Positions 1 to 64,000 of a stretch of 64,000 nucleotides of DNA are shown in pieces. The notes beneath the pieces were generated by a model that saw nothing but the letters and a program-made list of their open reading frames with translations, did no database searches and was not told where the DNA came from. A program made the position numbers and the translations under genes. Numbering within the stretch: position 1 is the first letter of the stretch; each line of letters opens with the position of its first letter. The stretch is taken from positions 5,973 through 69,972 of the forward strand of contig CAJORF010000140.1 in the NCBI GenBank assembly GCA_905236985.1. The letters run 5' to 3'. The DNA comes from an uncultured Bacteroidaceae bacterium. Its GTDB lineage: Bacteria > Bacteroidota > Bacteroidia > Bacteroidales > Bacteroidaceae.

Positions 1-2
1 AA

Positions 3-2201
3 GAAGGCGAGCCTGTTGAAGGAATACTGACAATAGATAGCATACAAATAGAAACAATCAGTAGGGGAAGAGGAGTTTTTGTCATAACACCAAACGTTAA
101 GCAAAAATATAAGGCGTTGTTTGCGTCAGCAGACGGAAGACAGACAGAGGCTGATCTTCCTCATGTAGAATCGGAGGGCGTGGCCGTAAGAACTGACTAC
201 AAAGGAAATGGATATGGTATTGACATCAATAAGAGCGGGATGGCTGAAAACAAGCACCTGGGTATGACTATTTTATGTGAAGGAGTTCTGTGCTTTTATC
301 AGCCTTTGTCTGAAACGTTAGAGCTAATCTATGTTCCTGACAGCGTTCTCAAAGCTGGTGTGAACCAACTGACCGTTTTTGATGCAGATGGTAGAGTTTA
401 TGCAGACCGGCTTTTCTTCGTTACCAAACAACATTTGATGAAACCTACACTCTCGGTCTGTGGCATCAAGGAACAGTATAAACCTTATGAGAAAGTTACT
501 TTAGACATACGAGATGAGAGATTCAAGAATAGAGGGAAAAACAACATTTCGGTTGCCGTCCGTGATGCCATTCATTCAGATGTAACCTATGATAGCGGTA
601 ATATCATGACCGAAATGCTCTTGTCCTCTGAAATCAAGGGCTTCGTTCCACAGCCTGATTATTTCTTTGAGTCGGATGATGAAGAACACCGACAAGCGCT
701 TGACTTGCTGATGATGACTCAGGGTTGGCGACGCTTCAAATGGGAGGAAATGGCCGTTCCCGGACAGTTTGAACTGACACATCCTGCTGAACAGACACAA
801 ATCTTGGAGGGAGAAGTGTATCCCTATCGTGCAGTATTAAAAGAGGATAAAGTGTTCATTCACGATTTGATACTCCATGCCATATTCATGGGAATTCCGT
901 ATGAGATGCTTTATGATCAAATTCATAATTTATTCGGGACGGCTGATATGGAAATGATTGCCAGTATAGCCCAAGACAGCCAAAGAAAGGCAGACATTCA
1001 GCTCGATCACAACCCGAGGGATGTGCATGAAGATGACGAAGATGACGAGGAGGTCATAGCCCCAACTCTAATCCCTGGAAGAGAACTATCTTCTTCAGAA
1101 CAGATGTATGAGCACACACAGGAAATAATCACAAGGGGAGAGCTGAGCGGGTCGAAGCGCACAGATGCCACAAAAGCACAAGATCAGAAATCACTCTCAT
1201 GGGGACATCCAAAGACGAATTTGCACATACATGCTGAATTCGCACAACCGGGAAGCGAGACACTCATCGCTGACATGGACTCTCCGACTGGCCGATTCAA
1301 GATTGAAGCGCCGTCTTTCGAAGGTGATTGTGTCATGCATATCGCTGCGTCGGAGAACGGAACACCTAAGGGCAACAACTGGGTACTACCTGATGAGGAC
1401 GAGTATCCAGACTATTACGTCAGATTGCACTTGCCCTATCCGCGATTCGTGAAGCCCTATTCATTCTTTCAGACACATCTGAGGACTATGGTGCCCGCAG
1501 AAGGCGGTAACGTTCAATTCAGAGACACCGCTCAGCTGATGAAAGAAGTGGAAATACATTCACGGCATGGTGGCCTTCGTGCCTTCGATGCAACAAAGCC
1601 TGCATACGTCCTGGATGCCTATCAGACGTTCAATGAGGTCGTTGATGCAGGGCTTTATCCTGCCTGGTATGGTGGCGTATCATCATTTGCGCCCTGTGTA
1701 TCACGAAATTATATAGGCGACATGAACCAAAATCGTTCTTATGGCCTTAATCCTCGTTTTGACGGACATCATCCCAGTTCCTTCCAATCGGATGGTGCTT
1801 TCTATGACTTTTCCCATCTCTATAACCTCGACAAAATATATATCTATACAGATTACAGCCCGCGTCAGGAAAAGGATGGACGTTTTGATCAAGCTCATCA
1901 ACCAGATGTGCAGGTGGACTTTCGTCGATATCCTGACCGCAGCCGTAGAGTCACCTATCGAGACCGTCGCTACATTCTTCAAGGATTCTCTGTCTGTGAG
2001 GACTTCTACCATCCCGACTATCGTCATGTCCCGCTCTCCGAGGGGGTGAAAGACTACCGGCGGACACTATACTGGAATCCTGATTTGGAGCTTGATGACA
2101 ACGGGAAAGTAATTATTTCATTTTATAATAACAGTAGTGACACTCATATCATTGTTGAAGCAAATGGTCAGGCGAGTGATGGTGAATTCCTGTTTAATTA
2201 G
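3..2201 (+). CDS. C-terminal part of a large secreted MG2/alpha-2-macroglobulin-like (carboxypeptidase-regulatory-like) protein; the 5' end lies upstream of the window
   Basis: The frame is open from nt 3, with no stop before the TTG at 117 used by the ORF track, so the CDS is cut by the window edge. The segments LTVFDADGRVYADRLFFV and LDLLMMTQGWRRFKWEEM recall the Bacteroidota MG2-domain family. This is recalled from memory, not searched. The TAG stop at 2199-2201 is 7 nt from the next start. Confidence 0.5.
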   Translation, partial: EGEPVEGILTIDSIQIETISRGRGVFVITPNVKQKYKALFASADGRQTEADLPHVESEGVAVRTDYKGNGYGIDINKSGMAENKHLGMTILCEGVLCFYQPLSETLELIYVPDSVLKAGVNQLTVFDADGRVYADRLFFVTKQHLMKPTLSVCGIKEQYKPYEKVTLDIRDERFKNRGKNNISVAVRDAIHSDVTYDSGNIMTEMLLSSEIKGFVPQPDYFFESDDEEHRQALDLLMMTQGWRRFKWEEMAVPGQFELTHPAEQTQILEGEVYPYRAVLKEDKVFIHDLILHAIFMGIPYEMLYDQIHNLFGTADMEMIASIAQDSQRKADIQLDHNPRDVHEDDEDDEEVIAPTLIPGRELSSSEQMYEHTQEIITRGELSGSKRTDATKAQDQKSLSWGHPKTNLHIHAEFAQPGSETLIADMDSPTGRFKIEAPSFEGDCVMHIAASENGTPKGNNWVLPDEDEYPDYYVRLHLPYPRFVKPYSFFQTHLRTMVPAEGGNVQFRDTAQLMKEVEIHSRHGGLRAFDATKPAYVLDAYQTFNEVVDAGLYPAWYGGVSSFAPCVSRNYIGDMNQNRSYGLNPRFDGHHPSSFQSDGAFYDFSHLYNLDKIYIYTDYSPRQEKDGRFDQAHQPDVQVDFRRYPDRSRRVTYRDRRYILQGFSVCEDFYHPDYRHVPLSEGVKDYRRTLYWNPDLELDDNGKVIISFYNNSSDTHIIVEANGQASDGEFLFN

Positions 2202-2208
2202 TAACAAT

Positions 2209-3684
2209 ATGAAATCACTGGTTATACTTATTATTTGTCTGCCAACTCAATCGTCAGCACAAACATCTGAGAAAGAATTTTTGTCTTTTTCTGACGCTGT
2301 CAATAATTTAGCGTTACATTCACAGAGAGCACAATCTGCATGGCTACAATATGATAATGCAAAGTTGACCTATGACAATTACAAAAAAAGTTTTCTCCCC
2401 CAATTGCGGATTAATCTAAAACCTATTACCTTCAATCATGCCATGAAGCTTTTACAAGACCCTTATTCTGGTGAGTATCGGAATATAGAAGACTTCGCAA
2501 ATACATCTATCGCCACGCTGACAATATCTCAGAAAGTTGGGCCAACGGGGGGGATATTATCTGCAACTACGGGATTAAGTTATCTTCACGAGTTCACAAA
2601 TCACAGAGACAATTACAGTTCTACACCGTTCTATGTAAGCTATTCACAACAAATCATCGGTGGATTTCGAAGTTATATGCAAGAAAAGAAAGTCAGCCGT
2701 CTTCAATACGAGTTGGCTGCGATGACTGTTTGTCAAGCTCTTGCAAGAGAACAGTGCGAAGTTGCCAGACTATATATATCAGCCTGCTTAGCGTTATTAC
2801 GAAAAGAACAGGCAATGAAGGACATAGAGGCAGAAGATTCTCTATTATTTTATGCCCGAATTAGACATGAAAACGGGTACATAACAGACTACGATATGAC
2901 TCAGATCCGTTTAGAGCATTTACAAGCCATCTACACACAAGCACAATATGCAGCCCATGCCAAAGAGGCTCTACATTCATTAGCTTTACGATTGGGTTGT
3001 CAAAATGAAAACCTGTCTATCTTTATACCAAATACTGATGCACTGCCTTCATTGCTAATAGAAGCAGAAGTCAAAATGCAAGCGAGGCAGAATAATCCAG
3101 AATACAAATCGGCAGAACTTCGGCGTACTCAAGCGATAAAGAACCTGCATCACCGAAAGCTAGCGAACCGATTCAATGCTAGCGTTTCACTGAGCTATGG
3201 GCTGAACCAATATGCAAACACCTTATGTGGAGCCTATCAACATCCTAATCAACAGCAATCCGTGGGATTAACACTGAGCATTCCAGTCTTTGATTGGGGT
3301 ATTAGCCGTAATCAACGCCGAATGGCAGAAAATGATTTCGACGAAGAGACAATATTAATAGAGGAATCTTGTAGAATGGCAGATAATGAAATTATTACCA
3401 GAACCATGAACTATAATCTTGCATCTTCCCAATATGAAATAAGTCGTGAACAATATAAATTAGCTATAGAACAGTATAGTCAGCTAATCAGCAAATTTTC
3501 GCAAGGTAGTGCGTCTGTCTATGAATTAATATCCGCTAACAGAGCTAAACAGAATACATTGATTAATCACATGAATGTCGTGAGGGCACTATTCGATGAA
3601 TATTATACAATCCAACAATTGACTCTATATAACTTCTGCGAAAATAGGAGATTGAGCGAAGTATATGGTATTAAAATAGACTAA
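2209..3684 (+). CDS. TolC-family outer membrane efflux protein
   Basis: The ATG at 2209 gives the signal-peptide-like start MKSLVILIICLPTQSSAQ. The 2137 start in the ORF track overlaps the upstream gene and is less likely. The roughly 490-aa protein has two repeated coiled-coil-rich halves typical of outer membrane efflux proteins. It sits directly upstream of HlyD and ABC genes. Confidence 0.8.
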   Translation: MKSLVILIICLPTQSSAQTSEKEFLSFSDAVNNLALHSQRAQSAWLQYDNAKLTYDNYKKSFLPQLRINLKPITFNHAMKLLQDPYSGEYRNIEDFANTSIATLTISQKVGPTGGILSATTGLSYLHEFTNHRDNYSSTPFYVSYSQQIIGGFRSYMQEKKVSRLQYELAAMTVCQALAREQCEVARLYISACLALLRKEQAMKDIEAEDSLLFYARIRHENGYITDYDMTQIRLEHLQAIYTQAQYAAHAKEALHSLALRLGCQNENLSIFIPNTDALPSLLIEAEVKMQARQNNPEYKSAELRRTQAIKNLHHRKLANRFNASVSLSYGLNQYANTLCGAYQHPNQQQSVGLTLSIPVFDWGISRNQRRMAENDFDEETILIEESCRMADNEIITRTMNYNLASSQYEISREQYKLAIEQYSQLISKFSQGSASVYELISANRAKQNTLINHMNVVRALFDEYYTIQQLTLYNFCENRRLSEVYGIKID

Positions 3685-3693
3685 AACAACCGA

Positions 3694-4983
3694 ATGAAAG
3701 AGGGAGTACTAGAAAGAAAGAACCGTTCAGAAGAAATTCAGGATATCATAGATCGGATGCCCACAATATGGACACGTTATGTGACGGGCATTGTAGTGTT
3801 TTTTATATCAGTACTAATATTCTTAGGATTTCTCATAAAGTATCCCGATACGGTCATTGGCGAAGTTACCATCACCTCTAGTCAAGCACCCGTGCGTCTT
3901 CAGGCTTTAGGAACGGGACGACTACATCTGCTCCTCAGGAATCGTGATAGCGTTGATAAGGGTGACATTATCGCATATATTGATGATGGAGCAGTGCTGA
4001 AAGACATCTTGTCATTGGATTCGCTGCTCAATGGGGTAAGGTGCACAGGAAGCAAATACCCGCCATCGCTAATGCTAGGAAGTCTTAGTACGGCCTATGA
4101 TACATGGGTCGCAGCTTGGCATGAAACGAACCAGCTTCGCACAACGAAAATATATTCAAATATGCGCAAAGGACTGGATGAACAATTGCATTTAAACCAC
4201 TCCTTAGCTGAAAGTCAGCAAAGACAACTACTTTTGAGCACTGAACAGTATCGTATTTATCATATTCGTCAAGAAAAAGACAGTGTTCTTCACTTAAAAG
4301 GAGTTATCAGTGATGAAGAGATGGAAAGAAAGCAGAATACTTTCGTTTTACGAAAGCTACAGCTAATGGAACAGGAAAGCAGTCTTCTGAGCACCAAGTC
4401 AGCTATTAGTCAGAATCGTATTGAACGTGCACGTATAGATATCAGTGAGATGGATGAGGTGCGTCGTTCCCAAGACAAATTATCTATCCGTGAGTTAGAA
4501 CTACGAAGTGCTATACGTCAATGGAAAGAGAAATATCTGCTTATAGCCCCGGCTAACGGTCAAATTGAATATATGGGATTTTGGAGAGAGCATGATTATG
4601 TTCAGGCTGGACAGGTGATCTTTTCCATCCTACCGCCGCAAGGCTCTGTCTTCGGCGAGGCCTACATCACAGCCGCAGGCTTTGGAAAGGTGGAGGTCGG
4701 ACAACTGGCAAATGTGAAATTGACTAATTATCCTTACGCCGAGTTTGGTCATATAGTAGGACGTGTAGAAAGTATTTCCCGACTAGCCCATACCATTCAG
4801 ACACCAAAGGGAGTTGCAGAGACATATTTAGTTGTTATTATATTTCCCAATGGAATGATGACAAACTTCGGACAACTATTGAATGTGGGGTACGAGGCTC
4901 AAGGTCATGTGGAAATCATAACCAAGCCAAAGCGAATCATTCAAAGGCTATTTGATAATCTGAGATCAAAAAAAGAAAAATGA
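3694..4983 (+). CDS. HlyD-family membrane fusion protein (bacteriocin/type I exporter accessory protein)
   Basis: It has an N-terminal cytoplasmic tail plus one TM segment (YVTGIVVFFISVLIFLGFLI). A long coiled-coil-type middle region follows (QLHLNHSLAESQQRQLLL...ELELRSAIRQWKEKY), then a C-terminal beta-barrel segment. Its stop overlaps the ABC gene start (ATGA at 4980-4983). Confidence 0.85.
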   Translation: MKEGVLERKNRSEEIQDIIDRMPTIWTRYVTGIVVFFISVLIFLGFLIKYPDTVIGEVTITSSQAPVRLQALGTGRLHLLLRNRDSVDKGDIIAYIDDGAVLKDILSLDSLLNGVRCTGSKYPPSLMLGSLSTAYDTWVAAWHETNQLRTTKIYSNMRKGLDEQLHLNHSLAESQQRQLLLSTEQYRIYHIRQEKDSVLHLKGVISDEEMERKQNTFVLRKLQLMEQESSLLSTKSAISQNRIERARIDISEMDEVRRSQDKLSIRELELRSAIRQWKEKYLLIAPANGQIEYMGFWREHDYVQAGQVIFSILPPQGSVFGEAYITAAGFGKVEVGQLANVKLTNYPYAEFGHIVGRVESISRLAHTIQTPKGVAETYLVVIIFPNGMMTNFGQLLNVGYEAQGHVEIITKPKRIIQRLFDNLRSKKEK

Positions 4984-7172
4984 ATCTATTCAAACGTTTT
5001 CCCATAGATTATCAAATGGACTCTCAAGACTGCGGCCCCGCATCACTAAAGATGGTAGCAAAACATTTTGGGCGCTATTATTCATTACAGCAATTGCGTG
5101 ATCTATGTGGAATCACCAAAGAGGGCGTTTCTTTGGGCAACCTAGCTACAGGCGCCGAAAGTATAGGACTGCGTACGCTGTCCATAAGATGTAATTTAGA
5201 GGATGTCGTAGAGAAAGTTCCTTTACCCGCTATTGTTTTTTGGAACGAGAGCCATTTTGTTGTGGTGTATCATGCCAATAAACATTATATCTATGTTGCA
5301 GACCCAGCCAAAGGCTATATTCGCTACTCTCATGAGGATTTCTGTTTGGGATGGTATTTGAAGGGTGAACATATAGGTGTGCTGATGGCAGTTGAGCCTA
5401 CAGCAGATTTCAATACTTCAAATGCAGAGCGGCTCCAACAAAAGGATAGTATGCTTAGTATTCTTAGGTATTTCCGCCCCTACCTACACGATTTCATACT
5501 CATTCTTATCATTATGTCAATGGTGACAGCCTTGCAGGCAATCCTTCCTTTTATTTCAAAAGCAGTGATAGACGTGGGAATTAGTACCTCAGATATCAAC
5601 TTTATCTATATGATCCTTTTCGGGAATGTGTGTATTCTTCTGAGTGTGTTGATGTTCAATGCTATGAGGGACTGGATTCTGATGCATATTACAGCGCGAA
5701 TAAATGTCGCACTCATCTCCGACTATCTTATAAAGTTGATGAAATTGCCGGTTACATTTTTTGAGAACAAACTTCTTGGAGATATCTTGCAACGTGCACA
5801 AGATCATGAGCGTATCCGAGCTTTTATCATGAACAACTCTCTTTCAATGCTATTCTCTGTGCTAACTTTTTTTGTATTCTCTATCATCTTGCTTATTTAT
5901 AACACGATTATTTTTTCCTTTTTTCTTATAGGATCGTTTCTGTATGTGTCATGGGTTTTGCTTTTTTTACAAGTCCGCAAGAAATTGGACTGGCAATATT
6001 TTGAGCTTATCTCACGAAATCAGAGCTATTGGGTGGAGACAGTGTCTGCTATACAAGATATTAAACTAAACAATTACGAACGCTCCAGACGTTGGAAATG
6101 GGAGGAGATACAAGCGCAGCTTTATCATGTAAACAAACGAGTCCTTGGGATTACAAATATGCAAAATCTTGTCGCCCAGTTCATTGACAGTATAAAGAAT
6201 ATGGCAATTACTTTTTTTTGCGCGACTGCTGTTATTCGAGGTGATATTACTTTTGGCGTAATGATTTCAACTCAATTTATTTTAGGTATGTTGAATGGCC
6301 CTTTAGTTCAATTTATAAACTTTGTAGTATCTGCGCAGTATGCGAAAATATCTTTTCTGCGCATGAATGAGATTCGTCAGTTGGAAGATGAGGAAGAGTT
6401 ACTTTCATTAGGGTCATCAACAATCCTTCCTAAACGAAAGGAGATATCTTTTGAAAATGTAATGTTTCAGTATGCTGCCAATGGCCCATTTGTTCTGAAA
6501 AACATCTTCCTGTACATCCCTGAAAACAAGGTGACAGCCATTGTTGGGGGAAGTGGAAGTGGCAAGTCAACCTTGTTGAAGTTGCTAGTGCGGTTATACA
6601 AGCCTACATTCGGAGATATAAAGATGGGGGGGATGAATGTATCTGCCATTAACTTAAGGGAGTGGCGTCAAATGTGTGGTGTCGTAATGCAAGATGGAAA
6701 ACTATTTAATGATACTGTATTGGGCAATATCGTGCTTGATGATGAGCATGTAGACAAAAGTCGAGTTATGAAATGTTGTAGAACAGCTCAGATTCTGGAG
6801 GAAATAAATAGTATGCCTAAAGGATTCGATACAATGATAGGTGAGCGTGGTCGTGGCTTGAGTGGAGGACAAAGGCAGCGATTGCTAATAGCACGTGCCT
6901 TGTATCGTAATCCTCATTTTTTATTTTTGGATGAGGCGACAAATGCTTTGGACACCGTCAATGAGCGCAAAATCGTGGATGCTTTGACCAATGCTTTCGA
7001 AAATAGAACTGTTGTTGTAATTGCACATAGATTGAGTACAATAAGAGGGGCTCATCAAATTGTTGTAATGCATGAAGGACGGATTGTAGAAGTCGGGAAT
7101 CATCAAACTCTAATGGAAAAGAAAGGTTACTATAATCAACTTCTACTTTCTCAAGGGCCTCTCACTGGTTAA
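4980..7172 (+). CDS. Peptidase C39 domain-containing ABC transporter (double-glycine leader cleaving peptide exporter)
   Basis: The N-terminal C39 motif is QMDSQDCGPASLKMV with downstream HFVVVY...VADP. Six TM helices follow. The nucleotide-binding motifs are Walker A GGSGSGKST, signature LSGGQRQR and Walker B FLFLDEATNALD. Confidence 0.95.
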   Translation: MNLFKRFPIDYQMDSQDCGPASLKMVAKHFGRYYSLQQLRDLCGITKEGVSLGNLATGAESIGLRTLSIRCNLEDVVEKVPLPAIVFWNESHFVVVYHANKHYIYVADPAKGYIRYSHEDFCLGWYLKGEHIGVLMAVEPTADFNTSNAERLQQKDSMLSILRYFRPYLHDFILILIIMSMVTALQAILPFISKAVIDVGISTSDINFIYMILFGNVCILLSVLMFNAMRDWILMHITARINVALISDYLIKLMKLPVTFFENKLLGDILQRAQDHERIRAFIMNNSLSMLFSVLTFFVFSIILLIYNTIIFSFFLIGSFLYVSWVLLFLQVRKKLDWQYFELISRNQSYWVETVSAIQDIKLNNYERSRRWKWEEIQAQLYHVNKRVLGITNMQNLVAQFIDSIKNMAITFFCATAVIRGDITFGVMISTQFILGMLNGPLVQFINFVVSAQYAKISFLRMNEIRQLEDEEELLSLGSSTILPKRKEISFENVMFQYAANGPFVLKNIFLYIPENKVTAIVGGSGSGKSTLLKLLVRLYKPTFGDIKMGGMNVSAINLREWRQMCGVVMQDGKLFNDTVLGNIVLDDEHVDKSRVMKCCRTAQILEEINSMPKGFDTMIGERGRGLSGGQRQRLLIARALYRNPHFLFLDEATNALDTVNERKIVDALTNAFENRTVVVIAHRLSTIRGAHQIVVMHEGRIVEVGNHQTLMEKKGYYNQLLLSQGPLTG

Positions 7173-7279
7173 GAATCAGTGTGAATAGATTTAAGCAATG
7201 CTAACCGGCACAAGAAAAGAGCATAATACTTAACATACGGGACATGCTATTCTGACTCGTCATTAGCAAGTGGATTTTT

Positions 7280-7564
7280 TTGAAAATTGTTTTCAATGGC
7301 AATGCTGAGCTCACCTACAACCGTGCCTGGCAACTCTACGAGGAATGGTACGACAAGGGAAAAGCAAAACAGGAAGCGTTCTTTGATGGTCTCGGACTGG
7401 ATGCTGATGCAGAAACCGTACTGGCTGAATATGCTCAGCACAGAGCCTGGCGCGAACAGACGGGCTTCAGTGCCACGCCGACCCTCCTTGTCAACGGCTA
7501 TCGTATGCCTTCGACGTATCAGATGGAAGATTTTGTAGATTTAATGAAAGTAGAAACCGTATAG
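7280..7564 (+). pseudogene. C-terminal remnant of a thioredoxin-fold/DsbA-like thiol-disulfide oxidoreductase domain (5'-truncated)
   Basis: Only about 94 codons are open, from a TTG with no ATG and no signal peptide or CxxC active site. The C-terminus (FSATPTLLVNGYRMPSTYQMEDF) resembles the cis-Pro loop and end of DsbA-like domains. A visible AT-rich to GC-richer composition change occurs just upstream (7173-7290). The stop is 1 nt from the next start. Confidence 0.5.
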
Positions 7565-7565
7565 T

Positions 7566-8249
7566 ATGGAATATCGATTCACTCCAGAGCAACGTTTGTT
7601 GCATAACCTCGTGCTGCATAGTAACGACGTACCCGCCCGTGGCCTTTTCGATGGGCAGATGGGCATCGTCCTTGTACTTTCCGAGTATGTCCGTGCCCGG
7701 AAGTTGCGTCCCCTGAAGACAGCCATCAACTTCCTCCTTGATCAAGTCCTTGACAATCTTTCCACCGAGATGCCTTTGGAGTTTGCCAACGGCCTGACCG
7801 GCATCGGATGGGGCGTGGAATATCTTCTACAAAACAAGTTCCAGCGCGGTCAGGGAGCAGACATCTGCGCTGCCATCGATCAGAAGCTGATGCAGCAGAA
7901 CATCCTTAGACAGACTGACCTCAGCCTCAACAAAGGCCTTGAAGGCTGGCTACACTACATCGTTGCCCACGTGCAAGGAGCCCAGAAGGACGGTCGTCAG
8001 GTCTTCGATGCAGCCTACTTGCAGAACTGCCTCGCTGTCTGTCGACACCTCCTTCAGCAGGATATATCCCCGTCGCTGAGGCTGCTATGCCAGGCCTTCG
8101 AACAGATGATGCAAGGACAACCTATCCAATACACCTTCGACCTTTCTGCCTTTGTCGCTCCGAACATCAAGCGCAACACACCGATGCTGGGCCTTCACTC
8201 TGGCATGGCCGGGCTGTTATTCACACACATCAACCAAAAACAGGCATGA
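7566..8249 (+). CDS. Short LanC-like (alpha/alpha-toroid GxxG repeat) protein lacking recognisable zinc ligands; function unknown
   Basis: Repeated motifs GLFDGQMGIVLVL, ANGLTGIGWGVEYLL, GLEGWLHYIV and LHSGMAGLLF resemble the Gly-rich helix-hairpin repeats of LanC-like cyclases. At 227 aa it is about half the usual LanC length, and I see no CxG/WCxG/CHG zinc motifs. It is translationally coupled to the glycosyltransferase (ATGA at 8246-8249). Confidence 0.45.
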   Translation: MEYRFTPEQRLLHNLVLHSNDVPARGLFDGQMGIVLVLSEYVRARKLRPLKTAINFLLDQVLDNLSTEMPLEFANGLTGIGWGVEYLLQNKFQRGQGADICAAIDQKLMQQNILRQTDLSLNKGLEGWLHYIVAHVQGAQKDGRQVFDAAYLQNCLAVCRHLLQQDISPSLRLLCQAFEQMMQGQPIQYTFDLSAFVAPNIKRNTPMLGLHSGMAGLLFTHINQKQA

Positions 8250-9475
8250 AACATATCTATATCTTAGACGAGCATCAGAGCTCGAAACAGAATGGCGTGG
8301 GTACTTACATACGCCAACTGCTGAAATGCTTCGAGGGCAGTGGGCACAATGTCAACTTGCTGTCGTTTAATGATGATGAAAAGGAACTGAAAATTGAAAC
8401 TCTTTCAACATGCACTGAATACCATCTTCCCATTTGTGGGATGAACGGATTCTTGGACAACGGAAAATTATTCCTTTCGCTATTACGTCTTTATATCGAA
8501 GACAGTAAGGATAATGTGTTCTTCATTAATCATTTTCCTTGTGACAAGTTCCTCGTTGACCTCAAACACCACTTTCCGCTTTCACGTACCATCTTTGTTA
8601 TCCACGATCAGGGATGGTGTGCACCTCTGCTTGGAGATATTGAAATGTTCCAGAAGGTACTGGCGTCAAAATATCTGCCCAAAGGTCACAAGAACGAGTG
8701 GAAACATATCAGAGACATCACGCGTAGAGAGCGGAGGATGTATAGGTTGGTTGATGATATCATCACCTTATCAGATAGTACATACAACTTGCTGTTGGAG
8801 ACCTACGGAGTTCCAGCTGGAAAGATTCATTTGATACCCAATGGACTTCAACAACCAGATGATTTGTGCTCTCAGGAAGAGAAAATACTAATTCGAAAAC
8901 GTCTTGGCATTGCCGATAATGAGGTCGTGCTGTTATACACAGGCCGCACATCGCCCTCGAAGGGTATTATTCCAATGTTGATGGCATTTGATCAGTTATG
9001 GATGGAGCATCCGAGTGTGCGTCTTGTCATCGCTGGTGAGATATTCAGGTTCAATGATTTTGCCAAGCAGACGTCCCATAGTGCCTCACATGTCACTTAT
9101 ACAGGTCTCCTGCCAAAAGAACAATTGAGCGAATGGTATCAAATTGCTGACATAGGTATTCTGCCTTCATACACTGAGCAGAGTAGTTACACGGGCATTG
9201 AGATGCTGGCATACGGAAAGCTGATTGTAACAACCGACGGACATAACCTAACGGATATGTTCAATGACAAGACGGCCATTGTTGCTCATATCGGCGAAAA
9301 ACGGGCAGAGGATTCTACCGATCTTGTCAACTCCCTTGTCGAAGCGGTGAACAAGGCATTGTTCATGAGAACAGAAGAGCGTCAACAGCTTCAGTCTCAA
9401 GCACGTCATCATTACAACCATGCTTATTCTTTCACCAGCTGGAAAGCAATATACTCCCGTCTGATCAACGGGTAG
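8246..9475 (+). CDS. GT4-family (GT-B fold) glycosyltransferase, peptide-system associated
   Basis: The start MKHIYILDEHQSSKQNGVGTYIRQLL is at the ATG at 8246. The 8087 start in the ORF track is an out-of-context extension overlapping the previous gene. The C-terminal motif PSYTEQSSYTGIEMLAYGKLIV is of the EX7E type. It lies immediately upstream of a GG-leader precursor, as in the glycosyltransferase family described for the GG-Bacteroidales peptide system (TIGR04157, recalled from memory). Confidence 0.85.
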   Translation: MKHIYILDEHQSSKQNGVGTYIRQLLKCFEGSGHNVNLLSFNDDEKELKIETLSTCTEYHLPICGMNGFLDNGKLFLSLLRLYIEDSKDNVFFINHFPCDKFLVDLKHHFPLSRTIFVIHDQGWCAPLLGDIEMFQKVLASKYLPKGHKNEWKHIRDITRRERRMYRLVDDIITLSDSTYNLLLETYGVPAGKIHLIPNGLQQPDDLCSQEEKILIRKRLGIADNEVVLLYTGRTSPSKGIIPMLMAFDQLWMEHPSVRLVIAGEIFRFNDFAKQTSHSASHVTYTGLLPKEQLSEWYQIADIGILPSYTEQSSYTGIEMLAYGKLIVTTDGHNLTDMFNDKTAIVAHIGEKRAEDSTDLVNSLVEAVNKALFMRTEERQQLQSQARHHYNHAYSFTSWKAIYSRLING

Positions 9476-9557
9476 TTTCTCTCAAAATGACAGCTGTCGA
9501 GAGCAGCAACGGCCTGCTGGGAATGGCCAAATAGATTATCAATAATTAAATGATATT

Positions 9558-9851
9558 ATGAAAAAAATTCAATTGCATGATGACAACATCTATCAGGCTC
9601 TTTCAATTGATGAATTAAAACAAGTTAAAGGAGGTGGCGAATCTGGCTATTGGCGATGTAATATGGGTACTTGTTCGGTAAAACAAGGGTTACAAACAAT
9701 TACTGGGAAATGTCAACTTACTATGGTTCACTCCCAAGCAGCATTTAAATGTACTTGTCAAAAAAATGGTGAGGATATATTGGTGTTGGGACAGGCAGTC
9801 AGCTGTTGGGAATACGTCGAGCAGTCTGGATATAGCGGATCTGGTGACTAA
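9558..9851 (+). CDS. Double-glycine-leader precursor peptide (bacteriocin/RiPP-like), 26-aa leader plus 71-aa Cys-rich core
   Basis: The leader MKKIQLHDDNIYQALSIDELKQVKGG matches the LSxxELxxIxGG double-glycine consensus cleaved by C39 domains. The core GESGYWRCNMGTCSVKQ...KCTCQKNG...SCWEYVEQSGYSGSGD has 6 Cys and a Ser/Gly/Tyr tail. It sits among exporter and modification genes. Confidence 0.8.
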   Translation: MKKIQLHDDNIYQALSIDELKQVKGGGESGYWRCNMGTCSVKQGLQTITGKCQLTMVHSQAAFKCTCQKNGEDILVLGQAVSCWEYVEQSGYSGSGD

Positions 9852-9870
9852 ATAGATGTTTTGTTGTTTT

Positions 9871-9891
9871 GCGTCCTCAATTTGAGGACGC
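9871..9891 (+). terminator. GC-rich hairpin 20 nt after the precursor stop codon (attenuator or mRNA-stabilising stem; no downstream U-tract)
   Basis: gcgtcctca-att-tgaggacgc forms a perfect 9-10 bp stem. It is preceded by ttgttgtttt and followed by A-rich sequence, so it is not a canonical intrinsic terminator. Confidence 0.45.
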
Positions 9892-9931
9892 AAACATCAA
9901 ACTTATATCAAAATACTTCATCCATATAAAA

Positions 9932-12661
9932 ATGCTTAAATGCCCGTCATTATATTATCGTTGCTCATTACTACTTCTTTTCTTTGCAATCGCATCTTCG
10001 TTACATGCAGATATCATTAGAGGTAGAATCAAAGATGCCCAAAGCACAGAAGGCGTACCATACGCAACAATTAGCTGTCTGCTCATAATAGGAAATAACG
10101 GTATGGCGGTAGTGCAAGAACATAGAGCTGACAGTTTAGGTAGCTTTACATTTCATGCTGCAAATAGTGGACAATTCGTGGTATCAATGGTTGGATACAA
10201 GAATTCAGATATCATCAGTTTCAGCGTTTTTTCTGAAAGCCGACGGGATACCATAGATGTGGGCGATATCAAACTGCAGCCCACCGAGACAATGATGCGG
10301 GCATTAGAGGTGAGCGCACGGGCACGGCGTTTCACCATGAACGGTGATACCATAGTGTTTCATCCCGAGGCGTTCCACCTGGAGGAGGGCGCACGTTTAG
10401 AGGATCTCATCAGGCAGTTGCCGGGCGTCAGCGTTGACGAAAGCGGGCTCTCTTGGAACGGACGGCCGTTACGTGTAGTCATGAACGGGGAGGAGATATT
10501 TGGAGGCAGTGCCATCGTGAAGCAGCTGCCTGTCCAAGCCGTGGAGACCATCAAGGCGTACAACAAGGCATCGGAGCTTAGCAGACATACTGGCAAAGAT
10601 GACGGCAGTGAGGACATGGTGCTGGATCTGAACATCAAACCAGGATTTCTCGACCGTTTCTATGGAGATGCAACGGCTAAATATCAGACACCTAAGCAAT
10701 ATGAGGGTGAGCTCACGGCCAACCGCCTCTCGGACACAGACCCACTGATGCTCTATAGCGAGGCCAACACAATGAACCGCATCGCCTCGGAGGGCTTTAA
10801 CTCTTGGCGGTCAGGAGAGCGGAATGAGGGCTACGGGCTGGGACAGTTCGCCGCCATAGGTTATCAGCACAACTGGGGCAGTAGGCAGGGACGACATAAC
10901 CTGCATAGTTTTGCCGACGCCACGGGCAGCATCTCACACGAGGACCATTGGGGTACTGCCTACAGTGAGACGTTAAGCTATTTTCCGAACTCTTCCAGCA
11001 ACCGCCTCTCACAACAGAATCATCAGCATACTCATCAACTCATGCCTAAGATACATGGAGGAGCACGATGGGAAATAGATACGCTGAACACTATCTATGT
11101 AGATTTTTCCACGGAGTTTGGTCGTCAGAGAAGCAACGTTAACGAACGTACATGCCAGTATGTTCTCATAGAATCACCAGACAGCATTTCAACTGAACAA
11201 CTGACTATGAATGGGGGTGCACTTTCACACTCGACTTTGGACATTGTTAATCTTCATGCCGCTGCAGGATGGACACATTATATCAAAGAAGGTTCACTGA
11301 ACATTGATACAGAATGGAATATAAGGGATAAGAAAGCCAACGGGCATGCGACCCGCGAAATTACCTATCCGACGTATATCACAGATGATTTTACGCTCAT
11401 GCAGGACAGCCGACTTGAGACGAATAGTCACAAGGGCAGCATCAAGGCCGAAGCCAAGCGATGGCTGACACCAAAGGCTCTGTTCACGGCAGACTATACC
11501 CTCTGGCTGAGCCGCCGCCATGACAACCAAGTTTTCATGACCGACGGACTGACGGATGCAGGTGAGAGCTACGATGACCTCCACCAGAGCATCACTCACA
11601 CTCTCGGGCTGAGTTCTACGCTCAATTTGCGCCCCTTCCAGCTGACACCCCGACTGAACTATATACTGAACAGAGAGAAAGAGAAATACACGCGGGGAAG
11701 TCTCGACACATTGGCACTTAGAAACTCACACCGCATAGAACCTTCATTGAGCATGAAATGGAAAATTGATGCCAACTCGGAGGTCAATTTAAATTACGGT
11801 TTTGTTACACAAGAGCCAGAACTGAAGCAAATGATGGCCTACCGTGATGCAACGAATCCGCTCTTCATCATGCAGGGCAGCCCCGATCTACGAAATATAC
11901 ACATCAACCATGGCGGTCTGCGCTACCAAATTATCATCCCGTCGCGTCAACTTCAACTCTATGTTTTTGCCGGTTTTCATCACTCTGACAACAGCCACCA
12001 GCCGCTGCTACGCTATGACTCCAATCGTTCTGCTTATATCAGCCGTCTGGAGAACGTCAAAGGATATCAGGAATTCAACCTGATGGCCAACTACGACCAA
12101 GGCTTCGGCGATGTCGTGCGTCTCCGCAATACACTCACTTTCATCCGAGGAAAGAGCTATGCCCACCTGTTGCAGACCTCGCCAGACGAGCCACTTCAGC
12201 TCAACCGACAGCTTTGTATGACCCTGAGAGATGAGGCGCGCTTGTCGTTGGACTGGAAATGGCTGAAGATAGGGACTTTTGCCAACATCAGTGCGCAGCG
12301 CATGAATAATTCGATAGCGCAGGTACAAAACACTACACTATGGAATAACAAGTTGGGCTTCGACGCAGAACTCCGCAAGGGCAAGTTCACGGTCAAGACA
12401 GAATTCTTCGACCTTATGCGCAGAGGTTACAAACTTTTAGGCATGAACTCCGATCGCTTTATCTGGAATGCCTCTGCCTCATGGCGCTGTCTCAAGGGAA
12501 AAGGCAAGTTGTCGCTCGAAGTGGATGATATCCTCAACCATGCCGACAACTTCACTTCCACTGAATCTGCTAACCAACAGGTCATGACTTGGTGCGACCA
12601 GATGCACCACTATATACGCCTCGGCTTCACTTATCATTTGGATGCAAAGGTAAAGAAATAG
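9932..12661 (+). CDS. Outer membrane beta-barrel family protein (CarboxypepD_reg-like N-domain plus plug-like region plus large barrel; PF14905-like)
   Basis: The ATG at 9932 gives the signal peptide MLKCPSLYYRCSLLLLFFAIASSLHA. IRGRIKDAQSTEGVPYATISC is a carboxypeptidase-regulatory-like start. LPGVSVDESGLSWNGRPLRVVMNGEEIF is a TonB-receptor plug-like motif. The C-terminus ends in an aromatic-rich beta-strand pattern (YIRLGFTYHL). Confidence 0.8.
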   Translation: MLKCPSLYYRCSLLLLFFAIASSLHADIIRGRIKDAQSTEGVPYATISCLLIIGNNGMAVVQEHRADSLGSFTFHAANSGQFVVSMVGYKNSDIISFSVFSESRRDTIDVGDIKLQPTETMMRALEVSARARRFTMNGDTIVFHPEAFHLEEGARLEDLIRQLPGVSVDESGLSWNGRPLRVVMNGEEIFGGSAIVKQLPVQAVETIKAYNKASELSRHTGKDDGSEDMVLDLNIKPGFLDRFYGDATAKYQTPKQYEGELTANRLSDTDPLMLYSEANTMNRIASEGFNSWRSGERNEGYGLGQFAAIGYQHNWGSRQGRHNLHSFADATGSISHEDHWGTAYSETLSYFPNSSSNRLSQQNHQHTHQLMPKIHGGARWEIDTLNTIYVDFSTEFGRQRSNVNERTCQYVLIESPDSISTEQLTMNGGALSHSTLDIVNLHAAAGWTHYIKEGSLNIDTEWNIRDKKANGHATREITYPTYITDDFTLMQDSRLETNSHKGSIKAEAKRWLTPKALFTADYTLWLSRRHDNQVFMTDGLTDAGESYDDLHQSITHTLGLSSTLNLRPFQLTPRLNYILNREKEKYTRGSLDTLALRNSHRIEPSLSMKWKIDANSEVNLNYGFVTQEPELKQMMAYRDATNPLFIMQGSPDLRNIHINHGGLRYQIIIPSRQLQLYVFAGFHHSDNSHQPLLRYDSNRSAYISRLENVKGYQEFNLMANYDQGFGDVVRLRNTLTFIRGKSYAHLLQTSPDEPLQLNRQLCMTLRDEARLSLDWKWLKIGTFANISAQRMNNSIAQVQNTTLWNNKLGFDAELRKGKFTVKTEFFDLMRRGYKLLGMNSDRFIWNASASWRCLKGKGKLSLEVDDILNHADNFTSTESANQQVMTWCDQMHHYIRLGFTYHLDAKVKK

Positions 12662-12666
12662 GACTG

Positions 12667-12716
12667 CTTGTGAAATCTGGTGAAATCGCCAGCGAAGTTG
12701 TGAAAAGCTGTGAAAT
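12667..12716 (+). promoter_or_regulatory. Five 10-bp phased direct repeats (consensus cYtGTGAAAT) upstream of a near-consensus -7 box (TACCTTTA, 12743-12750)
   Basis: The units are cttgtgaaat / ctggtgaaat / cgccagcgaa / gttgtgaaaa / gctgtgaaat. GTGAAA starts at 12670, 12680, 12700 and 12710, exactly one helical turn apart. They lie in the 115-bp spacer between the two barrel genes. Confidence 0.55.
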
Positions 12717-12776
12717 GATTGGATTATTTCAGTTTAAGTACATACCTTTACAGCGTAAATCTTTATAATATAACCT

Positions 12777-15437
12777 ATGACTTTAATATTACAGCATTTT
12801 GGAGTAAGCCTTAATCGCCTCCTTTCTTTCCGGGAGCAGTTAATCCTAATGTGCCTCCTCCTTCCCCTCTCGGCGAAGGGGCAGACGGATACGCTCTCGA
12901 CCAAAGAACCGGAAACGACCATGAGGGAAGTGGCGGTGAAGGCATCGAAGATACTCATGGTGCAGAACGGCGACACGCTCGTCTACAATGCCGACCAGCT
13001 GCAGCTGGCTGCCGGTGCCATGCTGGACGAGCTGATCAATGCCTTGCCTGAGGCACGAATCAGCCCTGAGGGCGTGATTTCGGTCAAAGGAGAGCCTGTC
13101 GCCGAGCTGCTTATCGAGGGCCGTGACTTCTTCCACGGCGACCCGACGATTGCGCTGAAGAACCTGCCGGCCTTCACGGTGAAGAAGGTGAAGGTCTATC
13201 GCAAGGTTCCGCGCAATGCCTATCTGACGCGAGAGGACAAGGGAAAGAAGGCTCGCGAGACGGATCCGCTGGTCATGGATGTGCGCCTGAAACCACAGTA
13301 CCAGAACGGCATCATTGCCAATGTAGAGTCGGCCAGCGGTGTGCCCACTCAGGGCGAGAGCAAGTATCTCTATCTGGAACGACTGTTCGGACTGCACTAC
13401 AACGAGCGGCGAAGCCTCTCGGGGTACGTGGGACTGAACAATGTCAACGACAAAGGCAGGCCGCAGTCTAAGGGACTGTGGAGCGACCAGACGGATGAGA
13501 TGGGCGAGCAGCGACAAGCCATAGCCGGCGTGGACTACACCTACCAAAATCCCAGCAACAGGATGAGCATCAACTCGTCAATCCGTTTCAACGATTCCAA
13601 GGATATCCAGCTGCGGGAAACCTCCGACATGAGATACCTTGCCGAAGGCGACCTGCACGGCCTCTCCACGGCACGTAACGACAACCGACGCATCGACCTG
13701 TCCTGGAGCAGTGATTTCTTCTATCCCGCCAAGGCCTTCACGGTAGAGGTGCGACCACGCGTGGGAATCTCCAAGTCAAACGGCCTGTCCACCGACCGCT
13801 CCGCCACATTCTCAGCGCAGCAGGACGGCACGCTCAGCACGACGCTGGACAGCATCTGCACTCTGGAGGCCGAAGCTTTCCGCGCCACTCCGTTTGCCGT
13901 CAACCGCCAGACGATGAAGGCTGACAGCAGGACCAAGGGCATTGACTTCGGCCTCACCGCCCGCTCGACCGTCAGGCCTGCTTCGTTCAGACAACCATTA
14001 AATGTCACACTCTCGGCCAACTATTGGTCCAACGCAAGTACCGAGGACAGGCAGAACATCATCGACTTTGCAGACGCTTCGACACTATCGCAGCACAAGC
14101 AGCAGTATCGCAACAGCCCGAATAGCCAGGCCATGATGAACCTGGATTTATACTATACCGCATGGTCATTCATTCAGGGAGAGAAGACGGGAAGAGTTGA
14201 CCTGACGTTCAGGTCGGACTTCCGCCGCGAGAACCGCGAGAACCGCCTCTACGACCTGGACGAGCTGATGGAGGAGTACGAAGGGGGCACATGGGGAGAG
14301 CTGCCCGACGAGGAGCTCCTTCAGACGGTCATGGACACGGGAAACAGCTATGAGAGACTGACGGCAGAATACAATCAGACACTGACCGTCAACGGACTGT
14401 ACGCCTTCTCAAGGAACCTCAGCGGCTCCGTGTCGCTACCGCTCGCACTGAAGAACAGGCGCTTGCGTGACGAACGGGCGGCATCGGAGGTAAATCTCAG
14501 AAGCTGCAACGTGCTGCCCTCGCCATCCGTCAGACTTCAGTTATGGCGCATCACGCTCGGCTATTCCTACAAGACATTGCTACCCGGACTGGAAGACAGG
14601 GCGGACCGCACCGACGACAGCAACCCCCTCTTCGTCAGCATAGGCAACAAGGAACTCCGCAACGGTCACGCCCACAGGCCTACGATCAGCTATTCACAGC
14701 GATTCAGCAAGGCACACGCCTCGGCGTCGTTGCGGGCAGATTGGCTGTTCATGCAGGACGCCATCAAGCGTATGTTCTACTATGATGCCAAGACAGGCGT
14801 GACCACCGCCCAGAGCCGCAACGTCAACGGCGACTGGCAGGCCAACGTCAGCGGCAGTTTCCAGAAAGACTTTGGTAAACAGCAACAATGGCAGTTCAAG
14901 GCGGATGCCGACATGAGATTTGAGAACGACAATGAGTACGACCGCAGTGCGTCGGATGGAGAGGTGAGCATATATGCCGCCAAGAGGATGTGGCTCAACG
15001 CCAAGGCGGAGCTGACCTACAACCATGCCGGATGGCTCTTCAGTCTGCACGGCAAATACATATGGCGGCATACGAGGAGCGTGCAGAACCGCTTCAGCAA
15101 CGTCGACTACAGGAACCTGCGCTGCGGCGCTGCCGTACGAACACCTGTATGGCACGGGCTGTCGCTCACCACGGACTGCTACGTGAACACTGATCGTGGC
15201 TTGGTCAACGAACAGCTGAACCGCAGCTACGTCGTCTGGAACGCCAACGCCAGATACGACCTAAACGCCCATTGGAGCTTCCAACTCGAGGGCATAGACC
15301 TGCTGCGGCAGCTCAGGTCCACCAGCATGGGCGCCAGCGCTTACGGATGGTCGGAAGTACGCCGCAACACGCGCCCCTCTTACATCCTCCTGCACGCCGT
15401 CTACCGCTTCAATCTCTTACCTAAGGAGAAGAAATGA
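12777..15437 (+). CDS. Outer membrane beta-barrel family protein, paralogous type (plug-like N-region plus barrel; PF14905-like)
   Basis: The N-terminal region is typical of this family: VAVKASKILMVQNGDTLVYNADQLQLAAGAMLDELINALPEARISPEGVISVKGEPVAELLIEGRDFF. The C-terminus is a beta-strand ending (ILLHAVYRFNL). It is visibly more GC-rich than the first barrel gene. Its stop overlaps the next gene's start (ATGA at 15434-15437). Confidence 0.8.
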   Translation: MTLILQHFGVSLNRLLSFREQLILMCLLLPLSAKGQTDTLSTKEPETTMREVAVKASKILMVQNGDTLVYNADQLQLAAGAMLDELINALPEARISPEGVISVKGEPVAELLIEGRDFFHGDPTIALKNLPAFTVKKVKVYRKVPRNAYLTREDKGKKARETDPLVMDVRLKPQYQNGIIANVESASGVPTQGESKYLYLERLFGLHYNERRSLSGYVGLNNVNDKGRPQSKGLWSDQTDEMGEQRQAIAGVDYTYQNPSNRMSINSSIRFNDSKDIQLRETSDMRYLAEGDLHGLSTARNDNRRIDLSWSSDFFYPAKAFTVEVRPRVGISKSNGLSTDRSATFSAQQDGTLSTTLDSICTLEAEAFRATPFAVNRQTMKADSRTKGIDFGLTARSTVRPASFRQPLNVTLSANYWSNASTEDRQNIIDFADASTLSQHKQQYRNSPNSQAMMNLDLYYTAWSFIQGEKTGRVDLTFRSDFRRENRENRLYDLDELMEEYEGGTWGELPDEELLQTVMDTGNSYERLTAEYNQTLTVNGLYAFSRNLSGSVSLPLALKNRRLRDERAASEVNLRSCNVLPSPSVRLQLWRITLGYSYKTLLPGLEDRADRTDDSNPLFVSIGNKELRNGHAHRPTISYSQRFSKAHASASLRADWLFMQDAIKRMFYYDAKTGVTTAQSRNVNGDWQANVSGSFQKDFGKQQQWQFKADADMRFENDNEYDRSASDGEVSIYAAKRMWLNAKAELTYNHAGWLFSLHGKYIWRHTRSVQNRFSNVDYRNLRCGAAVRTPVWHGLSLTTDCYVNTDRGLVNEQLNRSYVVWNANARYDLNAHWSFQLEGIDLLRQLRSTSMGASAYGWSEVRRNTRPSYILLHAVYRFNLLPKEKK

Positions 15438-17653
15438 CAAAACATTTTCCACATACCCATCAGCTCAACACCATGGACTGTGGACCAGCCTGTCTGCGCA
15501 TGGTTGCACAGTCGTATGGTAAGCACTATCGACTTGAAACATTGCGTGAGCGGAGTTTCATCACCCGTGAAGGGGTTAGTATGTTGGGCATTGCTGATGC
15601 AGCTGAGACAATAGGATTCCGATCGTTGGGCGTTAGGACCACAATGAAGGAACTGGTACAACAACGCCCGCTACCCTGCATCCTCCACTGGAATCAGAAC
15701 CATTTCGTGGTTCTATATGACATCAGAAAGCACTGGCGAACTGGGGCTTTGTCGTTCTACATCGCTGACCCTGCATCACAGCTGGTGCGCTACGGCGAAG
15801 AGGAGTTTACGCGCTGCTGGGCAAATACAGTGTCGGCACAGCAGGAACCCATGGGCGTAGCATTGCTGCTGACACCAACACCAGAATTTAATGTGATCGC
15901 TGATGAGCCGAAGGTATCAACGCGACGCGACCTGCTCTTCTTTGCCCGCTACCTGCTGCCTCACCGCAAGGCTTTCGTCCAGTTGATTATGGGGATGCTT
16001 GTGGGTATGGCACTACAGCTGGCAGCGCCGTTCCTGACGCAGGCGATGGTGGATCAGGGCATAGGCGGACAAAACCTTGGCTTTATTACCTTAATCCTGC
16101 TTGCACAGTTAGGTTTGTTCGTGGCACAGCTTATCGTTGGTTTCCTCCGTAGCTGGGTGACATTGCATGTCAATGCCCGAATAGATGTGGCGCTCATCTC
16201 AGACTTCCTGATGAAACTGATGCGGCTGCCACTACGCTACTTCGACACAAAGATGACGGGTGATATCATGCAGCGCATCGGAGATCACAGCCGCATCAAG
16301 AGTTTCCTGATGGGAAATTCCGTCAACATCCTTTTCTCGTTAGCCAATTTCTTCATTTTCGGTGCCATATTGGCCTACTATAACTGGCAAATCCTCTCCA
16401 TCTTTCTCATAGGAAACTCACTCTACGCGACGTGGGTACTCTCGTTCATGAAGTACCGACGTGAACTGGACATTCGGCGTTTCAACCAAAGTTCGGCAGA
16501 GCAGAGTACGGTTATTCAGCTCATTCAGGGTATGCAAGAAATCAAACTGAACAATTGCGAACGGCAGAAACGGTGGGAGTGGGAACGAATACAGGTGAAG
16601 CTTTTCCGTATCAGCGTAAAAGGGCTCACGATAGGGCAGATACAAGAGGTAGGGTCAGTCTTCTTCACACAGACGACGCATATCCTCATCTCGTTTATCG
16701 CCGCCAAAGCCGTTGTGGATGGTCAGATGACACTGGGCATGATGATGTCGCTGACGTATATCATCGGTCAAGTGTCGGCACCGATAGGACAGTTCATCGG
16801 CTTCGCCCAAAGTCTGCAGGATGCCAAGATTAGCATGGAACGTCTGAGTGAGGTGCATGAACAGCAGGATGAGGAGATGAACGCCGAAGGACGACTCCAC
16901 GAATTGCCCAATCAAGGTGACATCTCCGTGGAGGATGTCACCTTCAGTTATAGTGGTGCCGATCGTGACTACGCTCTTGACCATCTGTCGCTAACCATTC
17001 CCGAAGGAAAAGTGACAGCCATAGTGGGAGCCAGCGGAAGCGGAAAGACGACACTCGTGAAACTTCTTTTGGGGTTTTATGAGCCGCAGCGAGGACATAT
17101 ACGGGTTGGGGGCACTCCTCTAAGCTTGATTGACCCCCAAGTGTGGCGCGCCGCCACAGGAAGTGTGATGCAGGAAGGGTTCATCTTCTCTGACACCATC
17201 GCGCGGAACATCGCCGTAGCAGATGAGCATATCGATACGAAGCGGCTGCAAAAGGCGGTGAAGATAGCAAATATCAGCGACTTCATCGAAGGCTTGCCCT
17301 TAGGCTACAGCACGAAAATCGGCATGGAGGGCAACGGCGTAAGCCAGGGGCAGCGCCAACGGTTGCTCATAGCCCGTGCCGTGTATAAAGACCCGCAGTA
17401 TATCTTCTTTGACGAGGCCACCAACGCCTTAGACGCCAATAACGAACGTATCATCATGGAACAGTTACACGATTTTTACAAAGGGCGTACAGTGGTCATC
17501 GTGGCCCATCGACTCAGTACCGTCCGTGATGCCGATAACATCATTGTGCTCGAACATGGGAAGGTGATAGAACAGGGGACACATGAGCAATTGACGGCAA
17601 AGCACGGGGCATATTATACTTTAGTAAGGAATCAGCTGGAATTAGGGAGTTAA
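15434..17653 (+). CDS. Second peptidase C39 domain-containing ABC transporter
   Basis: The C39 motif is HQLNTMDCGPACLRMV with NHFVVLYDI...FYIADP. Motifs include Walker A GASGSGKTT, a variant signature VSQGQRQR, and Walker B YIFFDEATNALD. Confidence 0.95.
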   Translation: MTKHFPHTHQLNTMDCGPACLRMVAQSYGKHYRLETLRERSFITREGVSMLGIADAAETIGFRSLGVRTTMKELVQQRPLPCILHWNQNHFVVLYDIRKHWRTGALSFYIADPASQLVRYGEEEFTRCWANTVSAQQEPMGVALLLTPTPEFNVIADEPKVSTRRDLLFFARYLLPHRKAFVQLIMGMLVGMALQLAAPFLTQAMVDQGIGGQNLGFITLILLAQLGLFVAQLIVGFLRSWVTLHVNARIDVALISDFLMKLMRLPLRYFDTKMTGDIMQRIGDHSRIKSFLMGNSVNILFSLANFFIFGAILAYYNWQILSIFLIGNSLYATWVLSFMKYRRELDIRRFNQSSAEQSTVIQLIQGMQEIKLNNCERQKRWEWERIQVKLFRISVKGLTIGQIQEVGSVFFTQTTHILISFIAAKAVVDGQMTLGMMMSLTYIIGQVSAPIGQFIGFAQSLQDAKISMERLSEVHEQQDEEMNAEGRLHELPNQGDISVEDVTFSYSGADRDYALDHLSLTIPEGKVTAIVGASGSGKTTLVKLLLGFYEPQRGHIRVGGTPLSLIDPQVWRAATGSVMQEGFIFSDTIARNIAVADEHIDTKRLQKAVKIANISDFIEGLPLGYSTKIGMEGNGVSQGQRQRLLIARAVYKDPQYIFFDEATNALDANNERIIMEQLHDFYKGRTVVIVAHRLSTVRDADNIIVLEHGKVIEQGTHEQLTAKHGAYYTLVRNQLELGS

Positions 17654-17757
17654 TCTTGAAACCTGAAACTTTTGGAACAGCGAGAGCCATCAAGCTTGCT
17701 TGTTCGTCCGAGTCGTGACAAAAGTCAACGAAGTTAAACTTGAATCTTGAAACTAAA

Positions 17758-18276
17758 ATGAAGAATGAATTAAAAGGGCTGCGTGAGCACAGCGAAGAAG
17801 TGGAGATGCTGATGGGGCAGACACCCAACTGGATCTTTCGATGGGGCATCTCCATGATTGCCGTTATCATGACATCGATGCTCGCAGCCTCGTGGTTTAT
17901 CCATTGGCCTGAAACAATGGTGGTGCGAGGTACAATAGGTATAACAGGGCCTGACACGGTATGGTACATGCAAACAGAACTGACGGCTGTCGAAATACGA
18001 CAGCTGCGACAAGGCATGACGGCGCACGTCTCTCTTGATAACAAAGACGAAGAATGGGGCTACTATAATGCTGTCGTTGATAAACTACCTCAATATCCTG
18101 ATTCCATCAGGCGATTTCCCGTCATCATCAAGTTAATTTCAAACCATACTGAATCGGGGCATCAAGAAACAGAGTATATACATATAGAACGACGCACCGC
18201 CCCATGGTTACTTGATGCGACCGCTACCATATACCTTGCAGACAGAAGCTTATTTGATAGACTGATGAGGAGGTGA
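17758..18276 (+). CDS. Miniature HlyD-family membrane fusion protein lacking the coiled-coil hairpin
   Basis: The N-terminus (HSEEVEMLMGQTPNWIFRWGISMIAVIMTSMLAASWFIHWPETMVVRGTI) aligns by eye with the N-terminus of the 429-aa HlyD at 3694. The C-terminus (VEIRQLRQGMTAHVSLDN...ATATIYLADRSLFDRLMRR) aligns with that protein's C-terminal barrel (VEVGQLANVKLTN...GHVEIITKPKRIIQRLFDNL). About 250 residues in the middle are absent. The start could be the ATG at 17758 or the TTG at 17740. Confidence 0.7.
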   Translation: MKNELKGLREHSEEVEMLMGQTPNWIFRWGISMIAVIMTSMLAASWFIHWPETMVVRGTIGITGPDTVWYMQTELTAVEIRQLRQGMTAHVSLDNKDEEWGYYNAVVDKLPQYPDSIRRFPVIIKLISNHTESGHQETEYIHIERRTAPWLLDATATIYLADRSLFDRLMRR

Positions 18277-18420
18277 TTCGAGGAGCGATTGAGCAAATAA
18301 AAGATAAATGTTTCCCACCGATGCGGGCTCTATATTTAATCAAAAACCGTGCTATCTATCGAAAGCACGGGGCAAATGTAGGGATTAGTTGTGACTTGAC
18401 AAAGGAAAAGGGTGAAAAAA

Positions 18421-18453
18421 TGACACCTGACACCTGTTTCAAACAAAATTTTG
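18421..18453 (+). repeat. Intergenic repeat copy 1 (TGACACC-TGACACC heptad doublet plus TTTCAAACAAAATTTTG)
   Basis: Sequence tgacacctgacacctgtttcaaacaaaattttg. It belongs to a six-copy family in this window. Confidence 0.85.
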
Positions 18454-18508
18454 CAGGCTTGAGGGTAAAAAATCTGCACTTCTTTGAGTCGTTTTCAAAA
18501 ACTATTCT

Positions 18509-18516
18509 TACCTTTG
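18509..18516 (+). promoter_or_regulatory. Bacteroidota -7 promoter box TACCTTTG
   Basis: It matches the TAnnTTTG consensus 38 nt upstream of the ATG at 18554. A TTTG lies about 25 nt further upstream. Confidence 0.6.
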
Positions 18517-18553
18517 CGCCGACATAACCACAAAACAAATAAACATCCTCATT

Positions 18554-20596
18554 ATGAAATTTTTCAAGAAACTGCCGCTGCTCGTTGCAGCATTGAGCAT
18601 GATGTGCATATCATGCAGTAAGGATTTTCAGGGCGACATCGACGACCTGAACGACAAGTACAGCCAGATGGACCAGCGCGTCAAGAGCCTCGAGACACAG
18701 GCTGCCTCCATGAACTCACAGCTCTCACAACTCTCCGTGCTCGCGACAGCCGTGGAGAGCGGTTTCTACGTAACCGAAGTGCGCACCAGCACCGACGGCT
18801 ATGAGCTCACGCTGAGCAACGGGCACAAGTTCATCCTCCAGAACGGACCCGACAATACCATCGCCCAGGCACCCAATATCAGCATGACTGTCATAGGAGG
18901 CGTACACTACTGGACCATCAACGGTATGCTCGTCACCGACGCTTCCGGCAAGCCAGTACCCGCCACCAGCCACACGCCGATTGTGCGTTGGAACGACGTC
19001 AACAACCAATGGACGATCTCCGTTGACGGCGGCATGACCTTCATCACCCTCAACCTCTTCTCTTCCATTGTCATCAACGACGAGGCACTCCTTCAGGTCA
19101 TCAACAACTTCATCAGCCAGAACAGCACCACCATCATCAACCAGGAGGTGCTCTTCCAGATCATCTCCACCTACATCCAGCAGAACTACTCCAAGCTCTT
19201 CAACATCGACGTGATGCGCCAGGTCATCATCAACTATCTCGACCTCCACTACACCACCATCTTCAACTACGAACTCCTGCAGCAGATCTTCACCCAGTAT
19301 AACTTCGAGTATGCCTACCAGCACATCGATGCTGACATCATCACCAACATACTCATCAACTTCATCACCGAGCACAAGGAGATCTTCATCAACAACGACG
19401 TGCTCTATGAGATCATTTCCAACTACATCGAAGTCAACAAGATCGACATCTTCAACAACACGATCATCGCTGAGGTCATCAACAACTACATTGAGCAGAA
19501 CACCAACTTCATCAACATCGACCTCATCCGTCAGGTTGTCAACAACTACATCGACGAGCACCAGGACATCATCTTCAACAACGACGTCTTCATCGAGATC
19601 CTCAAGACGTATGTCCAGAACAACTACACAGTCATCTTCTCGCAGGACATCCTCCATCAGGTCATCAACCTCTACGTCACGCAGAACCGCACCACCATCT
19701 TCAACGAGACGCTCATGTGGGAGATTATCAACCAGTTCGTCGAGAACAACTACAATACCATCATCAACCAGAACATCCTCCAGGAGATCATCAATAACTA
19801 CATCACCGTTAACAAGACCACCGTCATCAACGAGGACATCCTCTACGAGGTCATCCGCAACTACTTCCAGAACAACTTCAACATCATCATCGATGAGACA
19901 CTCATCCAGCAGATCATCAACAACTACATCACGCAGCACCAGACCACGCTCATCGACATTGACATTGTGCGCAACGTGGTCAACAAGTACGTGCAGCAGA
20001 ACTACCGCGTCATCTTCAACGTTGATGTCCTCAGCCAAGTCATCACCAACTACTTCGAGACCAATCAGACTGTCATCAAGCAGTACTTCAGTGATTACAC
20101 GGGCATCATCAAGAACGTCATCGTTGACAACGAGGTATGCGTCGTGGAGCTCAACAACGGACAGACTGTTCAACTGCCCGTTTACGATGCCTACGCCAAA
20201 GTGCGCGACCGTGTGCAGAGCATCGTCGTAGTGCCCAACGTCAACGGCCACCTCACCTACCACTACGGTTACGACATGATGTACCTCACCTACATCGTCA
20301 CGCCCGCCTCCATGGCCGGTATCATTGCCGACAAGTACCAAAACGGCGAGATGACCGTGGAATTCCTGGGTATCGACGAGGATGGAAATATGTCAAACTT
20401 CAACATCGGCTACGACAACATCTCGGGCGACTCCGACGGCAAGCTGCAACTGATGACACCCAAGCTCGACTCCTACAGCTACATGGGCACGCCCAAGTAC
20501 GTGTCCATCGCGCTGCGCGTTAAGGACAACGTAGCTGGCGGCACCGACTATGTCACCACCTTCACCCCCATCGACTGGGAAGAGAGCAACTGGTAA
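18554..20596 (+). CDS. Surface lipoprotein candidate: DUF4988-like coiled-coil N-domain plus about 16 tandem 21-aa Ile/Asn-rich repeats plus a C-terminal beta-rich domain
   Basis: The signal peptide and lipobox are MKFFKKLPLLVAALSMMCISC, followed by an acidic SKDFQGDIDD. The coiled coil reads DLNDKYSQMDQRVKSLETQAASMNSQLSQL, followed by GFYVTEVRTSTDGYELTLSNGHKFILQNG. The repeat array spans roughly nt 19064-20081, with consensus IFNxdxLxqVInNYIxqNyttI. Confidence 0.85.
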   Translation: MKFFKKLPLLVAALSMMCISCSKDFQGDIDDLNDKYSQMDQRVKSLETQAASMNSQLSQLSVLATAVESGFYVTEVRTSTDGYELTLSNGHKFILQNGPDNTIAQAPNISMTVIGGVHYWTINGMLVTDASGKPVPATSHTPIVRWNDVNNQWTISVDGGMTFITLNLFSSIVINDEALLQVINNFISQNSTTIINQEVLFQIISTYIQQNYSKLFNIDVMRQVIINYLDLHYTTIFNYELLQQIFTQYNFEYAYQHIDADIITNILINFITEHKEIFINNDVLYEIISNYIEVNKIDIFNNTIIAEVINNYIEQNTNFINIDLIRQVVNNYIDEHQDIIFNNDVFIEILKTYVQNNYTVIFSQDILHQVINLYVTQNRTTIFNETLMWEIINQFVENNYNTIINQNILQEIINNYITVNKTTVINEDILYEVIRNYFQNNFNIIIDETLIQQIINNYITQHQTTLIDIDIVRNVVNKYVQQNYRVIFNVDVLSQVITNYFETNQTVIKQYFSDYTGIIKNVIVDNEVCVVELNNGQTVQLPVYDAYAKVRDRVQSIVVVPNVNGHLTYHYGYDMMYLTYIVTPASMAGIIADKYQNGEMTVEFLGIDEDGNMSNFNIGYDNISGDSDGKLQLMTPKLDSYSYMGTPKYVSIALRVKDNVAGGTDYVTTFTPIDWEESNW

Positions 20597-20650
20597 GCCC
20601 AACGCCACTCAGCACTACACATCTATATATCATATATCATACGCACTACA

Positions 20651-23341
20651 ATGAGAAAACTACATCATATACTCATCGTGCTGACGGCGTCTGTCATCTC
20701 ATCCGCGCTGCTCAATTCATGCGGCAAGGATTTCCAGGATGACATTGACAAGCTTAACCAACAGCACCAAAGCATTGAGCAGCGCGTGAACACCCTCGAG
20801 ACCAAGGCCACGACGCTCAATACACAGCTTGAGCAACTCGCCAAGCTCTCCACAGCCGTAGAAAACGGATTTTACATCACCTCCGTAGCCACCACAGCCG
20901 AAGGCTATGAGCTCACACTCAGCAACGGACGTAAGATCTCCCTCTACAACGGCACCGGCAACACCCTCACCAGCACACCCCTCATCAGCATGACGCAGGT
21001 CAGCGGACTCTACTACTGGTCGCTCAACGGGATGCTGCTCACCGATGCTTCAGGCAACCCCATTCGCACCACCACCGTCACACCCGTCGTGCGCTACGAC
21101 TACGAGAACCTGAAGTGGATCGTCTCCCTCGACGGCGGCACCACCTTCCAGGATGTCAACGCCCTCGTGTCCGTGGTCATCAACGACACCGTGCTCCTCG
21201 AAATCATCAACAACTACGTCCGTGAGAACCGCACCACGCTCTTCAACCAGCAGATGCTCTACCAGATCATCTCCACATACATCCAGCGCAACTACACAGA
21301 GCTGTTCAACGTGGAGTTGCTCGACCAGGTTGTGGCCACCTATATCCGCGAGCACTACGCACGTCTGTTCAACTACGAACTGCTTGAGAAGATCTTCACC
21401 CAGTACGACTTCGAGTACTACACCAGCCAGATTGATGTCACACGACTCTCCAACCTCATCATCACCTTCATGCAGGAGCACCAGGAAATCTTCACCGACA
21501 ACGAAGTGCTCTTTGAGATCGTCTCCAACTACATTGAGGTCAACAAGACAACCATCTTCACCACCGAGATGCTCCTGGAAGTCATCAACAACTTCATCGA
21601 CAACCACTCCGACTACATCAACAAGGAGCTCCTCACACAGGTCATCGGCAACTACATCGACCAGAACCGTGAGGTCGTCTTCAACACGGAGGTCGTCCGA
21701 CAAATGATGGCCGAGTACGTCCGACGCTACTACACCCAGATCTTCAGCCAGGATATCCTCGTGCAAATGCTCAACTACTACGTCTCCCGGGACCACAACA
21801 CCATCTTCAACGAGACGCTCATACGCGACATCATCAACGAGTACGTCGTCAACAACCACACAAGCATCTTCAGCGAAGACATCCTTCGGCTCATCGTGCG
21901 CACATACATCGAGGAGAACGGCTCAACCATCATCAACCGTGACGTGCTCGTGGAAGTCATCGCCAACTACTTCCAGCGCAACTACGACCTCTTCATCGAC
22001 CGCACCGTCATCGAGCGCACCATCAACGACTATGTTGAGCGCCACCACGACACCCTCATCAGCACCGACATCATCGAATCTGTCATCAACCGCTTCCTGC
22101 AGGAGTACTACACCGAGGTCTTCGACAAGGACCTGATCACGAAGATTGTCAACAACTACTTCGAAGTCAACAGGCAAACGCTCTACGAGATCATCAAGAA
22201 GAACGCTGACCCCATCCGCGAGGTCAACATCAACGAGGACATCTGCACCATCATCCTGCGCGACGGTCAGGCCATACAGTTGCCCATCTACGATGCCCAC
22301 GCCAGGCTGCGTGACCGCGTTCAGAGCCTCGTCATCATGCCCAATGCCAGCGGACGGCTTACCGTCGTCGTTGACGAGGACAATCCCGAAGGCGAGCTCA
22401 CTTTGAACTATCTGGTGGCACCAACATTCATGGCCGAGGTCATTGCCAACAAGAGTTATAACAACGAAATATCCCTGAGCCTCCTGCTCGTGGACAAAGA
22501 GGGCAACATCAGCAACATCGACGTCTCCGAAGTATCGGCAGATGCGTCAGGTGTGCTCACGCTCAAGACCCACCTCCCCGTAGCTGACTACCTCAATTAT
22601 CATTCATGGGACTCAGACATCAACTATGATGACCTGAAGTGGACTATTGCCCTGCACGTACAGGAGAACAAGATCGGTGCCACCGACATCATGACCGAGT
22701 TTACGCCTGTGAACGTCTCCGAGTTCGACGAGCGCATCACACAGGAGATTCCCGAGGAATACCTCAGAAGGATGAGACCCTACATGCCCATCTATTCCGG
22801 CAACAGGCCACCGAGCCTCGAAGGGACCTACTGTATGCATATCACAACATTAGTATATGACTCCACGCCCAATGGATTCCAGCCAGGAAGACAATTCCTC
22901 GACTACATCGCAGATTTCACTCATCAAGACATGAAGAAAAACGTCGTTCTCTTCAGACAGGAAGAACGTAACAGCGCTGGAGTATATACGACATCTGAAT
23001 GGACTGAAGCCAAAGTTCTCGGGAGAAACGACAATTTCACGATATTCATTATTGTCAATACAGTAGAAAGTGACGGAGTAACAACAGCAAAACTGGCAAC
23101 ACTGCTTTCCGGAACGATGAGTTCGGGCGGAATCAACAACTTCTATCAAGGCTTCGTCCTGCTGGATAAGCACGACCCTAACAACAAAGTGATGCCTGTT
23201 GGAGAATTCCGCATCTTTAACGACGCAGATGGATGGAGTGAATCGACAACATGGCTAGTACGTCAAATGGTGTCTGACGCCATGGAGGTGAAAGGAATGC
23301 CCTCCTTCGATCTGCCGTGGGCTACTGCTGCCAAGCGCTGA
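20651..23341 (+). CDS. Paralogous lipoprotein with the same N-domain and 21-aa repeat array (about nt 21170-22200) plus an extra C-terminal domain of about 210 aa
   Basis: The lipobox is LLNSC followed by GKDFQDDIDK. It is collinear with the upstream paralog through the repeat array and the downstream VQLPIYDAHARLRDRVQS segment. The unique C-terminal extension begins at EFDERITQEIPEEYL. Confidence 0.85.
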   Translation: MRKLHHILIVLTASVISSALLNSCGKDFQDDIDKLNQQHQSIEQRVNTLETKATTLNTQLEQLAKLSTAVENGFYITSVATTAEGYELTLSNGRKISLYNGTGNTLTSTPLISMTQVSGLYYWSLNGMLLTDASGNPIRTTTVTPVVRYDYENLKWIVSLDGGTTFQDVNALVSVVINDTVLLEIINNYVRENRTTLFNQQMLYQIISTYIQRNYTELFNVELLDQVVATYIREHYARLFNYELLEKIFTQYDFEYYTSQIDVTRLSNLIITFMQEHQEIFTDNEVLFEIVSNYIEVNKTTIFTTEMLLEVINNFIDNHSDYINKELLTQVIGNYIDQNREVVFNTEVVRQMMAEYVRRYYTQIFSQDILVQMLNYYVSRDHNTIFNETLIRDIINEYVVNNHTSIFSEDILRLIVRTYIEENGSTIINRDVLVEVIANYFQRNYDLFIDRTVIERTINDYVERHHDTLISTDIIESVINRFLQEYYTEVFDKDLITKIVNNYFEVNRQTLYEIIKKNADPIREVNINEDICTIILRDGQAIQLPIYDAHARLRDRVQSLVIMPNASGRLTVVVDEDNPEGELTLNYLVAPTFMAEVIANKSYNNEISLSLLLVDKEGNISNIDVSEVSADASGVLTLKTHLPVADYLNYHSWDSDINYDDLKWTIALHVQENKIGATDIMTEFTPVNVSEFDERITQEIPEEYLRRMRPYMPIYSGNRPPSLEGTYCMHITTLVYDSTPNGFQPGRQFLDYIADFTHQDMKKNVVLFRQEERNSAGVYTTSEWTEAKVLGRNDNFTIFIIVNTVESDGVTTAKLATLLSGTMSSGGINNFYQGFVLLDKHDPNNKVMPVGEFRIFNDADGWSESTTWLVRQMVSDAMEVKGMPSFDLPWATAAKR

Positions 23342-23369
23342 ATTGTGAGACGCCAGCATACTTCAAAGA

Positions 23370-23406
23370 GTATTGGGCTGCCCAACCGGCAGCCCAATAC
23401 TTTTTT
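23370..23406 (+). terminator. Rho-independent terminator
   Basis: A 13-bp perfect stem gtattgggctgcc / ggcagcccaatac has the loop caacc and is followed by tttttt. It lies 29 nt after the stop at 23341. Confidence 0.85.
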
Positions 23407-23408
23407 CA

Positions 23409-23437
23409 TGACACCTGACACCTATTTCAAACAAAAA
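23409..23437 (+). repeat. Intergenic repeat copy 2 (truncated at the palindrome by the stop codon of the convergent ATPase gene)
   Basis: Sequence tgacacctgacacctatttcaaacaaaaa. It abuts the stop at 23438-23440. Confidence 0.8.
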
Positions 23438-24610
23438 TCAATACGTCAGACCAAAGGCCCATAGAGGAATAATGTTTCCTGAGCCATATTCTATGTCATC
23501 CTTAACCACATAACCCTCCTTGGCCTCCGAGACTTGCTTCTTTCCCTTCTTCCTGCCTCCAACTTCAAACGTCTTTCCATCTATCTCAAAATCGCTGATT
23601 CGAGAACTGATAACCTCTGTCGTTACTCTCATCTGGTTATAGAAGAATGTCTCACGGATGTTGCCAATGTCTGTCGAGTTAGTGCCCAAAAGGTAGGCCA
23701 TGGTAGTATTGTCAAGATACACTTTCTCCACTTTCCCTACTCCACGGATGCCTCCTGTATCATCGCGCAACTGGCTAATCATACCCGCCTGTTCCATATA
23801 AAGGAAATAGTCGGGCAAAACGTTGCGACTGACGCCGATAACCGAGGCCAACGAATCCATGACAGGCTTAAAGGGAACACTTTTTGCAATGACAGACAAT
23901 AGTTTTTTCAGTTTCCTACCCGTAGAGGCATTCATATTGGCATATTGTGGAATATCCACTTCCATGGTCTGGTTCACGATCTGACGCAGCCGAATGTCGA
24001 AATCGCTCTCGTCCGAGAACGGATAATACCCCTTTCGCAAGTATTCCTTGAAGAATGGCAGCGGATGGCTGATGTCATCGATACGTGCCTTATGATCTAT
24101 AATCTCTTCGAACGTATAGACTGGAACGTCTGTATGATGGAAAAGCATGAGATATTCCCTGAACGACAAACCCTGCATCATAAAGATGAGAGCACGTCGG
24201 CTCAAGTCTGCCTGGCCTTTGTAGATATCAAGCACCGACGATCCTGTAAAGCCCACTTTCAGCTCTGGATGCGAATCATAGATCTGTTTCAGTTCACTTG
24301 ACCAGTTTTCGTACTTGTGTATTTCGTCAATGAACATCTGCTCACCGCCTTCCTTAACAAATTCATCCACGACAGCAACCAACGTGTGAGAGGAAAAGTA
24401 GAGATGATCGGCACTTACGTAGAACATCTTTCGGGATGCCCTGTTCTCTTTAATGTACTGAAGAACAATTGTTGACTTGCCCACACCACGAGGGCCTACA
24501 AGTCCGAACATACGAGATTCCCAACTTATCTTTTCGAACATATAACGATGAAAGACTGAAGTCGTCTGCCTCAATTGGCTCTCCATAAACTCTACCAATG
24601 ACGTATCCAT
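23438..24610 (-). CDS. AAA-family ATPase (AAA_14 plus DUF4143-type ATP-binding protein)
   Basis: The likely start is MDTSLVEFMESQL at 24610, because a -7 box lies inside the longer ORF that starts at 24649. Walker A is GPRGVGKST and the Walker B-like motif is MFIDEIH. Overall length and layout are typical of this widespread family. Confidence 0.8.
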   Translation of the reverse strand: MDTSLVEFMESQLRQTTSVFHRYMFEKISWESRMFGLVGPRGVGKSTIVLQYIKENRASRKMFYVSADHLYFSSHTLVAVVDEFVKEGGEQMFIDEIHKYENWSSELKQIYDSHPELKVGFTGSSVLDIYKGQADLSRRALIFMMQGLSFREYLMLFHHTDVPVYTFEEIIDHKARIDDISHPLPFFKEYLRKGYYPFSDESDFDIRLRQIVNQTMEVDIPQYANMNASTGRKLKKLLSVIAKSVPFKPVMDSLASVIGVSRNVLPDYFLYMEQAGMISQLRDDTGGIRGVGKVEKVYLDNTTMAYLLGTNSTDIGNIRETFFYNQMRVTTEVISSRISDFEIDGKTFEVGGRKKGKKQVSEAKEGYVVKDDIEYGSGNIIPLWAFGLTY

Positions 24611-24636
24611 AAATGCTATTCTTTTGAAATTCGCCG

Positions 24637-24644
24637 CAAAATTA
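24637..24644 (-). promoter_or_regulatory. Bacteroidota -7 promoter box TAATTTTG for the AAA ATPase gene
   Basis: The reverse complement of caaaatta is TAATTTTG, 27 nt upstream of the start at 24610. Confidence 0.55.
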
Positions 24645-24651
24645 ATCAAAT

Positions 24652-24701
24652 TGCACTAAAACAGTGCAGATTTTCAATAAAAAATGCACTATAAGAGTGC
24701 A
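24652..24701 (-). promoter_or_regulatory. Two 17-bp palindromic operator-like sites TGCACT-N5-AGTGCA, centres 33 bp apart, overlapping the -33 region of the ATPase promoter
   Basis: The sites are tgcactaaaacagtgca (24652-24668) and tgcactataagagtgca (24685-24701). Both have perfect 6+6 half-sites. Confidence 0.6.
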
Positions 24702-24730
24702 AATTTCTTGATTAGATACATTCTCACGCC

Positions 24731-24770
24731 TGACACCTGACATCGATTTCAAACAAAATTTTGTTTTTTG
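24731..24770 (+). repeat. Intergenic repeat copy 3
   Basis: Sequence tgacacctgacatcgatttcaaacaaaattttgttttttg. It contains the perfect AT palindrome aaacaaaattttgttt at 24751-24766. Confidence 0.85.
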
Positions 24771-24876
24771 AGACCAGATGTGCGTTTGGGCAATGGATAG
24801 GAATGGCTGAGACAGGGTGATCATGTTAGACGGTCTCACTAATAGAGAGCCTTCCCATGACCTAAGCGGAGGTCGC

Positions 24877-25275
24877 TTATTTCTTGCCTTTCTTGTTGTA
24901 GTGGTCGATACCTCGGCGGACGTTTTCGATGACAGCTTCTGAAGTGAAGGTAGCACCCGTGATGACATCGACTTCCTGAGTGGCGGCTTTCTTGACGGAG
25001 AGGCCGTTCCATTTGTTGAGGAGGTCGCGCTTGATGAGGGCGAAGTACTTCGGTGTTTCGAGGTTCTTGAGCGCTTCAATCTTTTCAATCACACCTTTTC
25101 TGATGTAGATCTTCAGAGGTGTGGGTCCGGCATAACCCTCGACATCTGCTGCCAGAGTGGTTGTGTTGATGATGGTCGTGTCCTTGATTTGTGTGATAGG
25201 GGTGTTATCCTGTGCAGAGAGAGACAGGGAAGAAAGTGATAATAAAGAGAATAGGATGAATTGTTTTGCTTTCAT
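24877..25275 (-). CDS. Small secreted FMN-binding domain protein
   Basis: The signal peptide is MKAKQFILFSLLSLSSLSLSAQ. DVITGATFTSEAV matches the FMN_bind flavinylation-type motif (S/T)GA(S/T). Length is 132 aa. Confidence 0.75.
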   Translation of the reverse strand: MKAKQFILFSLLSLSSLSLSAQDNTPITQIKDTTIINTTTLAADVEGYAGPTPLKIYIRKGVIEKIEALKNLETPKYFALIKRDLLNKWNGLSVKKAATQEVDVITGATFTSEAVIENVRRGIDHYNKKGKK

Positions 25276-25335
25276 AATGACTTTAAATAATACGTTTCCC
25301 TTCTATGACACATCAAACAGGAAAAGGTTTATTCC

Positions 25336-25376
25336 TGACACCTGACACCTATTTCAAACAAAATTTTGTTTTTTTG
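25336..25376 (+). repeat. Intergenic repeat copy 4
   Basis: Sequence tgacacctgacacctatttcaaacaaaattttgtttttttg, with the palindrome at 25356-25371. It lies 7 nt from the P-type ATPase stop codon. Confidence 0.85.
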
Positions 25377-25382
25377 TAAAGG

Positions 25383-27959
25383 CTAACGACGCTTGCGGGG
25401 ATGTTGGAAGAAGCGTACTCCTTCGCCGACCAATAAGACGGGAGCCGTCAGGAGGATGATCATCGTCCAATGCGTGACTTCAAGCGGTTCAACGTTGAAC
25501 ATCTGACCGCCAAAGGTGACAATAAGGATCTGACCGAAGAATATGATGCAGACAATCATCAGGAAGCCCTTGCAACCACGCAGGTCGAAGGCACTGCGCC
25601 CCGTCAGGAACGCACGGGCATTGAAGAGGTTCCAGAACTGTAGCATCACAAAGATAGTGAAGAAGAGGCTCTGCTCGTAGGGCGTGAGCCCATCACGCTC
25701 AAAGTACCACAACATAGCGGTCATCACGACGAAGAATAAGCCACCGAGGCTCCAGATAAATCTCCACATGGGCGTGGAGATAATGAACTTACGGCGGTCA
25801 CGGGGACGTTCCAGCATCACCGAGGGCGTAGGGGGCAACGAGGCAAGTGCCATAGCGGCGAAGGTATCCATGATAAGGTTGACCCAGAGCATCTGCGTGA
25901 CGGTCAACGGTGCCTCTGTTCCCATGAAAGCCCCAGCGAGCACGGTGAGGCAGGCGCAGACATTCACCGTCATCTGGAAGAGGATGAAACGCTGGATGTT
26001 GCGATAGAGGGAACGCCCCCACATGACAGCACGACCGATGCTGGCGAAGGAGTTGTCGAGGATGGTGATGTCCGAGGCTTCCTTAGCCACAGCTGTACCA
26101 TCGCCCATAGAGAGTCCGACGTGAGCGGCGTTTAGGGCGGGGGCATCGTTGGTGCCGTCGCCGGTGACAGCGACCACTTCACCGTTAGCCTGCAACGCCT
26201 CAACCAAACGCTTCTTGTCCATCGGACGGGCGCGGGCAATGATGACGATGCCGCGAGCCCGCTCACGCAGTTCCTCGTCGGTGAGGGCAGCAACCTCGGG
26301 ACCCGTGATGACTTCTCCTTTCGTGAGTCCTATCTGACGACCTATCTCTGTAGCAGTGGCGGGTGTGTCGCCTGTGACGATCTTCACGTCGATGCCTGCG
26401 GTCAGGCACTCCTGCACGGCAGCAGGGACATCGGTACGGACGGGGTCTGCAATGGCTACGAGAGCATCTAAATGAAAGGTGAGAAGTGAAAAGCGTGAGG
26501 TGAAAAGGGCTTCGCTACAGGAAACGACAGAAGAGGGAACTTCGGCATGAGCAAGGGCGAGGGTGCGGAGACCGCGCTGCTGCCATTGCTGCAATTCAGA
26601 ACTGAGAGGAGAGAGGGAAGAGGGGAGATGATCTCCTGAGCACATCGCCATGACAATCTCGGGAGCACCCTTGATATATAAGGTGTCATCGATGCGGGTC
26701 GCCATATACTTGCGCTCCGTGGTGAAGGGGATTTCCTCGGTGATGTGGGCGGATTCGCGCAGGGTAATGTAATCTTGCCCTTGCTCGCGCAGCCAGAGCA
26801 GGAGGGCACCTTCGGTAGGGTTGCCCAAGACGCGGGTATCATCGAGGGAGGCGGTGCTGTTAACAGCGATGTTCGTCGCGATAAAATCGCGACATAAGAG
26901 ACGTATCTCCGCCACGCGCATCTGGTTTTGGGTGAGGGTGCCGGTTTTGTCCGTGCAGATGACGGTGGCGGCACCCATGGTCTCACAGGCGTGCATGCGG
27001 CGCACGAGGTTGCCCGTCTTGAGCATCCGACGCATGGAATAAGCCAAGGAGAGGGTGACGGCCATGGGAAGACCTTCGGGGACGGCCACGACGATGAGCG
27101 TCACAGCCAGCATCACCGACTGAAGGAGGTAGGCGAGGAAAGTATAGGTCAAGATCGGCTCTGCCGCGACAAGCCACATGACAATACGTCCTACAACGAC
27201 GAGGACGGCGATGGCGTAGCTGGTGCGTGAGATCAGCAGGCCGAGACGGTCGAGCTGCTCATTGAGGGGCGTGCGCACGGTGGCGTCGATCTGTGCTTCG
27301 GTGAAGACATGACCTGCTTCAGTGGCATCACCTACAGCCGCGACACACATCACGCCGTGACCCTCAAGCAGTTTCGTGCCACGCAGGACAGCATCGCTGG
27401 GGAAGGTGGCATCTGCATCTTGCTCCTCAGGTAGGATGCTCTTGTGACAGACGGGTTCGCCGGTAAGGGTCGATTCATCCACCTGCATCTGTGTCGCTTC
27501 GAGCAACTGACCATCAGCAGGTATCTCGTCGCCCGTAGCCAAGAGCACGATATCACCGACGACGATGTCGCTGCGAGGGACAAGCGTCTCATGGCCATCA
27601 CGGATAACGCGGACTGGTTCCTTGTCGTTCTGCTGGTTGAGAAGGTTGAACTCACGGTCAGCCTGATACTCAAACCAGAAGGCCAAGCCCGTAGCGAGAG
27701 CGATAGCAACGATGATGCCCACAGGCTCAAAGAACGCTGTGGCATCAGCACCAAGACCATAGTATTCGTAGAAAGAGATACCTATGCTAAGCACAGCAGC
27801 AAAGAGCAGGATGACAATCAACGGGTCGGTGAACTTTGCTGCGAATTTACGCCACCAAGGCGTGCGCTCACAAGGTGTCAGAACATTAGCACCATGAGCG
27901 GCGCGTGAAGCGATAACCTCATCATTTGTGAGGCCTTTTGACAAGAAATCCTTTTTCAT
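25383..27959 (-). CDS. Calcium-translocating P-type ATPase (P2 type)
   Basis: The motifs are TGEP (LTGEPV), the phosphorylation site CTDKTGTLTQN, and the hinge VTGDGTNDAPAL. There are about ten hydrophobic segments. The start is taken at the ATG at 27959 (MKKDFLSKGLTNDEV), because a TATTTTTG box sits at 27967-27974 inside the longer ORF. Confidence 0.9.
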   Translation of the reverse strand: MKKDFLSKGLTNDEVIASRAAHGANVLTPCERTPWWRKFAAKFTDPLIVILLFAAVLSIGISFYEYYGLGADATAFFEPVGIIVAIALATGLAFWFEYQADREFNLLNQQNDKEPVRVIRDGHETLVPRSDIVVGDIVLLATGDEIPADGQLLEATQMQVDESTLTGEPVCHKSILPEEQDADATFPSDAVLRGTKLLEGHGVMCVAAVGDATEAGHVFTEAQIDATVRTPLNEQLDRLGLLISRTSYAIAVLVVVGRIVMWLVAAEPILTYTFLAYLLQSVMLAVTLIVVAVPEGLPMAVTLSLAYSMRRMLKTGNLVRRMHACETMGAATVICTDKTGTLTQNQMRVAEIRLLCRDFIATNIAVNSTASLDDTRVLGNPTEGALLLWLREQGQDYITLRESAHITEEIPFTTERKYMATRIDDTLYIKGAPEIVMAMCSGDHLPSSLSPLSSELQQWQQRGLRTLALAHAEVPSSVVSCSEALFTSRFSLLTFHLDALVAIADPVRTDVPAAVQECLTAGIDVKIVTGDTPATATEIGRQIGLTKGEVITGPEVAALTDEELRERARGIVIIARARPMDKKRLVEALQANGEVVAVTGDGTNDAPALNAAHVGLSMGDGTAVAKEASDITILDNSFASIGRAVMWGRSLYRNIQRFILFQMTVNVCACLTVLAGAFMGTEAPLTVTQMLWVNLIMDTFAAMALASLPPTPSVMLERPRDRRKFIISTPMWRFIWSLGGLFFVVMTAMLWYFERDGLTPYEQSLFFTIFVMLQFWNLFNARAFLTGRSAFDLRGCKGFLMIVCIIFFGQILIVTFGGQMFNVEPLEVTHWTMIILLTAPVLLVGEGVRFFQHPRKRR

Positions 27960-27966
27960 TTGTGCG

Positions 27967-27974
27967 CAAAAATA
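27967..27974 (-). promoter_or_regulatory. Bacteroidota -7 promoter box TATTTTTG
   Basis: The reverse complement of caaaaata matches TAnnTTTG just upstream of the ATG at 27959. Confidence 0.5.
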
Positions 27975-28037
27975 CCCTTTTTTAGGGATAAAACAAAATA
28001 AAATGAAAGGAAATGCTGAAAAATGGCCCATTTTCCT

Positions 28038-28045
28038 TACCTTTG
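28038..28045 (+). promoter_or_regulatory. Bacteroidota -7 promoter box TACCTTTG
   Basis: It matches TAnnTTTG 30 nt upstream of the ATG at 28075. Confidence 0.6.
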
Positions 28046-28074
28046 TCACGAAAATCTAAAATCCAATCACAGAA

Positions 28075-30528
28075 ATGAACAAAAGCATACTTCTCGCAAG
28101 CCTGCTCAGCATAGGTATCAGCGCATCGGCACAAGATATTTCCGTGACCCGTTTCAAGCACATAGGTCCCCTACCCCTCCACACACCAGTCATCATCGAC
28201 AGCACCGATGTCAACGGCAAGACCTTCGACGAGACACAGTTGCTCCACACGCCGTTCAACTTAGAGCAGGCGAAGCAAGGACAAGCGTTCAGCGATGCCG
28301 TCCTGCCTAAGGATGCACAGGGACGACCAGCCTTGCACTTAGCCACTTTCAACCTCACGAACACCTCTTATACGAAAGCGACCTTCAACGTGAAGAGCCT
28401 CAGCCATTATGAGCTCTACGTCGATGGAATGAAGGTGCAAGGCGAGACCGAGCTGCAGCCAGCGACCCACGAAGTCATCATCAAAGCCCTGACTACCGCT
28501 ACGAGCACCGACTCGCTATTGGTGAGCGTTGCGCCGACCGTGGAGGGCAGCATCTGTCTCAACGAAGCAGGAGAGAAACGGCTATATACCATGAACGAGG
28601 TATTGCACGCCTGCCGCTATGCCGGTGTCGCGCTGTCGCCCAACGGACGATGGATGATTGTCAGCACAGCTCAGACGCAGCCTGGAGGCGCGGTGCAACG
28701 CAAGACCGAGGTGCGCGAAGTGGGCACTGGGCGTGTCATCGATCAGCGTGATGGTCTGAGATGGATGCCTCGCACGAACTTATTCTATTACCAGCGAGAG
28801 AGAGGCGGCAAGCAGGAGCTGGTGACTGTTGACCCGCTGACCAAGGCTGAAAATGTCTTGGCAAGCGATATCCCCGCAGGCTATTTCGAGTTCTCCCCCA
28901 CCGAGGATAAGCTCATCTACTCGCTCAGCGACGAAGCTCCCAAGGAAGACCCAGGCGTGTATGAAGTCATTCACCCCGATGACCGTCAACCCGGCTGGCG
29001 CAGCCGATTCCATCTGAGCGTCTATGACCTTCGGACAGGAGTGATGCAACCATTGACTTTCGGACATTCGAGCACCTATCTCGCCGATGTCAGCGATGAT
29101 GGCCGTTACATCCTGGCGATGACGAGTTCCAGCCAACTGGGCGCACGTCCCACTGAAGTGATGTCCGTCTATCGCATTGACCTGGAGACATTAGCAACAG
29201 ACACGCTCGTCAGCCAGCAAGGTTTCCTCAGCACCGCCTGCTTCTCCCCCGACGGCAAACAGGTCCTGATCACCGGTTCGCCGGATGCGTTTGACGGCGT
29301 AGGCAAGAACGTCCGCGAGGGACAGACACCCAGCATGATAGACATTCAGATCTTCATGATGGATCTCGCCAGCCGCAAGGTCAAGCCCATGACCCGTGAT
29401 TTCAACCCGAACGTGGGACGTCTGCAATGGTGTCGCGCCGACGGCATGGTTTACTTCTCTGCCGAGGACAACGACAGCATCAACCTCTTCCGTATGGATC
29501 CACAGTCAGGCAAGATACAGCGCATCGCGCTGCCAGAGGAACTGGTGGAACGCTTCGACGTAGCTGAGACGGCACCGACGATGGTATTCTATGCCCAGAG
29601 TGCCTCGAACAGCGACAGACTTTATGCAGCGGATCTGCAAAAAGTGAAAAATATTGTCCTATTAGAAGACCTCAGTGCTGAGACGCTCAAGGATGTAGAG
29701 CTGGGCGAGTGCAAGCCCTACGTCTATACCAACGAGCGTGGCGAACACATCTCATGCCGCTACTACCTGCCGCCACATTTCGATGCCTCGAAGCGTTATC
29801 CGATGATTGTCAACTACTACGGCGGTTGCTCGCCCACGAGCCGCAACTTCGAGAGCCGCTATCCTCAGCACGCATACGCCGCCTTAGGCTATGTTGTGCT
29901 CATCGTGAACCCACATGGTGCCACAGGCTTTGGACAGGAATGGTCAGCACAGCACGTGAACACCGCCGGCGAGGGTGTGGCGGAAGATATCATCGGTGCC
30001 GTCAAGGCGTTCTGCAAGGAACATGCCTGGGTTAACGCGCAGAAGATCGGATGTATCGGTGCCAGCTATGGAGGTTTCATGACACAGTACCTGCAGACGA
30101 AAACCGATCTCTTCGCCGCCGCCATCAGCCATGCCGGCATCAGCGACCACACCAGCTACTGGGGCGAGGGCTACTGGGGCTACACGTACAGCGAGGTGTC
30201 GATGGCCAACAGCTATCCCTGGACGCGCAAGGATCTCTATGTCGAGCAGAGTCCGCTGTTCAACGCAGACAAGATCCACACGCCGCTGCTCTTCCTGCAC
30301 GGCGACGCCGACCACAACGTGCCTGTCGGCGAGAGCATTCAGATGTACACGGCACTAAAACTATTAGGATGTCCCACGGCAATGGTGCTCGTGAAAGACC
30401 AGGATCACCACATCACCGACTACCAGAAACGTCTGCGCTGGCAGAACACCATCTGGGCATGGTTTGCCCGCTGGCTACAAGACGATCCGACATGGTGGCA
30501 GTCGATGTACCCCGACAAAGACCTCTAA
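28075..30528 (+). CDS. S9-family serine peptidase (prolyl oligopeptidase/DPP-like, beta-propeller plus alpha/beta hydrolase)
   Basis: The signal peptide is MNKSILLASLLSIGISASAQ. The nucleophile elbow is GASYGGFMT. Downstream LFLHGDADHNVP and DQDHHI fit the Asp/His of the catalytic triad. Confidence 0.85.
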   Translation: MNKSILLASLLSIGISASAQDISVTRFKHIGPLPLHTPVIIDSTDVNGKTFDETQLLHTPFNLEQAKQGQAFSDAVLPKDAQGRPALHLATFNLTNTSYTKATFNVKSLSHYELYVDGMKVQGETELQPATHEVIIKALTTATSTDSLLVSVAPTVEGSICLNEAGEKRLYTMNEVLHACRYAGVALSPNGRWMIVSTAQTQPGGAVQRKTEVREVGTGRVIDQRDGLRWMPRTNLFYYQRERGGKQELVTVDPLTKAENVLASDIPAGYFEFSPTEDKLIYSLSDEAPKEDPGVYEVIHPDDRQPGWRSRFHLSVYDLRTGVMQPLTFGHSSTYLADVSDDGRYILAMTSSSQLGARPTEVMSVYRIDLETLATDTLVSQQGFLSTACFSPDGKQVLITGSPDAFDGVGKNVREGQTPSMIDIQIFMMDLASRKVKPMTRDFNPNVGRLQWCRADGMVYFSAEDNDSINLFRMDPQSGKIQRIALPEELVERFDVAETAPTMVFYAQSASNSDRLYAADLQKVKNIVLLEDLSAETLKDVELGECKPYVYTNERGEHISCRYYLPPHFDASKRYPMIVNYYGGCSPTSRNFESRYPQHAYAALGYVVLIVNPHGATGFGQEWSAQHVNTAGEGVAEDIIGAVKAFCKEHAWVNAQKIGCIGASYGGFMTQYLQTKTDLFAAAISHAGISDHTSYWGEGYWGYTYSEVSMANSYPWTRKDLYVEQSPLFNADKIHTPLLFLHGDADHNVPVGESIQMYTALKLLGCPTAMVLVKDQDHHITDYQKRLRWQNTIWAWFARWLQDDPTWWQSMYPDKDL

Positions 30529-30573
30529 AGACCTCATCACCTATAAGCGACACGACCTTTCAACCTCAAAAAC

Positions 30574-31641
30574 ATGAATTTCAAAATTGCAGTGCTGCCC
30601 GGCGACGGTATCGGGCCGGAGATCAGCAAACAGGGCGTACACGTCATGAGTGCTGTTGCCGAGCGTTTCGGTCATCAGGTTGCCTACGAGTACGCCATCT
30701 GCGGCGCGGATGCCATCGAGAAAGTCGGTGATCCGTTCCCCGAGGAGACCTTCCAGACGTGTATGCGCGCGGATGCCGTTCTTTTCTCTGCCGTCGGCGA
30801 TCCCAAATATGACAACGACCCAACGTCCAAGGTACGACCTGAGCAGGGTCTGCTGGCGATGCGTCAACGTCTGGGACTCTTCGCTAATATACGTCCCATC
30901 GAGACCTTCGACTGTCTCATCCATAAATCGCCGCTCAAGAATGAGTTGGTGCGCGGTGCCGATTTCATCTGCATCCGCGAACTCACAGGCGGTATGTATT
31001 TCGGTGAGAAATACCAGAGCGATGACCGCGCCTACGACACCAACATCTATACACGTCCAGAGATTGAGCGCATCCTGCACGTAGGATATGACTATGCCCG
31101 ACGCAGAAAGAAGCATCTGACGGTTGTCGATAAGGCCAACATCCTGGCATCGAGTCGGCTGTGGCGGCAGATTGCCAAGGAGATAGCACCTCAATACTCT
31201 GACGTGCAGACCGATTTCATGTATGTCGATAATGCCGCTATGCGCATGATCCAAGAGCCGCGCTTCTTCGATGTCATCGTGACGGAAAACACCTTCGGCG
31301 ATATCCTCACCGACGAGGCTTCGTGCATCACCGGCTCTATGGGACTGCTGCCTTCCGCCTCCACGGGCGAGCACACTCCCGTCTTCGAGCCCATTCACGG
31401 CTCATGGCCACAAGCCAAAGGACAGAACATCGCCAACCCACTGGCACAGATTCTCTCCGTGGCGATGCTCTATGAGTACTTCGGTCTCGAAGCCGAGGGC
31501 CAACTCATCCGCGAAGCCGTCAATGCCAGCCTCGATGCCAACGTCCGCACCCCTGAGATTCAGATCGAAGGTGGCAAACATTATGGTACGAAGGAAGTGG
31601 GACAGTGGATCGTGGATTTCATCAAGGGAAAGGCGTTATAA
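30574..31641 (+). CDS. leuB: 3-isopropylmalate dehydrogenase
   Basis: The N-terminus is [17 protein letters not shown]. The segments [17 protein letters not shown] and [12 protein letters not shown] are typical of LeuB. Confidence 0.9.
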
Positions 31642-31668
31642 CGTCATCACGACATAACGACAATACAA

Positions 31669-32523
31669 ATGAGAAAACTGATAGCCTGCTGTTTCTGTTT
31701 TAGTCTGATCGCAGTCCTGTCTGCACAGGAGCCAGAGGAAACTTCATATCAGATGCTCGTGCGACAAGGCATCACGGCCATGGAGGATGATAGTCTGAAA
31801 TTGGCTGAGAGTTTGTTTCGACAGGCATTGCAGAAAGAGCCAAATGCCATTGGCAACCCGCTCATCTGGGGACATCTGGCAAGCATCTACGAACGCACGG
31901 GACGCGAGCATGAAGCACTGGAGGCATACAATATCGGCGTAGGTCTGGCGCCACAAACCATCAGACTGCTGCTCGGACGCGCCTCGCTGTACATGAAGTT
32001 AGGCAATGAGAACCGCGCGCTGGTCGATTACAACGATGTCCTCGCCCTCAACGCAGACCATCCCGAAGCACTGCTGATGCGTGCTTTCATCCGTCAGCGT
32101 CAACACCTGCTGAAAGATGCACGCATGGACTTTGAACATCTATTGAGCATCGACCCAGTACATGAACAGGCACTACTCGGCCTCGCACTCGTCAATGATG
32201 CTGATCGCCGTCCAAAGGAAGCGATGGAGAACATTAACCGCGCCATAGAGCTCTATCCCCGCCACGCCGCAGGCTATGCTTTGCGTGCAGGCATGGAGCT
32301 GGACCGCAAAGTCTATGAACGGGCTGAGGCAGACTACACCAAGGCCATCGAACTCGAACCCAATGATGCACATTACTACCTCGCCCGTGCCCGCCTCTAT
32401 ACGCTGACCAAGCAGAAGCGCAAGGCACGAGAGGATGCTCGTGCGGCTGCCCGCTTAGGTGCTACAGCTGAAGAAATCGTTGGTGCAACCAAGACAAAAA
32501 AACAACTTTCACGCCATCAATGA
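31669..32523 (+). CDS. Tetratricopeptide repeat protein (secreted)
   Basis: It has a signal peptide and multiple 34-aa TPR-like units (AxxxYxxAlxlxP patterns, e.g. ADYTKAIELEPNDAHYYLARA). Confidence 0.75.
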   Translation: MRKLIACCFCFSLIAVLSAQEPEETSYQMLVRQGITAMEDDSLKLAESLFRQALQKEPNAIGNPLIWGHLASIYERTGREHEALEAYNIGVGLAPQTIRLLLGRASLYMKLGNENRALVDYNDVLALNADHPEALLMRAFIRQRQHLLKDARMDFEHLLSIDPVHEQALLGLALVNDADRRPKEAMENINRAIELYPRHAAGYALRAGMELDRKVYERAEADYTKAIELEPNDAHYYLARARLYTLTKQKRKAREDARAAARLGATAEEIVGATKTKKQLSRHQ

Positions 32524-32524
32524 T

Positions 32525-34249
32525 ATGGTATTCAACAGAAAACAAAAGATGAAGAAAAAAGCAAACTTCCTGCCACGAAGAGGTATAATGCTCATCGCGG
32601 CCATCACGATAGCTCTGATGGGTGCTCACGCTCAAGTGTCATCAGACTTCAAGCCGATGGACGATGTCAATCAAGTCGTTGACCTCACCTTGGACAGTTT
32701 GGAGAAGGTGAAGACAGCTCGACCTGTGGCTGGCAGCAGTCGTGTGGATGATCATCCCGTGCTGTTCCTCGTGGGCAACTCAACGATGCGCACTGGCACA
32801 AAAGGCAACGGCGACAACGGCCAGTGGGGCTGGGGATTCTTTGCACATCAATACTTCGACGAAGGCAAGATCACAGTGGAGAACCAGGCATTGGGTGGCA
32901 CCAGCTCACGCACGTTCTACAACCAACTGTGGCCCGATGTGAAGAAGGGCATCCGTCCGGGCGACTGGGTGATCATCGAATTAGGCCACAACGACAACGG
33001 CCCCTTCGACAGCGGACGTTGCCGTGCCACCATCAAGGGGACATCGGCTACGGACTCGATGGTGGTGACACTCAAGGAAGGCCCTAATGAAGGTAAGAAA
33101 GAAACGGTCTATTCCTACGGCGAATATATGCGTAAGTTCGTGCGTGAGACGAGGGCATTGGGGGCGCATCCGATATTGATGAGTCTGACACCGAGGAAAA
33201 GACCCACCCCCGACCCCTCCCGTAATGGAGGGGAGGCCTCCGGATGGGAACCTGTCCGCGTCGCTGGCAACTTTGGTGGCTGGGCACGTCAGGTGGCAGA
33301 GGAAATGAATGTGCCGTTCGTCGATTTGAATGAGATTTCGGCCAGCAAGTACGACAAGATGAGTTCGTGGAAGCTTAACTATCATTTCTATTTGGACAAT
33401 ATCCATACCTCGAAGTTCGGTGCTGAACTGAATGCCCGTAGTGCCGCAGAGGGCTTGCTGGCCTGTCAGCATCCAGAGCTGAAACCACTGCAGGAGATGA
33501 TGGTGAATACCGCTCTTCCCACAACTGGTGTGAAACGCGAAAACGGTAAACCCGTGGTGTTCATCACGGGTGATTCAACGGTGAAGAATGCCGATAACGA
33601 CTCCACGGGTATGTGGGGCTGGGGCTCGCAGGCCTGGCGCATCTTCGACGAGAACAAGATTACCCCGATCAATTGTGCACAGGCGGGACGCAGCTGCCGC
33701 ACCTATATCCGTGAAAAACGTTGGAATAGAGTCTATAACTCACTGATGCCTGGCGACTTCGTGCTCATCCAATTCGGTCACAACGATATCGGCGAACTTC
33801 ACAAAGGCAAGCATCGAGGCGACATCCCAGGAACGGCTGACACCAGTTGCGTGAGCCGCGTCGTAGTAAAGGATGAAGCCTACAACGAAGTCGTATATAG
33901 CTTCGGATGGTATCTGAAGAAGATGATCGACGACTGCCGCCAGAAAGGTGCCACACCGATCCTTGTCAGCCTGACGCCGCGCAACGAATGGCCTGGCGGC
34001 AAGATTGAGCGCCGCAACGACAGCTATGGCAAGTGGTATCGCGAAGTAGCTGAAGAGACGGGCTGCGAGTTCGTGGATCTGCACAACATCACCGCCGATG
34101 CGCTTGACGGGATAGGTCAGGAACGCGCCAAAGAATACTACTGCGGCGACCACACGCACACCTCCCTTCGCGGAGCCCGTCTCAATGCCATTGGCATAGC
34201 CATCGGACTGCGCAGGAACGGCGGCGCACTGGCCACATATCTGAAGTAA
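32525..34249 (+). CDS. Tandem SGNH/GDSL hydrolase (rhamnogalacturonan acetylesterase-like, two domains)
   Basis: Two block-I motifs are present (LFLVGNSTMRTG and VFITGDSTVKNA), and each is followed by a GHND block (ELGHNDNG, QFGHNDIG). The start could be the ATG at 32525 or at 32549 (MKKKANF...). The 32459 start in the ORF track overlaps the TPR gene. Confidence 0.8.
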   Translation: MVFNRKQKMKKKANFLPRRGIMLIAAITIALMGAHAQVSSDFKPMDDVNQVVDLTLDSLEKVKTARPVAGSSRVDDHPVLFLVGNSTMRTGTKGNGDNGQWGWGFFAHQYFDEGKITVENQALGGTSSRTFYNQLWPDVKKGIRPGDWVIIELGHNDNGPFDSGRCRATIKGTSATDSMVVTLKEGPNEGKKETVYSYGEYMRKFVRETRALGAHPILMSLTPRKRPTPDPSRNGGEASGWEPVRVAGNFGGWARQVAEEMNVPFVDLNEISASKYDKMSSWKLNYHFYLDNIHTSKFGAELNARSAAEGLLACQHPELKPLQEMMVNTALPTTGVKRENGKPVVFITGDSTVKNADNDSTGMWGWGSQAWRIFDENKITPINCAQAGRSCRTYIREKRWNRVYNSLMPGDFVLIQFGHNDIGELHKGKHRGDIPGTADTSCVSRVVVKDEAYNEVVYSFGWYLKKMIDDCRQKGATPILVSLTPRNEWPGGKIERRNDSYGKWYREVAEETGCEFVDLHNITADALDGIGQERAKEYYCGDHTHTSLRGARLNAIGIAIGLRRNGGALATYLK

Positions 34250-34374
34250 AGACAAAAGAGAGAAAAATGAAAAATCCATTTTTCCAAGGGCGATATGAAA
34301 CGCGTGATCACAATGCACACAATAAAAAAAGGTTTCGCGCGTTATAATAAGGTAAACGACAACAACAGATATAC

Positions 34375-34980
34375 ATGATCGAATATATTCGCGGGTCCAT
34401 TGCCGACCTCTCCCCTACCCTCGCCGTGTTAGATGCCAACGGCGTGGGCTATGGCTTAAACATCACCCTCAACACCTTTTCTGCCATCCAGGGGTTGCCC
34501 GGCGACGTGAAGCTATACGTTTATGAGAACATTCGCGAGGACGCCTACGTACTGTGGGGCTTTGCAACGAAAGTGGAGCGCGAGCTCTTCATCCTGCTGA
34601 CCACCGTCAGTGGTATTGGTGGTCAGTCGGCACGCGTCATCCTCTCATCAATGACACCCTCCGAGCTGTGCGATGCCATCAGTCGCGGCGACGAGCGTCT
34701 GCTCAAGACCGCCAAGGGCATCGGCGGCAAGACGGCCCAACGCATTATCGTGGAGCTGAAAGACAAGCTTGTGACCCTCGGCATCGATGCCGCAGCAGGC
34801 TCACCCAGTTCACAGCCCATCTCAGCCGCCAACAAACAAGTGCAGGACGAGGCCGTGGCAGCTCTCACCATGCTTGGCTTCTCACCCGCTCCCGCACAAA
34901 AAGCGGTAGTAGGCATTCTGCGTGCAGAACCCGAAGCCAGCGTGGAACAGGTGATTAAGCTGGCGTTGAAGATGCTGTAG
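34375..34980 (+). CDS. ruvA: Holliday junction branch migration complex subunit RuvA
   Basis: It begins [30 protein letters not shown]. The helix-hairpin-helix region reads [14 protein letters not shown]...[13 protein letters not shown]. Length is about 200 aa. Confidence 0.9.
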
Positions 34981-35071
34981 GAAAGACTCTCCCCCACCCT
35001 CCCTATCAAGGAGGGAACAATTACTGAACAAGAGTAGAAAACAAATACTGGATTTATTCAAAAGTTATATT

Positions 35072-38000
35072 TTGAGAGGACATTTTGCACATAGATTGTT
35101 GTTGCTGACAGTCATATTCATGGCAGTCAGCTCTTCACTATTTGCACAAGTGACCAATCCCTCCCTTGGAGAATCGAAACCACTAATTCCCCAAAAGACG
35201 ATTCCTGAGACCGTTGAAGACCTTGACACCACGGGTATTGGCATCAAACGGCCTGATAATATCAAGCAGGTCGAAGAACTTGACTCGTTGAGTGACAACT
35301 ACCGCATCGGCACGAGGCTCGGTACGGGCGGTTTCCTGAACACACCTATTCTCATGACGCCCAACGAGTACCAACGATGGACGTTACAGCAATCCATGAA
35401 TGCCTACTACCGCCAGAAGAACCGCGAAGAGTATGAGAGCAAGGGCAAGAGCAAGTTCGACTTTACCGACATGAAGTTCGACCTCGGCCCCGCAGAGAAA
35501 ATCTTCGGTCCGGGCGGCGTGCAGATCAAGACACAAGGCTCCGCAGAGATTAAGATAGGTGGTAACCACAAGAAAATCAACAATCCCTCGCTCGCTTCCA
35601 ACCGTCGCAAGACCTTCGGTTTCGATTTCGACGAGAAGATCAACCTCAGCGTGAACGGTAAAGTAGGTGATAAGATCAACCTGAATATCAACTACAACAC
35701 CGAAGCCACGATGGAGGTCGATGCCCAGCAAATGAAACTGAAGTACGACGGCAAGGAGGACGAAATCATCAAGTTGGTGGAAGGTGGTCATGTATCCATG
35801 CCCTCCAACTCGACGCTCATCCACGGCGTGTCGAGCCTCTTCGGTCTGCGTACCGACCTGCAATTTGGCAAGTTGAAACTACAGACGGTGGTCAGCCAGA
35901 AGAACTCCGCCTCAACGAGCGTAAGCTCCAAAGGCGGTTCCCAAACCACCAACTACGAGATCTCTGCCGTCGATTACGAAGAGAACCGCCACTTCTGGCT
36001 CGCCCATTACTTCCACGACAACTACGACCGATGGATGAAAACCCTGCCGACCATCGCCAGCGGCATCACCATCAAGCGCGTGGAGGTATGGTTGACCAAC
36101 AAACGCGCCGCTTCCACGCAGAACAACCGCAACCTACTCGCCTTCACGGACTTGGGTGAGGCTGTACATATCAGCAATCCCATTTGGACTCGCGGCGCAA
36201 CAACAACACAACCCCAAAACCGTGCCAACACGCTCTATGAAGACCTTGTCAACATCTACTCCGAGGCACGTGACATCAGCGTAGCGACCACCATCTTGGA
36301 CGAGATTAAAGACTTCAGCGGCGGCATGGATTACGAAAAGCTGCAGTCGGCACGTCTGTTGACCTCGTCGGAATATACCATCAACAACGCATTGGGTTAT
36401 ATCTCGCTCAACTTCCAGTTGGAACCCGACGATGTGCTGGCCGTAGCTTTCGAATACACCCTAAACGGTCAGACCTTCCAAGTAGGTGAGTTTGCCAGTG
36501 ACCTCACCGATAACTCACAATGTCTGTATGTCAAGGCATTGAAAAGCACCAGCGGTTCGCCTTCGATGGGTAACTGGCCGCTGATGATGAAAAACATCTA
36601 CTCGCTCGGTGCCACTTCGACACAGAAAGAAAAGTTCCGCCTCGATATTAAGTATCAAAACGACACCGCAGGCGTCTATCAGACCTATCTGCCCGAGGCC
36701 AACCTGAAGGCTACCCCCCTGCTGCGAGCCTTGAACCTCGACCGCTTGGACAATAACAACCGCTCGAATGCCGATGGACAGTTTGACTATGTCGAGGGCT
36801 ATACCATTTCTAAGGGACGCATCATCTTCCCTGTGGCAGAGCCTTTCGGCGACCATCTCCGTTCGTGGATCGGCAGCGATGCCATCGCTGACAAATATTG
36901 TTTCGATGCCCTCTACGACAGTACCAAAACCGTAGCCAAGCAGATAGCCGAACAGAACAAATTCCTGCTCACCGGACGCTACAAGGGTACGAATGGAGCG
37001 GAGATCAGTCTCGGTGTGACAAACGTTGCCCCAGGGAGCGTAGTCGTCACAGCAGGCGGTGTCACGCTGACGGAGAATGTCGATTACCGTGTAGATTACT
37101 CGATGGGAACGGTCTATATCCTCAACCAGAGCATCATCGATGCCGGAACAAAGGTCAACGCCAGCGTCGAATCCAACGACACCTACGGTATGCAGCGAAA
37201 GACGATGTTGGGCCTTAACTGGGACTACGAGTTCAACAAGAACTTCGTCATCGGTGGTACCTTACAGTTCCTCAACGAACAGCCGCTGACCACCAAGGTC
37301 AATATGGGCACCGAGCCGCTGAAGAACACCCTCTGGGGCGTACACTTAGACTGGAAGAAAGAAGCGCAGTGGCTCACCAATGCCCTCAATGCCATCCCGT
37401 TGCTGAACTTCACGGCACCGTCGCAGATTGCCTTCAGCGCCGACTTTGCCCAACTCATCGCAGGTCAGAACCGCAAGGTGCAGGGCGAAGCATCGTATAT
37501 GGACGATTTCGAGAACACCAAGAACCGCCTGAGCATCACCACGCCCACGGCTTGGATGCTCTCGTCAGTGCCCTCACCCTTTGAAGGATCCAAGCTCACC
37601 AACGATGTGCGCAGCGGATACCAACGCGCACGTCTTGCCTGGTACTACATCGATCCCATCTTTACGCGTCGCAGCAGCTCGCTGACACCCCCTCACATCA
37701 AGAGCGACCTCAACCAGCTGTCGAACCACTACGTTCGCGAGGTCTATGAGCGCGACCTCTATCCCAACAAACAGCAAAACTCCTACTCCGAGGCGGCATC
37801 GCTCAATGTGCTCAACCTCGCCTACTATCCCACCGAGCGAGGAGCCTATAACCTTAACCCCGATCTCGACGTAAACGGTCGCCTGCGGAATCCCAAGGAG
37901 AACTGGGGCGGCATGATGCGTAAGCTCGACTATCCCGACTTCGAAGCACAGAACATCGAGTACTTAGAGTTCTGGATGCTCGACCCGTTCATCTACACCG

Positions 38001-41000
38001 GCGATGACCCGAGCTACGGCGGCGAGCTGTACATCGACCTTGGCGAGATCAGCGAGGACGTGCTCAAGGATGGTAAGAAGTTCTACGAGAGTGGACTGCC
38101 ACTGGACGACAACACGAGCTACTACACCGAAACCGCCTGGGGACGCGTTCCCATCGGCACCAGCGTCACATACGCATTTAATAATGAATCGGGCGCGCGC
38201 ACGCGTCAAGATGTCGGTCTCAACGGACTCAGATCAGATCAAGAGCGCACTTATCCGGCATACGCCCAGTACTTACAGGAGATTCAGGGCAAGGTGTCGC
38301 CCGAGGTCTTCGACAGCATCATGGCAGACCCGGCAGGCGATGACTACCATTACTACCGTGGCACCGATTTCGACCGCGATCGTGTGAGCATCCTCGACCG
38401 CTACAAGCGCATCAACCTGCCTGAAGGCAACTCGCCCGATACCGAGAACTCGCCCGAGAGCTACGAAACGGCCTACAAGACCACACCCGATGTCGAGGAC
38501 ATCAACCAGGACTACACGCTGAACGAGTACGAGAAGTACTTCCAATACCATATCTCCATCCATCCAGGTGACACGATCATTGGTCGCAACTACATCGCCG
38601 ACATCCGTCACCTGACAGCTCATCTGCGCAATGGAGAGAAGGAACCCGAACGCTGGTTCCAGTTCCGCGTGCCTTTGGAGGAGTTCGAGCGTGCAGAGGG
38701 AGGTATCAAGGATTTCAATTCCATCCGTTTTATCCGCATTTATCTCACAGGGTTCGAGAAGCCCATCATCCTGCGCTTCGCCACCTTTGACCTCGTGCAA
38801 GCCGACTGGCGTAACTACGAGCAAGCACTCTACAGCGGTCAGGCTCCCTCAGTCGGTGGAACACTGGAGATCAGTGCCGTCAACATTGAGGAGAACAACG
38901 ACAAGCAGCCCGTCAACTACGTGCTACCGCCAGGCATCAGCCGCGTCACTGACCCCAACCAGAGCCAGCTCGTTGAGTCCAATGAGCAAGCACTCTCTCT
39001 CATCGCCAAGAACTTGGCTCCAGGTGATGCCCGCGCCGTGTTCAAGAACTGCAACTACGATATGCGCCAGTACAAGCATCTGCAGATGTTTGTACATGCC
39101 AACGCCCTTGCCAACGACGTCACCAACTTGCAAGACGGCGAGACCTCTGTCTTCCTGCGCTTAGGTTCCGACTACAGGAGCAACTACTACGAATACGAAG
39201 TGCCATTGACGCTGACACAGGAGAAGATAGGTGCAGGCTACGACACCTATAACGCACGCGACTGCCGAGCCGTGTGGCCCGAGGAGAACATGATTGACAT
39301 CGACCTCAGCAAGCTCACTGCCGTCAAGAAGAACCGCAACCACGAGAAGAGCCTCGGCACAGCCAGCTACAACCGTGAATTCAGTGAATTTGACAGCGAC
39401 AAGCCCAGCAACCGTATTAGCGTGATGGGTAATCCTACGCTGGGCGAGGTAAAGACCATCATGATTGGTATCCGCAACAACGGTCGTACGGTGAAGAGCG
39501 TCGAGGTGTGGGCCAACGAGTTGCGATTGCAGGAATTCTCCAACGAAGGTGGTTGGGCGGCACAGGCTGCGCTGAACATTCAGCTCTCCGACCTCGGCAG
39601 CCTCAACGTGCAGGGGCACATTGAAAAGGCCGGTTTCGGAGGCATCGAGCAAAGCGTCAGCGAGCGCAGCAACGAAGACACCTACGAATACACCATCACG
39701 ACACAACTCGACTTCGGCAAGATCCTGCCACCGACGGCAAAGGTCAGCGTGCCGTTCTACTACAGCTATGCCCGTGAGGTTGTGAAACCCAAGTACAACC
39801 CACTCGACACGGATATGCTCCTAAGCGATGCCTTGGATGCCGCCGTAACCAAGCATGAGAAGGACTCCATTACCAACTTGACCACACAGCAACAGGTGAC
39901 GAAAAACCTCTCACTGACAGGTGTCAAGGTGAACATACAGAGCAAGAAGCATCCGATGCCCTACGATCCCGCCAACTTCACCTTCAACTACAGCCATACG
40001 CACACCTATAATGTGGGAGAGACCACAGCATACGAGCACGAGAAGACGTGGCGAGGCGGTTTGAACTACAGCTGGTCGCCCAACTTCAAGCCTTGGGAAC
40101 CGTTCAAGAACATCAAGTCCAAGTCGAAGTGGCTCGATCTGGTGAAAGCACAGAACTTGAACTATCTGCCACAGAGCCTTACCTTCAACACAGATATCAT
40201 CCGCAACTACTACGAGATTCAGGAACGCGATATGGAAAATCTCGAGTCACCCAATGCGATACCCGTTCGCTGGACTCCCTCGTTCCTGTGGAACCGTGAA
40301 TTCAACCTTCGCTGGGACTTGACCAGGGCACTCCATTTCACCTTCCAGAGCGGCACGCACGCCGAGATCGAAGAGCCTTACACGCCCGTCAACAAAGACC
40401 TCTATCCTGACAGCTACTCCGCATGGAAGGACAGCGTCTGGCACAGTATCAAAGGCTTCGGCACTCCGTTGGACTACACGCAGAGCGTGCAAGCCAGCTA
40501 CAAAGTGCCGTTAGATAAGATTCCGCTATTCGATTGGATTTCTGCCGATGGCACCTATCAGGGCAACTACACTTGGCGACGCGGTGCCGAGCTCGAAGAC
40601 GGGAACACCCTCGGCAACACCATCAACACGCAGCGCACGGTGAACCTCAACGGCAAGCTGAATATGGAGACGCTCTACAACCACTCCAAGTTCCTGCAAG
40701 ATGCCAACAAACGTTTCTCCACCTCCACCATCAAGAGCGAAGGCCGGAAGAAAGACCAAGCCAAGAAAAAAGAGAAGGAGGCGAAGAAAAAGGAAGAGGA
40801 AGCCGCCGCTAAGAAACTTGCTGAGGCACAGAAGAAAGCTGCCGCAGGCGACAGCACCGACTTGAAGGCCCTCAATGACCCATCCAAACTCAAGGCACAA
40901 GGCAATGCCAAGGGCGTCAGCAACCAGAAGACACAGGTGAAGGGCTTCGCGGGAGAGGTCCTATTGCCCGACTCTGCCATTGAGCTTAGCCACGGACAGA

Positions 41001-43114
41001 AGAGTAAGCGCATTGTTGTCACCGCCAAGGATGCGAACGGCAAAGCGTATCCGATCAAGTACCGCATCTTGGACGAGAACAAGATACAGATTCTTCCACC
41101 CAAGGAGTTAGCAGCCGCTGCCAAGAAGGCACGCAAGGAAGCAGAGCGCGCTAAGAAAGAAGCAGAAAAGGAAGCCAAGCGCATACAAAAGGAAGCAGAA
41201 CGCGCGCAAAAGAAAGCCGCAAAGGAAGCCCAGAAGAAAGGGCTCGCAGCAGACAGTCTCCTGGCTACTGCCGATAGCCTCGCTCTTGCCACCGACAGTC
41301 TTACCCTCGCCGACAGCAAGAGAACCGAGGACAAAAAAGATGAGGACAAGAGAACCGACGGAAAGAGAACCGAGGACAAAAAAGACGAGGACAAGAGAAC
41401 CGACGGAAAGAGAACCGAGGACAAGAAAGCCCCTGTCTCCAAAGATGACCTCACCGAGGGTTCTGTGGTCGGCGGTTCCTCCGCCGAGATCCCCGCTGTC
41501 TCCTCCCTTGACAGCCTCCTTGCCCCCCTGAAGCTCCGTGTTAACGTCGTTGCCAAGCCCAAGCTCGAAGACGAGAAATGGTATCAGTGGGCTCAGGCAG
41601 GCGCGCGCTTCTTGATGATGCTCCGCAACGTAAGCATCAGCTACCGCAACACCTACGCCCTCACTCTGCCTGGCTTCATGCCCAACGTGGGTGACGCCCT
41701 CGGCCAGCGCAAACTCAACGGTGTCATGTCACCCGGTCTCGACTTCGCTTTCGGACTCGTCGGCGACAGCTACATCACCCGTGCACAAGAGAACGGCTGG
41801 CTCCTCAACAGTGACAGCGTAGCAACGCCTGCCACCACCAACGCGATGACCGATGTGCAGCTCAAGGCAACCCTTGAACCGTTACCCGACCTGAAGATAG
41901 ACCTCAGTGCCAGCCACACGAGCAACAAGTCCAAGAGCATCCAATACATGTACATCGGCAATCCGACCACGCGCACAGGAACCTTCAACATGACGACCAT
42001 TAGCCTGCGCACGGCCTTCCAGAGCCGTGGCAATGCCAACAATGGCTATACCAGCGAAGCTTTCCGCCGCTTCCAAGACTTCCTGCCGATCATTCAGCAG
42101 CGCGTCGAAGCCAAATACATTGGTACCCGCTACCCCGAGCTCACGGGCATGAGCGGCACCTTCGACCCCGCCAACGGCACCGTCGATCTATACAGCAGCG
42201 ACGTGATGATTCCAGCATTCCTCGCCGCCTATACAGGTGGTAGTGCTAATGGAGCCAGCCTCGACATCTTCCCCGCCATTACGCGCATGCTCCCCAACTG
42301 GAGCCTCTCCTATAAGGGACTCTCTAATTTGCCTTGGATACGCGACCATCTGAAGAGCCTCACGCTGACGCACACCTACAAGAGTGTCTATGCCGTAGGT
42401 TCCTACAACAGCTATGCCTCGTGGGTCGAATACATGAATGGCTCGGACATGGGTTACGTGCAGAACACCACGACGGGAATGTACTCTCCCTCATCGATGT
42501 ATGATATCTCCACCGTAAGCATCAACGAAGCCTTCTCACCGCTGATCGGTCTCAACGCGACGCTCCAGAACAATATGACACTGAAGCTCGAGTACCGCAA
42601 GACCCGCGTGCTGACGCTCTCCATGACAGCCGCCCAGATCAATGAGGCCTGCTCGGAGGACATCGTCTTCGGATGGGGCTATAAGATCAATGACTTTAAG
42701 ATTGGCGGACTCTTCAAGAGCAGGAGTAGCAGCCAGAAAGGCTCTTCCAAGAACAAGAAGAAAGGAGCAGAGTCCGACAGTGAGGAGCAAAGCTCCAAGT
42801 CCAACAGCAAGAACTCCAAAAGCAGTTCAAGCAGCAACCGCAGCACCTTCGCCCACGACCTCAATTTGCGTTTCGACTTCTCGCTGCGCAGTCAGGACGC
42901 CGTGATGCGAAACATACAGACTTCCCTTTCCGAGGCCACCAGCGGTAATCGTGCCATCAAGGCATCCTTCATGGCAGACTATACGATGAGCCGCTATGTG
43001 ACGCTGTCACTCTATTACGATTTCCAACGTAATGACCCGTTACTTTCCTCGTCATCGTACCCCACAATCACGCAAGACTTTGGTCTGAACCTGAAGTTCA
43101 TGCTGACGAGATAA
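35072..43114 (+). CDS. sprA: Type IX secretion system translocon / gliding motility protein SprA (Sov)
   Basis: The 2680-aa protein has the signal peptide MRGHFAHRLLLLTVIFMAVSSSLFAQ from a TTG start; the next ATG, at 35120, would leave no signal peptide. Size, beta-rich composition and conserved N-terminal stretches are typical of cell surface protein SprA. It contains Lys/Glu-rich low-complexity inserts. Confidence 0.85.
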   Translation: MRGHFAHRLLLLTVIFMAVSSSLFAQVTNPSLGESKPLIPQKTIPETVEDLDTTGIGIKRPDNIKQVEELDSLSDNYRIGTRLGTGGFLNTPILMTPNEYQRWTLQQSMNAYYRQKNREEYESKGKSKFDFTDMKFDLGPAEKIFGPGGVQIKTQGSAEIKIGGNHKKINNPSLASNRRKTFGFDFDEKINLSVNGKVGDKINLNINYNTEATMEVDAQQMKLKYDGKEDEIIKLVEGGHVSMPSNSTLIHGVSSLFGLRTDLQFGKLKLQTVVSQKNSASTSVSSKGGSQTTNYEISAVDYEENRHFWLAHYFHDNYDRWMKTLPTIASGITIKRVEVWLTNKRAASTQNNRNLLAFTDLGEAVHISNPIWTRGATTTQPQNRANTLYEDLVNIYSEARDISVATTILDEIKDFSGGMDYEKLQSARLLTSSEYTINNALGYISLNFQLEPDDVLAVAFEYTLNGQTFQVGEFASDLTDNSQCLYVKALKSTSGSPSMGNWPLMMKNIYSLGATSTQKEKFRLDIKYQNDTAGVYQTYLPEANLKATPLLRALNLDRLDNNNRSNADGQFDYVEGYTISKGRIIFPVAEPFGDHLRSWIGSDAIADKYCFDALYDSTKTVAKQIAEQNKFLLTGRYKGTNGAEISLGVTNVAPGSVVVTAGGVTLTENVDYRVDYSMGTVYILNQSIIDAGTKVNASVESNDTYGMQRKTMLGLNWDYEFNKNFVIGGTLQFLNEQPLTTKVNMGTEPLKNTLWGVHLDWKKEAQWLTNALNAIPLLNFTAPSQIAFSADFAQLIAGQNRKVQGEASYMDDFENTKNRLSITTPTAWMLSSVPSPFEGSKLTNDVRSGYQRARLAWYYIDPIFTRRSSSLTPPHIKSDLNQLSNHYVREVYERDLYPNKQQNSYSEAASLNVLNLAYYPTERGAYNLNPDLDVNGRLRNPKENWGGMMRKLDYPDFEAQNIEYLEFWMLDPFIYTGDDPSYGGELYIDLGEISEDVLKDGKKFYESGLPLDDNTSYYTETAWGRVPIGTSVTYAFNNESGARTRQDVGLNGLRSDQERTYPAYAQYLQEIQGKVSPEVFDSIMADPAGDDYHYYRGTDFDRDRVSILDRYKRINLPEGNSPDTENSPESYETAYKTTPDVEDINQDYTLNEYEKYFQYHISIHPGDTIIGRNYIADIRHLTAHLRNGEKEPERWFQFRVPLEEFERAEGGIKDFNSIRFIRIYLTGFEKPIILRFATFDLVQADWRNYEQALYSGQAPSVGGTLEISAVNIEENNDKQPVNYVLPPGISRVTDPNQSQLVESNEQALSLIAKNLAPGDARAVFKNCNYDMRQYKHLQMFVHANALANDVTNLQDGETSVFLRLGSDYRSNYYEYEVPLTLTQEKIGAGYDTYNARDCRAVWPEENMIDIDLSKLTAVKKNRNHEKSLGTASYNREFSEFDSDKPSNRISVMGNPTLGEVKTIMIGIRNNGRTVKSVEVWANELRLQEFSNEGGWAAQAALNIQLSDLGSLNVQGHIEKAGFGGIEQSVSERSNEDTYEYTITTQLDFGKILPPTAKVSVPFYYSYAREVVKPKYNPLDTDMLLSDALDAAVTKHEKDSITNLTTQQQVTKNLSLTGVKVNIQSKKHPMPYDPANFTFNYSHTHTYNVGETTAYEHEKTWRGGLNYSWSPNFKPWEPFKNIKSKSKWLDLVKAQNLNYLPQSLTFNTDIIRNYYEIQERDMENLESPNAIPVRWTPSFLWNREFNLRWDLTRALHFTFQSGTHAEIEEPYTPVNKDLYPDSYSAWKDSVWHSIKGFGTPLDYTQSVQASYKVPLDKIPLFDWISADGTYQGNYTWRRGAELEDGNTLGNTINTQRTVNLNGKLNMETLYNHSKFLQDANKRFSTSTIKSEGRKKDQAKKKEKEAKKKEEEAAAKKLAEAQKKAAAGDSTDLKALNDPSKLKAQGNAKGVSNQKTQVKGFAGEVLLPDSAIELSHGQKSKRIVVTAKDANGKAYPIKYRILDENKIQILPPKELAAAAKKARKEAERAKKEAEKEAKRIQKEAERAQKKAAKEAQKKGLAADSLLATADSLALATDSLTLADSKRTEDKKDEDKRTDGKRTEDKKDEDKRTDGKRTEDKKAPVSKDDLTEGSVVGGSSAEIPAVSSLDSLLAPLKLRVNVVAKPKLEDEKWYQWAQAGARFLMMLRNVSISYRNTYALTLPGFMPNVGDALGQRKLNGVMSPGLDFAFGLVGDSYITRAQENGWLLNSDSVATPATTNAMTDVQLKATLEPLPDLKIDLSASHTSNKSKSIQYMYIGNPTTRTGTFNMTTISLRTAFQSRGNANNGYTSEAFRRFQDFLPIIQQRVEAKYIGTRYPELTGMSGTFDPANGTVDLYSSDVMIPAFLAAYTGGSANGASLDIFPAITRMLPNWSLSYKGLSNLPWIRDHLKSLTLTHTYKSVYAVGSYNSYASWVEYMNGSDMGYVQNTTTGMYSPSSMYDISTVSINEAFSPLIGLNATLQNNMTLKLEYRKTRVLTLSMTAAQINEACSEDIVFGWGYKINDFKIGGLFKSRSSSQKGSSKNKKKGAESDSEEQSSKSNSKNSKSSSSSNRSTFAHDLNLRFDFSLRSQDAVMRNIQTSLSEATSGNRAIKASFMADYTMSRYVTLSLYYDFQRNDPLLSSSSYPTITQDFGLNLKFMLTR
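41318..41431 (+). repeat. 45-bp tandem repeat (about 2.5 copies) inside sprA encoding KRTEDKKDEDKRTDG
   Basis: aagagaaccgaggacaaaaaaga[t/c]gaggacaagagaaccgacgga occurs twice, followed by a partial third copy. Confidence 0.9.
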
Positions 43115-43155
43115 AAGTTTTCCCCACTTTCTTTGGAGATGTCGCAACAAAGCAG

Positions 43156-43163
43156 TACCTTTG
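43156..43163 (+). promoter_or_regulatory. Bacteroidota -7 promoter box TACCTTTG
   Basis: It matches TAnnTTTG 79 nt upstream of the purB ATG at 43242. Confidence 0.5.
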
Positions 43164-43241
43164 CGCCGCCTTTCGGGAGAAAGTGCAGAGAAAACACCTT
43201 ATTTATATATTAAAAAGACATCAGTCAACACGGCTCCTGCT

Positions 43242-44624
43242 ATGGAATTAACCCCACTGACAGCTACTTCGCCCATTGACGGGCGCTATCGCCAAAAGAC
43301 AGAATCACTGGATTGCTACTTTTCAGAATACGCACTCATCCGCTACCGCATTCGCGTAGAAATTGAATATTTCATCACTTTGTGCGAACTGCCCCTTCCG
43401 CAGTTGGCCGATGTACCCCACGACCTTTTCCCTCAGCTTCGCGCTATCTACGAGAACTTCTCGTCAGAGGATGCTGCACGTGTCAAGGCTATTGAGAGCG
43501 TGACCAACCACGATGTGAAAGCAGTTGAGTATTTCATCAAAGAAGGAGTTGACAAGTTAACAAGTAAAGAAGTTGACAAGTCTAATGCAGAAACGATCAA
43601 CTCGTCAACGTTCAAAGAATTCATCCACTTTGGTCTCACCTCACAGGACATCAACAACACGAGTGTCCCTTTGAGCATCAAGGAAGCGTTAGAGGAAGTC
43701 TATTATCCCCTTCTTCAGCAACTCATCGACCAACTCCATGCTTATTCCACCGAGTGGAAAGACATTGCGATGCTCGCCAAGACTCACGGCCAGCCCGCCT
43801 CCCCCACTCGCTTGGGCAAGGAGCTGATGGTGTTTGCCTATCGTCTCTCCCGTCAGTTCGACCTCTTGCGTGCATGCCCCATCACAGCCAAGTTTGGCGG
43901 TGCTACGGGCAACTTCAATGCTCATCACGTGGCTTATCCCGCCATCGACTGGCACGCCTTTGGCAATCGCTTCGTTGCTGAGAAGTTAGGACTGGAGCGT
44001 GAGCAGTGGACGACACAGATCTCCAACTACGACTGTCTCGGAGCACTCTTCGATGCCCTTCGTCGCATCAACACCATCATCATCGACCTCGACCGCGATA
44101 TCTGGCAATACATCTCAATGGGTTACTTCCGCCAGCGTGTGAAGGCAGGCGAAGTCGGTTCGAGTGCAATGCCCCATAAGGTCAACCCCATTGACTTTGA
44201 GAACTCCGAAGGCAACCTCGGCGTGGCCAACGCCCTGTTCAGCCATCTCGCCGAGAAACTGCCCGTGAGCCGCCTACAGCGTGACCTCACCGACAGCACC
44301 GTGCTGCGTAATGTCGGAGTGCCTATCGGTCACGCGATCATCGCCATACAGAGCACGTTGAAAGGTTTGGGCAAGCTGCTCCTCAACGAAGGAGCACTGC
44401 GCGATGACCTCGAACAGAACTGGGCAGTCGTCGCAGAAGGTATTCAGACGATCTTGCGACGTGAAGGCTATCCTAACCCTTACGAAGCCCTTAAGGCACT
44501 CACCCGCACAGGTGCTGCCATCAGCCATGAGAGTATCGCCACATTTATCGAAACGCTCGAAGTCAGCGAGAGCGTCAAGGCCGAGCTTCGTGCCATCACG
44601 CCCTGGAACTACACTGGAATGTAA
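43242..44624 (+). CDS. purB: Adenylosuccinate lyase
   Basis: MELTPLTATSPIDGRYRQKT is the typical PurB N-terminus. The signature region is GSSAMPHKVNPIDFEN. The 43161 start in the ORF track includes the promoter box and is rejected. Confidence 0.9.
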   Translation: MELTPLTATSPIDGRYRQKTESLDCYFSEYALIRYRIRVEIEYFITLCELPLPQLADVPHDLFPQLRAIYENFSSEDAARVKAIESVTNHDVKAVEYFIKEGVDKLTSKEVDKSNAETINSSTFKEFIHFGLTSQDINNTSVPLSIKEALEEVYYPLLQQLIDQLHAYSTEWKDIAMLAKTHGQPASPTRLGKELMVFAYRLSRQFDLLRACPITAKFGGATGNFNAHHVAYPAIDWHAFGNRFVAEKLGLEREQWTTQISNYDCLGALFDALRRINTIIIDLDRDIWQYISMGYFRQRVKAGEVGSSAMPHKVNPIDFENSEGNLGVANALFSHLAEKLPVSRLQRDLTDSTVLRNVGVPIGHAIIAIQSTLKGLGKLLLNEGALRDDLEQNWAVVAEGIQTILRREGYPNPYEALKALTRTGAAISHESIATFIETLEVSESVKAELRAITPWNYTGM

Positions 44625-44687
44625 TCCACAAATCCCCAATAAATCTATTCATTTTTATTACATTTAAAGAAACGTTTTTTAGAATCA

Positions 44688-46109
44688 ATGGAAAACAACG
44701 ACGAAAAGTGGCGCGAGAGTTTTAGCGCCAGCGAGGGAAAGGACGAAAACCGCGAAGGTTTTAATCCCTCATTCAACAGAGATCCCAACAAGAGCTATGG
44801 ACAAGGACGCACGCCGCGTCCACGCATCCAGCGCCCCGTTTATGGCAGCAATGCCGAAGGTGAGCGCCGTACCTATCGTCCTCGTTATGATGCCAATGGT
44901 AATGCCCTTGAAGAAGGACAGGAAACACGTAGCTATCAGCCCCGGCCAAGCTACCAGCCCCGTGGCGGTTATCAACCTCGTGGCGGCTACCAGCCCCGTG
45001 GCGGTTATGGTCAGCGTGAAGGTGGATATCAGCAGCGTGAAAGCGGATATCAGCAGCATGAAGGTGGATATCAACAACGTAGCGGTTACCAGCAGCGAGG
45101 CGGATATGGTCAGCAGCGCGAAGGTTTTGGTCAGCAGCGCGAAGGTGGCTTCATGCCCCGTGGCGGCTATGGTCAGCAAAGAAGCGGTTACGCCCCCCGT
45201 GGCGGTGGTTATGGCCAGCAGCGAGGCGGTTACGCTCCCCGTGGCGGTGGTTATGGTCAACAGCGTGGTGGCTACGGCCAGCAGCGCGGCTTCGGCGGAC
45301 CACGTCGCCAACACACTCCCGGCTACGATCCCAATGCAAAATACAGCCACAAGAAGCGCATCGAATACTCCGAGGCTCACATCGATCCCGAAGCTCCCAT
45401 CCGTCTGAACAAGTTCCTCGCCAACGCCGGCGTGTGTTCACGTCGTGAGGCAGATACATTCATTGAGGCAGGTGTGGTCAGCGTCAATGGTGTTGTCGTC
45501 ACCGAGCTCGGCACCAAGATCAAGCGCTCCGACGAGGTCAAGTTCCATGACCAGCCCGTGAAGATCGAGAAGAAGGTCTATGTGCTGCTCAACAAGCCTA
45601 AGGACTACGTCACCACGAGCGACGATCCCCAAAACCGCAAGACAGTCATGGATCTCGTCAAGGGTTGCTGCGACGAGCGCATCTATCCCGTTGGTCGTCT
45701 CGACCGCAATACGACGGGTGTACTCTTGCTCACCAACGATGGCGAACTGGCTTCCAAGCTCACTCACCCGCAGTACCTCAAGAAGAAGATCTACCATGTT
45801 CACACAGACAAGAACGTCACCGCAGCTGACCTCCGTCAGATTGCCGAAGGTATTCAGCTCGACGATGGTGAGATCCACGCAGATGCTGTTGAATACGCCT
45901 CCGAGACTGACAAAAAGCAGGTGGGCATCGAGATCCACAGCGGTCGCAACCGCATTGTACGTCGCATCTTCGAGCACCTCGGCTACAAGGTCACCAAGCT
46001 CGACCGCGTCTTCTTCGCCGGTCTGACCAAGAAGAACCTCAAGCGCGGCGATTGGCGCTACCTCACCGAGCAAGAAGTGAATATGCTGCGTATGGGAGCA
46101 TTTGAGTAA
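44688..46109 (+). CDS. rluB: RsuA/RluB-family rRNA pseudouridine synthase with an N-terminal Gly/Tyr/Gln/Arg-rich low-complexity extension of about 210 aa
   Basis: The S4 domain reads IRLNKFLANAGVCSRREADTFIEAGVVSVNG. The catalytic motif is PVGRLDRNTTGVLLLTNDGE. The N-terminus carries repeats GGYQPRGGYQPRGGYGQREGGYQQRE... Confidence 0.8.
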   Translation: MENNDEKWRESFSASEGKDENREGFNPSFNRDPNKSYGQGRTPRPRIQRPVYGSNAEGERRTYRPRYDANGNALEEGQETRSYQPRPSYQPRGGYQPRGGYQPRGGYGQREGGYQQRESGYQQHEGGYQQRSGYQQRGGYGQQREGFGQQREGGFMPRGGYGQQRSGYAPRGGGYGQQRGGYAPRGGGYGQQRGGYGQQRGFGGPRRQHTPGYDPNAKYSHKKRIEYSEAHIDPEAPIRLNKFLANAGVCSRREADTFIEAGVVSVNGVVVTELGTKIKRSDEVKFHDQPVKIEKKVYVLLNKPKDYVTTSDDPQNRKTVMDLVKGCCDERIYPVGRLDRNTTGVLLLTNDGELASKLTHPQYLKKKIYHVHTDKNVTAADLRQIAEGIQLDDGEIHADAVEYASETDKKQVGIEIHSGRNRIVRRIFEHLGYKVTKLDRVFFAGLTKKNLKRGDWRYLTEQEVNMLRMGAFE

Positions 46110-46132
46110 GGGTTCGCTGCGCGCGAAGCTGA

Positions 46133-46225
46133 ATGTTTAAGGTTTAATGTTTAATGTAAAGACCTTTTTACGGCAGACTTCGCAATCAGTAGGACAGCCC
46201 CCATTAAACTTTAAACTTTAAACAT
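46133..46225. repeat. 24-bp AT-rich imperfect inverted repeat (22/24 complementary) flanking a 45-nt loop
   Basis: The left arm is atgtttaaggtttaatgtttaatg (46133-46156) and the right arm is cattaaactttaaactttaaacat (46202-46225). A small hairpin acgggc-ttt-gcccgt follows at 46232-46246. Confidence 0.7.
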
Positions 46226-46255
46226 TAAACTACGGGCTTTGCCCGTGCTAAAAAT

Positions 46256-47653
46256 ATGCAACGTACAAAGATTATTGATGCGCTGAAGCGTACGGACTTC
46301 GGTAGCCCTATCACAGTCATGGGTTGGGTGCGTTCAAAACGCGGTTCCAAAGGAATCTTCTTTATTGCCCTGAATGACGGCTCCACCATCAAAAATATAC
46401 AGATTGTAGGTGAGGAGCAAAACTTTGACGAGGCCGTTGTGAAACTCATCACCACCGGTGCCTGCATCAAAGTGAATGGTGTATTAGTGGAAAGTCCCGC
46501 AGCCGGACAGGCCAGCGAAGTGCAAGCCAAAGAAATCGAAGTGCTTGGTACATGTGACAGCACCTTCCCGATGCAGAAGAAGGGACAGAGCTTTGAGTTC
46601 ATGCGTCAGCACGCCCACATGCGTCTTCGCACCAACACCTTCAGTGCCATCATGCGCATCCGCCACAATATGGCGATGGCTATCCACACCTATTTCCACG
46701 ACCACGGCTTCTACTATTTCCACACCCCTCTCATCACTGCTTCAGACTGCGAGGGTGCCGGCAATATGTTCCAAGTCACGACCAAGAACCTCTACGACCT
46801 GAAGAAGGACGAGGAGGGCAAGATTATCTATGATGATGACTTCTTCGGCGAGCAGACCAGCCTGACTGTCAGCGGACAGCTCGAAGGCGAACTGGGAGCT
46901 ACGGCTCTCGGACAGATCTACACCTTTGGTCCTACGTTCCGAGCAGAGAACAGCAACACTCCGCGTCACTTGGCCGAGTTCTGGATGATTGAGCCTGAAA
47001 TGGCTTTCTACGACAAGACCGACCTGATGGATCTTGAAGAGGATTTCATCAAGCACTGTGTCCGTTGGGCACTTGACAACTGTCGCGATGACCTTGAGTT
47101 CCTCAACAATCCGCGCCTTGACCCGCATCTCATTGAGCGTCTCGAAGGCGTGTTGAAAGAGGATTTCGTGCGTCTGCCTTACACCGAAGGTATTGAGATC
47201 CTGCAGGAAGCCATCAAGAACGGCAAGAAGTTTGAATTCCCCTGCAACTGGGGTGATGACCTCGCCAGCGAGCACGAGCGCTACCTCGTTGAGGAGCATT
47301 TCAAGCGTCCTGTCATCATGACCGACTACCCGAAGGAGATCAAGGCTTTCTACATGAAGATGAACGAGGACGGCAAGACCATGCAAGGCACCGACGTGCT
47401 CTTCCCCTCCATTGGCGAAATCATCGGCGGCAGCGTGCGTGAGGAGAGTCTCGACAAACTCATGGCTGAGATCAACCGCCGTGGAATGGACACGACCAGC
47501 TTGGAATGGTATCTCGACACACGTCGCTGGGGTACGTGCCCACATGCCGGCTTTGGTCTTGGCTTCGAGCGTCTGATCCTCTTCGTAACGGGTATGCAGA
47601 ATATCCGCGACGTCATTCCCTTCCCCCGCACTCCGGGCAACGCCAAGTTCTGA
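46256..47653 (+). CDS. asnS: Asparagine--tRNA ligase
   Basis: The 465-aa class IIb layout has an OB-fold N-domain ([25 protein letters not shown]). Motif 2 reads [21 protein letters not shown] and motif 3 reads [15 protein letters not shown]. Confidence 0.9.
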
Positions 47654-47672
47654 CCCCGTGCGACTATACGCA

Positions 47673-47712
47673 AACACGCCTATGCAAAAACAACAATTTG
47701 CATAGGCGTGTT
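47673..47712. terminator. Bidirectional terminator hairpin between the convergent asnS and GH3 genes
   Basis: A 16-bp stem aacacgcctatgcaaa / tttgcataggcgtgtt has an 8-nt loop. A second hairpin cataggcaa...ttgcctatg at 47723-47750 is followed by tgttttg. Confidence 0.75.
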
Positions 47713-47762
47713 GCCTGTTTTACATAGGCAATTTGATCCATTTGCCTATGTGTTTTGAAACA

Positions 47763-50366
47763 TTACTCCAGTGTCACCTCGATGCGTTGCAAATCACTGA
47801 GCTGTGAACTGGTGCCGTAGAAGAGCTCATAGCGTCCATGATGAGCATGGACGGTGTTGGTGGAAGGATCAAAAAGCTCAAAGGTTTTGGCTGTGAGGGG
47901 CAACTCGGCATTGACGGTCTGTCCAGCCTTGACCGCCACACGCTGGAAGCCGCGCAGCGAACGAAGTGGGCCTTCGGTGTCAGCAAGGTCACGGACATAG
48001 AGTTGCAAGACCTCCGTACCATCGCGCCGTCCTGTATTGGTCACAGGAATCGTAATGACTGTGGGTTGCTGACTCAGGTCGGAGAGATTGAGGATGAGCG
48101 TCGAAGAGTTGGCCTTGCCCACGCTGAACGTAGTGTAGCTGAGGCCGTATCCAAAAGCATAGAGCGGATCGGAAAAATAACGATAGGTACGACCGCGCAT
48201 GGAGTATTCCTCGTAGTCGGGTAACTGGGCGGTGTTGCGGTAGAACGTCACGGGGAGCTTGCCGCTGGGATTGACCTTACCGAAGAGCACCTCAGCAATC
48301 GCTGTGCCGCCCTCCTGTCCTGCGTACCATGCCTGCACGATGGCGTCGCACGTCTCTGTCTCGGGTTGCAAGGCAATGGCCGAACCAGAGCAGTTAACGT
48401 AGATGATAGTCTTGCCAGCGTCCTTGAGGGCTTTCAGGAAGTCGCGCTGCACACGTGGCAGCTCGATATTGGTACGGTCGCCGCCCTTGAAGCCCTCAAT
48501 GTTAACGGGCATCTCCTCCCCTTCAAGCGCGGGTGAGATACCACCGACGAAGATCACCTTCTGTATGCCTTTCAGCTGGGCGATGATGGTCTTATAGTCT
48601 ATGTGATGTTCCTGTGCCACCTCAATCTTCATGTTTGCCCCCCACGTCTTCACGAACTGATAGCGGATCTCGATATCGTAGGTACTGCCCTTCTCTGCTT
48701 GGATGACGGTGCGTGTGGGTGTCGTTCGCCATGAGTGTACGCGCTGCTTTCGCTCGCCATTGACATAGACCTCGAAATGTCCGCAGCCTTCCACGTTGAC
48801 CACATATTCGCCTGCCTCCTTGGGTGAAAAAGTTGTCTCGTACTTAGCTGAGAAATCCTCCAGAGCCACGTTAGGTGCGAAGTTATGCAAACCCGCCGTC
48901 GTGACAGCCACAGGCATCGTGTAGAACTGAGTGGTCACGGGATTGCCCTCCATCTCAGTGTTGTTCCAGAAAGTGCCACGCAGACCGCGCTTGCCGCCTG
49001 CCGAGCATTCCGTAGCGAGACGATTGTCCATGACTTTGTCATAGGTGAGGTCGCAGCCAGGCAGATAGAGCACGTTCTTCTGCTGTGCACGAATACCGTC
49101 AAGAATCGTGATGGTATGATTGGGGGTGCCATTATAGTTGCCCCACATCATCGGACTGTTATCCGCATTAGGACCGATGACGGCTATGCGTTCCTTGCCA
49201 GCCTTAAGGGGCAGCACATTGTCTTTGTTTTGCAGGAGCACGATGGTCTGACGCGCCATATCGAGAGACTTCAGAGCACTCTCCTTGGTGGACATCGCAG
49301 AATAAGGAATCTTGGACCATTCAACAAGCGATGGATCATCCATCTCTCCAAGGTCAAAGCGTCCTTCGAGCAGGCGCAAGACATGCTTGTCAACCTCTGC
49401 CTCGCTGATGAGACCGCGTTGAACGGCCTGTGGGATAGCGCTATAGGCTCCTCCCCAGCCACACTCCACATCCGTTCCCGCGATGGTGCCCTTAGCGGCG
49501 GCGTGGACAGGGTCACTGGAAGTCTTATGGCTCTGGAAGAAGTCACTGATAGCACCACAGTCACTCACTACGAGATACTGGAAGCCCCAGTCTTCACGCA
49601 GGATCTGTTGGAGCAGACGGGCATTGCCGCAGCAAGGCTCATCATCGAGACGCTGGTAGGCACACATCACCTCGCGCACCTTAGCCTCTTCGACAAGGGT
49701 CTTGAAAGCAGGCAGATAGGTCTCATAGAGATCGCGCAGACTGACATTGTTAAGGTTCGCCGTGTGACGCGTATATTCGGGGCCGCTGTGGACGGCATAG
49801 TGCTTGGCACAAGCCCAGAGCTTACGGTATTTGGAGGTCTCGGGTCCTTGCAGACCGCGGACGACCTGTATGCCCATGACTGAGGTCAGATACGGGTCTT
49901 CGCCATAGGTCTCCTGACCACGTCCCCAACGGGGGTCGCGGAAGATGTTGACATTCGGTGTCCACACGCTCAAACTGTGGAACTTCTCGTCATCGCCGCC
50001 ATCCTGAATCATGCGTTTGTTATATTGCGCACGAAACTCGGTGCTGGCGACATCAAACACCTGATACAGGAGCTCTGGATTAAATGAGGCAGCCATGGCC
50101 ACGGGCTCTGGGAATACGGTCACATTACCCATATTGGCAGCTCCGTGGAGCGCTTCGCTCCACCAGAAAAATTTCTTGATGCCGAGACGTGGAATGGCTG
50201 GCGACTCATCAAGCATCAGCGAAGCCTTCTCCTCTAACGTCAAACGCGAGCAGAGGTCAGCGGCGCGCTCCTTAGCACTGAGGTTGGGATTCTGATAGGG
50301 GTAAATCTGAGCCGAAAGGGGAAGTGCGGCACAGAAGAAAAGTATGAAGGTAAAGAGGTGGTTCAT
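47763..50366 (-). CDS. Glycoside hydrolase family 3 beta-glucosidase/beta-xylosidase with a PA14-like insertion
   Basis: It has a signal peptide. The GH3 N-domain motifs are FFWWSEALHG and NIFRDPRWGRGQETYGEDP. VVSDCGAIS contains the nucleophile Asp region. The PA14-like segment reads GLRGTFWNNTEMEGNPV, followed by a C-terminal Fn3-like domain. Confidence 0.9.
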   Translation of the reverse strand: MNHLFTFILFFCAALPLSAQIYPYQNPNLSAKERAADLCSRLTLEEKASLMLDESPAIPRLGIKKFFWWSEALHGAANMGNVTVFPEPVAMAASFNPELLYQVFDVASTEFRAQYNKRMIQDGGDDEKFHSLSVWTPNVNIFRDPRWGRGQETYGEDPYLTSVMGIQVVRGLQGPETSKYRKLWACAKHYAVHSGPEYTRHTANLNNVSLRDLYETYLPAFKTLVEEAKVREVMCAYQRLDDEPCCGNARLLQQILREDWGFQYLVVSDCGAISDFFQSHKTSSDPVHAAAKGTIAGTDVECGWGGAYSAIPQAVQRGLISEAEVDKHVLRLLEGRFDLGEMDDPSLVEWSKIPYSAMSTKESALKSLDMARQTIVLLQNKDNVLPLKAGKERIAVIGPNADNSPMMWGNYNGTPNHTITILDGIRAQQKNVLYLPGCDLTYDKVMDNRLATECSAGGKRGLRGTFWNNTEMEGNPVTTQFYTMPVAVTTAGLHNFAPNVALEDFSAKYETTFSPKEAGEYVVNVEGCGHFEVYVNGERKQRVHSWRTTPTRTVIQAEKGSTYDIEIRYQFVKTWGANMKIEVAQEHHIDYKTIIAQLKGIQKVIFVGGISPALEGEEMPVNIEGFKGGDRTNIELPRVQRDFLKALKDAGKTIIYVNCSGSAIALQPETETCDAIVQAWYAGQEGGTAIAEVLFGKVNPSGKLPVTFYRNTAQLPDYEEYSMRGRTYRYFSDPLYAFGYGLSYTTFSVGKANSSTLILNLSDLSQQPTVITIPVTNTGRRDGTEVLQLYVRDLADTEGPLRSLRGFQRVAVKAGQTVNAELPLTAKTFELFDPSTNTVHAHHGRYELFYGTSSQLSDLQRIEVTLE

Positions 50367-50416
50367 AGGGCTGGAAAGTTAAGGGTTCAATAGTTCAAAA
50401 TATTTAGGTTCAAGGT

Positions 50417-50887
50417 TCAAGAGGTGATGAGGCAGACCGCGTATGCACTGATACCTTCCTCGCGTCCCGTGAATCCGAGGTGCTCGGTAGTGGTCGCCTT
50501 AATGCTAACCACATCCGGGTCAACGCCCATGACTTCGGCAAGGCACTTTTGCATGGCAGGAATGTGAGGATTGAGTTTGGGACGTTCAGCACAGACTGTA
50601 CAGTCGATATTTCCTACACGGTAGCCCTTTGAAGCAATCAAATCTATCGTTTTGCGAAGCAATATCTTGCTGTCAATATCCTTAAATTCTGCACCCGTAT
50701 CGGGAAAATGATAACCGATATCGCGCATATTGGCGGCACCGAGCAATGCATCACAGATGGCATGTATGAGTACATCAGCATCGCTATGTCCCAAAAGACC
50801 CAGCGAATGCTCAATCTTTATTCCACCAAGCCACAAGTCACGTCCCTCGACAAGCTTGTGAACGTCAAAACCAAAACCAACTCTCAT
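50417..50887 (-). CDS. ispF: 2-C-methyl-D-erythritol 2,4-cyclodiphosphate synthase
   Basis: MRVGFGFDVHKLVEGRDLWLGGIKIEHSLGLLGHSDADVLIHAICDALLGA is canonical IspF. Its start overlaps the porV stop (ATGA). Confidence 0.95.
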   Translation of the reverse strand: MRVGFGFDVHKLVEGRDLWLGGIKIEHSLGLLGHSDADVLIHAICDALLGAANMRDIGYHFPDTGAEFKDIDSKILLRKTIDLIASKGYRVGNIDCTVCAERPKLNPHIPAMQKCLAEVMGVDPDVVSIKATTTEHLGFTGREEGISAYAVCLITS

Positions 50888-52074
50888 CTTCTCTTCCTCC
50901 CAAATAAATCTTTCATTCCATCGAGGTCGAAGCCAAGGGTGAAGCGCATCGTCTGGTCGAGTGGATTAGACTGTGCGGTGGAGAAGACGTAGGAGGCGTC
51001 GAGTGAGAAGACGCTCATATGAAAGCCCGCACCAGCTGTGATGTACTTACGATTACCCTTATTGGCGTGCTCATCGTGATAACCAAGACGAACAAAGAAG
51101 CGATCGTTATAGCTGTACTCTGCACCTACACTCCACTGAATCTCCTGTAGTTCCTCCTTGAAGCCGTTGGGAGCATCGTGGAAACTCTTGAATATACCAG
51201 CGATGGGCGATACATCATAGTACTCTCGCTGCACGCGGTCGGTGTAGTCATTGTCTGACTCGTCAGTCTCTTTCTTAGGGTAAGTCGGAACGAGGAGCTT
51301 ATTGGCATCAGCGGCGATGGAAAAGCGGTTATAGTCATCGAAGGGAATGGTCAGATTCAAACCCAGTCGAAGATTAGTAGGAATGAACTCAGAGTTGTCA
51401 TCGCCGCCATAGCTAATCTTGGAACCGATATTATTGATGTTCAAGCCGACAGCAATACCACACTCACGGTTGGCCATTACAAAATAGTTATTGTAGTACA
51501 TGGCGATATCAGCGGCAAAAGCCTTTCCTGGCGAGGACTCTGCCTCGTAGTCATAGGTGATATCGGAAAAGATGAAACGCATTCCGACACCCATGGAGAA
51601 GTAGTCGGAGAGCATACGCGAGTAAGCAGCATCTACAGCAAACTCGTATGGATTAATGGTCATACCATCCTGAGCACCACCACTTTCATCCCAACCAAGG
51701 CTGACCTCACCGAGCGAAAAATAACGCAGCGAAGCACTAATGGCAGAGTAATTACCAATACGGTAGAAACCAGCCAAGTTAGCCAGGTTGATATCGTTGA
51801 CCAGCTTGCGCAACCAAGGAGTGTAGCTGATGGCCAAACCTGCACGTCCGACACAGAAAGGATATTTGGCAGGATTCCAGTACTGGGAGTTGACATCGGC
51901 TTCAGTGGCCACTCCCACATCACCCATACCACCGCCACGTGCATCGGGCGCAATGGACAGCGAGGTGACACTGGTGGTCACAGGATTGAACATATTCTGC
52001 TTGTCCTGAGCCATGGAGTTGATAGCCACAGTCAAGGTGAGCATCAGAAGAAGTATGTGTTTGTAGCGTTTCAT
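50884..52074 (-). CDS. porV: Type IX secretion system outer membrane shuttle protein PorV (LptO)
   Basis: The signal peptide is MKRYKHILLLMLTLTVAINSMAQ. SLSIAPDARGGGMGDVGVATEADVNSQYWNPAKYPF is the conserved PorV N-terminal block. The gene is adjacent to porU. An alternative start lies at 52098. Confidence 0.9.
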   Translation of the reverse strand: MKRYKHILLLMLTLTVAINSMAQDKQNMFNPVTTSVTSLSIAPDARGGGMGDVGVATEADVNSQYWNPAKYPFCVGRAGLAISYTPWLRKLVNDINLANLAGFYRIGNYSAISASLRYFSLGEVSLGWDESGGAQDGMTINPYEFAVDAAYSRMLSDYFSMGVGMRFIFSDITYDYEAESSPGKAFAADIAMYYNNYFVMANRECGIAVGLNINNIGSKISYGGDDNSEFIPTNLRLGLNLTIPFDDYNRFSIAADANKLLVPTYPKKETDESDNDYTDRVQREYYDVSPIAGIFKSFHDAPNGFKEELQEIQWSVGAEYSYNDRFFVRLGYHDEHANKGNRKYITAGAGFHMSVFSLDASYVFSTAQSNPLDQTMRFTLGFDLDGMKDLFGRKRR

Positions 52075-52122
52075 GCTTTGTGATGATGATGTTTTCATTA
52101 AAAGAACGGATGGGATGCCGTT

Positions 52123-55100
52123 TTATTGTCTGCGGTTGATGATGAGTTTGCGGGTCTTGGTCACTTCGTCGCTCTCGTCGCAACGGACGTGAGCACGATA
52201 GAGGTAAATGCCACTGCCGAGCGGGAAGCCGCTGCCCGTGGTGAGATTCCAGGGTACGGAGTAGAGGCCGTTGGCATTGCTGCCCGTCTCGGTGTGCGTC
52301 CACAACAAGCGTCCTGCGAAGTCAAAGACCTCGATGGTGAACTCGCACGTGCAACCCGGACGGTCGTATGTCAGCAGGAAAGCAGTCTGCGTTCGCGCAG
52401 GATTGATCGATGTGGTGAGATCGAGCAGGTGCATCTTCAGCGATGAATTGACGGTGAAGTCCAATGTGATGTGATTCTCGTTGTTCTGTGTGTCCCAAGC
52501 GCGGAAGAGTAGTGAGTGCTGGCCTTCAGTAAGCTCAGGAATGGAGAAAGCAACGGTGCCTCGCGTGAAGTCGCCGAAATTACCTATATAATAGGTGTTG
52601 AGGTTGTAGGTTGTCGAAGGATTTCCATCGATGATGAGCTCCAGATCATGTCCAATACTATTGCCTGCCGTGTTGATGCCCGATTCATCCTCGAGATGAG
52701 CTACAAAGTATGGTGTTGAGCATACCTCGCCGCCATTCTCGAAGTCCTCGCCACCGACCCATGCCGTGATGCGCGGACCTTCATTGTCGTTGAGTCCAGG
52801 CTCTGTGCCGCCCAAAAGGAAGTCCTCGCAGTAGCCATTGGCCTCGGTGCGACGGTCGGAAGAGATGGCATAGAAAAGTAGGCGGCCAGCCTCGTCGCTG
52901 TACTTGATATCGACGGGAATGGGACAGGTCAATGCAAAGCGACCTCCATGCACGCTGTCAGTGCCATTGAAGAGGATCTTGTCGTAGGTGGTGTAGGTGA
53001 AAGCTTCGTCAGCACCGTCAGCATTGAGGCAGACAATCTGACTCTTGCTGTCATAGAGGCGGCTGTGAATTGTTCCCTCGAAAGCGGAGAGTGCTGCACC
53101 GTCGGCATCTACGAGATGTCCTGCCAGCCGCATGCGACCACCAGCGTGAAGCGTGTAGTTCTCTGGTAGATCATCGACGGCGGTGCCGTTGATGCTGTCC
53201 AGCACTATGCGATTCTGTATGGAACCCATCCGCAAGGCGGGATCGCCAAGGAGGACATAGTGGAGTTTGTTCTCGCGGCTGTCGCCCTCGGTACCCGCCA
53301 CGTATGTCTTGCTGTAGCGTACGGCATCACCCAATCGATTGGGCACGCCCTGCTCATCGGCATCAAAGACTGCACTGCAGAAAGCGCGATTGAGAACGAC
53401 GTTTTTATTAGCATACACGGTACGCGTGGTGCCATAGAAAGCTACTGCGGCTGCCTTTTCATTGAGAATAGCAGTCTCGCCGACATTTTCTTTCTGGGTG
53501 TCAAAAGGCATCACATCACAGGCAGCCGTGACCCACAAGGGCACACGCGGTGAGGTGTAAGCAGCGAAATCCTCGATACGCAGCACCTGCTCGTAGGAGA
53601 GGCAATAGGTAGCAGCATGACCCGTGTAGTTCATCATCAGCGCACCTTCTTCCATCTGTTGGTCAATAACCTGCTTGGCCTGCGGAAAACGGAAGCCCGA
53701 GGCAGTACTCTCACGCGGGTAAGCGTCCCACATCACCTTGCGCACTTCTATCTCAGGGTGCTTGGCTATTACACTTTCAGCCACTTGATTGGCCATAATG
53801 AGATGCTCGTTGTTATCACCGTCATCACCCAAGAAGGAGATGACGTTCTTCCATGCACCAGCATTCTCAGAGTAGATGTAGCTAATGGTCTTATCGACCA
53901 AGGCGGATGCCTCAGCAAGCGTTCTCACGGGAAAACGCCCCACGCCGAGATCGGTCTTCTCGCGTATCACATTCGCACCTTCGCCATCATCGAGCAGACC
54001 ATAGTATTCTTCCATCACATACGAACGGATATCATTCAGTGAGTTCTCGCTCTCGTAGCAAAGCAGGAAGTTGTCGGAAGAATACGTGCGCCAAGCCGAA
54101 GTGGCCATTCGGTTGTCCCAAGCTCCGTCACCGAAGAGTAGGAGGTAACGCGGTGCCGTACCGTCAGCGGTTCCACGGTCGTAAAGCATTTTCATGAAAC
54201 GACGGTAGGCAGTGGCATCGGGCGTGCCGCTGGAAAACTCATTATAGACCTGATCGGCGCGGAAGATACCTACGCGCAAAGCGTCAACTTCGCGGTGGAC
54301 AGCTGCAAGACGCTCGGCCTGGGCATCAAAGAGTCCACTGACAGGCGTGAGGATAACCATGTCGAGGGAGTCCGTGGCATGAAGGTCTTGATTGGCCACA
54401 GCCCCGACGATAGTAGGCTGGGGATAGGAGGCGTAAGCTGCAGCGTCGAAGGCGACGTAGCTATACTCTGCACCTTCACTGTCCGTCCTAACTTGATAGA
54501 AACGACTGCCATTGCTCTCAATCGTTATTCCCTTGAGAGCTACAGCTGGCTGACCGCGACGTGCCAAACGCCACAACTGCGGTTGCTGACCGTTGGCGTA
54601 TTCGACACTGAAACGTCCTTGCTTGCTGTTGAAAGCACACTGACGCACTGCATCATCCAAGCGGAGAAGACCGTCGTAACTCAAAGTAAAGTAATTCAGT
54701 CGCGCATGATGGCCTTGCGTTGTTGTCAACTGCAAGACGTTAGCGTTCTTGAGCTTGTCTGCACTGATGGTGAAAGTGCGGGTCGATTCGACCGCGGCGT
54801 CATATTTCCCGAGCGTGTAAATCTCAAAGGATAAGAGTGCATTGCCATTGAAAGAAGGCGTCACCGTGGTGTTCGTTTCCTCATCGGCAGCGGAGAAACG
54901 GATGCTCAACGTAGCGTCAGAACCTGTGGCGGAGACGTGTGCAGGCATTCGTTCGCTTTGATTCTGTGCCGACAAGGCGAAACTATAGCTGCGCGAGCTA
55001 CCAGTGGCGAAATCGTAGTTCTCGTAGAACTGGCTTCCACCCTGATACCAAGAATACTCCTGCGGATCATAGATGTAATGGGCATCGATGCGCGAGGCTG

Positions 55101-55977
55101 CCGCTTCGTCATTACTATCAGGTTCGGCACTGATGGATGCGATAGGGGTGACAACACTGTCACCCTCGGTAACGAAATAGCAGGCGGCTGTGGCATAGTG
55201 GTTGACAACGTGACGTCCATTCTGCCAATGTACGAGGCCGTTAGCGTAGAAAAGATAACCGTCGGCCACGGGGAGCAGTGCCACTTCCTCTAAATCGTCC
55301 CAATCCGCATCGGCGTCGATGACTTCATTTTGCCGATGGCCACCATAGCCATAGACGCGGACGCGCTGCGGTTCGAAGCCCATCTTCTTGATCTGGCTGT
55401 TGGTAAGGTGATAGATACCATCGCTCGTAACGGAAATCTTCGCCCATTGACCCTCAGCGAGAACGCTGTGAGCCGCATATCGGCCAGCGATGAAGTCGGT
55501 AGAATAGCCACGTGTCGTCATTTTATTCCGAAGCTTCAGGCCATTCCGACTGGACTTAGCCACCGGCATAATCTCCATCTTGCCGCTGATGAGCTTCAAG
55601 TAGCTGCCCGCACGCTCGACAATGGGCACAAACGAGACATCTAAGAGTCCTTGACCGCGCGCCACACCAACAAAGGTCTCAATCTTCAAGCTATCTGACA
55701 GCTGCTCGCGGAAGCGCTCTGCCACAGACTGTTCGCTCTTCGTCAGCGGTACCCACTCAGGATAACGGATGCTCACATGGTAGTCGTAGCTGCGATAGTC
55801 GCTCTCTAATGGCACCACCTCAGCATAGACGGGCAGAACGCTGTCAATGCGTAACTCGTTCCAGTCGAGTCGCATGAAATCGTCTTGGGCGCTCACCATT
55901 GCAGGCCAAATTAACAACAAGCAACAGACCCACCCCCAGGCCCTCACATACCTTATGATATCTTGATATGATAACAT
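52123..55977 (-). CDS. porU: Type IX secretion system sortase/C-terminal signal peptidase PorU (peptidase C25 family)
   Basis: The 1284-aa protein has a gingipain-like core (YLLLFGDGAWDNR, NYTGHAATY). Its C-terminal beta-sandwich is typical of PorU. It lies immediately upstream of porV. Confidence 0.9.
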   Translation of the reverse strand: MLSYQDIIRYVRAWGWVCCLLLIWPAMVSAQDDFMRLDWNELRIDSVLPVYAEVVPLESDYRSYDYHVSIRYPEWVPLTKSEQSVAERFREQLSDSLKIETFVGVARGQGLLDVSFVPIVERAGSYLKLISGKMEIMPVAKSSRNGLKLRNKMTTRGYSTDFIAGRYAAHSVLAEGQWAKISVTSDGIYHLTNSQIKKMGFEPQRVRVYGYGGHRQNEVIDADADWDDLEEVALLPVADGYLFYANGLVHWQNGRHVVNHYATAACYFVTEGDSVVTPIASISAEPDSNDEAAASRIDAHYIYDPQEYSWYQGGSQFYENYDFATGSSRSYSFALSAQNQSERMPAHVSATGSDATLSIRFSAADEETNTTVTPSFNGNALLSFEIYTLGKYDAAVESTRTFTISADKLKNANVLQLTTTQGHHARLNYFTLSYDGLLRLDDAVRQCAFNSKQGRFSVEYANGQQPQLWRLARRGQPAVALKGITIESNGSRFYQVRTDSEGAEYSYVAFDAAAYASYPQPTIVGAVANQDLHATDSLDMVILTPVSGLFDAQAERLAAVHREVDALRVGIFRADQVYNEFSSGTPDATAYRRFMKMLYDRGTADGTAPRYLLLFGDGAWDNRMATSAWRTYSSDNFLLCYESENSLNDIRSYVMEEYYGLLDDGEGANVIREKTDLGVGRFPVRTLAEASALVDKTISYIYSENAGAWKNVISFLGDDGDNNEHLIMANQVAESVIAKHPEIEVRKVMWDAYPRESTASGFRFPQAKQVIDQQMEEGALMMNYTGHAATYCLSYEQVLRIEDFAAYTSPRVPLWVTAACDVMPFDTQKENVGETAILNEKAAAVAFYGTTRTVYANKNVVLNRAFCSAVFDADEQGVPNRLGDAVRYSKTYVAGTEGDSRENKLHYVLLGDPALRMGSIQNRIVLDSINGTAVDDLPENYTLHAGGRMRLAGHLVDADGAALSAFEGTIHSRLYDSKSQIVCLNADGADEAFTYTTYDKILFNGTDSVHGGRFALTCPIPVDIKYSDEAGRLLFYAISSDRRTEANGYCEDFLLGGTEPGLNDNEGPRITAWVGGEDFENGGEVCSTPYFVAHLEDESGINTAGNSIGHDLELIIDGNPSTTYNLNTYYIGNFGDFTRGTVAFSIPELTEGQHSLLFRAWDTQNNENHITLDFTVNSSLKMHLLDLTTSINPARTQTAFLLTYDRPGCTCEFTIEVFDFAGRLLWTHTETGSNANGLYSVPWNLTTGSGFPLGSGIYLYRAHVRCDESDEVTKTRKLIINRRQ

Positions 55978-55991
55978 CTCTTGTATCGAAA

Positions 55992-56612
55992 CTACTTCAC
56001 ATTGAACTCCAGTACTTTCTCATCCTCTAACCACCCACAGAGGTGGTCATCGATATGGACAGGACCCACACCCACGGGCGTACCTGTGTAAATAAGGTCA
56101 CCTGTCTTCAGGGTGAAAAAGCGGCTGATGAAACTCACCAGCTCATCGACCGGACGGAGCATATCTGCCGTATGACCCTCCTGCACCTTCTCACCGTTGA
56201 TGTCGAGGTGGAAGTGCAGATCTTGGATATCGCGTCCCAAAGCCTCCTTGCTAATGAAACGCCCAACCACCGCCGAACCATCAAAGCCCTTGCACAGCTC
56301 CCAAGGATGTCCTTTCGCTCGCAATTCCTTTTGCAGGTCGCGTGCCGTGAAGTCAATGCCCACAGTGACTGCATCGTAGTAGCGATGGGCAAAGCGCGGT
56401 GCGATGGAGCGTCCCAGCCGGCTAATGCGAACGACCAACTCCGTCTCATAGTCACACCGATGAGTAAAATCTGGAATGAAAAACGGATGCCCATTCGTGA
56501 GCAGCGCAGAGTCGGCCTTCGTGAAGATCACAGGCTCCTCTGTCTTATATAACGATCCGTGGAGCTCTTTATTGTGCTCCGCGTAATTCATGCCAACAGC
56601 AAATATTTTCAT
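55992..56612 (-). CDS. Fumarylacetoacetate hydrolase (FAH) family protein
   Basis: It begins MKIFAVGMNYAEHNKEL. The segments ETELVVRI and GDLIYTGTPVGVGPV are typical of the FAH fold. The start is set at 56612 because a TACCTTTG box lies at 56623-56630 inside the longer ORF. Confidence 0.85.
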   Translation of the reverse strand: MKIFAVGMNYAEHNKELHGSLYKTEEPVIFTKADSALLTNGHPFFIPDFTHRCDYETELVVRISRLGRSIAPRFAHRYYDAVTVGIDFTARDLQKELRAKGHPWELCKGFDGSAVVGRFISKEALGRDIQDLHFHLDINGEKVQEGHTADMLRPVDELVSFISRFFTLKTGDLIYTGTPVGVGPVHIDDHLCGWLEDEKVLEFNVK

Positions 56613-56622
56613 AATTCGTGTG

Positions 56623-56630
56623 CAAAGGTA
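56623..56630 (-). promoter_or_regulatory. Bacteroidota -7 promoter box TACCTTTG (FAH-porU-porV-ispF transcription unit)
   Basis: The reverse complement of caaaggta matches TAnnTTTG, very close (11 nt) to the ATG. Confidence 0.5.
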
Positions 56631-56746
56631 GCTGTTTCTTGTCAATCCACAAAGAAAACAGGGCTAAAAACCTCCTTTCTGACGGCTGAAATGTGAAAGA
56701 GATTAAAAAACAAGGTCGAAAAGTATCAACTTATTAATTATTAATG

Positions 56747-56754
56747 TAACTTTG
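56747..56754 (+). promoter_or_regulatory. Bacteroidota -7 promoter box TAACTTTG
   Basis: It matches TAnnTTTG 42 nt upstream of the ATG at 56796. Confidence 0.55.
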
Positions 56755-56795
56755 GACAAAAATAACCTTAAAACAATCTCATTTAATCTTTTTCC

Positions 56796-58076
56796 ATGCA
56801 TAGAAGACAATTTCTGAAAACGATGGGAGCGGCAGGGCTGTTCTCCATCATACCGCGAAGAGTGCTCGGCGGCAAAGGCTACCTCGCTCCCAGTGACCAG
56901 CTCACAAAAGCCATCATTGGTGTCGGAGGCATCGGACGTTCAAGCAGCCATTTCTCGTCTTCCGACGCCTGCCGCCTTCTGGCTGTCTGTGATGTGGACA
57001 AGAAACATCTGGATAACGCCGTTGAAGCCGCCAAGACACAACTCAACGAGAATGTCAAGGCTTTTGAGGATTTCCGCGAACTCATCCATCAGGCGGGGGC
57101 TGACATCATACACATCGCCACACCCCCACATTGGCACGGACTCATGGCCGTCGAAGCAGCCAAGGCTGGTAAAGATATTTGGTTGGAGAAACCTATGACA
57201 CGCACCATTGGCGAGGGACAGGCAGTGAAAGCCGCCGTCCAACGCTACGGTCGCATCCTACGCTTGAATACGTGGTTCCGTTTTACTGACACGTTCTATG
57301 GCCTCGGCACACCCGTCAAACCGCTGAAGAAACTCATCGACAGCGGTCTGCTCGGTTGGCCCCTGAAGGTCACCGTCTCAGGTGCCACGGGCTTTGCATG
57401 GAAGTTCTTCTGGGTTGGCAAGGAGAATCTGACACCAGAGCCTGTGCCTGCCGAACTCAACTATGACATGTGGCTCGGTCCAGCACCCTTCAAACCTTAC
57501 AACGCTCATCGCACGCACCAGACGTTCCGAGGCTACTGGGACTACGACGGCGGAGGACTCACCGACATGGGGCAACACTATCTCGACCCTGTGCAGTATA
57601 TGTTGGGCAAGGACAACGAGTTCCCCGTCAAGGTGGAGGTTGATGCGCCCCAACAACACTATGACGCAGTCGGCATATGGCATAAGATCACCTACACCTA
57701 CGCCGACGGCTGTCAGATTGTCCTCGAAGGGGAAGGATATGAGACCCAAGGCAAACTCGCCTATATCGAAGGACCCAAGGGAAAGGTCTTTAAAGGCTTC
57801 GAATGTACCATCCCCGACGTGTGGAACAAACTCAACGAAATGCCCGATCCAGAACCACAGCGCACCGACTTCCTTCAATGTGTCCGCACACGCCAGAAGT
57901 TTGCCCTCAACGAGGACAACGGTCACCATAGTTGCACCCTCGTCAATATGGGAGCCGTAGCGCTCCGACTCGGTCGCCGCGAGCTCAACTTCGACCCGAG
58001 TACACAGACGTTCATTGGCGACGCTGCCGCTAACGCCCTCATCCACCAACCCATGCGAGGCGAGTGGAAAATCTGA
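56796..58076 (+). CDS. Gfo/Idh/MocA-family oxidoreductase with a twin-arginine signal
   Basis: The TAT motif is MHRRQFLKTMGAAGLFSI. The Rossmann start is IIGVGGIGRS and EKP is in the conserved position (WLEKPM). Confidence 0.85.
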   Translation: MHRRQFLKTMGAAGLFSIIPRRVLGGKGYLAPSDQLTKAIIGVGGIGRSSSHFSSSDACRLLAVCDVDKKHLDNAVEAAKTQLNENVKAFEDFRELIHQAGADIIHIATPPHWHGLMAVEAAKAGKDIWLEKPMTRTIGEGQAVKAAVQRYGRILRLNTWFRFTDTFYGLGTPVKPLKKLIDSGLLGWPLKVTVSGATGFAWKFFWVGKENLTPEPVPAELNYDMWLGPAPFKPYNAHRTHQTFRGYWDYDGGGLTDMGQHYLDPVQYMLGKDNEFPVKVEVDAPQQHYDAVGIWHKITYTYADGCQIVLEGEGYETQGKLAYIEGPKGKVFKGFECTIPDVWNKLNEMPDPEPQRTDFLQCVRTRQKFALNEDNGHHSCTLVNMGAVALRLGRRELNFDPSTQTFIGDAAANALIHQPMRGEWKI

Positions 58077-58102
58077 TTCCCATTCTCAACATTCGATTAA
58101 AA

Positions 58103-60481
58103 ATGAAACACCTTAGATATCTAACATTACTGTTGGCGGTGCTATTTGTTTTCAACTTCAACACCACCGCCCAAGACAGCCGCAACCGCGTAGCCTCCAC
58201 CATCATCGCAGACGCGCTCGCACAGCTGCCCGCACAAAACTTCAACGCGCTCGAGCAAGTCATGAGCGAGATAGCAGGAACAGGCGCTGAGGGAGTTGAG
58301 TCCATTGCAGCCATGCTCGGCCCCTCAGCCGAAGGCAAAAACGCTATTTTCCAATATGCCATCGACGGCCTCACCAGTTACGTCACCGTCAAGGGTCGCG
58401 AAGACCAATGTGCAGTCGTCAAGAAAGGGCTTGAAGCCGCCATCGCCAAATGCACAGACGAGGGCAACAAGACATTTCTCACCACACAGCTCGCCAAGCT
58501 ATCGCCAGAGCAACAGGTCGTCAACCACGCTACGGAAGACCTGAGTACCGTGGCCGTCAACTCCCGCGCCATAGCTGAGTTGCGTGACAAGGTCGCAGCC
58601 ACCCCCGCCAAAAAGCAAAACGGCCTCCTCCTCAAGACCATAAAGAGGAGCAACGACCCACAGCTCCGCTGCACCGCCCTTGAACTCGGGTCCGTGCTCA
58701 GCGGTTTTCCCGCTGAGGTCGCCAAAGCCTACCCTAAGCTCTCCACTGACGCCAAGACCGACGTTCTACGTTGGTTCGGCAACCGACATGACAGCCTCCA
58801 CACAGACATCGTCATCACAGCCCTCACCTCCGGCAACAACCAGATAGCCACCGCTGCCATCGAGGCCGCTGGAAAGATTGGAGGCACACAGGCACTGAAC
58901 GCACTCATCGAACAGCTCGACAGCCCGCACAACACAGAAGCCAAGGCCGCACTCCAAACCTTCAACGGCACAATCAACGAGGGCGTACTCGAAGCCCTCA
59001 AGGGCAAGGGCACTAATGCTAATGCAGCCCTCGTCAGCCTCGCCGGGGAGCGGCACATCACCGCCGCCTACCAGCCCCTCACCAACCTCCTTGGCAACGA
59101 CAAACTCCACGCCACTGCCGCCACCAGCCTCGCACAGATCGTCACCGAGGATACCTACGCCGACCTCCTCGATCGCTTCAAACCCTATCCAGAGAACTAC
59201 TATCGCCTCCTCGCACAGCGCGCCTCCAAGGATGACATACAGCAGCTCGTTGACGCCGCCTCCGGTTCAGTGGATGGCAGTACATCCATCAGCGAAGAAG
59301 CTGCCCGCGCTGCCCTTTTGCAGGTAAACAGTTCCGACGTGGTTTCTCCCCTCATGACCCTCGCGAGCAGCGATGCAAAGAACAAGAGCACCCTCCTCAA
59401 CCGCGTCCTTACCCTCACGAAGAGTGCCAACTGGCCAAGCCTGCAAAAATACCAGATCTACAAGCAAGCACTGGAGATGCACCCAGCCAACACCACCGTC
59501 AACAGCTACATCGAGGCACTCGCCACACTGAACAACGAACCAGCACTCAATCTGGCTGCCGAATATATGGACAACAAAGCCTTTGACCTCGCCGCTGCTC
59601 ACGCTGTCACAACCCTCATCTCCAAGAACGAGCCCCTCCAACGCGGCACACACATCCGCGAAATGCTCATGAAAGCACAGGAGATCTTCAAAAGCCACAC
59701 AGAGAACGCCGACGCTGGCTACGCCGTGGATCAGGTCAACTCCCTTCTGCCCAAGATCATCGACGACCCCAACGCAGCCACCGCCAAAATCACTACGCTC
59801 TCCGACGAAGAGGCACAAGCGGGATTCGAACTGCTCTTCGACGGAACGAACCTCGACAAATGGCAGGGCAACAAGACCGACTATGTCCCCATTGACGGCG
59901 CTATACACGTCAGCGCGCACTATGGTGCCGAAGGAAACCTCTACACCACAAAGAAATACGCTGACTTCGTTTTCCGCTTTGAGTTCTGCTTCGTGCGACC
60001 AGGTATCAATAATGGTGTCGGAATCCGTACTAAGGAAGGCGTCGATGCCGCCTACGATGGCATGGAGATTCAGATTCTCGACCACGACGATCCCATTTAC
60101 AAGGGACTGCGCGAGTATCAAGTCCACGGATCCGTCTATGGCATCATACCTGCCAAGCGCATCAAGCACAAGCCTTTAGGCGAATGGAACTACGAGGAGA
60201 TACGCGCCGAGGGTAACCACATCACCGTCACCCTCAACGGTGAAGTCCTCGTCGATGGAGACATCCACGAAGCTTGTCAGGGACACAACATGGCACCCGA
60301 GGGAGAGACGAGTAACCCCTACACCGTAGATCACCAGAGCCATCCCGGCCTTTTCAACCCCGACGGTCTCATCTGCTTCTGCGGCCATGGCGAGGGTCTC
60401 AAGCTCCGCAACATCCGCGTCCTCGACCTCTCCGCCCAGAAGAAGACCAAAAAAGGCAAGACGACCAAGCGCCGCAAATAA
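58103..60481 (+). CDS. HEAT-repeat plus DUF1080 (3-keto-disaccharide hydrolase-like) domain protein
   Basis: The signal peptide is MKHLRYLTLLLAVLFVFNFNTTAQ. A long Ala/Leu-rich helical repeat region follows. The C-terminal FELLFDGTNLDKWQG...FRFEFCFVRPGINNGVGIR...EIQILD is typical of DUF1080. Confidence 0.8.
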   Translation: MKHLRYLTLLLAVLFVFNFNTTAQDSRNRVASTIIADALAQLPAQNFNALEQVMSEIAGTGAEGVESIAAMLGPSAEGKNAIFQYAIDGLTSYVTVKGREDQCAVVKKGLEAAIAKCTDEGNKTFLTTQLAKLSPEQQVVNHATEDLSTVAVNSRAIAELRDKVAATPAKKQNGLLLKTIKRSNDPQLRCTALELGSVLSGFPAEVAKAYPKLSTDAKTDVLRWFGNRHDSLHTDIVITALTSGNNQIATAAIEAAGKIGGTQALNALIEQLDSPHNTEAKAALQTFNGTINEGVLEALKGKGTNANAALVSLAGERHITAAYQPLTNLLGNDKLHATAATSLAQIVTEDTYADLLDRFKPYPENYYRLLAQRASKDDIQQLVDAASGSVDGSTSISEEAARAALLQVNSSDVVSPLMTLASSDAKNKSTLLNRVLTLTKSANWPSLQKYQIYKQALEMHPANTTVNSYIEALATLNNEPALNLAAEYMDNKAFDLAAAHAVTTLISKNEPLQRGTHIREMLMKAQEIFKSHTENADAGYAVDQVNSLLPKIIDDPNAATAKITTLSDEEAQAGFELLFDGTNLDKWQGNKTDYVPIDGAIHVSAHYGAEGNLYTTKKYADFVFRFEFCFVRPGINNGVGIRTKEGVDAAYDGMEIQILDHDDPIYKGLREYQVHGSVYGIIPAKRIKHKPLGEWNYEEIRAEGNHITVTLNGEVLVDGDIHEACQGHNMAPEGETSNPYTVDHQSHPGLFNPDGLICFCGHGEGLKLRNIRVLDLSAQKKTKKGKTTKRRK

Positions 60482-60506
60482 GAAAGCAATTGGACACGAT
60501 ACAATG

Positions 60507-60540
60507 AAGCCCTGTAGCACACTCGCTGCAGGGCTTTTTC
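60507..60540 (+). terminator. Rho-independent terminator
   Basis: The stem aagccctgtagc / gctgcagggctt has one mismatch and is followed by tttc. It lies 26 nt after the stop at 60481. Confidence 0.7.
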
Positions 60541-60562
60541 GGCACGATACTGATGAGAAAAC

Positions 60563-60630
60563 CTTATCAACCTGCATCCTTCACCATGAAAAAAACAAAA
60601 ATTTTGTTTGAAATCGATGTCAGTTGTCAG
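60563..60630 (-). repeat. Intergenic repeat copy 5 (long form, about 68 bp, opposite orientation to copies 1-4)
   Basis: Plus-strand sequence: cttatcaacctgcatccttcaccatgaaaaaaacaaaaattttgtttgaaatcgatgtcagttgtcag. The reverse complement carries CTGACAA-CTGACAT-cgATTTCAAACAAAATTTTTG. Confidence 0.85.
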
Positions 60631-60703
60631 CTTGTTCCTTGCCCTCCGCTTGGAAGATAAGGAACTCTGCCGTGCTGTTTCTTATCAAATGTTTTTCTGC
60701 CAT
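60620..60703 (-). pseudogene. N-terminal 27-codon remnant of a RhuM-family (virulence protein RhuM-like) gene, truncated by repeat copy 5
   Basis: The minus-strand translation MAEKHLIRNSTAEFLIFQAEGKEQADN* has IRNSTAEFLIFQ..G, which I recognise as the conserved RhuM-family N-terminus (from memory). Its own TAATTTTG box lies upstream. The reading frame runs into the repeat and stops at a TGA inside it. Confidence 0.5.
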
Positions 60704-60990
60704 GATTGGTTGTTTTTTACGAAGGTTTCCCTCTTCAGGAACAAATCATGTTCCTTCTTGCTGCAAAATTACATGCTTTTAGCTAATTATCCAAATAATT
60801 TCTGTTTTTTGTAGCATTTCACTTTCGATTTTTGTGGCAATTCATTCCATGTTTTTAGGTAAGTCATTCGGTGCTTTAAAAGCCGTGCGCACCCTCGTCC
60901 GCTTCACCGTCGATAACGGCACTTTCCGCGACCTTGAAGTCATAGAGATCCCGCGCCACTAAAACGCCAATCTACTGTTTACCGTCGTCA

Positions 60991-61057
60991 CTCATCAACC
61001 TTCATCCTTCACCGAAGAAAAAATAAAATTTTGTATGAAATCAATGTCAGTTGTCAG
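60991..61057 (-). repeat. Intergenic repeat copy 6 (long form)
   Basis: Sequence ctcatcaaccttcatccttcaccgaagaaaaaataaaattttgtatgaaatcaatgtcagttgtcag. It is collinear with copy 5 over about 67 bp and lies 428 bp downstream in the same orientation. Confidence 0.85.
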
Positions 61058-61084
61058 GTTTTATGGTTTTATTTGGACTATTCG

Positions 61085-62698
61085 TTATAAAGCTTCAAAG
61101 GCATTAAAATCCACAATAGACTTATATTTGTTCAAGTCCTTTTTACGTTCCATTAACTTCGGAAGAATTGACGGGTCAATTTTATACGCAGCAACAAACA
61201 ACTTTAGCAAATATTCTATACGTCTTCTTTGTAAATCACATTCTGTATGTTTTGGATTAGTCCATTTGCCACCGTCAAGACGGAGTGCTGCACAATAACT
61301 GCAAGTATTCATTGCCCAACAACTGCAACATTCTTCACAATTTGTTGTCTCACCATAACTTCTATATGCATCTATCATTTTCTGCATATCATATCCACCT
61401 TCACAAACATTACCCAGAGGTAAAGAGCCATCCGTCTTATGACACAGATGCATTTCTCCCTCAGTTCCTATCATAATATTATCTACACAAAGAGGGCACG
61501 TAAGACTTACAGATAAATGACGACGCCGAATAGGTGTGTCACTTTCGATACCTTCAAGAAAATACAGCGACGTGAATTCATCTATAGCATTCGGATCATT
61601 CTCAGCAATTCGTTTTTTGTAATTCTCAATGTTTGCAGTTATCATTTCTTTTTCATTTTCATCATAATATTGGATTTCTTTCTCCGGTTCTCGCTCCAAG
61701 CATCCATACGGTTGTTCTCTCAAATAGTCTATAGGACAACCAAAAGAATCTAACAGTCTATGAACTGCATCCTTGTTATTCCCCTCAGCCTCAACACATA
61801 GTATCAAGATTTTGGTCTTAAAGTAATCATTATCAGCTTCTTTTATTTTCATTAGGTTTGAGTATACACAATCAAAGGTACCTTTTCCTTCAGCAGTAAT
61901 ACGATTCCTGTCGTTATCCTCCTTTGGTCCATCCAGTGAAACGAACAATAACGGACGATAGTTCAAGATAAACGACAGCATTTCTTCTGTAAAGATATAC
62001 AGGTTCGTATTAATTGAAAAAGAAAGGCAGTCATGAGGGATTCCGTCTTTTTCCCATCCACAATTCAGATAATAATCAGTTGCTTCTTTTACCAAATGCC
62101 AATTAAGGGAAGGCTCGCCACCATAAAAGCCGATAAAAGGAGGAAAATGCTTTAATAATAATTCTTTCTTGTCTTCAGACAATCGTCTATAAAACGTCAA
62201 ATACATATCCTTGTAAAAGTCAATAGCTTTTTTTGCCACAGGGAATGTCATTTGGCTTTTTGTATGATGTCGGTATATAGTTTCAAGTGTATTATGACAA
62301 TAACGGCATCTGAAATTACATTGCTGTGTGGTTTCTAATACGAATTTACGCATTAGGATATTTTTTATGTTATACTCAATGCGCATTCTCACATCATTTG
62401 GCTCTGTACTTATTAGTCGCTCTACTGATCCAGGAAGTAATACCCCTTTGTTTTGCATATCATCAATACGCTTAATAATTCCATCTATTCCTGGAACATT
62501 TGGAAAAAGTTGATGTACTTTTATTTTGTCATGACTTCGTAGGTATTCTGCTACAATAGGCAAATCTCCATTGTCAATGATAAACATCATATTGGCTCTT
62601 GCATCATATACCATCATGCTTGCAGGATCAAAGTCAACCATCTTAATCAGAGGATAGTTTTCTTCAAAATAAATGAGAGCTTCTTGTTTTGTAGTCAT
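61085..62698 (-). CDS. Radical SAM/SPASM-domain peptide maturase
   Basis: The CX3CX2C cluster is QQCNFRCRYCHN. The C-terminal Cys-rich SPASM-like region reads CPLCVDN...HLCHKTDG...CEECCSCWAMNTCSYCAA. It is 537 aa and sits 20 nt downstream of an ABC exporter gene. It resembles the radical SAM maturase of the GG-Bacteroidales system (TIGR04148, recalled from memory). Confidence 0.85.
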   Translation of the reverse strand: MTTKQEALIYFEENYPLIKMVDFDPASMMVYDARANMMFIIDNGDLPIVAEYLRSHDKIKVHQLFPNVPGIDGIIKRIDDMQNKGVLLPGSVERLISTEPNDVRMRIEYNIKNILMRKFVLETTQQCNFRCRYCHNTLETIYRHHTKSQMTFPVAKKAIDFYKDMYLTFYRRLSEDKKELLLKHFPPFIGFYGGEPSLNWHLVKEATDYYLNCGWEKDGIPHDCLSFSINTNLYIFTEEMLSFILNYRPLLFVSLDGPKEDNDRNRITAEGKGTFDCVYSNLMKIKEADNDYFKTKILILCVEAEGNNKDAVHRLLDSFGCPIDYLREQPYGCLEREPEKEIQYYDENEKEMITANIENYKKRIAENDPNAIDEFTSLYFLEGIESDTPIRRRHLSVSLTCPLCVDNIMIGTEGEMHLCHKTDGSLPLGNVCEGGYDMQKMIDAYRSYGETTNCEECCSCWAMNTCSYCAALRLDGGKWTNPKHTECDLQRRRIEYLLKLFVAAYKIDPSILPKLMERKKDLNKYKSIVDFNAFEAL

Positions 62699-62718
62699 AA
62701 TCTCGATATTATTAGTTC

Positions 62719-64000
62719 TTAATTGAAACGCTGGTTTTGAACCAATTCAGCATATTTCCAATTTCGTTTCAGAAGTTCTGAATGGGTTCCTGATTCTACA
62801 ATACATCCATTGTTAAATACCAATATCTGGTCTGCATTGCTAATCGTACTTAACCGATGGGCGGCAATAATCACAGTTTTACCTTTCAATGCTGTATTAA
62901 GATTTTTATATATTTGGCGTTCATTGATAGCATCCAATGCATTTGTGGCTTCATCTAACAAGAATAGATTTGGACGTTTATAAATCGCTCTTGCAAGTAA
63001 TATACGTTGTCGCTGTCCAGAACTAAGAGACATTCCTTCCGCTCCTATCTTTGTTCTTAATCCTATTGGCAAGTCAAACACAAAATCGGCACAGGCTATT
63101 TGTAAAGCATCTTTAATGCGTTCAATAGAAGGAGATTTGTCACCCAAAGCAACATTCTTGATAATTGTATCAGAGAATATATAACCGTCTTGCATAACGG
63201 AACCAATGTTCTTGCGCCATGCCAACATATCTATTTTTGATAGCTCTTGATCACCTATGTAGATATTTCCTTCGTCAGGAATATAAAAGCCAAGTAGCAA
63301 TTTCATAAAGGTAGTTTTTCCACTACCACTCATCCCAACTAAAGCCGTAGTCTTCCCTGCAGGAATAACGGCATTAACGCCATTTAGGGCAGGACGTTTT
63401 GCATCAATATCGTATGAGAAACTGAGATTACTAACTTGAATAGCAGGCGAAGCTATGCTGTTAATAATCTCTCCACCAAGTCTCTCTGGTTCAGCCGATG
63501 CTATATAATTCACGCGGCTTAATGCTATTCTCATACTTTGTGTTTCTCTGATAAATCCTGTAACAATATGAAGCGGATTCTCCATACTGCCAATAATATA
63601 CTGGACAGCCATCATTGAGCCTAATGTAGTGCTGCCATCAATTACAGCTTTAGCCATAAGATAAATGACAACTGCATCAACAACTTGGAATATAAAAACG
63701 CTTCCTAATTCCTGTTTCTGTGAAAGCATAAGGCTACGACGGCTTATTCCAAATAAATCATTGCGGAGATTTCGCCAAATTTCAAGCCGTTCATTTTCTG
63801 CACTTGCTAACTTAAGTTCGGTCATTCCACGCAAGAATTGAATTAATTCTTCATGAGACTTTGATGCAGAAAGAAAATATTCATAATCCAATATTTTACG
63901 TTTTCTCAGGAACAGGAGTATATAGCATACATATATGATAGCACCGCTGAAAAATACACAAAACAGAATAGGGTATAGGTGAAGCAATATTCCACCATAA
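62719..64000 (-). CDS. ABC transporter permease/ATP-binding protein (peptide exporter type); the N-terminus lies beyond the window end
   Basis: The frame stays open through nt 64000; the TTG at 63987 in the ORF track is not the real start. Motifs include Walker A GMSGSGKTT, signature LSSGQRQR and Walker B LFLLDEATNALD. The preceding TMD segment is homologous to the two C39-ABC proteins. Confidence 0.9.
   Translation of the reverse strand, partial: YGGILLHLYPILFCVFFSGAIIYVCYILLFLRKRKILDYEYFLSASKSHEELIQFLRGMTELKLASAENERLEIWRNLRNDLFGISRRSLMLSQKQELGSVFIFQVVDAVVIYLMAKAVIDGSTTLGSMMAVQYIIGSMENPLHIVTGFIRETQSMRIALSRVNYIASAEPERLGGEIINSIASPAIQVSNLSFSYDIDAKRPALNGVNAVIPAGKTTALVGMSGSGKTTFMKLLLGFYIPDEGNIYIGDQELSKIDMLAWRKNIGSVMQDGYIFSDTIIKNVALGDKSPSIERIKDALQIACADFVFDLPIGLRTKIGAEGMSLSSGQRQRILLARAIYKRPNLFLLDEATNALDAINERQIYKNLNTALKGKTVIIAAHRLSTISNADQILVFNNGCIVESGTHSELLKRNWKYAELVQNQRFN

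Follow-up and report, generated by a model that had tools for sequence, protein, structure and literature searches.

A candidate sugar-modified six-cysteine peptide encoded with a LanC-like/GT4 enzyme pair in a Bacteroidaceae bacterium

Glycocins (sublancin, glycocin F, thurandacin, pallidocin and enterocin F4-9 were compared here) combine a double-glycine (GG)-type leader and disulfide-forming cysteines with a C39-ABC exporter, a cluster-encoded thiol-disulfide oxidoreductase and a dedicated glycosyltransferase of the cytoplasm, whose gene adjoins that of the precursor. Their glycosyltransferases are SunS-type GT2 enzymes of GT-A fold and their peptides form a (C-X6-C)2 helix-loop-helix; to our knowledge, all glycocin peptide S/O-glycosyltransferases are GT2 and none is GT4. 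The "GG-Bacteroidales" radical SAM (rSAM) peptide system (TIGR04148, TIGR04149, TIGR04150 and TIGR04157) has been defined by bioinformatics only. GtfA-GtfB is the O-GlcNAc transferase of serine-rich-repeat adhesins, in which a GT4 enzyme of GT-B fold acts with a non-catalytic partner that recognises a Ser-rich polypeptide in the cytoplasm before export. The BSAP toxins of Bacteroides are MACPF proteins whose genes are inherited with a specific outer-membrane protein gene, a resistant receptor orthologue. Bacteroidetocins (class IIf) are strain-variable GG-leader Cys peptide toxins of Bacteroidota that are encoded with a thiol oxidoreductase and a C39-peptidase ABC exporter (PCAT) (PMC6671954, PMC8546649), with 15-aa leaders and four-gene clusters lacking a glycosyltransferase (PMC6671954).

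The locus described here lies in a 64-kb stretch of DNA (64,000 nucleotides; hereafter the window) from an uncultured gut Bacteroidaceae bacterium (Table 1). A 97-aa peptide ORF at 9558-9851 encodes a 26-aa leader (MKKIQLHDDNIYQALSIDELKQVKGG), which ends in ELKQVKGG, and a 71-aa core with six Cys, placed in WRC, GTC, GKC, CTC and SCW, and the C-terminus SGYSGSGD. The GG leader, the long Cys-bearing core and the SGYSGSGD tail given in a preliminary description all match the sequence, as do the C39-ABC exporters on both sides of the module. Upstream of the peptide gene stand a GT4 glycosyltransferase gene, a LanC-like gene and a thioredoxin-fold remnant. The first gene of the lower-GC extra exporter operon encodes a TolC-like protein, and this operon abuts the truncated oxidoreductase gene.

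Table 1. Features of the peptide locus, in window coordinates
Feature	Position	Strand	Evidence
TolC-like outer-membrane efflux protein	2209..3684	+	PF02321 OEP, E 1.9e-20; gene call in L001; GC 0.40
HlyD-family membrane-fusion protein, full-length, 429 aa	3694..4983	+	TIGR01843 E 5e-26, PF13437
C39-peptidase ABC exporter no. 1 (PCAT1)	4980..7172	+	PF03412, PF00664, PF00005
C39-VKOR-thioredoxin oxidoreductase remnant, last ~83 codons	7280..7564	+	65% identity to L002 residues 439-521
Half-size LanC-like all-alpha protein, 227 aa	7566..8249	+	AF2 model, LanC-family PDB folds, 81 homologue clusters
GT4 (GT-B fold) glycosyltransferase, TIGR04157 lineage, 409 aa	8246..9475	+	TIGR04157, PF00534, PF13439
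Leader peptide, 26 aa, ends GG	9558..9635	+	sequence; leader HMM
Core peptide, 71 aa, six Cys, SG-rich acidic tail, with stop codon	9636..9851	+	homologues P0086, P0088
Stem-loop	9860..9901	+	perfect 9-bp core at 9871-9891; -22.1 kcal/mol
Outer-membrane beta-barrel, OMP_b-brl_3 with CarboxypepD_reg N-domain	9932..12661	+	PF14905 E 3.5e-18
Second outer-membrane barrel (OMP2), "orphan"	12777..15437	+	59-61% identity to L007 and L089 barrels
C39-peptidase ABC exporter no. 2 (PCAT2)	15434..17653	+	PF03412, PF00664, PF00005
Short membrane-anchored protein, 178 aa, at membrane-fusion adaptor position	17740..18276	+	synteny; HlyD-like N-terminus

Exhaustive searches returned two full-length homologues of the peptide, P0086 and P0088. 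C34, C39, C52, C65, C67, C83, W32, W84 and S90-G91 are invariant in all three, and each homologue adjoins an orthologous outer-membrane barrel. The preliminary description would have given way had the ORF not been conserved; both homologues keep all six Cys. A stem-loop 3' of the stop codon (z -6.9; 0 of 200 shuffles folded as well) is likely a terminator or attenuator. The six invariant Cys in three family members and this hairpin point to a real peptide gene under constraint. The same position in the relatives' loci is held by GG-leader peptide genes. The AF2 model of the peptide is of low confidence (pLDDT 63.5), with a helix predicted at residues 17-24 and a core predicted to be beta-rich.

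The leader carries a TIGR04149-like N-terminal extension, MKKIxL. Against the curated models it scored 15.5 bits (TIGR01847) and 13.5 bits (TIGR04149, E 0.051), both under cutoff, and an HMM built from the leaders of related loci, with the window leader itself among the seeds, gave 28.7 bits. Membership of TIGR04149, for which the preliminary description had proposed a search, was not borne out: the cutoff is 25 bits, and relatives score 14 to 27.6 bits. The leader resembles this family without being one of its curated members. Leaders of related loci span 23-29 aa, and the extension MKK(I/L)xK(I/L)KL is common to loci with and without rSAM genes. The 26-aa leader is longer than C39 export requires. 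Bacteroidetocins differ in having leaders of 15-16 aa, cores of ~42 aa with four Cys, and a 5-TM protein, with no glycosyltransferase, LanC-like gene or adjacent barrel. No sequence similarity of the window peptide to bacteroidetocins was found, and domain-profile matches assigned no gene at 7280-18276 as a 5-TM accessory protein.

The TGA stop of the 227-aa ORF overlaps the GT4 start in an ATGA junction, and the overlap of 7566-8249 with 8246-9475 confirms the translational coupling reported earlier. Profile searches gave weak LanC signals for this protein: PF05147 matched at 15.9 bits over profile positions 7-114 of 350, short of the gathering score of 23.2 bits, and the LanM and LanKC models matched at E ~3-5e-3. 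The AlphaFold (AF2) model had a pLDDT of 93.6, and its top 16 Foldseek matches in the PDB were all of the LanC family, headed by LanCL1, NisC, CuvL and ThurKC (E 1e-3 to 5e-2, TM ~0.5 over part of the target). The 81 homologue clusters are nearly all 220-240 aa long, with invariant GLxGxGW motifs. No Cys-Cys-His triad was seen in the conserved columns of 36 homologues, where the single near-invariant Cys is C101, and the NisC region bearing the Zn ligands and catalytic His is absent. The protein corresponds to just the N-terminal part of the LanC barrel, so that the region of the catalytic His and Zn triad is missing altogether. The fold matches and the conserved columns agree with the earlier view of a LanC-like protein lacking the Zn triad. 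A fused homologue in L042 passes the PF05147 cutoff (28.1 bits), yet spans only profile positions 4-120. The protein has GxxG hairpin motifs and a predicted alpha/alpha-repeat fold like those of LanC/LanCL cyclases, but it has 227 rather than ~400 aa and no Cys-Cys-His ligands, and a dehydratase is absent from the window locus.

We considered whether these proteins could build lanthionine-type thioether rings by a new route, with the sugar placed by GT4 on Ser/Thr acting as a leaving group and the LanC-like protein guiding Cys addition after elimination. The 227-aa protein matches LanC-family folds only, Ser, Thr and Cys abound in the cores, and class III cyclase domains likewise lack Zn ligands. 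The reported absence of LanB-type dehydratases in Bacteroidales (PMC10352776) also speaks for such a route. However, the barrel is reduced to the part without the catalytic region, most cores have six Cys and occur together with disulfide enzymes, and the search for a lyase or eliminase yielded no candidate, and we regard thioether formation as scarcely credible. We instead propose that the LanC-like protein is the peptide-recognition partner of GT4 and would bind the precursor itself.

The GT4 protein matches PF00534 and PF13439, and its best match is TIGR04157 (311.3 bits; residues 3-403 of 409, model positions 1-402 of 406). This full-length match upholds the TIGR04157 lineage to which the preliminary description had pointed, but the score stays under the curated cutoff of 400 bits, which a T. 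forsythia homologue passes with 432.7 bits. Among 67 GT4 homologues, conservation is 95% or higher at EX7E (E311-E319), GR..KG and H120. No signal peptide was seen. With its catalytic motifs conserved and a signal peptide absent, the enzyme looks active and cytoplasmic. Its closest solved relatives are lipid, glycogen and LPS transferases, e.g., PimB', GlgA and WaaG. Some relatives encode an extra GT2; it is similar to SpsA, GalT1 and chondroitin synthase, and its PDB matches include no SunS-type enzyme. In the literature searched, we found no paper characterising this system or a TIGR04157-type GT4 acting on a peptide.

The distribution of the enzyme pair was surveyed in 80 non-redundant loci. 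In 63 of them, a TIGR04157-type GT4 gene directly neighbours the LanC-like gene or is fused with it. Five loci carry both in one ORF, with the LanC-like part first in L042, L044, L051 and L085 and the GT4 part first in L024; the L042 fusion exceeds the Pfam cutoffs for LANC_like and "GT4 in conflict systems". GG-leader Cys-rich peptides were detected with the leader HMM in 58 of the 80 loci and by eye in about 5 more, and 40 of the 48 loci at least 15 kb long carry one. Genes for rSAM or pseudo-rSAM homologues occur in 26/80 loci and in none of the 16 closest relatives, and a VKOR-thioredoxin gene occurs in 31/80. The LanC-like/GT4 pair thus tracks GG-leader Cys-rich peptides in most loci, which argues against the independent polysaccharide pathway that the preliminary description had kept as a way to be wrong. 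A glycosyltransferase of ordinary LPS or cell-surface polysaccharide synthesis, adjoining a bacteriocin exporter by chance, would fit the generic GT4 Pfam domains and the weak likeness to WcaI, TuaC and LPS GlcNAc-transferase models. We disfavour this reading as very improbable: TIGR04157 is far ahead at 311 bits, with no other model exceeding 75, the adjacency of the GT4 gene to the LanC-like gene and to GG-peptide genes recurs over the 80 loci, including gene fusions, and polysaccharide-locus genes were not found nearby. No flippase, oligosaccharyltransferase or polysaccharide gene was identified among the assigned ORFs of the window and its closest relatives, where most unassigned ORFs of the related loci carry no annotation.

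The preliminary description had also placed the module near the GG-Bacteroidales system without its rSAM gene. This holds: no TIGR04148 or TIGR04150 homologue lies within 50 kb of this peptide-export locus. It does not hold as a peculiarity of the locus, since the rSAM-less form is the commoner architecture among the sampled relatives. The sole rSAM/SPASM gene of the window (61085-62698, minus strand) sits at a distance of 51 kb, where it neighbours a third ABC exporter within a low-GC island; as a TIGR04148 member it was ruled out (109 bits against a cutoff of 300). A true GG-Bacteroidales rSAM system was recovered in L028. The window locus shares with that system the TIGR04157 lineage of its glycosyltransferase, the LanC-like neighbour, the extended GG leader style and PCAT export, and it provides the GG-motif peptide expected in a TIGR04157 neighbourhood. 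It differs in lacking rSAM and pseudo-rSAM genes, in its scores (glycosyltransferase 311 vs 400 bits, precursor 13.5 vs 25 bits), in cores with a median of 64 vs 43 aa, mostly six Cys and no CCxCGC, and in the pairing of its type with a VKOR-thioredoxin protein and an outer-membrane barrel.

Comparison with the near-identical relative L090 revealed a cassette structure. The LanC-like proteins are 94% and the GT4 proteins 86% identical. DNA identity is 93% up to 9535, collapses at 9536 to ~41% over the peptide and barrel genes, and returns to 87% from 15429, at the second exporter. The leaders of the two peptides remain similar. An exchanged core with enzymes and leader kept is the pattern expected of leader-guided enzymes. 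This pattern also bears on a fairly unlikely alternative, in which the product is an unmodified, disulfide-only class II-type bacteriocin, larger than bacteroidetocins but similar to them, and the LanC-like/GT4 pair serves otherwise, e.g., in altering the producer's envelope for self-protection or in making a lipid-linked sugar. For bacteroidetocins, a thiol oxidoreductase, a PCAT and a membrane protein suffice, and a synthetic unmodified peptide is active (PMC6671954); GT4's solved relatives include lipid transferases. The window core has ~20% Ser + Thr and an invariant SG inside its SG-rich tail, and no conserved acceptor position or motif was found in the cores, where Ser, Thr and Gly are evenly spread. 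However, immunity normally co-varies with the peptide, whereas here the peptide is exchanged and the pair stays 86-94% conserved. The pair is moreover cytoplasmic, forms a single ORF in five loci and goes with an extended leader common to these peptides; that no flippase or oligosaccharyltransferase gene was identified among the assigned ORFs of the window and its closest relatives also counts against this alternative. From its sequence associations, the LanC-like/GT4 pair probably decorates the peptides before export.

The barrel after the peptide gene shares 78% identity with the barrel downstream of P0088 and 60% with the ORF downstream of P0086, but only 22-39% with barrels beside other peptide types, which marks it as cognate to the window peptide type. 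TTG 9869, a codon inside the hairpin, was rejected as the start of this barrel gene; the start is ATG 9932 or later. OMP2 (GC 0.57-0.62 vs 0.37 for the peptide gene) has no peptide gene before it in the window, with 115 bp to the previous gene, and its orthologues in L007 and L089 follow CxC...Cx3Cx3C-type peptides. PCAT2 is 94% identical to the L090 PCAT and 82% to that of L002 and keeps the MDCGPAC Cys and NQNHF His, which identifies it as the syntenic, conserved exporter of the module. PCAT1 keeps the catalytic QDCGPA Cys and NESHF His as well, but is only 43% identical to the relatives' syntenic PCATs and is therefore not the module's conserved partner. The 178-aa protein has syntenic homologues of 164-290 aa; its N-terminus matches HlyD weakly (E 6e-4) and a 238-aa adaptor-like protein of L018 at E 2e-8.

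The thioredoxin-fold remnant noted ahead of the LanC-like gene proved to be the tail of a C39-VKOR-thioredoxin gene. Its 94 codons match PF13462 at E 5e-3, and it aligns with the C-terminal 83 residues of a VKOR-thioredoxin protein of L002 (522 aa). DNA homology to the relatives' genes begins at ~7320, not at 7280; the VKOR domain is lost, as is the CNPC (CxxC) motif, which lies upstream of this breakpoint. Intact copies of the gene are present in L002, L007, L008, L090 and L091, including relatives whose LanC-like proteins are 91-94% identical. The event that placed the second TolC-HlyD-PCAT operon alongside apparently caused the truncation. Disulfides are the likely fate of the core Cys, judging from six-Cys cores (exactly six in 38 of 56 cores from rSAM-less loci) and their co-occurrence with VKOR-thioredoxin genes. 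No intact thiol-disulfide oxidoreductase gene was found in the window, where the remnant is inactive; with its dedicated disulfide enzyme inactivated, the locus may no longer give a mature product. A general machinery for forming disulfides is reported to be missing in Bacteroides (PMC6671954). Such a decaying locus, in which the six-Cys peptide is no longer matured and barrels and exporters are kept, if at all, for orphan immunity or export functions, would be in line with the truncation and with OMP2 already standing without a peptide gene. We hold it to be distinctly unlikely: the remaining ORFs are all intact and have their catalytic motifs, no conserved Cys or Trp of the peptide has been lost, another oxidoreductase could be encoded beyond the 64-kb window, and synthetic bacteroidetocins are potent without disulfide-forming steps (PMC6671954).

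Set against the described systems, the locus is glycocin-like by analogy, with a distinct Cys scaffold, as had been suggested, but not a glycocin by membership. Its GG leader, the two PCATs with intact Cys and His by which cleavage is predicted, its glycosyltransferase gene beside the precursor gene and its predicted disulfides recall glycocins; a cluster-encoded oxidoreductase is shared by its relatives only, being broken here. In contrast to glycocins, the locus has no SunS/GccA-type GT2, its only glycosyltransferase being GT4 (GT-B fold) with a LanC-like partner; its core reads C-x4-C...C...C-x-C...C over 71 aa instead of (C-X6-C)2; its host is Gram-negative; a 900-aa outer-membrane barrel accompanies its peptide; and the glycosylation of that peptide is predicted. 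GtfA-GtfB offers the same logic of a GT4 enzyme and a non-catalytic recognition partner, but GtfB is GT-B-like, not LanC-like, and serves large adhesins that leave via the accessory Sec system. A specific relationship by sequence was not found. The BSAP arrangement, although it concerns MACPF proteins and not GG-leader peptides, may serve as a model for the orphan barrel and for the cassettes of peptide and barrel.

The genes present and their order, the integrity of the catalytic motifs, the fold prediction, the conservation, the gene fusions and the cassette structure were established directly, and from these we infer the following pathway. The 97-aa precursor would be synthesised in the cytoplasm, and the extra part of its leader would dock on the half-barrel LanC-like subunit, its zinc site lost, together with the intact GT4. 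GT4 would move a sugar from a nucleotide sugar to the 71-aa core. PCAT2 would cut after Gly26 and export the peptide with the short membrane adaptor and the peptide-specific 900-aa barrel, which may be an exit or uptake gate or else confer immunity. In relatives, the C39-VKOR-thioredoxin protein would oxidise the six Cys to three disulfides, the window gene being an inactive stub. Taken as a whole, we favour with moderate confidence a ribosomally made, exported, probably antibacterial Bacteroidales peptide that is sugar-modified by the LanC-like/GT4 pair. Across most of the related loci, this pair accompanies GG-leader Cys-rich peptides, mostly without an rSAM enzyme.

The preliminary description of this stretch had proposed a glycocin-like bacteriocin with a double-glycine (GG) leader and no adjacent radical SAM (rSAM) gene, and its account of the sequence proved accurate: the ORFs, leader and core, ATGA coupling, thioredoxin-fold remnant and flanking C39-peptidase ABC exporters (PCATs) were all re-found. 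In the precursor, 26 aa of double-glycine leader precede a 71-aa core that contains six Cys; past the stop codon lies a stem-loop (-22.1 kcal/mol; z = -6.9 relative to shuffled sequence). Scanning for sigma-70 promoters and terminators, which does not cover Bacteroidales promoters, returned sites no more numerous than in shuffled sequence.

Coordinates of the locus, of other window features and of elements in related loci (L-numbers)
Feature	Position	Strand	Remarks
Peptide precursor ORF	9558-9851	+	leader MKKIQLHDDNIYQALSIDELKQVKGG, core GESGYWRCNMGTCSVKQGLQTITGKCQLTMVHSQAAFKCTCQKNGEDILVLGQAVSCWEYVEQSGYSGSGD
GT4 glycosyltransferase, 409 aa	8246-9475	+	ATGA overlap with the stop of the 227-aa gene
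LanC-like protein, 227 aa	7566-8249	+	starts one base past the stop of the 94-codon ORF
Thioredoxin-fold remnant, 94-codon ORF	7280-7564	+	
C39-ABC exporter PCAT1	4980-7172	+	catalytic Cys and His retained
C39-ABC exporter PCAT2	15434-17653	+	catalytic Cys and His retained
Barrel 1, ~900 aa	9932-12661	+	between peptide gene and PCAT2
Barrel 2, ~900 aa	12777-15437	+	between peptide gene and PCAT2
Membrane-anchored protein, 178 aa	17740-18276	+	after PCAT2
Peptide-barrel cassettes	window 9576-15428; L089 2772-8990; L087 997-1605		
TolC-HlyD-PCAT1 operon	2209-7172		lower GC
Repeat protein, 680 aa	18554-20596	+	no family match
Long antisense ORF	18725-20341	-	within the 680-aa protein gene
Single ORF, 2680 aa	35072-43114	+	
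Separate RiPP-type pair	61085-63987	-	low-GC island, GC 0.36-0.42
Extra small GT2 genes (examples)	L003 11903-12733; L005 11901-12767		
Six-Cys GG peptide genes, each followed by a ~400-470-aa protein	L036 4699-9943		
Small protein 5' of VKOR-thioredoxin gene, ~120-135 aa	L002 8028-8405; L005 7765-8166; L037 8001-8405; L091 116-478		signal peptide, no family match

By sequence, the 227-aa protein resembles LanC only weakly (PF05147 at 15.9 bits, LanM and LanKC models at E ~3-5e-3), and its profile had no significant match when searched against the sequences of solved structures. AlphaFold modelled it with confidence (pLDDT 93.6), and a fold search of the PDB with this model gave LanC-family proteins as all of the top 16 matches (LanCL1, NisC, CuvL, ThurKC, LanCL2 and GCR2), followed by MadC and LicM2 at ranks 18 and 20, at modest E-values (~1e-3 and weaker) and over only part of the barrel. 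The region holding the Cys-Cys-His zinc site is missing. The protein corresponds to the N-terminal part of a LanC toroid, and the zinc-site-less LanC-like identity first proposed is supported. Its family numbers at least 81 clusters, almost all of 220-240 aa with invariant hairpin motifs of the GLxGxGW type. A plasmid search with the protein returned three weak matches only, in uninformative context. A 2023 mining study, the one paper in the literature searched to touch on these genes, noted Bacteroidales LanC-like genes without Zn motifs and set them aside as probably endoglucanase-like (PMC10352776).

For the GT4 glycosyltransferase, the best match was TIGR04157 ('glyco_rSAM_CFB') at 311 bits over the full length, against 75 bits for the runner-up model; the enzyme is therefore of this lineage, yet it falls below the curated cutoff of 400. 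The GT4 hallmarks EX7E (E311-E319), GR..KG and a His show conservation of 95% or more in 67 homologues from related loci, and no signal peptide was found, so that the protein should be an active, cytoplasmic enzyme. Among solved structures, a sequence search matched it to generic GT4 enzymes only (E 1e-6 or weaker). A place in a polysaccharide pathway would have set the enzyme apart from the peptide; the searches run identified no polysaccharide-locus genes around the LanC-like/GT4 pair, whether in the window or in close relatives. An anti-phage defence role for the locus was considered and discarded, there being no PADLOC hits.

To place the pair in a wider context, 86 further loci were collected by exact-protein look-ups and by scanning genomes once with the alignment of the LanC-like family; the scan met relatives in 194 stretches, of which the best 80 were kept. 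The loci were mapped by phmmer, using window and reference proteins as queries, and with a purpose-built leader HMM. The closest loci came from Prevotellaceae, Bacteroidaceae and Bacteroidales MAGs of the rumen and herbivore gut; cultured carriers from the scan included Petrimonas sulfuriphila DSM 16547, Tannerella forsythia ATCC 43037, Alistipes hominis, Phocaeicola massiliensis DSM 17679 and Massilibacteroides vaginae, among others. In 63 of the 80 non-redundant loci, the LanC-like gene was adjacent or fused to a TIGR04157-type GT4. Both domains shared a single ORF in five loci and in both orders, LanC-like before GT4 in L042, L044, L051 and L085 and the reverse in L024, and the L042 fusion scored above the Pfam cutoffs for LANC_like and 'GT4 in conflict systems'. 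At least one GG-leader Cys-rich peptide was present in 58 of the 80 (about five more by eye), and in 40 of the 48 loci of at least 15 kb; a VKOR-thioredoxin (thiol oxidoreductase) gene and a PCAT were each found in 31.

Homologues of the TIGR04148 rSAM or TIGR04150 pseudo-rSAM proteins occurred in only 26 of the 80 non-redundant loci and in none of the 16 closest relatives, so the lack of an rSAM gene noted at the outset is the more frequent arrangement among the loci sampled. One locus, L028, is a bona fide TIGR04148/04149/04150 locus that carries the same LanC-like/GT4 pair, and the T. forsythia glycosyltransferase scores above the TIGR04157 cutoff. From these counts and this reference locus, the window represents, on gene content, the rSAM-less branch of one system built on a constant core of LanC-like/GT4 pair, extended GG leader and PCAT. 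The cores differ between the branches: rSAM-less cores have a median of 64 aa and exactly six Cys in 38 of 56 cases, against a median of 43 aa and of four Cys in rSAM loci (exactly four in 21 of 42), where CCxCGC often stands immediately past GG. Leaders in both branches are 23-29 aa long with the N-terminal extension MKK(I/L)xK(I/L)KL. Bacteroidetocins are encoded in four-gene clusters without a glycosyltransferase and have 15-aa leaders (PMC6671954).

Two further arrangements were seen in the collection. About 24 of the 80 loci contain an extra small GT2 beside GT4 or after the barrel gene, which the window does not have; among solved structures this GT2 comes closest to chondroitin synthase, GalT1 and SpsA, and SunS-type enzymes are absent from its PDB matches. 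In rSAM-less loci of Proteiniphilum, Petrimonas and Bacteroides type (L036, also L025, L029 and L031), a protein of ~400-470 aa is encoded behind each six-Cys GG peptide gene, and both L036 examples tested have a C-terminal thioredoxin domain.

Enzymes and peptide were compared with those of L090, a near relative whose LanC-like protein, GT4 and PCAT are 94%, 86% and 94% identical to those of the window. Up to position 9535 the two nucleotide sequences agree at 93%; the figure is ~41% over the peptide and barrel genes and 87% from 15429, and the L090 peptide combines a similar leader with an unrelated six-Cys core. This combination, in which the enzymes are conserved and the leader similar but the core exchanged, characterises leader-guided tailoring enzymes.

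Conservation of the peptide itself was examined. A word-based homology search returned the peptide alone, and exhaustive phmmer and profile searches of two large protein collections yielded two true homologues among the matches (P-numbers), P0086 and P0088, each 34-36% identical to it. The three have all six Cys, W32, W84 and S90-G91 in common. P0086 lies directly behind a GT4 65% identical to that of the window, and the P0088 locus contains the LanC-like/GT4 pair. The other matches P0083, P0085 and P0087 are long repeat proteins and were treated as probably spurious. P0083, a 1703-aa Listeria-Bacteroides repeat (Flg_new) protein, matched window 9630-9755 (core residues 24-66) with a phmmer E of 4.7e-15, a value that arises from ten weak repeat matches summed (GY.F.GW...G....G.IT....C.LT); since Pfam models found no match in the peptide, this similarity is probably inflated or due to chance. 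The Cys framework, C-x4-C...C...C-x-C...C, lacks the (C-X6-C)2 spacing of glycocins, in line with the distinct scaffold first suggested. With three known members it is a rare second type beside a commoner framework, CxC...C-x3-C-x3-C-x(4-6)-C, that recurs in many rSAM-less loci (L003, L007, L008, L009, L089, L090), often with tandem peptide genes. In an AF2 model of low confidence (pLDDT 63.5), a helix was predicted for the leader and a beta-rich fold for the core. The window core lacks D(S/T)(A/I/L/V/M/T), the general O-glycosylation motif of Bacteroidales, and no local Ser/Thr enrichment marks an acceptor site, Ser, Thr and Gly being evenly spread along the cores.

Downstream of the peptide gene, two genes encode outer-membrane beta-barrels. 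Barrel 1 is 78% identical to the barrel behind P0088 and 60% to the ORF behind P0086, against only 22-39% for barrels that adjoin peptides of other types; each of the three members of the window peptide family hence precedes an orthologous barrel (60-78% identical). As barrel identity tracks peptide type, peptide and barrel are, judging by these comparisons, co-inherited as a cassette that can be swapped while the enzymes and exporter on either side are conserved. For barrel 2, identity is 59-61% to the L007 and L089 barrels, which lie behind CxC...Cx3Cx3C-type GG peptides; in the window no peptide gene directly precedes it, and its gene has a GC of 0.57-0.62 versus 0.37 for the peptide gene. 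This orphan barrel resembles, by analogy, the orphan immunity genes of bacteriocin loci. Every mapped locus with an OMP_b-brl_3 barrel and an identifiable adaptor 3' of PCAT had a short adaptor (164-290 aa), and mapped loci without a barrel had a full HlyD (428-473 aa); the window also has a full HlyD, in the separate TolC-HlyD-PCAT1 operon. This pattern suggests that barrel and short adaptor replace the HlyD/TolC route. The barrel may act in export as a gate, in immunity as a receptor-type protein, or in both.

The 94-codon ORF upstream matches, at 65% identity, residues 439-521 of a relative's 522-aa VKOR-thioredoxin protein, whose C39-like N-terminal match is sub-threshold; the L003 orthologue has a C39 domain. 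DNA homology with relatives starts at ~7320, downstream of the CNPC active site, so the ORF is an inactive stub. The gene is intact in L090 and L091, whose LanC-like proteins are 91-94% identical to that of the window; the truncation is recent. The breakpoint abuts the TolC-HlyD-PCAT1 operon, and PCAT1 shares only 43% identity with the exporters at the syntenic position in relatives. Because L090 and L091 carry the intact gene in its place, the arrangement at 2209-7320 is probably a recent insertion or rearrangement. Directly 5' of the VKOR-thioredoxin gene, relatives encode a conserved small protein that is missing from the window.

Elsewhere in the window, the low-GC island encodes a 537-aa rSAM/SPASM maturase (CNFRCRYC motif), immediately 3' of a third ABC exporter gene, which the end of the window truncates. 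Its best model was CcpM-like TIGR04068 (167 bits, below cutoff), with TIGR04148 at 109 bits only, and a regex search of 60.5-61.1 kb found no GG precursor. The 680-aa protein consists of many degenerate 'INNYI..N...IFN' repeats, whose composition accounts for the long antisense and alternative-frame ORFs in its gene. A single ORF of 2680 aa lies further downstream.

Like glycocin loci, this one combines a GG leader, a dedicated glycosyltransferase, probable disulfides and a PCAT. Unlike them, its glycosyltransferase is not a GT2 and an intact oxidoreductase is lacking, so that the glycocin-like label holds only by analogy, for leader, glycosyltransferase and exporter, and fails for GT2 membership, Cys spacing and oxidoreductase. 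The TIGR04157 system is the nearest relative, and the proposed kinship with GG-Bacteroidales peptides stands as to glycosyltransferase lineage and the pair in L028 but not as to curated cutoffs or the rSAM. With bacteroidetocins the locus has ecology in common, not sequence or accessory genes.

We consider a peptide-glycosylation model moderately probable. The precursor would be made in the cytoplasm, its leader bound by the LanC-like subunit and a sugar moved onto the core by GT4; PCAT2 would then cut past GG and export the peptide via the short adaptor and barrel. In relatives, VKOR-thioredoxin would make three disulfides, a step whose dedicated enzyme has been lost in this genome. More tentatively, and with the balance somewhat against it, half-LanC and GT4 could form an unrecognised leader-guided peptide glycosyltransferase, two-component or fused, with the LanC-like half-barrel in the role that RRE domains have in other RiPP enzymes, founding a Bacteroidota-wide class of glycosylated, Cys-cross-linked peptides with an rSAM (thioether) and a VKOR-thioredoxin (three-disulfide) branch, and the peptide-specific 900-aa barrel as immunity protein or gate. 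The literature searched contained no experimental studies of the pair or module.

If peptides are indeed glycosylated by the pair, RiPP glycosyltransferases would have their first GT4-type member, a LanC-fold fragment would for the first time serve as a substrate-recognition module, and the products would be the first glycosylated bacteriocins from Gram-negative Bacteroidales of gut and rumen; cultured carriers make this hypothesis testable. TIGR04157 was named and curated as 'rSAM-associated', and the data suggest instead that the glycosyltransferase/LanC-like pair is the constant core, with the Cys-cross-linking enzyme, rSAM or VKOR-thioredoxin, as an interchangeable part. The peptide-barrel cassettes may be a source of narrow-spectrum anti-Bacteroidales agents, and their swapping, together with the orphan barrel, points to strain-level warfare and immunity in herbivore-gut Prevotellaceae and Bacteroidaceae communities.

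Follow-up and report, generated by a model that had tools for sequence, protein, structure and literature searches.

A conserved beta-barrel-only HlyD derivative and a predicted plugged outer-membrane barrel beside a C39-ABC exporter suggest TolC-free peptide exit in Bacteroidales

In the canonical microcin exporters CvaB-CvaA-TolC and MchF-MchE-TolC, a C39-ABC exporter (PCAT) cleaves a double-glycine leader from its peptide and is accompanied by an adjacent adaptor gene. BesA of Borrelia burgdorferi (PDB 4KKS-4KKU; PMC3807786) is an adaptor without an alpha-hairpin, which retains lipoyl, beta-barrel, and membrane-proximal domains and serves an RND pump with a TolC-like duct. At the outer membrane, Oar, a plugged TonB-dependent transporter, is needed for the secretion of PopC in Myxococcus xanthus and is implicated in carrying a periplasmic intermediate outward (PMC6434023). 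PF14905/SusC-like barrels accompany PCATs in RiPP loci of Bacteroidetes (Makarova et al. 2022; PMC10352776 for Bacteroidales BGC6-9), and PF14905 proteins have been predicted to be graspetide exporters (PMC8939145). Moreover, a 2023 survey of Bacteroidales clusters containing a PCAT and outer-membrane protein genes reported "no MFP identified" and raised the question of a distinct mechanism (PMC10352776).

The window, i.e., the whole 64,000-nucleotide stretch of DNA that was analyzed, comes from a gut-type Bacteroidales bacterium, and it holds a trio of genes for an outer-membrane barrel, a C39-ABC exporter, and a 172-aa adaptor. A sequence-only reading had proposed these three genes, and an ORF check found all of them, together with the ATGA shared by the barrel stop (TGA, 15435-15437) and the exporter start (ATG, 15434-15436). 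The canonical TolC/HlyD/C39-ABC set that it had placed 8 kb upstream was likewise recovered with Pfam and NCBIfam. The features are as follows.

2137-3684, + strand: TolC-like protein of the canonical set (PF02321)
3694-4983, + strand: full-length HlyD of the canonical set, 429 aa (Pfam, NCBIfam)
4980-7172, + strand: PCAT1, the first C39-ABC, of the canonical set (Pfam, NCBIfam)
7566-8249, + strand: probable tailoring gene, LanC-like (Pfam)
8246-9475, + strand: probable tailoring gene, GT4 glycosyltransferase (Pfam)
9558-9851, + strand: likely substrate, a 97-aa double-glycine-leader precursor (translation, weak leader matches)
9932-12661, + strand: outer-membrane barrel 1, ~909 aa from its ATG, the ORF opening at TTG 9869 (PF14905, BLASTP)
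12777-15437, + strand: outer-membrane barrel 2, 886 aa, predicted to be TonB-dependent-transporter-like (AF2, Foldseek, family profile)
15434-17653, + strand: PCAT2, 739 aa, with C39 peptidase, six-helix ABC membrane domain, and nucleotide-binding domain (Pfam)
17654-17757, + strand: spacer separating the PCAT2 and mini-adaptor genes; aligned against L002 and L003, it is a ~108-bp insertion that orthologs lack
17758-18276, + strand: mini membrane-fusion protein (mini-adaptor), 172 aa (orthologs, AF2, Foldseek, profiles, dN/dS)

The three genes are best explained as the transport part of a Bacteroidales cluster for a double-glycine-leader peptide, with a bacteriocin or RiPP-like product. The precursor near PCAT2 has a leader ending in ELKQVKGG, which gives weak NCBIfam matches to NF033456 and TIGR01847, followed by a 71-aa core that opens with G and contains six Cys; a related 101-aa peptide is encoded in another locus (L001). 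Judged from its sequence, PCAT2 is an intact peptidase-containing exporter. Its Pfam matches (PF03412, 4e-31; PF00664, 1.7e-26; PF00005, 5.9e-29) are all above cut-offs, and the C39 site residues Q10, C16, and H90 as well as the Walker A motif GASGSGKTT can be read in the translation; TIGR01193 scores 401 bits, under its 524-bit cut-off. PCAT2 is 42% identical to PCAT1. PCATs partnered with short adaptors cluster together, apart from those with 431-aa HlyDs, and PCAT1 lies outside the short-adaptor group.

The mini-adaptor has the N-terminal cytoplasmic segment, single membrane anchor, and C-terminal beta-barrel domain of the homologous HlyD/CvaA-type adaptors (type I secretion, microcin and bacteriocin exporters), and its gene likewise lies directly downstream of a C39-ABC exporter. 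Its ORF (17740-18276) opens at TTG; since the orthologs all begin with MKNELKGL, we place the start at ATG 17758, which gives 172 aa. In the protein, a cytoplasmic helix bearing a SEEVEMLMGQTPNWIFRWG motif is followed by a single transmembrane helix and then by a beta-barrel domain of six strands. The sequence-only reading had aligned it by eye with both ends of the 429-aa HlyD in the window, a resemblance that is weak in pairwise comparison (E = 6e-4 for the N-terminal 73 aa, and no significant match for the C-terminal part) but solid with profiles. Using hhalign, the N-terminal block (residues 4-66) matched HlyD with 99.1% probability, and the short-family profile matches the window's own HlyD at 8e-31. 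Across more than 20 full-length HlyDs, the profiles place mini-adaptor residues 1-62 on residues 1-62 and residues ~60-170 on ~310-420. Because both end blocks map colinearly, ~250 residues are missing, as had been claimed of the coiled-coil region, with relatives of 425-460 aa serving as the comparison.

The missing portion is that of the lipoyl domain and coiled-coil hairpin, and its absence rules out, for the mini-adaptor, the known mode of docking onto a TolC-type duct. No lipoyl domain was found in the mini-adaptor, in which zero residues separate the N- and C-terminal blocks and the model has one barrel only, nor was a coiled-coil hairpin, the periplasmic helices of the AF2 model being limited to residues 77-81 and 164-171. 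This model (pLDDT 74, built on only 8 sequences) has further helices at 3-19 and 24-47, and its Foldseek matches are the beta-barrel domains of EmrA, MacA, ZneB, Spr0693, BesA, and HlyD, all moderate (E about 5e-4, TM about 0.4). Unlike BesA, the mini-adaptor is predicted to be anchor and beta-barrel only, and its partner is a PCAT. It also differs from HlyD/CvaA-type adaptors in falling under Pfam and NCBIfam thresholds, with no match to Pfam HlyD_3/HlyD_D23 or TIGR01843 even at E = 10. Six of its 23 relatives are recognized by HlyD_3, and a 185-aa relative is named an HlyD-family adaptor by PGAP.

The short form is widespread. Eight orthologs, with identity down to 49%, are all 172-175 aa long, and the short length persists down to 22-49% identity. 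The gene has a dN/dS of 0.14. Proteins of 150-199 aa make up at least 60 clusters in the short-adaptor family, and 63 proteins in this size range have both end blocks and no insert; adaptor lengths form a graded series with inserts of 0, ~75, ~150, and ~250 residues. In every neighbourhood read, short relatives lay directly downstream of a C39-ABC gene. These data show that the 172-aa protein is a genuine conserved HlyD-family derivative made of a cytoplasmic helix, a membrane anchor, and a beta-barrel domain. The class appears to be new to the literature: a beta-barrel-only adaptor is absent from the descriptions in Makarova et al. 2022 and PMC10352776, the latter reporting no adaptor findable. 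The mini family is a concrete and widespread candidate for the adaptor that was missed. The sequence-only reading had called the whole architecture internally consistent but undescribed, which appears to hold for this adaptor class and not for the barrel, since a role of PF14905 barrels in Bacteroidetes peptide export had already been voiced (PMC8939145).

Barrel 2 is predicted to consist of a signal peptide, a TonB-box-like REVAVKAS at ~49-57, a plug at ~58-175, and a large beta-barrel; the secondary structure of its model likewise has over 22 strand elements in addition to a plug-like segment (58-175). In the AF2 model (pLDDT 85.3, pTM 0.78) it resembles TonB-dependent transporters, which make up all of the top 50 Foldseek PDB matches (E down to 3e-16, TM-scores only 0.3-0.45). 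A TonB-box-like motif, "L-EV-V-A-SK", is conserved ahead of the plug, and the "kevvVkA" of the barrel-family profile aligns with the SusC-type "DEVVVTG" of the 6ytc N-terminal domain. At the sequence level, barrel 2 has no detectable similarity to canonical TonB-dependent transporters, and current Pfam and NCBIfam (including PF00593, PF07715, and PF14905) gave no family match. The label PF14905-like held only in part: barrel 2 has no direct match, and PF14905 is listed in a precomputed record of the same protein and matched by its paralog, barrel 1, and by relatives, some of which also match PF00593. Barrel 1 (PF14905, 3.8e-18; BLASTP against barrel 2, 6e-16) has weak PF13715/PF13620 matches, and its ortholog in L001 immediately precedes the PCAT. 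Barrel 1 and most relatives carry an N-terminal CarboxypepD_reg domain like that of Oar; barrel 2 lacks it. No TolC-like traits were found in barrel 2, as it has no PF02321 match and no long helices in the model. The modeled structure and its Foldseek matches thus bear out a barrel with a plug-like segment and without a TolC-like periplasmic tunnel, and show barrel 2 to be TonB-dependent-transporter-like, as far as a predicted fold can. Compared with CvaB-CvaA-TolC and MchF-MchE-TolC, then, the adaptor is hairpin-less, and the adjoining barrel gene encodes a predicted plugged protein with no alpha-helical tunnel.

The barrel/C39-ABC/mini synteny expected by the sequence-only reading recurs: all three genes occur together in seven independent loci (the window, L001, L002, L018, L006/L007, L023, and L087). 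Across these loci, a 4-bp overlap of barrel stop and PCAT start is frequent. Compact operons have the order peptide, radical-SAM enzyme, barrel, PCAT, mini-adaptor. The 104-nt gap between PCAT2 and the mini-adaptor in the window corresponds to the 108-bp insertion; in the orthologs (L002 and L003), the two genes overlap by ATGA. Barrel-linked C39-ABCs have a short or tiny adaptor or none, and in no case one of 400 aa or more, an association that is confounded by phylogeny and locus sampling. Some barrel-linked PCATs have no adaptor at all, and PCAT-mini pairs also occur with no barrel within 10 kb.

Collectively, the trio suggests, short of proof, a TolC-free exit for the peptide. The best fit, which we prefer tentatively, is a two-step, TolC-independent export and not a continuous tripartite duct. 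In its favour, among dereplicated barrel relatives with enough context, about half have peptide-cluster neighbourhoods. The mini-adaptor would serve the exporter as an accessory collar at the inner membrane, without reaching across to the outer one. The exporter itself would remove the leader and free the peptide into the periplasm, where the six Cys could become disulfides. Crossing of the outer membrane would be a separate step in which TolC is not used and which the plugged barrel may carry out, probably opened by TonB, by analogy with Oar in PopC secretion. The cargo of Oar is a 50-kDa-class protease, unlike the PCAT-exported peptide proposed for the present candidate barrel. A wider form of this proposal is possible, if doubtful: TonB-box-bearing plugged PF14905-type barrels may be the TolC-independent outer-membrane exit for PCAT peptides, with HlyD, having no duct to recruit, either trimmed to a beta-barrel-only collar or lost. 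The recurrent plugged barrel is, in any event, a candidate outer-membrane component. If it exports, it would represent a new secretion route for bacteriocins/RiPPs in a dominant gut phylum, and the second outward-working TonB-dependent transporter after Oar.

The main rival, on the unlikely side and still serious, keeps export by PCAT and mini-adaptor and takes the barrel to be an ordinary TonB-dependent importer, which would re-take the mature peptide as a metal carrier, nutrient, or signal to a periplasmic or inner-membrane sensor, or would serve immunity/sensing; the peptide would then cross the outer membrane outward by another route. The TonB-dependent transporter fold is normally that of an importer, and nearly all studied members known to us are importers, so the predicted fold and the conserved TonB-box-like motif speak for this reading, as does the Cys-rich core. 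In siderophore and methanobactin clusters (MbnT), moreover, a TonB-dependent receptor gene lies beside an exporter. Nor is the barrel family tied to PCAT loci. Of 80 barrel relatives, only about a quarter lie in peptide-cluster contexts, 47 have no recurrent peptide-cluster neighbour families, and 10 adjoin BlaI/BlaR1-like genes, which suggests signalling; a 72%-identical ortholog is solitary in L025, with no PCAT or mini-adaptor nearby. Against import, the compact operons contain no inner-membrane importer or sensor, an uptake receptor would sensitise the producer of an antibacterial peptide, and the missing hairpin adaptors of barrel-linked PCATs are left unexplained. If the barrel does import, its peptides are probably not toxins but signals or metal carriers. 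Either answer bears on competition among gut Bacteroidales and on peptide production in other hosts.

It is improbable that the barrel is a mere neighbour of unrelated function and that PCAT and mini-adaptor alone form the functional pair. Such a reading would suit the heterogeneous contexts of the barrel family, the ortholog that stands alone, and the patchy presence of barrels inside the clade of short-adaptor PCATs. It is at odds with the 4-bp stop-start overlap, which is found in three loci at 51-100% mini-adaptor identity, with the location of barrels inside peptide operons even at 26-28% barrel identity, and with the radical-SAM genes directly upstream of barrels in 13 loci.

More improbable still is the proposal of the sequence-only reading that barrel, PCAT, and mini-adaptor join into a single tripartite machine that spans the envelope with a continuous path and needs no TolC. 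The translational coupling of the barrel and PCAT genes, the recurring gene order, the coincidence of hairpin loss with a non-TolC outer-membrane partner, and the fact that hairpin-less BesA still works in a pump (PMC3807786) all agree with it. In the models, however, the periplasmic part of the mini-adaptor is a single small beta-barrel domain (~110 residues) and the barrel has no periplasmic extension other than a disordered TonB-box segment, so the parts appear too small and nothing would bridge the periplasm. Canonical adaptors need hairpins of ~100 Å, and the coiled coil of EmrA is 127 Å long (PMC4158417). In addition, BesA still has its lipoyl and membrane-proximal domains, and its partner is a duct of the TolC type; PCAT-mini pairs exist without barrels as do barrel-PCAT pairs without adaptors.

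Decay of a full-length adaptor gene, which would accord with the absence of Pfam or NCBIfam matches and with the 108-bp insertion immediately upstream, is effectively refuted by the conserved length (172-175 aa in orthologs, where the sequence-only reading had looked for full-length HlyDs or an obvious deletion or frameshift, and 150-199 aa in the at least 60 clusters), zero frameshifts, the dN/dS of 0.14, the intact, colinear end blocks, and a barrel that is confidently folded in the model.

Upstream of the precursor, the LanC-like and GT4 genes overlap by ATGA, and in L017 they form a single fused protein of 619 aa.

The gene arrangement on which the sequence-only reading was built (i.e., three ORFs, the first two of which overlap, and a separate canonical TolC/HlyD/C39-ABC set upstream) was confirmed, and the features relevant to it are as follows.

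2137-3684: TolC-like protein of the upstream canonical set (PF02321)
3694-4983: HlyD, 429 aa, of the upstream canonical set (Pfam/NCBIfam)
4980-7172: first C39-ABC (PCAT1) of the upstream canonical set (Pfam/NCBIfam)
9558-9851, + strand: peptide gene, 97 aa (from translation)
9869-12661, + strand: ORF of barrel 1, a large outer-membrane protein paralogous to barrel 2; probable ATG at 9932
12777-15437, + strand: barrel 2, a large outer-membrane protein, 886 aa
15434-17653, + strand: PCAT2, ABC protein, 739 aa
17740-18276, + strand: ORF of the mini-adaptor; real start ATG 17758, giving 172 aa (from ortholog N-termini)

The stop of barrel 2 and the start of PCAT2, a peptidase-containing (C39) ABC transporter (PCAT), overlap in the ATGA at 15434-15437. 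Since all orthologs of the mini-adaptor begin MKNELKGL, its start was placed at ATG 17758. Between the PCAT2 stop and this start lies a ~108-bp insertion (17654-17757) with repeated CTTGAAAC motifs, unlike in L002 and L003, two related loci outside the window in which the PCAT and mini-adaptor genes overlap by ATGA. The promoter and terminator scan used the sigma-70 consensus, which is unsuited to Bacteroidota, and was uninformative.

The 172-aa mini-adaptor had no match in Pfam or NCBIfam, even at E = 10, and searching the PDB by sequence with its profile returned chance matches only. A full-database profile search retrieved 1363 relatives. Eight orthologs of 172-175 aa, with identity down to 49%, share the almost invariant N-terminal motif SEEVEMLMGQTPNWIFRWG, and comparison with a 76%-identical ortholog gave a dN/dS of 0.14. 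Alignment with more than 20 full-length HlyDs matched residues 1-62 of the mini-adaptor to residues 1-62 and residues ~60-170 to ~310-420, with a 99.1% probability (hhalign) for the N-terminal block. In the AF2 model (pLDDT 74), a cytoplasmic helix and a transmembrane helix precede a barrel of six strands, and the PDB structures that match the fold best are beta-barrel domains, namely those of EmrA, MacA, ZneB, Spr0693, BesA, and HlyD. In addition, HlyD_3 was matched, weakly, by 6 of 23 short relatives, and PGAP annotates one 185-aa relative as an HlyD-family adaptor. Because of this conservation, the colinear HlyD alignment, the structure, and the annotation of relatives, we conclude that the mini-adaptor is an HlyD-family adaptor stripped of the lipoyl domain and the coiled-coil hairpin. 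The proposal that it is an HlyD relative without the hairpin region, first made by eye, is thus upheld by profile alignments, by the AF2 model and fold matches, and by both end blocks occurring with no insert between them.

Sequence between the N- and C-terminal blocks, measured in proteins that carry both blocks among the matches listed
Insert of 0 residues: protein length 150-226 aa (63 of 150-199 aa among the matches listed)
Insert of about 50-95 residues: protein length 227-262 aa
Insert of about 143-154 residues: protein length 314-332 aa
Insert of about 198 residues: protein length 366 aa
Insert of about 246-260 residues: protein length 425-464 aa

Purifying selection acts on the mini-adaptor, which stands at the extreme of a graded adaptor-length series. 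Its conserved length among orthologs, the dN/dS of 0.14, and the short relatives that retain both end blocks rule out a decayed gene. A split adaptor, whose hairpin would come from a neighboring gene, was also rejected, since the ORFs downstream of the mini-adaptor are short, differ between loci, and are not coiled-coil-like. Discrete insert sizes (0, about 75, about 150, and about 250 residues) can be seen in the wider adaptor family, and intermediate-length adaptors adjoin PCATs in Parabacteroides (314 aa; L024 10001-10945) and in L033 (243 aa; 13406-14137). Two ~130-aa single-pass proteins, 37% identical to each other, directly follow barrel-linked PCATs (L053 14758-15156; L062 7894-8355, with the probable start at an internal Met near 7960); they may be a still more reduced relative of the mini-adaptor, and the shared features (i.e., an 'ILRYG' motif and a membrane helix) are too weak to claim it.

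The known adaptor without a hairpin is BesA, in which three other domains are retained and the partner is still of the TolC type (PMC3807786, PMC8277102). In a limited literature search, no adaptor class reduced to the beta-barrel domain was seen to be described, and the mini-adaptor appears to be new as a variant within the known HlyD adaptor family.

Our evidence on genomic context comes from 12 neighborhood look-ups and from a single metagenome scan, for which the barrel alignment was used. At every locus with a readable neighborhood, the short adaptor directly follows a C39-ABC gene; this includes L015/L016, where the flanking sequence ends at the contig end. The barrel-ABC-mini-adaptor synteny seen in the window does recur, with a short adaptor, a PCAT, and one or two barrels found in the same operon in the window and in L001, L002, L018/L019, L006/L007, L023, and L087, and a short adaptor and PCAT with no barrel within 10 kb found at the P0016 locus, L022, and L017. 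Collectively, the trio is a recurrent module, yet not an obligate one. At L018 (12534-15811; 21140-22219), a 47%-identical barrel locus, the PCAT is interrupted by a DDE transposase, and its 3' end lies inverted about 7 kb away together with a 175-aa mini-adaptor.

At none of the loci examined does a barrel-linked PCAT have an adaptor of 400 aa or more: the adaptor has 171-188 aa at seven loci and 243 aa at L033, L053 and L062 carry a ~130-aa single-pass protein of uncertain relation, and no adaptor is present at L020/L021 and L041. A genome scan with the narrower short-family alignment found 7 loci, 6 of which hold full-length HlyDs from other Bacteroidota classes; these six HlyDs (431-453 aa) stand beside PCATs, and neither a barrel nor a TolC gene lies within 10 kb of them. 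The PCATs with 171-314-aa adaptors form one group in a rough tree. These patterns of adaptor length, barrel, and PCAT are suggestive of a functional link, confounded by phylogeny and sampling.

Barrel 2 had no match in Pfam or NCBIfam, even at E = 10, and the only match to its profile in the PDB was a SusC-type N-terminal domain. Its paralog, the neighboring barrel 1, is PF14905-positive, and PF14905 is present in many of 165 barrel 2 relatives, accompanied in some of them by CarboxypepD_reg domains. In the AF2 model (pLDDT 85.3, pTM 0.78; 59-sequence alignment), the N-terminus is disordered and is followed by a plug-like segment of mixed alpha/beta structure at ~58-175 and by an all-beta barrel, with no long helices. 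Each of the 50 best fold matches in the PDB is a TonB-dependent transporter (PfeA, Cir, FhuA, FecA, SusC, and others). The best E-value is 3e-16, but the TM-scores do not exceed 0.3-0.45, and the barrel geometry may therefore differ. Ahead of the plug-like segment, a conserved L-EV-V-A-SK motif aligns with the DEVVVTG TonB box of the SusC-type N-terminal domain. From the model, fold matches, paralog and relatives, and TonB-box-like motif, barrel 2 is therefore a divergent TonB-dependent-transporter-like protein. It is certainly not a TolC-type duct, in agreement with the sequence-only reading.

PCAT2 is an ordinary peptidase-containing ABC transporter: its C39 peptidase, its ABC membrane domain, and its ABC ATPase each score above the Pfam cut-off, the active-site residues Q10, C16, and H90 are present, and it is 42% identical to PCAT1. 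The 97-aa peptide, in which a double-glycine leader (…KQVKGG) precedes a 71-residue core containing six Cys, is a plausible substrate. A LanC-like protein (7566-8249; weak PF05147 match) and a GT4 glycosyltransferase (8246-9475) overlap by ATGA in the window and are fused as a single 619-aa protein at L017 (5021-6880), a pairing which suggests that the peptide may be glycosylated or modified in some other way, with neither LanB nor LanM taking part. Of a VKOR-thioredoxin fusion, the window keeps no more than a C-terminal remnant, a 94-aa ORF at 7280-7564. The complete fusion lies upstream of the L002 barrel (3-1097), and the fusion also adjoins barrel relatives in 5 loci, which gives the window locus the look of a mosaic.

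Taken together, the PCAT of this locus is intact, it is coupled to a conserved adaptor of the beta-barrel-only kind, and the putatively co-transcribed barrel is TonB-dependent-transporter-like in fold. We tentatively favor a TolC-independent two-step route, which is plausible and the most coherent reading. PCAT2 and the mini-adaptor would remove the leader and deliver the peptide to the periplasm, where disulfides would form, a step that the VKOR-thioredoxin gene of related loci fits. The outer-membrane step would be separate and would use the barrel with its putative plug, opened by TonB, on the model of Oar/PopC, Oar being needed for PopC secretion (PMC6434023). Outward transport specifically through the barrel is somewhat less probable than the two-step route as such, and in the main rival reading the barrel is an ordinary importer that would take the peptide back up or serve to sense it. 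The sequence-only reading, which is supported in part, had envisaged one continuous envelope-spanning tripartite exporter; its hairpin-less adaptor is conserved and its trio recurs, but the duct itself is improbable, because the periplasmic part of the mini-adaptor is one domain of about 110 residues and barrel 2 lacks a periplasmic extension, whereas hairpins of canonical adaptors are of the order of 100 Å (127 Å in EmrA; PMC4158417).

The metagenome scan gave 80 loci with barrel relatives (25-72% identity), with peptide-cluster neighbors at 21 (two of which also have BlaI/BlaR1), BlaI/BlaR1 (M56)-like neighbors at 10, and neither class at 47. Within the 21 peptide-cluster loci, the overlapping counts are 13 for radical SAM, 10 for ABC, 8 for GT2, 5 for GT4, and 5 for VKOR-thioredoxin. 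When the barrels are dereplicated and limited to those with enough context, about half lie in peptide-cluster neighborhoods, scattered over the family tree; this scatter, in a rough tree, speaks against a separate clade of PCAT-linked barrels. Barrels and peptide clusters are genuinely and repeatedly linked, but the family is not dedicated to PCATs. A 72%-identical barrel 2 ortholog (L025 5925-8588) stands alone, with no PCAT or mini-adaptor within 9.8 kb. Makarova et al. list a PF14905/SusC-like family, most often from Bacteroidetes, among graspetide-locus-associated genes and predict a role in export (PMC8939145). Genes for a BlaI-like repressor and a BlaR1 (M56) peptidase adjoin one barrel subgroup (L067, L086, L088, L091, L095, L102, L104, and others), which suggests a signaling role for part of the family.

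The L025 contig also carries an ortholog of the unannotated window ORF at 117-2201. Downstream of the mini-adaptor, two adjacent DUF4988 lipoprotein-like genes (18554-20596 and 20651-23341) contain long internal runs of roughly 20-residue repeats; their GC skew is strongly negative, and they have long antisense ORFs that are spurious. A single ORF of 2680 aa occupies 35072-43114.

Follow-up and report, generated by a model that had tools for sequence, protein, structure and literature searches.

Paired predicted lipoproteins of a rumen Prevotellaceae bacterium carry a 16-unit, 21-residue repeat array that appears to be inserted in a DUF4988 module

Within a 64,000-nucleotide stretch of Bacteroidota DNA (the window), we characterized two adjacent genes, ORF A and ORF B, that belong to a rumen Prevotellaceae bacterium and most likely form a two-gene operon. 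Their products are predicted to be lipoproteins of the outer membrane. Each protein contains a repeat array that, as judged from its sequence, is an insertion inside a DUF4988 module. We think there is an even chance that A and B constitute a surface stalk-and-head binding module.

ORF A, a "headless" paralog of 680 aa, occupies 18554..20596, and ORF B, a "headed" paralog of 896 aa, occupies 20651..23341; both were defined by ORF calling, Pfam, and BLASTP and, like all features below unless stated otherwise, lie on the + strand. These positions agree with an earlier note on this DNA, as does the classification of the two as tandem paralogous lipoproteins: BLASTP aligned A and B across 691 residues with 45% identity, and both contain a lipobox cysteine. 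A gene called on Logan contig L002 is 100% identical to ORF A, and ORF B equals P0063 of ENA ERZ1667814 scaffold_124. The earlier note also proposed that the genes have their own promoter and a strong terminator, and we found candidates for both. By sequence inspection, the putative promoter motif TACCTTTG (18509..18516) lies 38 nt before the start codon (ATG) of ORF A. We take this motif to match the Bacteroidota -7 promoter motif TAnnTTTG, a promoter type that is outside the scope of the sigma-70 promoter scan. Downstream of B, RNA folding revealed an intrinsic terminator (23365..23407) consisting of an 18-bp hairpin followed by a T-run. The hairpin has a predicted energy of -29.8 kcal/mol (z = -7.8), and 0 of 200 shuffled sequences folded as well. 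The terminator scanner missed this + strand hairpin, which was confirmed through RNA folding. Since B begins only 54 nt downstream of A, and the pair has a single upstream -7 motif and a single strong terminator, an operon is the most likely arrangement.

Both proteins begin with a lipoprotein signal and an acidic segment after the cysteine, as the earlier note had read them. From sequence inspection and homolog alignment, the signal peptide and lipobox of A (18554..18616) extend to Cys21, with the N terminus MKFFKKLPLLVAALSMMCISC followed by SKDFQGDIDD, and those of B (20651..20722) extend to Cys24, with MRKLHHILIVLTASVISSALLNSC followed by GKDFQDDIDK. The signals end in MMCIS-C21 and LLNS-C24, respectively, both of which read as lipoboxes, and the cysteine is nearly invariant among 63 aligned homologs. 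Published Bacteroidota surface-export signals, which directly follow the cysteine, are K-(D/E)2, Q-A-(D/E)2, or CS(D/E)2 (PMC6222051). The sequences C-S-K-D-F-Q-G-D-I-D-D in A and C-G-K-D-F-Q-D-D-I-D-K in B have one acidic residue after the lysine, where the published signals have two.

The next region matches Pfam DUF4988 (PF16378), in agreement with the DUF4988 part of the DUF4988/PL29-N type named in the earlier note. The match covers model positions 1-135 of 183 in A (residues 32-165, 18647..19048; 84.1 bits) and 3-137 of 183 in B (residues 37-170, 20759..21160; 85.0 bits), and both scores exceed the gathering score of 30 bits. In this part, a coiled-coil helix leads into a small beta region; in the AlphaFold model of A, a helix spans residues 26-68 and seven strands fall within residues 73-156. 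When we deleted the repeat array in silico, the match became full length, spanning 1-183 of 183 in A (90.1 bits) and 3-183 of 183 in B (92.6 bits), an increase of 6-8 bits. The deletion thus exposed a C-terminal part of the module at residues 508-542 of A (20075..20179) and 511-545 of B (22181..22285). In the native proteins, the module is therefore non-contiguous, with its last 46 model positions 335 residues downstream of the N-terminal part. As removal of the array restores the full-length Pfam match, the array appears to have been inserted into DUF4988.

Autocorrelation and in-register cutting defined 16 units in A (residues 173-507, 19070..20074) and 16 in B (residues 176-510, 21176..22180), making exact the earlier estimate of about 16 copies. 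The period had been described as strictly 21 residues. This holds for 15 of the 16 units in each 335-aa array, but unit 7 has 20 residues in both A and B, a feature kept across the family. Autocorrelation peaked solely at lags of 21, 42, and 63; the mean BLOSUM62 score at lag 21 was 1.43 in A and 1.19 in B, and the best lag that is not a multiple of 21 scored about 0. The units conform to the consensus [ILV][FI][ND]x[DE]h[LI]x[QE][IV][IV]xN[YF]hxx[NH]xTx, with F/I at position 2, N/D at 3, D/E at 5, L/I at 7, I/V at 10-11, Y/F at 14 (in all 32 units), and N/H at 18. The arrays contain no proline and 0-2 glycines. Units with the same index in A and B are 48% identical, compared to 28% for units of different index, and across the family the individual unit positions stay distinct from one another. 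In units 9-16, position 19 alternates between aromatic and polar residues among 63 homologs, resulting in a 42-residue superperiod, and the DNA of A has a 126-nt period. Motifs flanking the array are equally spaced in 69 of 72 homologs, and the remaining three deviate by no more than 2 residues; the length of the array is invariant across the family.

The earlier note did not recognize the repeat as belonging to any named family, and our searches bear this out. The array alone had no Pfam match at E-values up to 10, and thus none to an LRR, TPR, HEAT, Sel1, or pentapeptide model; sub-threshold matches to DUF445, TIGR04540, and YozE were judged compositional. Scans of the whole proteins as well as the array against Pfam and NCBIfam yielded DUF4988 only, with nothing above cutoff in NCBIfam, and the family profile had no match among PDB sequences, so that profile comparison with these three collections assigned the repeat to no characterized family. 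The repeat profile gave 31 matches in 1.84 billion representative proteins, and a literature search for a described 21-residue Prevotella lipoprotein repeat found none.

AlphaFold modeling and DSSP assignment for protein A predict one helix of 14-18 residues per array unit. The mean pLDDT of the model is 58, with array values of 62-79 at residues 380-500 and below 50 at residues 213-375. Between residues 176 and 514, the model contains no strands and only two isolated beta-bridge residues, 42 residues apart. The hydrophobic moment of the array peaks at 85 degrees, corresponding to a period of 4.2 residues. Folding of the units as short helices fits these observations, at low to moderate model confidence. 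The conserved N/D at position 3 and D/E at position 5 look like a helix N-cap box, and the N/H at position 18 resembles a C-cap. Based on the alternation at position 19, the bridge residues 42 residues apart, and the 126-nt DNA period, units in the C-terminal half of the array probably pair as 42-residue helical hairpins, a packing that we infer. In the earlier note, the array was envisaged as a solenoid made of either stacked short helices or an asparagine ladder. The prediction of one helix per unit favors the former, while the lack of strands and a period of 4.2 rather than about 2 speak against the latter. When the full-length model of A was compared with the PDB and viral structures using Foldseek, no significant structural analogue of the array was detected; the top array matches, to the HEAT protein INTS4, were not significant (E-value 1.4e-3, TM-score 0.12, rmsd 32 Å).

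The three parts that the earlier note described as common to both proteins were all found, but a fourth had been overlooked, comprising about 170 aa after the array. It consists of the DUF4988 C-terminal part and a beta-sandwich. In A, this sandwich is an Ig-like domain that forms the C terminus (residues ~550-680, 20201..20593), is modeled with a pLDDT of 80-92, and matches Ig-type domains in the PDB by Foldseek with E-values of ~1e-3. BLASTP identified the homologous sandwich of B at 22307..22705. Foldseek with the A model also returned a B. ovatus GH98 at 22% identity, a match not localized to a domain, and no paper describing that GH98 structure turned up in a literature search.

B extends beyond the sandwich by a head of 211 aa (residues 686-896, 22706..23338), in line with the extra domain of about 210 aa noted earlier. 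AlphaFold models this head as two short helices and ~11 antiparallel strands (pLDDT 80, pTM 0.77). The head had no match in Pfam or among PDB sequences; in particular, it did not match Lcl_C/DUF1566 (PF07603) and is of a different sequence type. PDB sequence searches using the N-terminal domain, the C-terminal domain, and profiles of both heads also yielded nothing useful. Foldseek detected only weak calycin-type matches (best E-value 0.034; TM-score on the query at most 0.35). Ten orthologs carry heads homologous to that of B, as do six stand-alone proteins of ~280 aa. The heads of orthologs are of several types: a lectin type resembling Lcl_C, VWA, Big_2, or B's own beta-barrel-like domain. 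Pfam Lcl_C matched 7 of 12 ortholog heads at E-values of 0.01 or less (best 8e-8), all under the gathering score of 34.9 bits. In the Legionella adhesin Lcl, it is the Lcl_C domain that binds glycosaminoglycans (PMC11162425).

All close relatives of A and B come from ruminant-gut Prevotellaceae MAGs. In 9 of 9 distinct organisms, a short gene is followed by a long gene on the same strand, with unrelated flanking genes. No transporter or PUL neighbors A and B.

These features are consistent with the following model. The acidic N termini would direct A and B to the cell surface, where their display is plausible, and the N-terminal helices would oligomerize, possibly A with B. The helix-loop units would stack to form a rigid alpha-helical arm of fixed length, which would keep the Ig-like domain and the head at a distance from the membrane. 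A ligand would be bound by the head, and A would act as a headless scaffold partner; the linkage of the two genes and their equal array geometry suggest that A and B interact. Since most orthologs have a lectin-like (Lcl_C-type) head, the probable role of the family is to capture glycans or to adhere to them. Instead of forming an in-line stalk, the array may, given its position within DUF4988, loop out as a side arm with both ends returning to the base. In its most extended form, which we put forward as a tentative possibility, the model holds that an undescribed alpha-helical repeat fold is inserted in DUF4988, that A and B together form a heteromeric arm of fixed length, and that the pair is a display chassis specific to rumen Prevotellaceae, on which interchangeable heads (lectin-like, calycin-like, VWA, or Ig) set ligand specificity.

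We considered other explanations, beginning with the genes and the array themselves. The ENA record of the source contig calls a 538-aa antisense ORF (18725..20341, - strand) in place of A, and the exact A sequence is absent from a collection of 15 billion proteins. That this antisense frame is the true gene, or that both ORFs are unexpressed relics, is nonetheless extremely improbable. The + strand product contains a signal peptide and a DUF4988 match of 84 bits, is 45% identical to B, and shows conservative substitutions relative to >100 homolog clusters (34-72% identity). The + strand gene is also the one called in the Logan assembly, and only the C-rich third positions of the repeat codons (GC skew ~-0.23) keep the antisense frame open. 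Another explanation is that the array is a continuous coiled-coil fibre, as 21 residues equal three heptads, or an Asn-ladder beta-solenoid. A near absence of proline and glycine is unusual for helix-loop repeats, a coiled coil is present at the N terminus, and AlphaFold models half of the array with low confidence. However, the 4.2-residue period dominates, which renders a continuous coiled coil unlikely; in 189-aa segments, power at periods of 3.5 (heptad) and 2.1 (strand) is ~9-27% of the 4.2 peak. In addition, AlphaFold breaks the helix in every unit, so that the array does not resemble a canonical coiled coil, and the conserved residues at positions 3, 5, and 18 fit helix caps at unit boundaries. 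Taken together, we regard either a fibre or a beta-solenoid as very unlikely, and stacked short helices remain our preferred fold.

Two further readings concern where the proteins face and what they do. If A and B were periplasm-facing outer-membrane lipoproteins, they could serve as tethers or spacers of fixed length, as Braun's lipoprotein (Lpp) does, and the head would touch peptidoglycan or a partner in the inner membrane. Such a role would suit the invariant array length, which could act as a molecular ruler, and the partial match to the surface-export signal. The lipid anchor and coiled coil also weakly match Lpp/OprI alanine-zipper lipoprotein models in NCBIfam with an E-value of ~0.01, although at 16 bits these matches fall far below the cutoff of 43. 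Moreover, the heads of orthologs are domains typical of extracellular adhesion (Lcl_C-like, VWA, Big_2), and in other matches DUF4988 lies at the N terminus of the protein, preceding BACON domains. It is also found in a Phocaeicola vulgatus lipoprotein against which a species-specific antibody, employed for detection of this bacterium, is directed (PMC12078515). Both occurrences of DUF4988 also count in favor of a surface location for A and B. We consider the periplasmic placement quite unlikely. Alternatively, the pair could be an accessory for nutrient capture, in which the calycin-like head of B passes haem, a vitamin, or a lipid to an outer-membrane transporter, similar to BtuG, HmuY, and TbpB-type lipoproteins. 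Surface lipoproteins do serve vitamin and iron capture in Bacteroidota (PMC6143338, PMC13142918), and the weak Foldseek matches of the head are all to ligand-binding up-and-down barrels: a Riemerella haemophore (8xjc), a histamine-binding lipocalin, avidins (TM-score on the target 0.55-0.59), and the TbpB C-lobe. Against this role, no head match has an E-value below 0.03, no TonB-dependent transporter consistently adjoins the pair in the loci examined, and the heads of most orthologs are lectin-like rather than barrels. Nutrient capture is thus unlikely, and a surface module for binding remains the reading that we favor.

Several additional candidates did not hold up. N-x-S/T sequons at unit ends, considered as glycosylation sites, were not enriched (8 observed, 4-6 expected); of the Bacteroidota O-glycosylation sequon D[ST][AILVMT], A contains 0 instances and B contains 3. 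A 29-nt direct repeat that brackets the pair was rejected as a cassette boundary or att site, as the opposite strand has a fifth copy at ~60.6 kb and the repeat is missing from orthologous loci. An Rfam scan of 18000-25600 returned nothing above threshold.

Prevotellaceae dominate the rumen, and the function of most of their surface proteins is still obscure. The family described here, a conserved two-gene module with lectin-like and other binding heads, could account for the attachment of these uncultured bacteria to plant fibre, host mucus, or other microbes. The combination of a 21-residue Pro/Gly-poor helical unit, a copy number fixed at 16, and insertion in another domain is unusual and uncatalogued, and the array is a good target for structural genomics. 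There is also a practical consequence for annotation: because the codon bias of the repeats keeps long antisense frames open, gene callers can choose the wrong strand, as happened for ORF A in the public contig record.

Among known systems, weak matches to the repeat profile were found in the "TTISGDIVAQIPSDYVSD" phage-fibre-like proteins P0136, P0137, P0139, and P0142 and the "PVSKEEIAQIVESKIQENKET" protein P0145. These proteins have a period of ~21 residues and share a T-T-I...I..QI...Y-like motif with the array, at E-values of 1e-12 to 1e-5 that are inflated by repetition. The phage-like units differ in containing proline and glycine mid-unit and in being offset by one residue; neither they nor P0145 contain a DUF4988 module, and no Pfam family covers their repeats. 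Exchangeable apolipoproteins consist of 22-mer amphipathic helix repeats punctuated by proline. Like the A/B array, they are built from amphipathic helices in tandem, each ~21-22 residues long and broadly hydrophobic on one face, but the array lacks proline and has no sequence similarity to them.

LRRs (LxxLxLxxN, 20-29 aa), often present in Bacteroidota surface proteins, resemble the array in unit length and in their conserved asparagine and aliphatic residues. However, the array matches no LRR model at an E-value of 10, has a different consensus, and is predicted to be helix-dominated with no beta-sheet layer. HEAT/ARM and 24-residue LRV alpha-solenoids consist of tandem short helices joined by short loops, as predicted for A and B, and the two-helix (42-aa) superperiod in the C-terminal half of the array can be likened to them. 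However, the array has no Pfam sequence similarity to alpha-solenoid families, its paired helices are sequence-equivalent 21-mers, and its loops contain no proline or glycine.

At the level of whole proteins, the family shares stalk-and-head logic with Legionella Lcl, and most long B orthologs end in a domain that matches Lcl_C. In contrast to A and B, Lcl is not a lipoprotein and its stalk is a collagen triple helix; the head of B in the window, unlike that of Lcl, lacks Lcl_C similarity. Other DUF4988 lipoproteins, such as P. vulgatus A6KZV4 and the BACON-containing P0116-P0120, resemble A and B at the N terminus, where a lipoprotein signal precedes a coiled-coil helix and a small beta region. 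In canonical members such as P0116 the module has no array, whereas in A and B it is split after model position ~137 by 335 aa. As in A and B, the module in these lipoproteins is followed by variable domains.

We found two co-directional, plus-strand ORFs at exactly the coordinates given in an earlier note: ORF A (18554..20596), which encodes a 680-aa "headless" lipoprotein, and ORF B (20651..23341), which encodes its 896-aa "headed" paralog. The paralogy held, with 45% identity and 71% similarity across 691 aligned residues. Both proteins carry the reported lipoprotein signal, a hydrophobic stretch whose final Cys is nearly invariant among family members and is followed by an acidic segment. 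The DUF4988-type N-terminal domain was recognized by Pfam in both (PF16378, 84-85 bits; cutoff, 30). Pfam gave no other credible match to A or B, and NCBIfam gave only sub-threshold matches to coiled-coil lipoproteins. The genes are 54 nt apart. As the note had proposed, they have their own promoter motif (TACCTTTG, 18509-18516, upstream of A) and a strong terminator, a hairpin with a T-run 3′ of B (-29.8 kcal/mol, z = -7.8). The layout is operon-like, as judged from these signals.

Several other features of the window were recorded. The ENA version of the source contig (ERZ1667814 scaffold_124) has a 538-aa antisense ORF called in place of ORF A, and the exact A sequence was not found in a collection of 15 billion proteins. 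We rejected this antisense ORF as an artefact of codon composition. Spurious long ORFs overlie the repeat arrays at 18725-20341 (minus strand; the 538-aa ORF), 19311-20231 (plus strand, other frame) and 21050-21859 (minus strand), owing to C-rich repeat codons (GC skew ~-0.23). A dispersed intergenic repeat of ~29-35 nt, (A/C)TGACACCTGACACCTNTTTCAAACAAAATTTT, occurs on the plus strand at 18420-18448, 23408-23436, 24730-24758 and 25335-25363, bracketing the A-B pair, an AAA_14 gene and an FMN_bind gene; a fifth copy lies 35 kb away on the opposite strand (~60600-60632). No copies are expected by chance. The repeat was absent at orthologous loci and was found elsewhere on only one metagenome contig. 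Upstream of the pair are two bacteriocin-type export sets. The first (2137-7172) comprises OEP, HlyD and a C39-peptidase ABC transporter. The second (9869-17653) contains two large outer-membrane proteins (9869-12661 and 12777-15437), both typed as OMP_b-brl_3 in the Pfam record, with only the first matched in our window scan, followed by a C39-peptidase ABC transporter (15434-17653). These sets are not conserved beside the lipoprotein pair in other genomes. A giant plus-strand ORF of 2680 aa (35072-43114) was not matched by the HMM of the 21-residue repeat.

Autocorrelation of residues 166-520 peaked only at lags of 21, 42 and 63. In-register cutting yielded exactly 16 units in each protein (A, 173-507; B, 176-510), where about 16 had been estimated. 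The periodicity, described as strictly 21 residues, holds for 15 of the 16 units. Unit 7 has 20 residues in A and B alike, and array geometry, this unit included, is identical in the two proteins. The units follow the profile [ILV]-[FI]-[ND]-x-[DE]-h-[LI]-x-[QE]-[IV]-[IV]-x-N-[YF]-h-x-x-[NH]-x-T-x, with Tyr or Phe at position 14 in all 32. Pro is absent from the arrays, and Gly occurs 0-2 times. Since A and B units of the same index are more alike (48% identity) than units of different index (28%), we conclude that the complete array predates the A/B duplication, with each position keeping its own identity. At the DNA level, tandem periodicity survives only in part of A (19594-19932), with periods of 126 nt (2.7 copies, 70% identity) and 63 nt (4.6 copies, 64% identity). 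Such limited periodicity indicates that the array is old rather than recently expanded, and would fit an ancient event in A that duplicated blocks of two units.

Array length is fixed across the family. The spacing between the motif ending the DUF4988 N-part and the post-array motif was the same in 69 of the 72 homologs in which both were found, and differed by at most 2 residues in the other three. HMM counts were 14-17 units per homolog across a constant span (~175-510). A distant subgroup (P0098-P0114; complete proteins of 584-643 aa) has apparently fewer and less regular units. Constant spacing and retained unit identity argue that the array behaves as a domain built from repeats and not as a contingency locus with the copy-number variation that the earlier note had suggested looking for.

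The family is narrow. Searching 5.8 billion clusters, we recovered ~115 members, all labelled "hypothetical", with DUF4988 as the only precomputed Pfam match in the shared region. The matching genomes were MAGs from the rumen, omasum and reticulum, assigned to uncultured Prevotellaceae, Prevotella sp. or Bacteroidales. A profile of the repeat unit by itself, run against the full set of 1.84 billion representative proteins as had been proposed for gauging phylogenetic spread, matched 31 proteins at E <=1e-3 and 14 at E <=1e-30. The strong matches were members of the A/B family itself. The weak matches were other proteins with periods of ~21-22 residues, which no Pfam family covers. They include six unrelated proteins with repeats of their own: the phage-fibre-like "TTISGDIVAQIPSDYVSD" proteins P0136, P0137, P0139 and P0142, the "PVSKEEIAQIVESKIQENKET" protein P0145, and P0141, a protein of 2461 aa whose repeats are ~22 aa and helical.

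DNA was fetched for nine distinct organisms, and in every one a short gene (~670 aa) precedes a long one (870-1320 aa) on one strand, with flanking genes that are unrelated from locus to locus. By similarity, the A-type and B-type proteins fall into two distinct groups. The additional C-terminal domain noted in the second paralog, the head, is present only on B (residues 686-896), and heads vary among the long proteins. For the commonest type (CPDxxHPHMIDLGLPSGTLWACCNVGA...VRPV), seven of 12 sequences matched Lcl_C in Pfam at E <=0.01 (best 8e-8), all below the gathering score; one sequence of this type matched Fib_succ_major. Other orthologs have VWA or Big_2 domains. The head of B is a second type, common to 10 orthologs and six stand-alone secreted proteins of ~280 aa, which suggests that this domain also has uses beyond the lipoprotein family. 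On contig L014 (5287-8849), and also on L015 and L016, genes for stand-alone 282-aa head proteins lie directly 3′ of, and overlap by 4 nt, a gene for a 905-aa protein with faint matches to Por_Secre_tail, a type IX secretion C-terminal tail.

In native A and B, the Pfam match covers only positions 1-137 of the 183-position DUF4988 model. Canonical DUF4988 proteins continue the module with a short beta segment, such as "...CVFEKVTTDPNNAIFTLGDGTVITVPL" in P0116, and the segment immediately after the array in A and B ("IIKNVIVDNEVCVVELNNGQTVQLPVY") is similar to it. When the 16 units were removed in silico, the match extended to 1-183 in A (90.1 bits) and 3-183 in B (92.6 bits). As the gain was modest (6-8 bits) and the post-array piece, which did not match the DUF4988 model by itself, is too short to do so, there is moderate support for an array inserted within DUF4988, splitting the module.

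The AlphaFold2 model of A, built from a 63-sequence alignment, was poor overall (mean pLDDT 58), but its secondary structure was consistent: a long N-terminal helix (26-68), seven short strands (between 73 and 156), one 14-18-residue helix per array unit (pLDDT <50 at 213-375 and 62-79 at 380-500), three strands (519-542) and a confident beta-sandwich (550-680, pLDDT 80-92). Within units, the conserved polar residues resemble helix caps, with an N-cap box at positions 3 (N/D) and 5 (D/E) and a C-cap at position 18 (N/H). Hydrophobicity has a main period of 4.2 residues, an h-h-x-x pattern, with low power at 3.5 and 2.1. Together with the predicted helices, this disfavours both a continuous coiled-coil fibre and a beta-solenoid. 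Of the two solenoid forms first suggested for the repeat, stacked short helices fit these data, and a beta-type Asn ladder is not supported. At position 19 of units 9-16, aromatic and polar residues alternate among 63 homologs (aromatic fractions 0.98, 0.06, 0.84, 0.02, 1.00, 0.00, 0.75 and 0.13). This alternation, the 126-nt DNA period of A and the 42-residue distance between residues 424 and 466, the sole beta-bridge residues of the array model, suggest that the structure of the C-terminal half repeats every two units (42 residues). We infer antiparallel helical hairpins that would stack into an alpha-solenoid. Foldseek with the A model found no significant analogue of the array; the best array-spanning match, the HEAT protein INTS4, was non-significant (TM-score 0.12). 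Should both parts of DUF4988 fold as one, the ends of the array would lie side by side and it would form a looped-out arm, not an in-line stalk, a geometry that an even number of units paired as hairpins would suit.

Both proteins have lipoprotein signals, a split DUF4988, a predicted helical array of fixed length and an Ig-like domain after it; the head is on B only and the pair is conserved. We propose that A and B would be exported to the cell surface, where the N-terminal helix, and perhaps the arrays, would oligomerize them, the array would form a rigid arm and a ligand would be bound by the head. In most orthologs, this ligand is probably a glycan, since Lcl_C is the glycosaminoglycan-binding head of a Legionella adhesin (PMC11162425). 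Surface exposure is plausible, as a species-specific antibody targets a DUF4988 protein of P. vulgatus (PMC12078515) and BACON domains occur in further proteins with DUF4988. Counting against it, the post-Cys motif only partially matches published export signals (PMC6222051). The extracellular type of the heads speaks against a periplasmic, Lpp-like tether. AlphaFold modelled B's head well (pLDDT 80, pTM 0.77), as two helices and ~11 antiparallel strands. This head has no relative among Pfam or PDB sequences, and its Foldseek matches, all up-and-down barrels (haemophore, lipocalin, avidins, GID4 and the TbpB C-lobe), were weak (E >=0.034). Small-molecule capture would draw on these weak fold matches, and no transporter is linked to the A-B pair.

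Three features of the surface-arm proteins proposed here are new: an uncatalogued 21-residue repeat, predicted to be helical; its apparent insertion within DUF4988 at an exactly conserved length of 16 units; and a conserved headless-plus-headed gene pair that, from the sequences searched, seems confined to ruminant Prevotellaceae. In other respects the proteins are of a known kind, Bacteroidota lipoproteins that combine a DUF4988 base with binding domains that vary, and most long orthologs resemble the Legionella adhesin in having an Lcl_C-like head, by matches below the gathering score.
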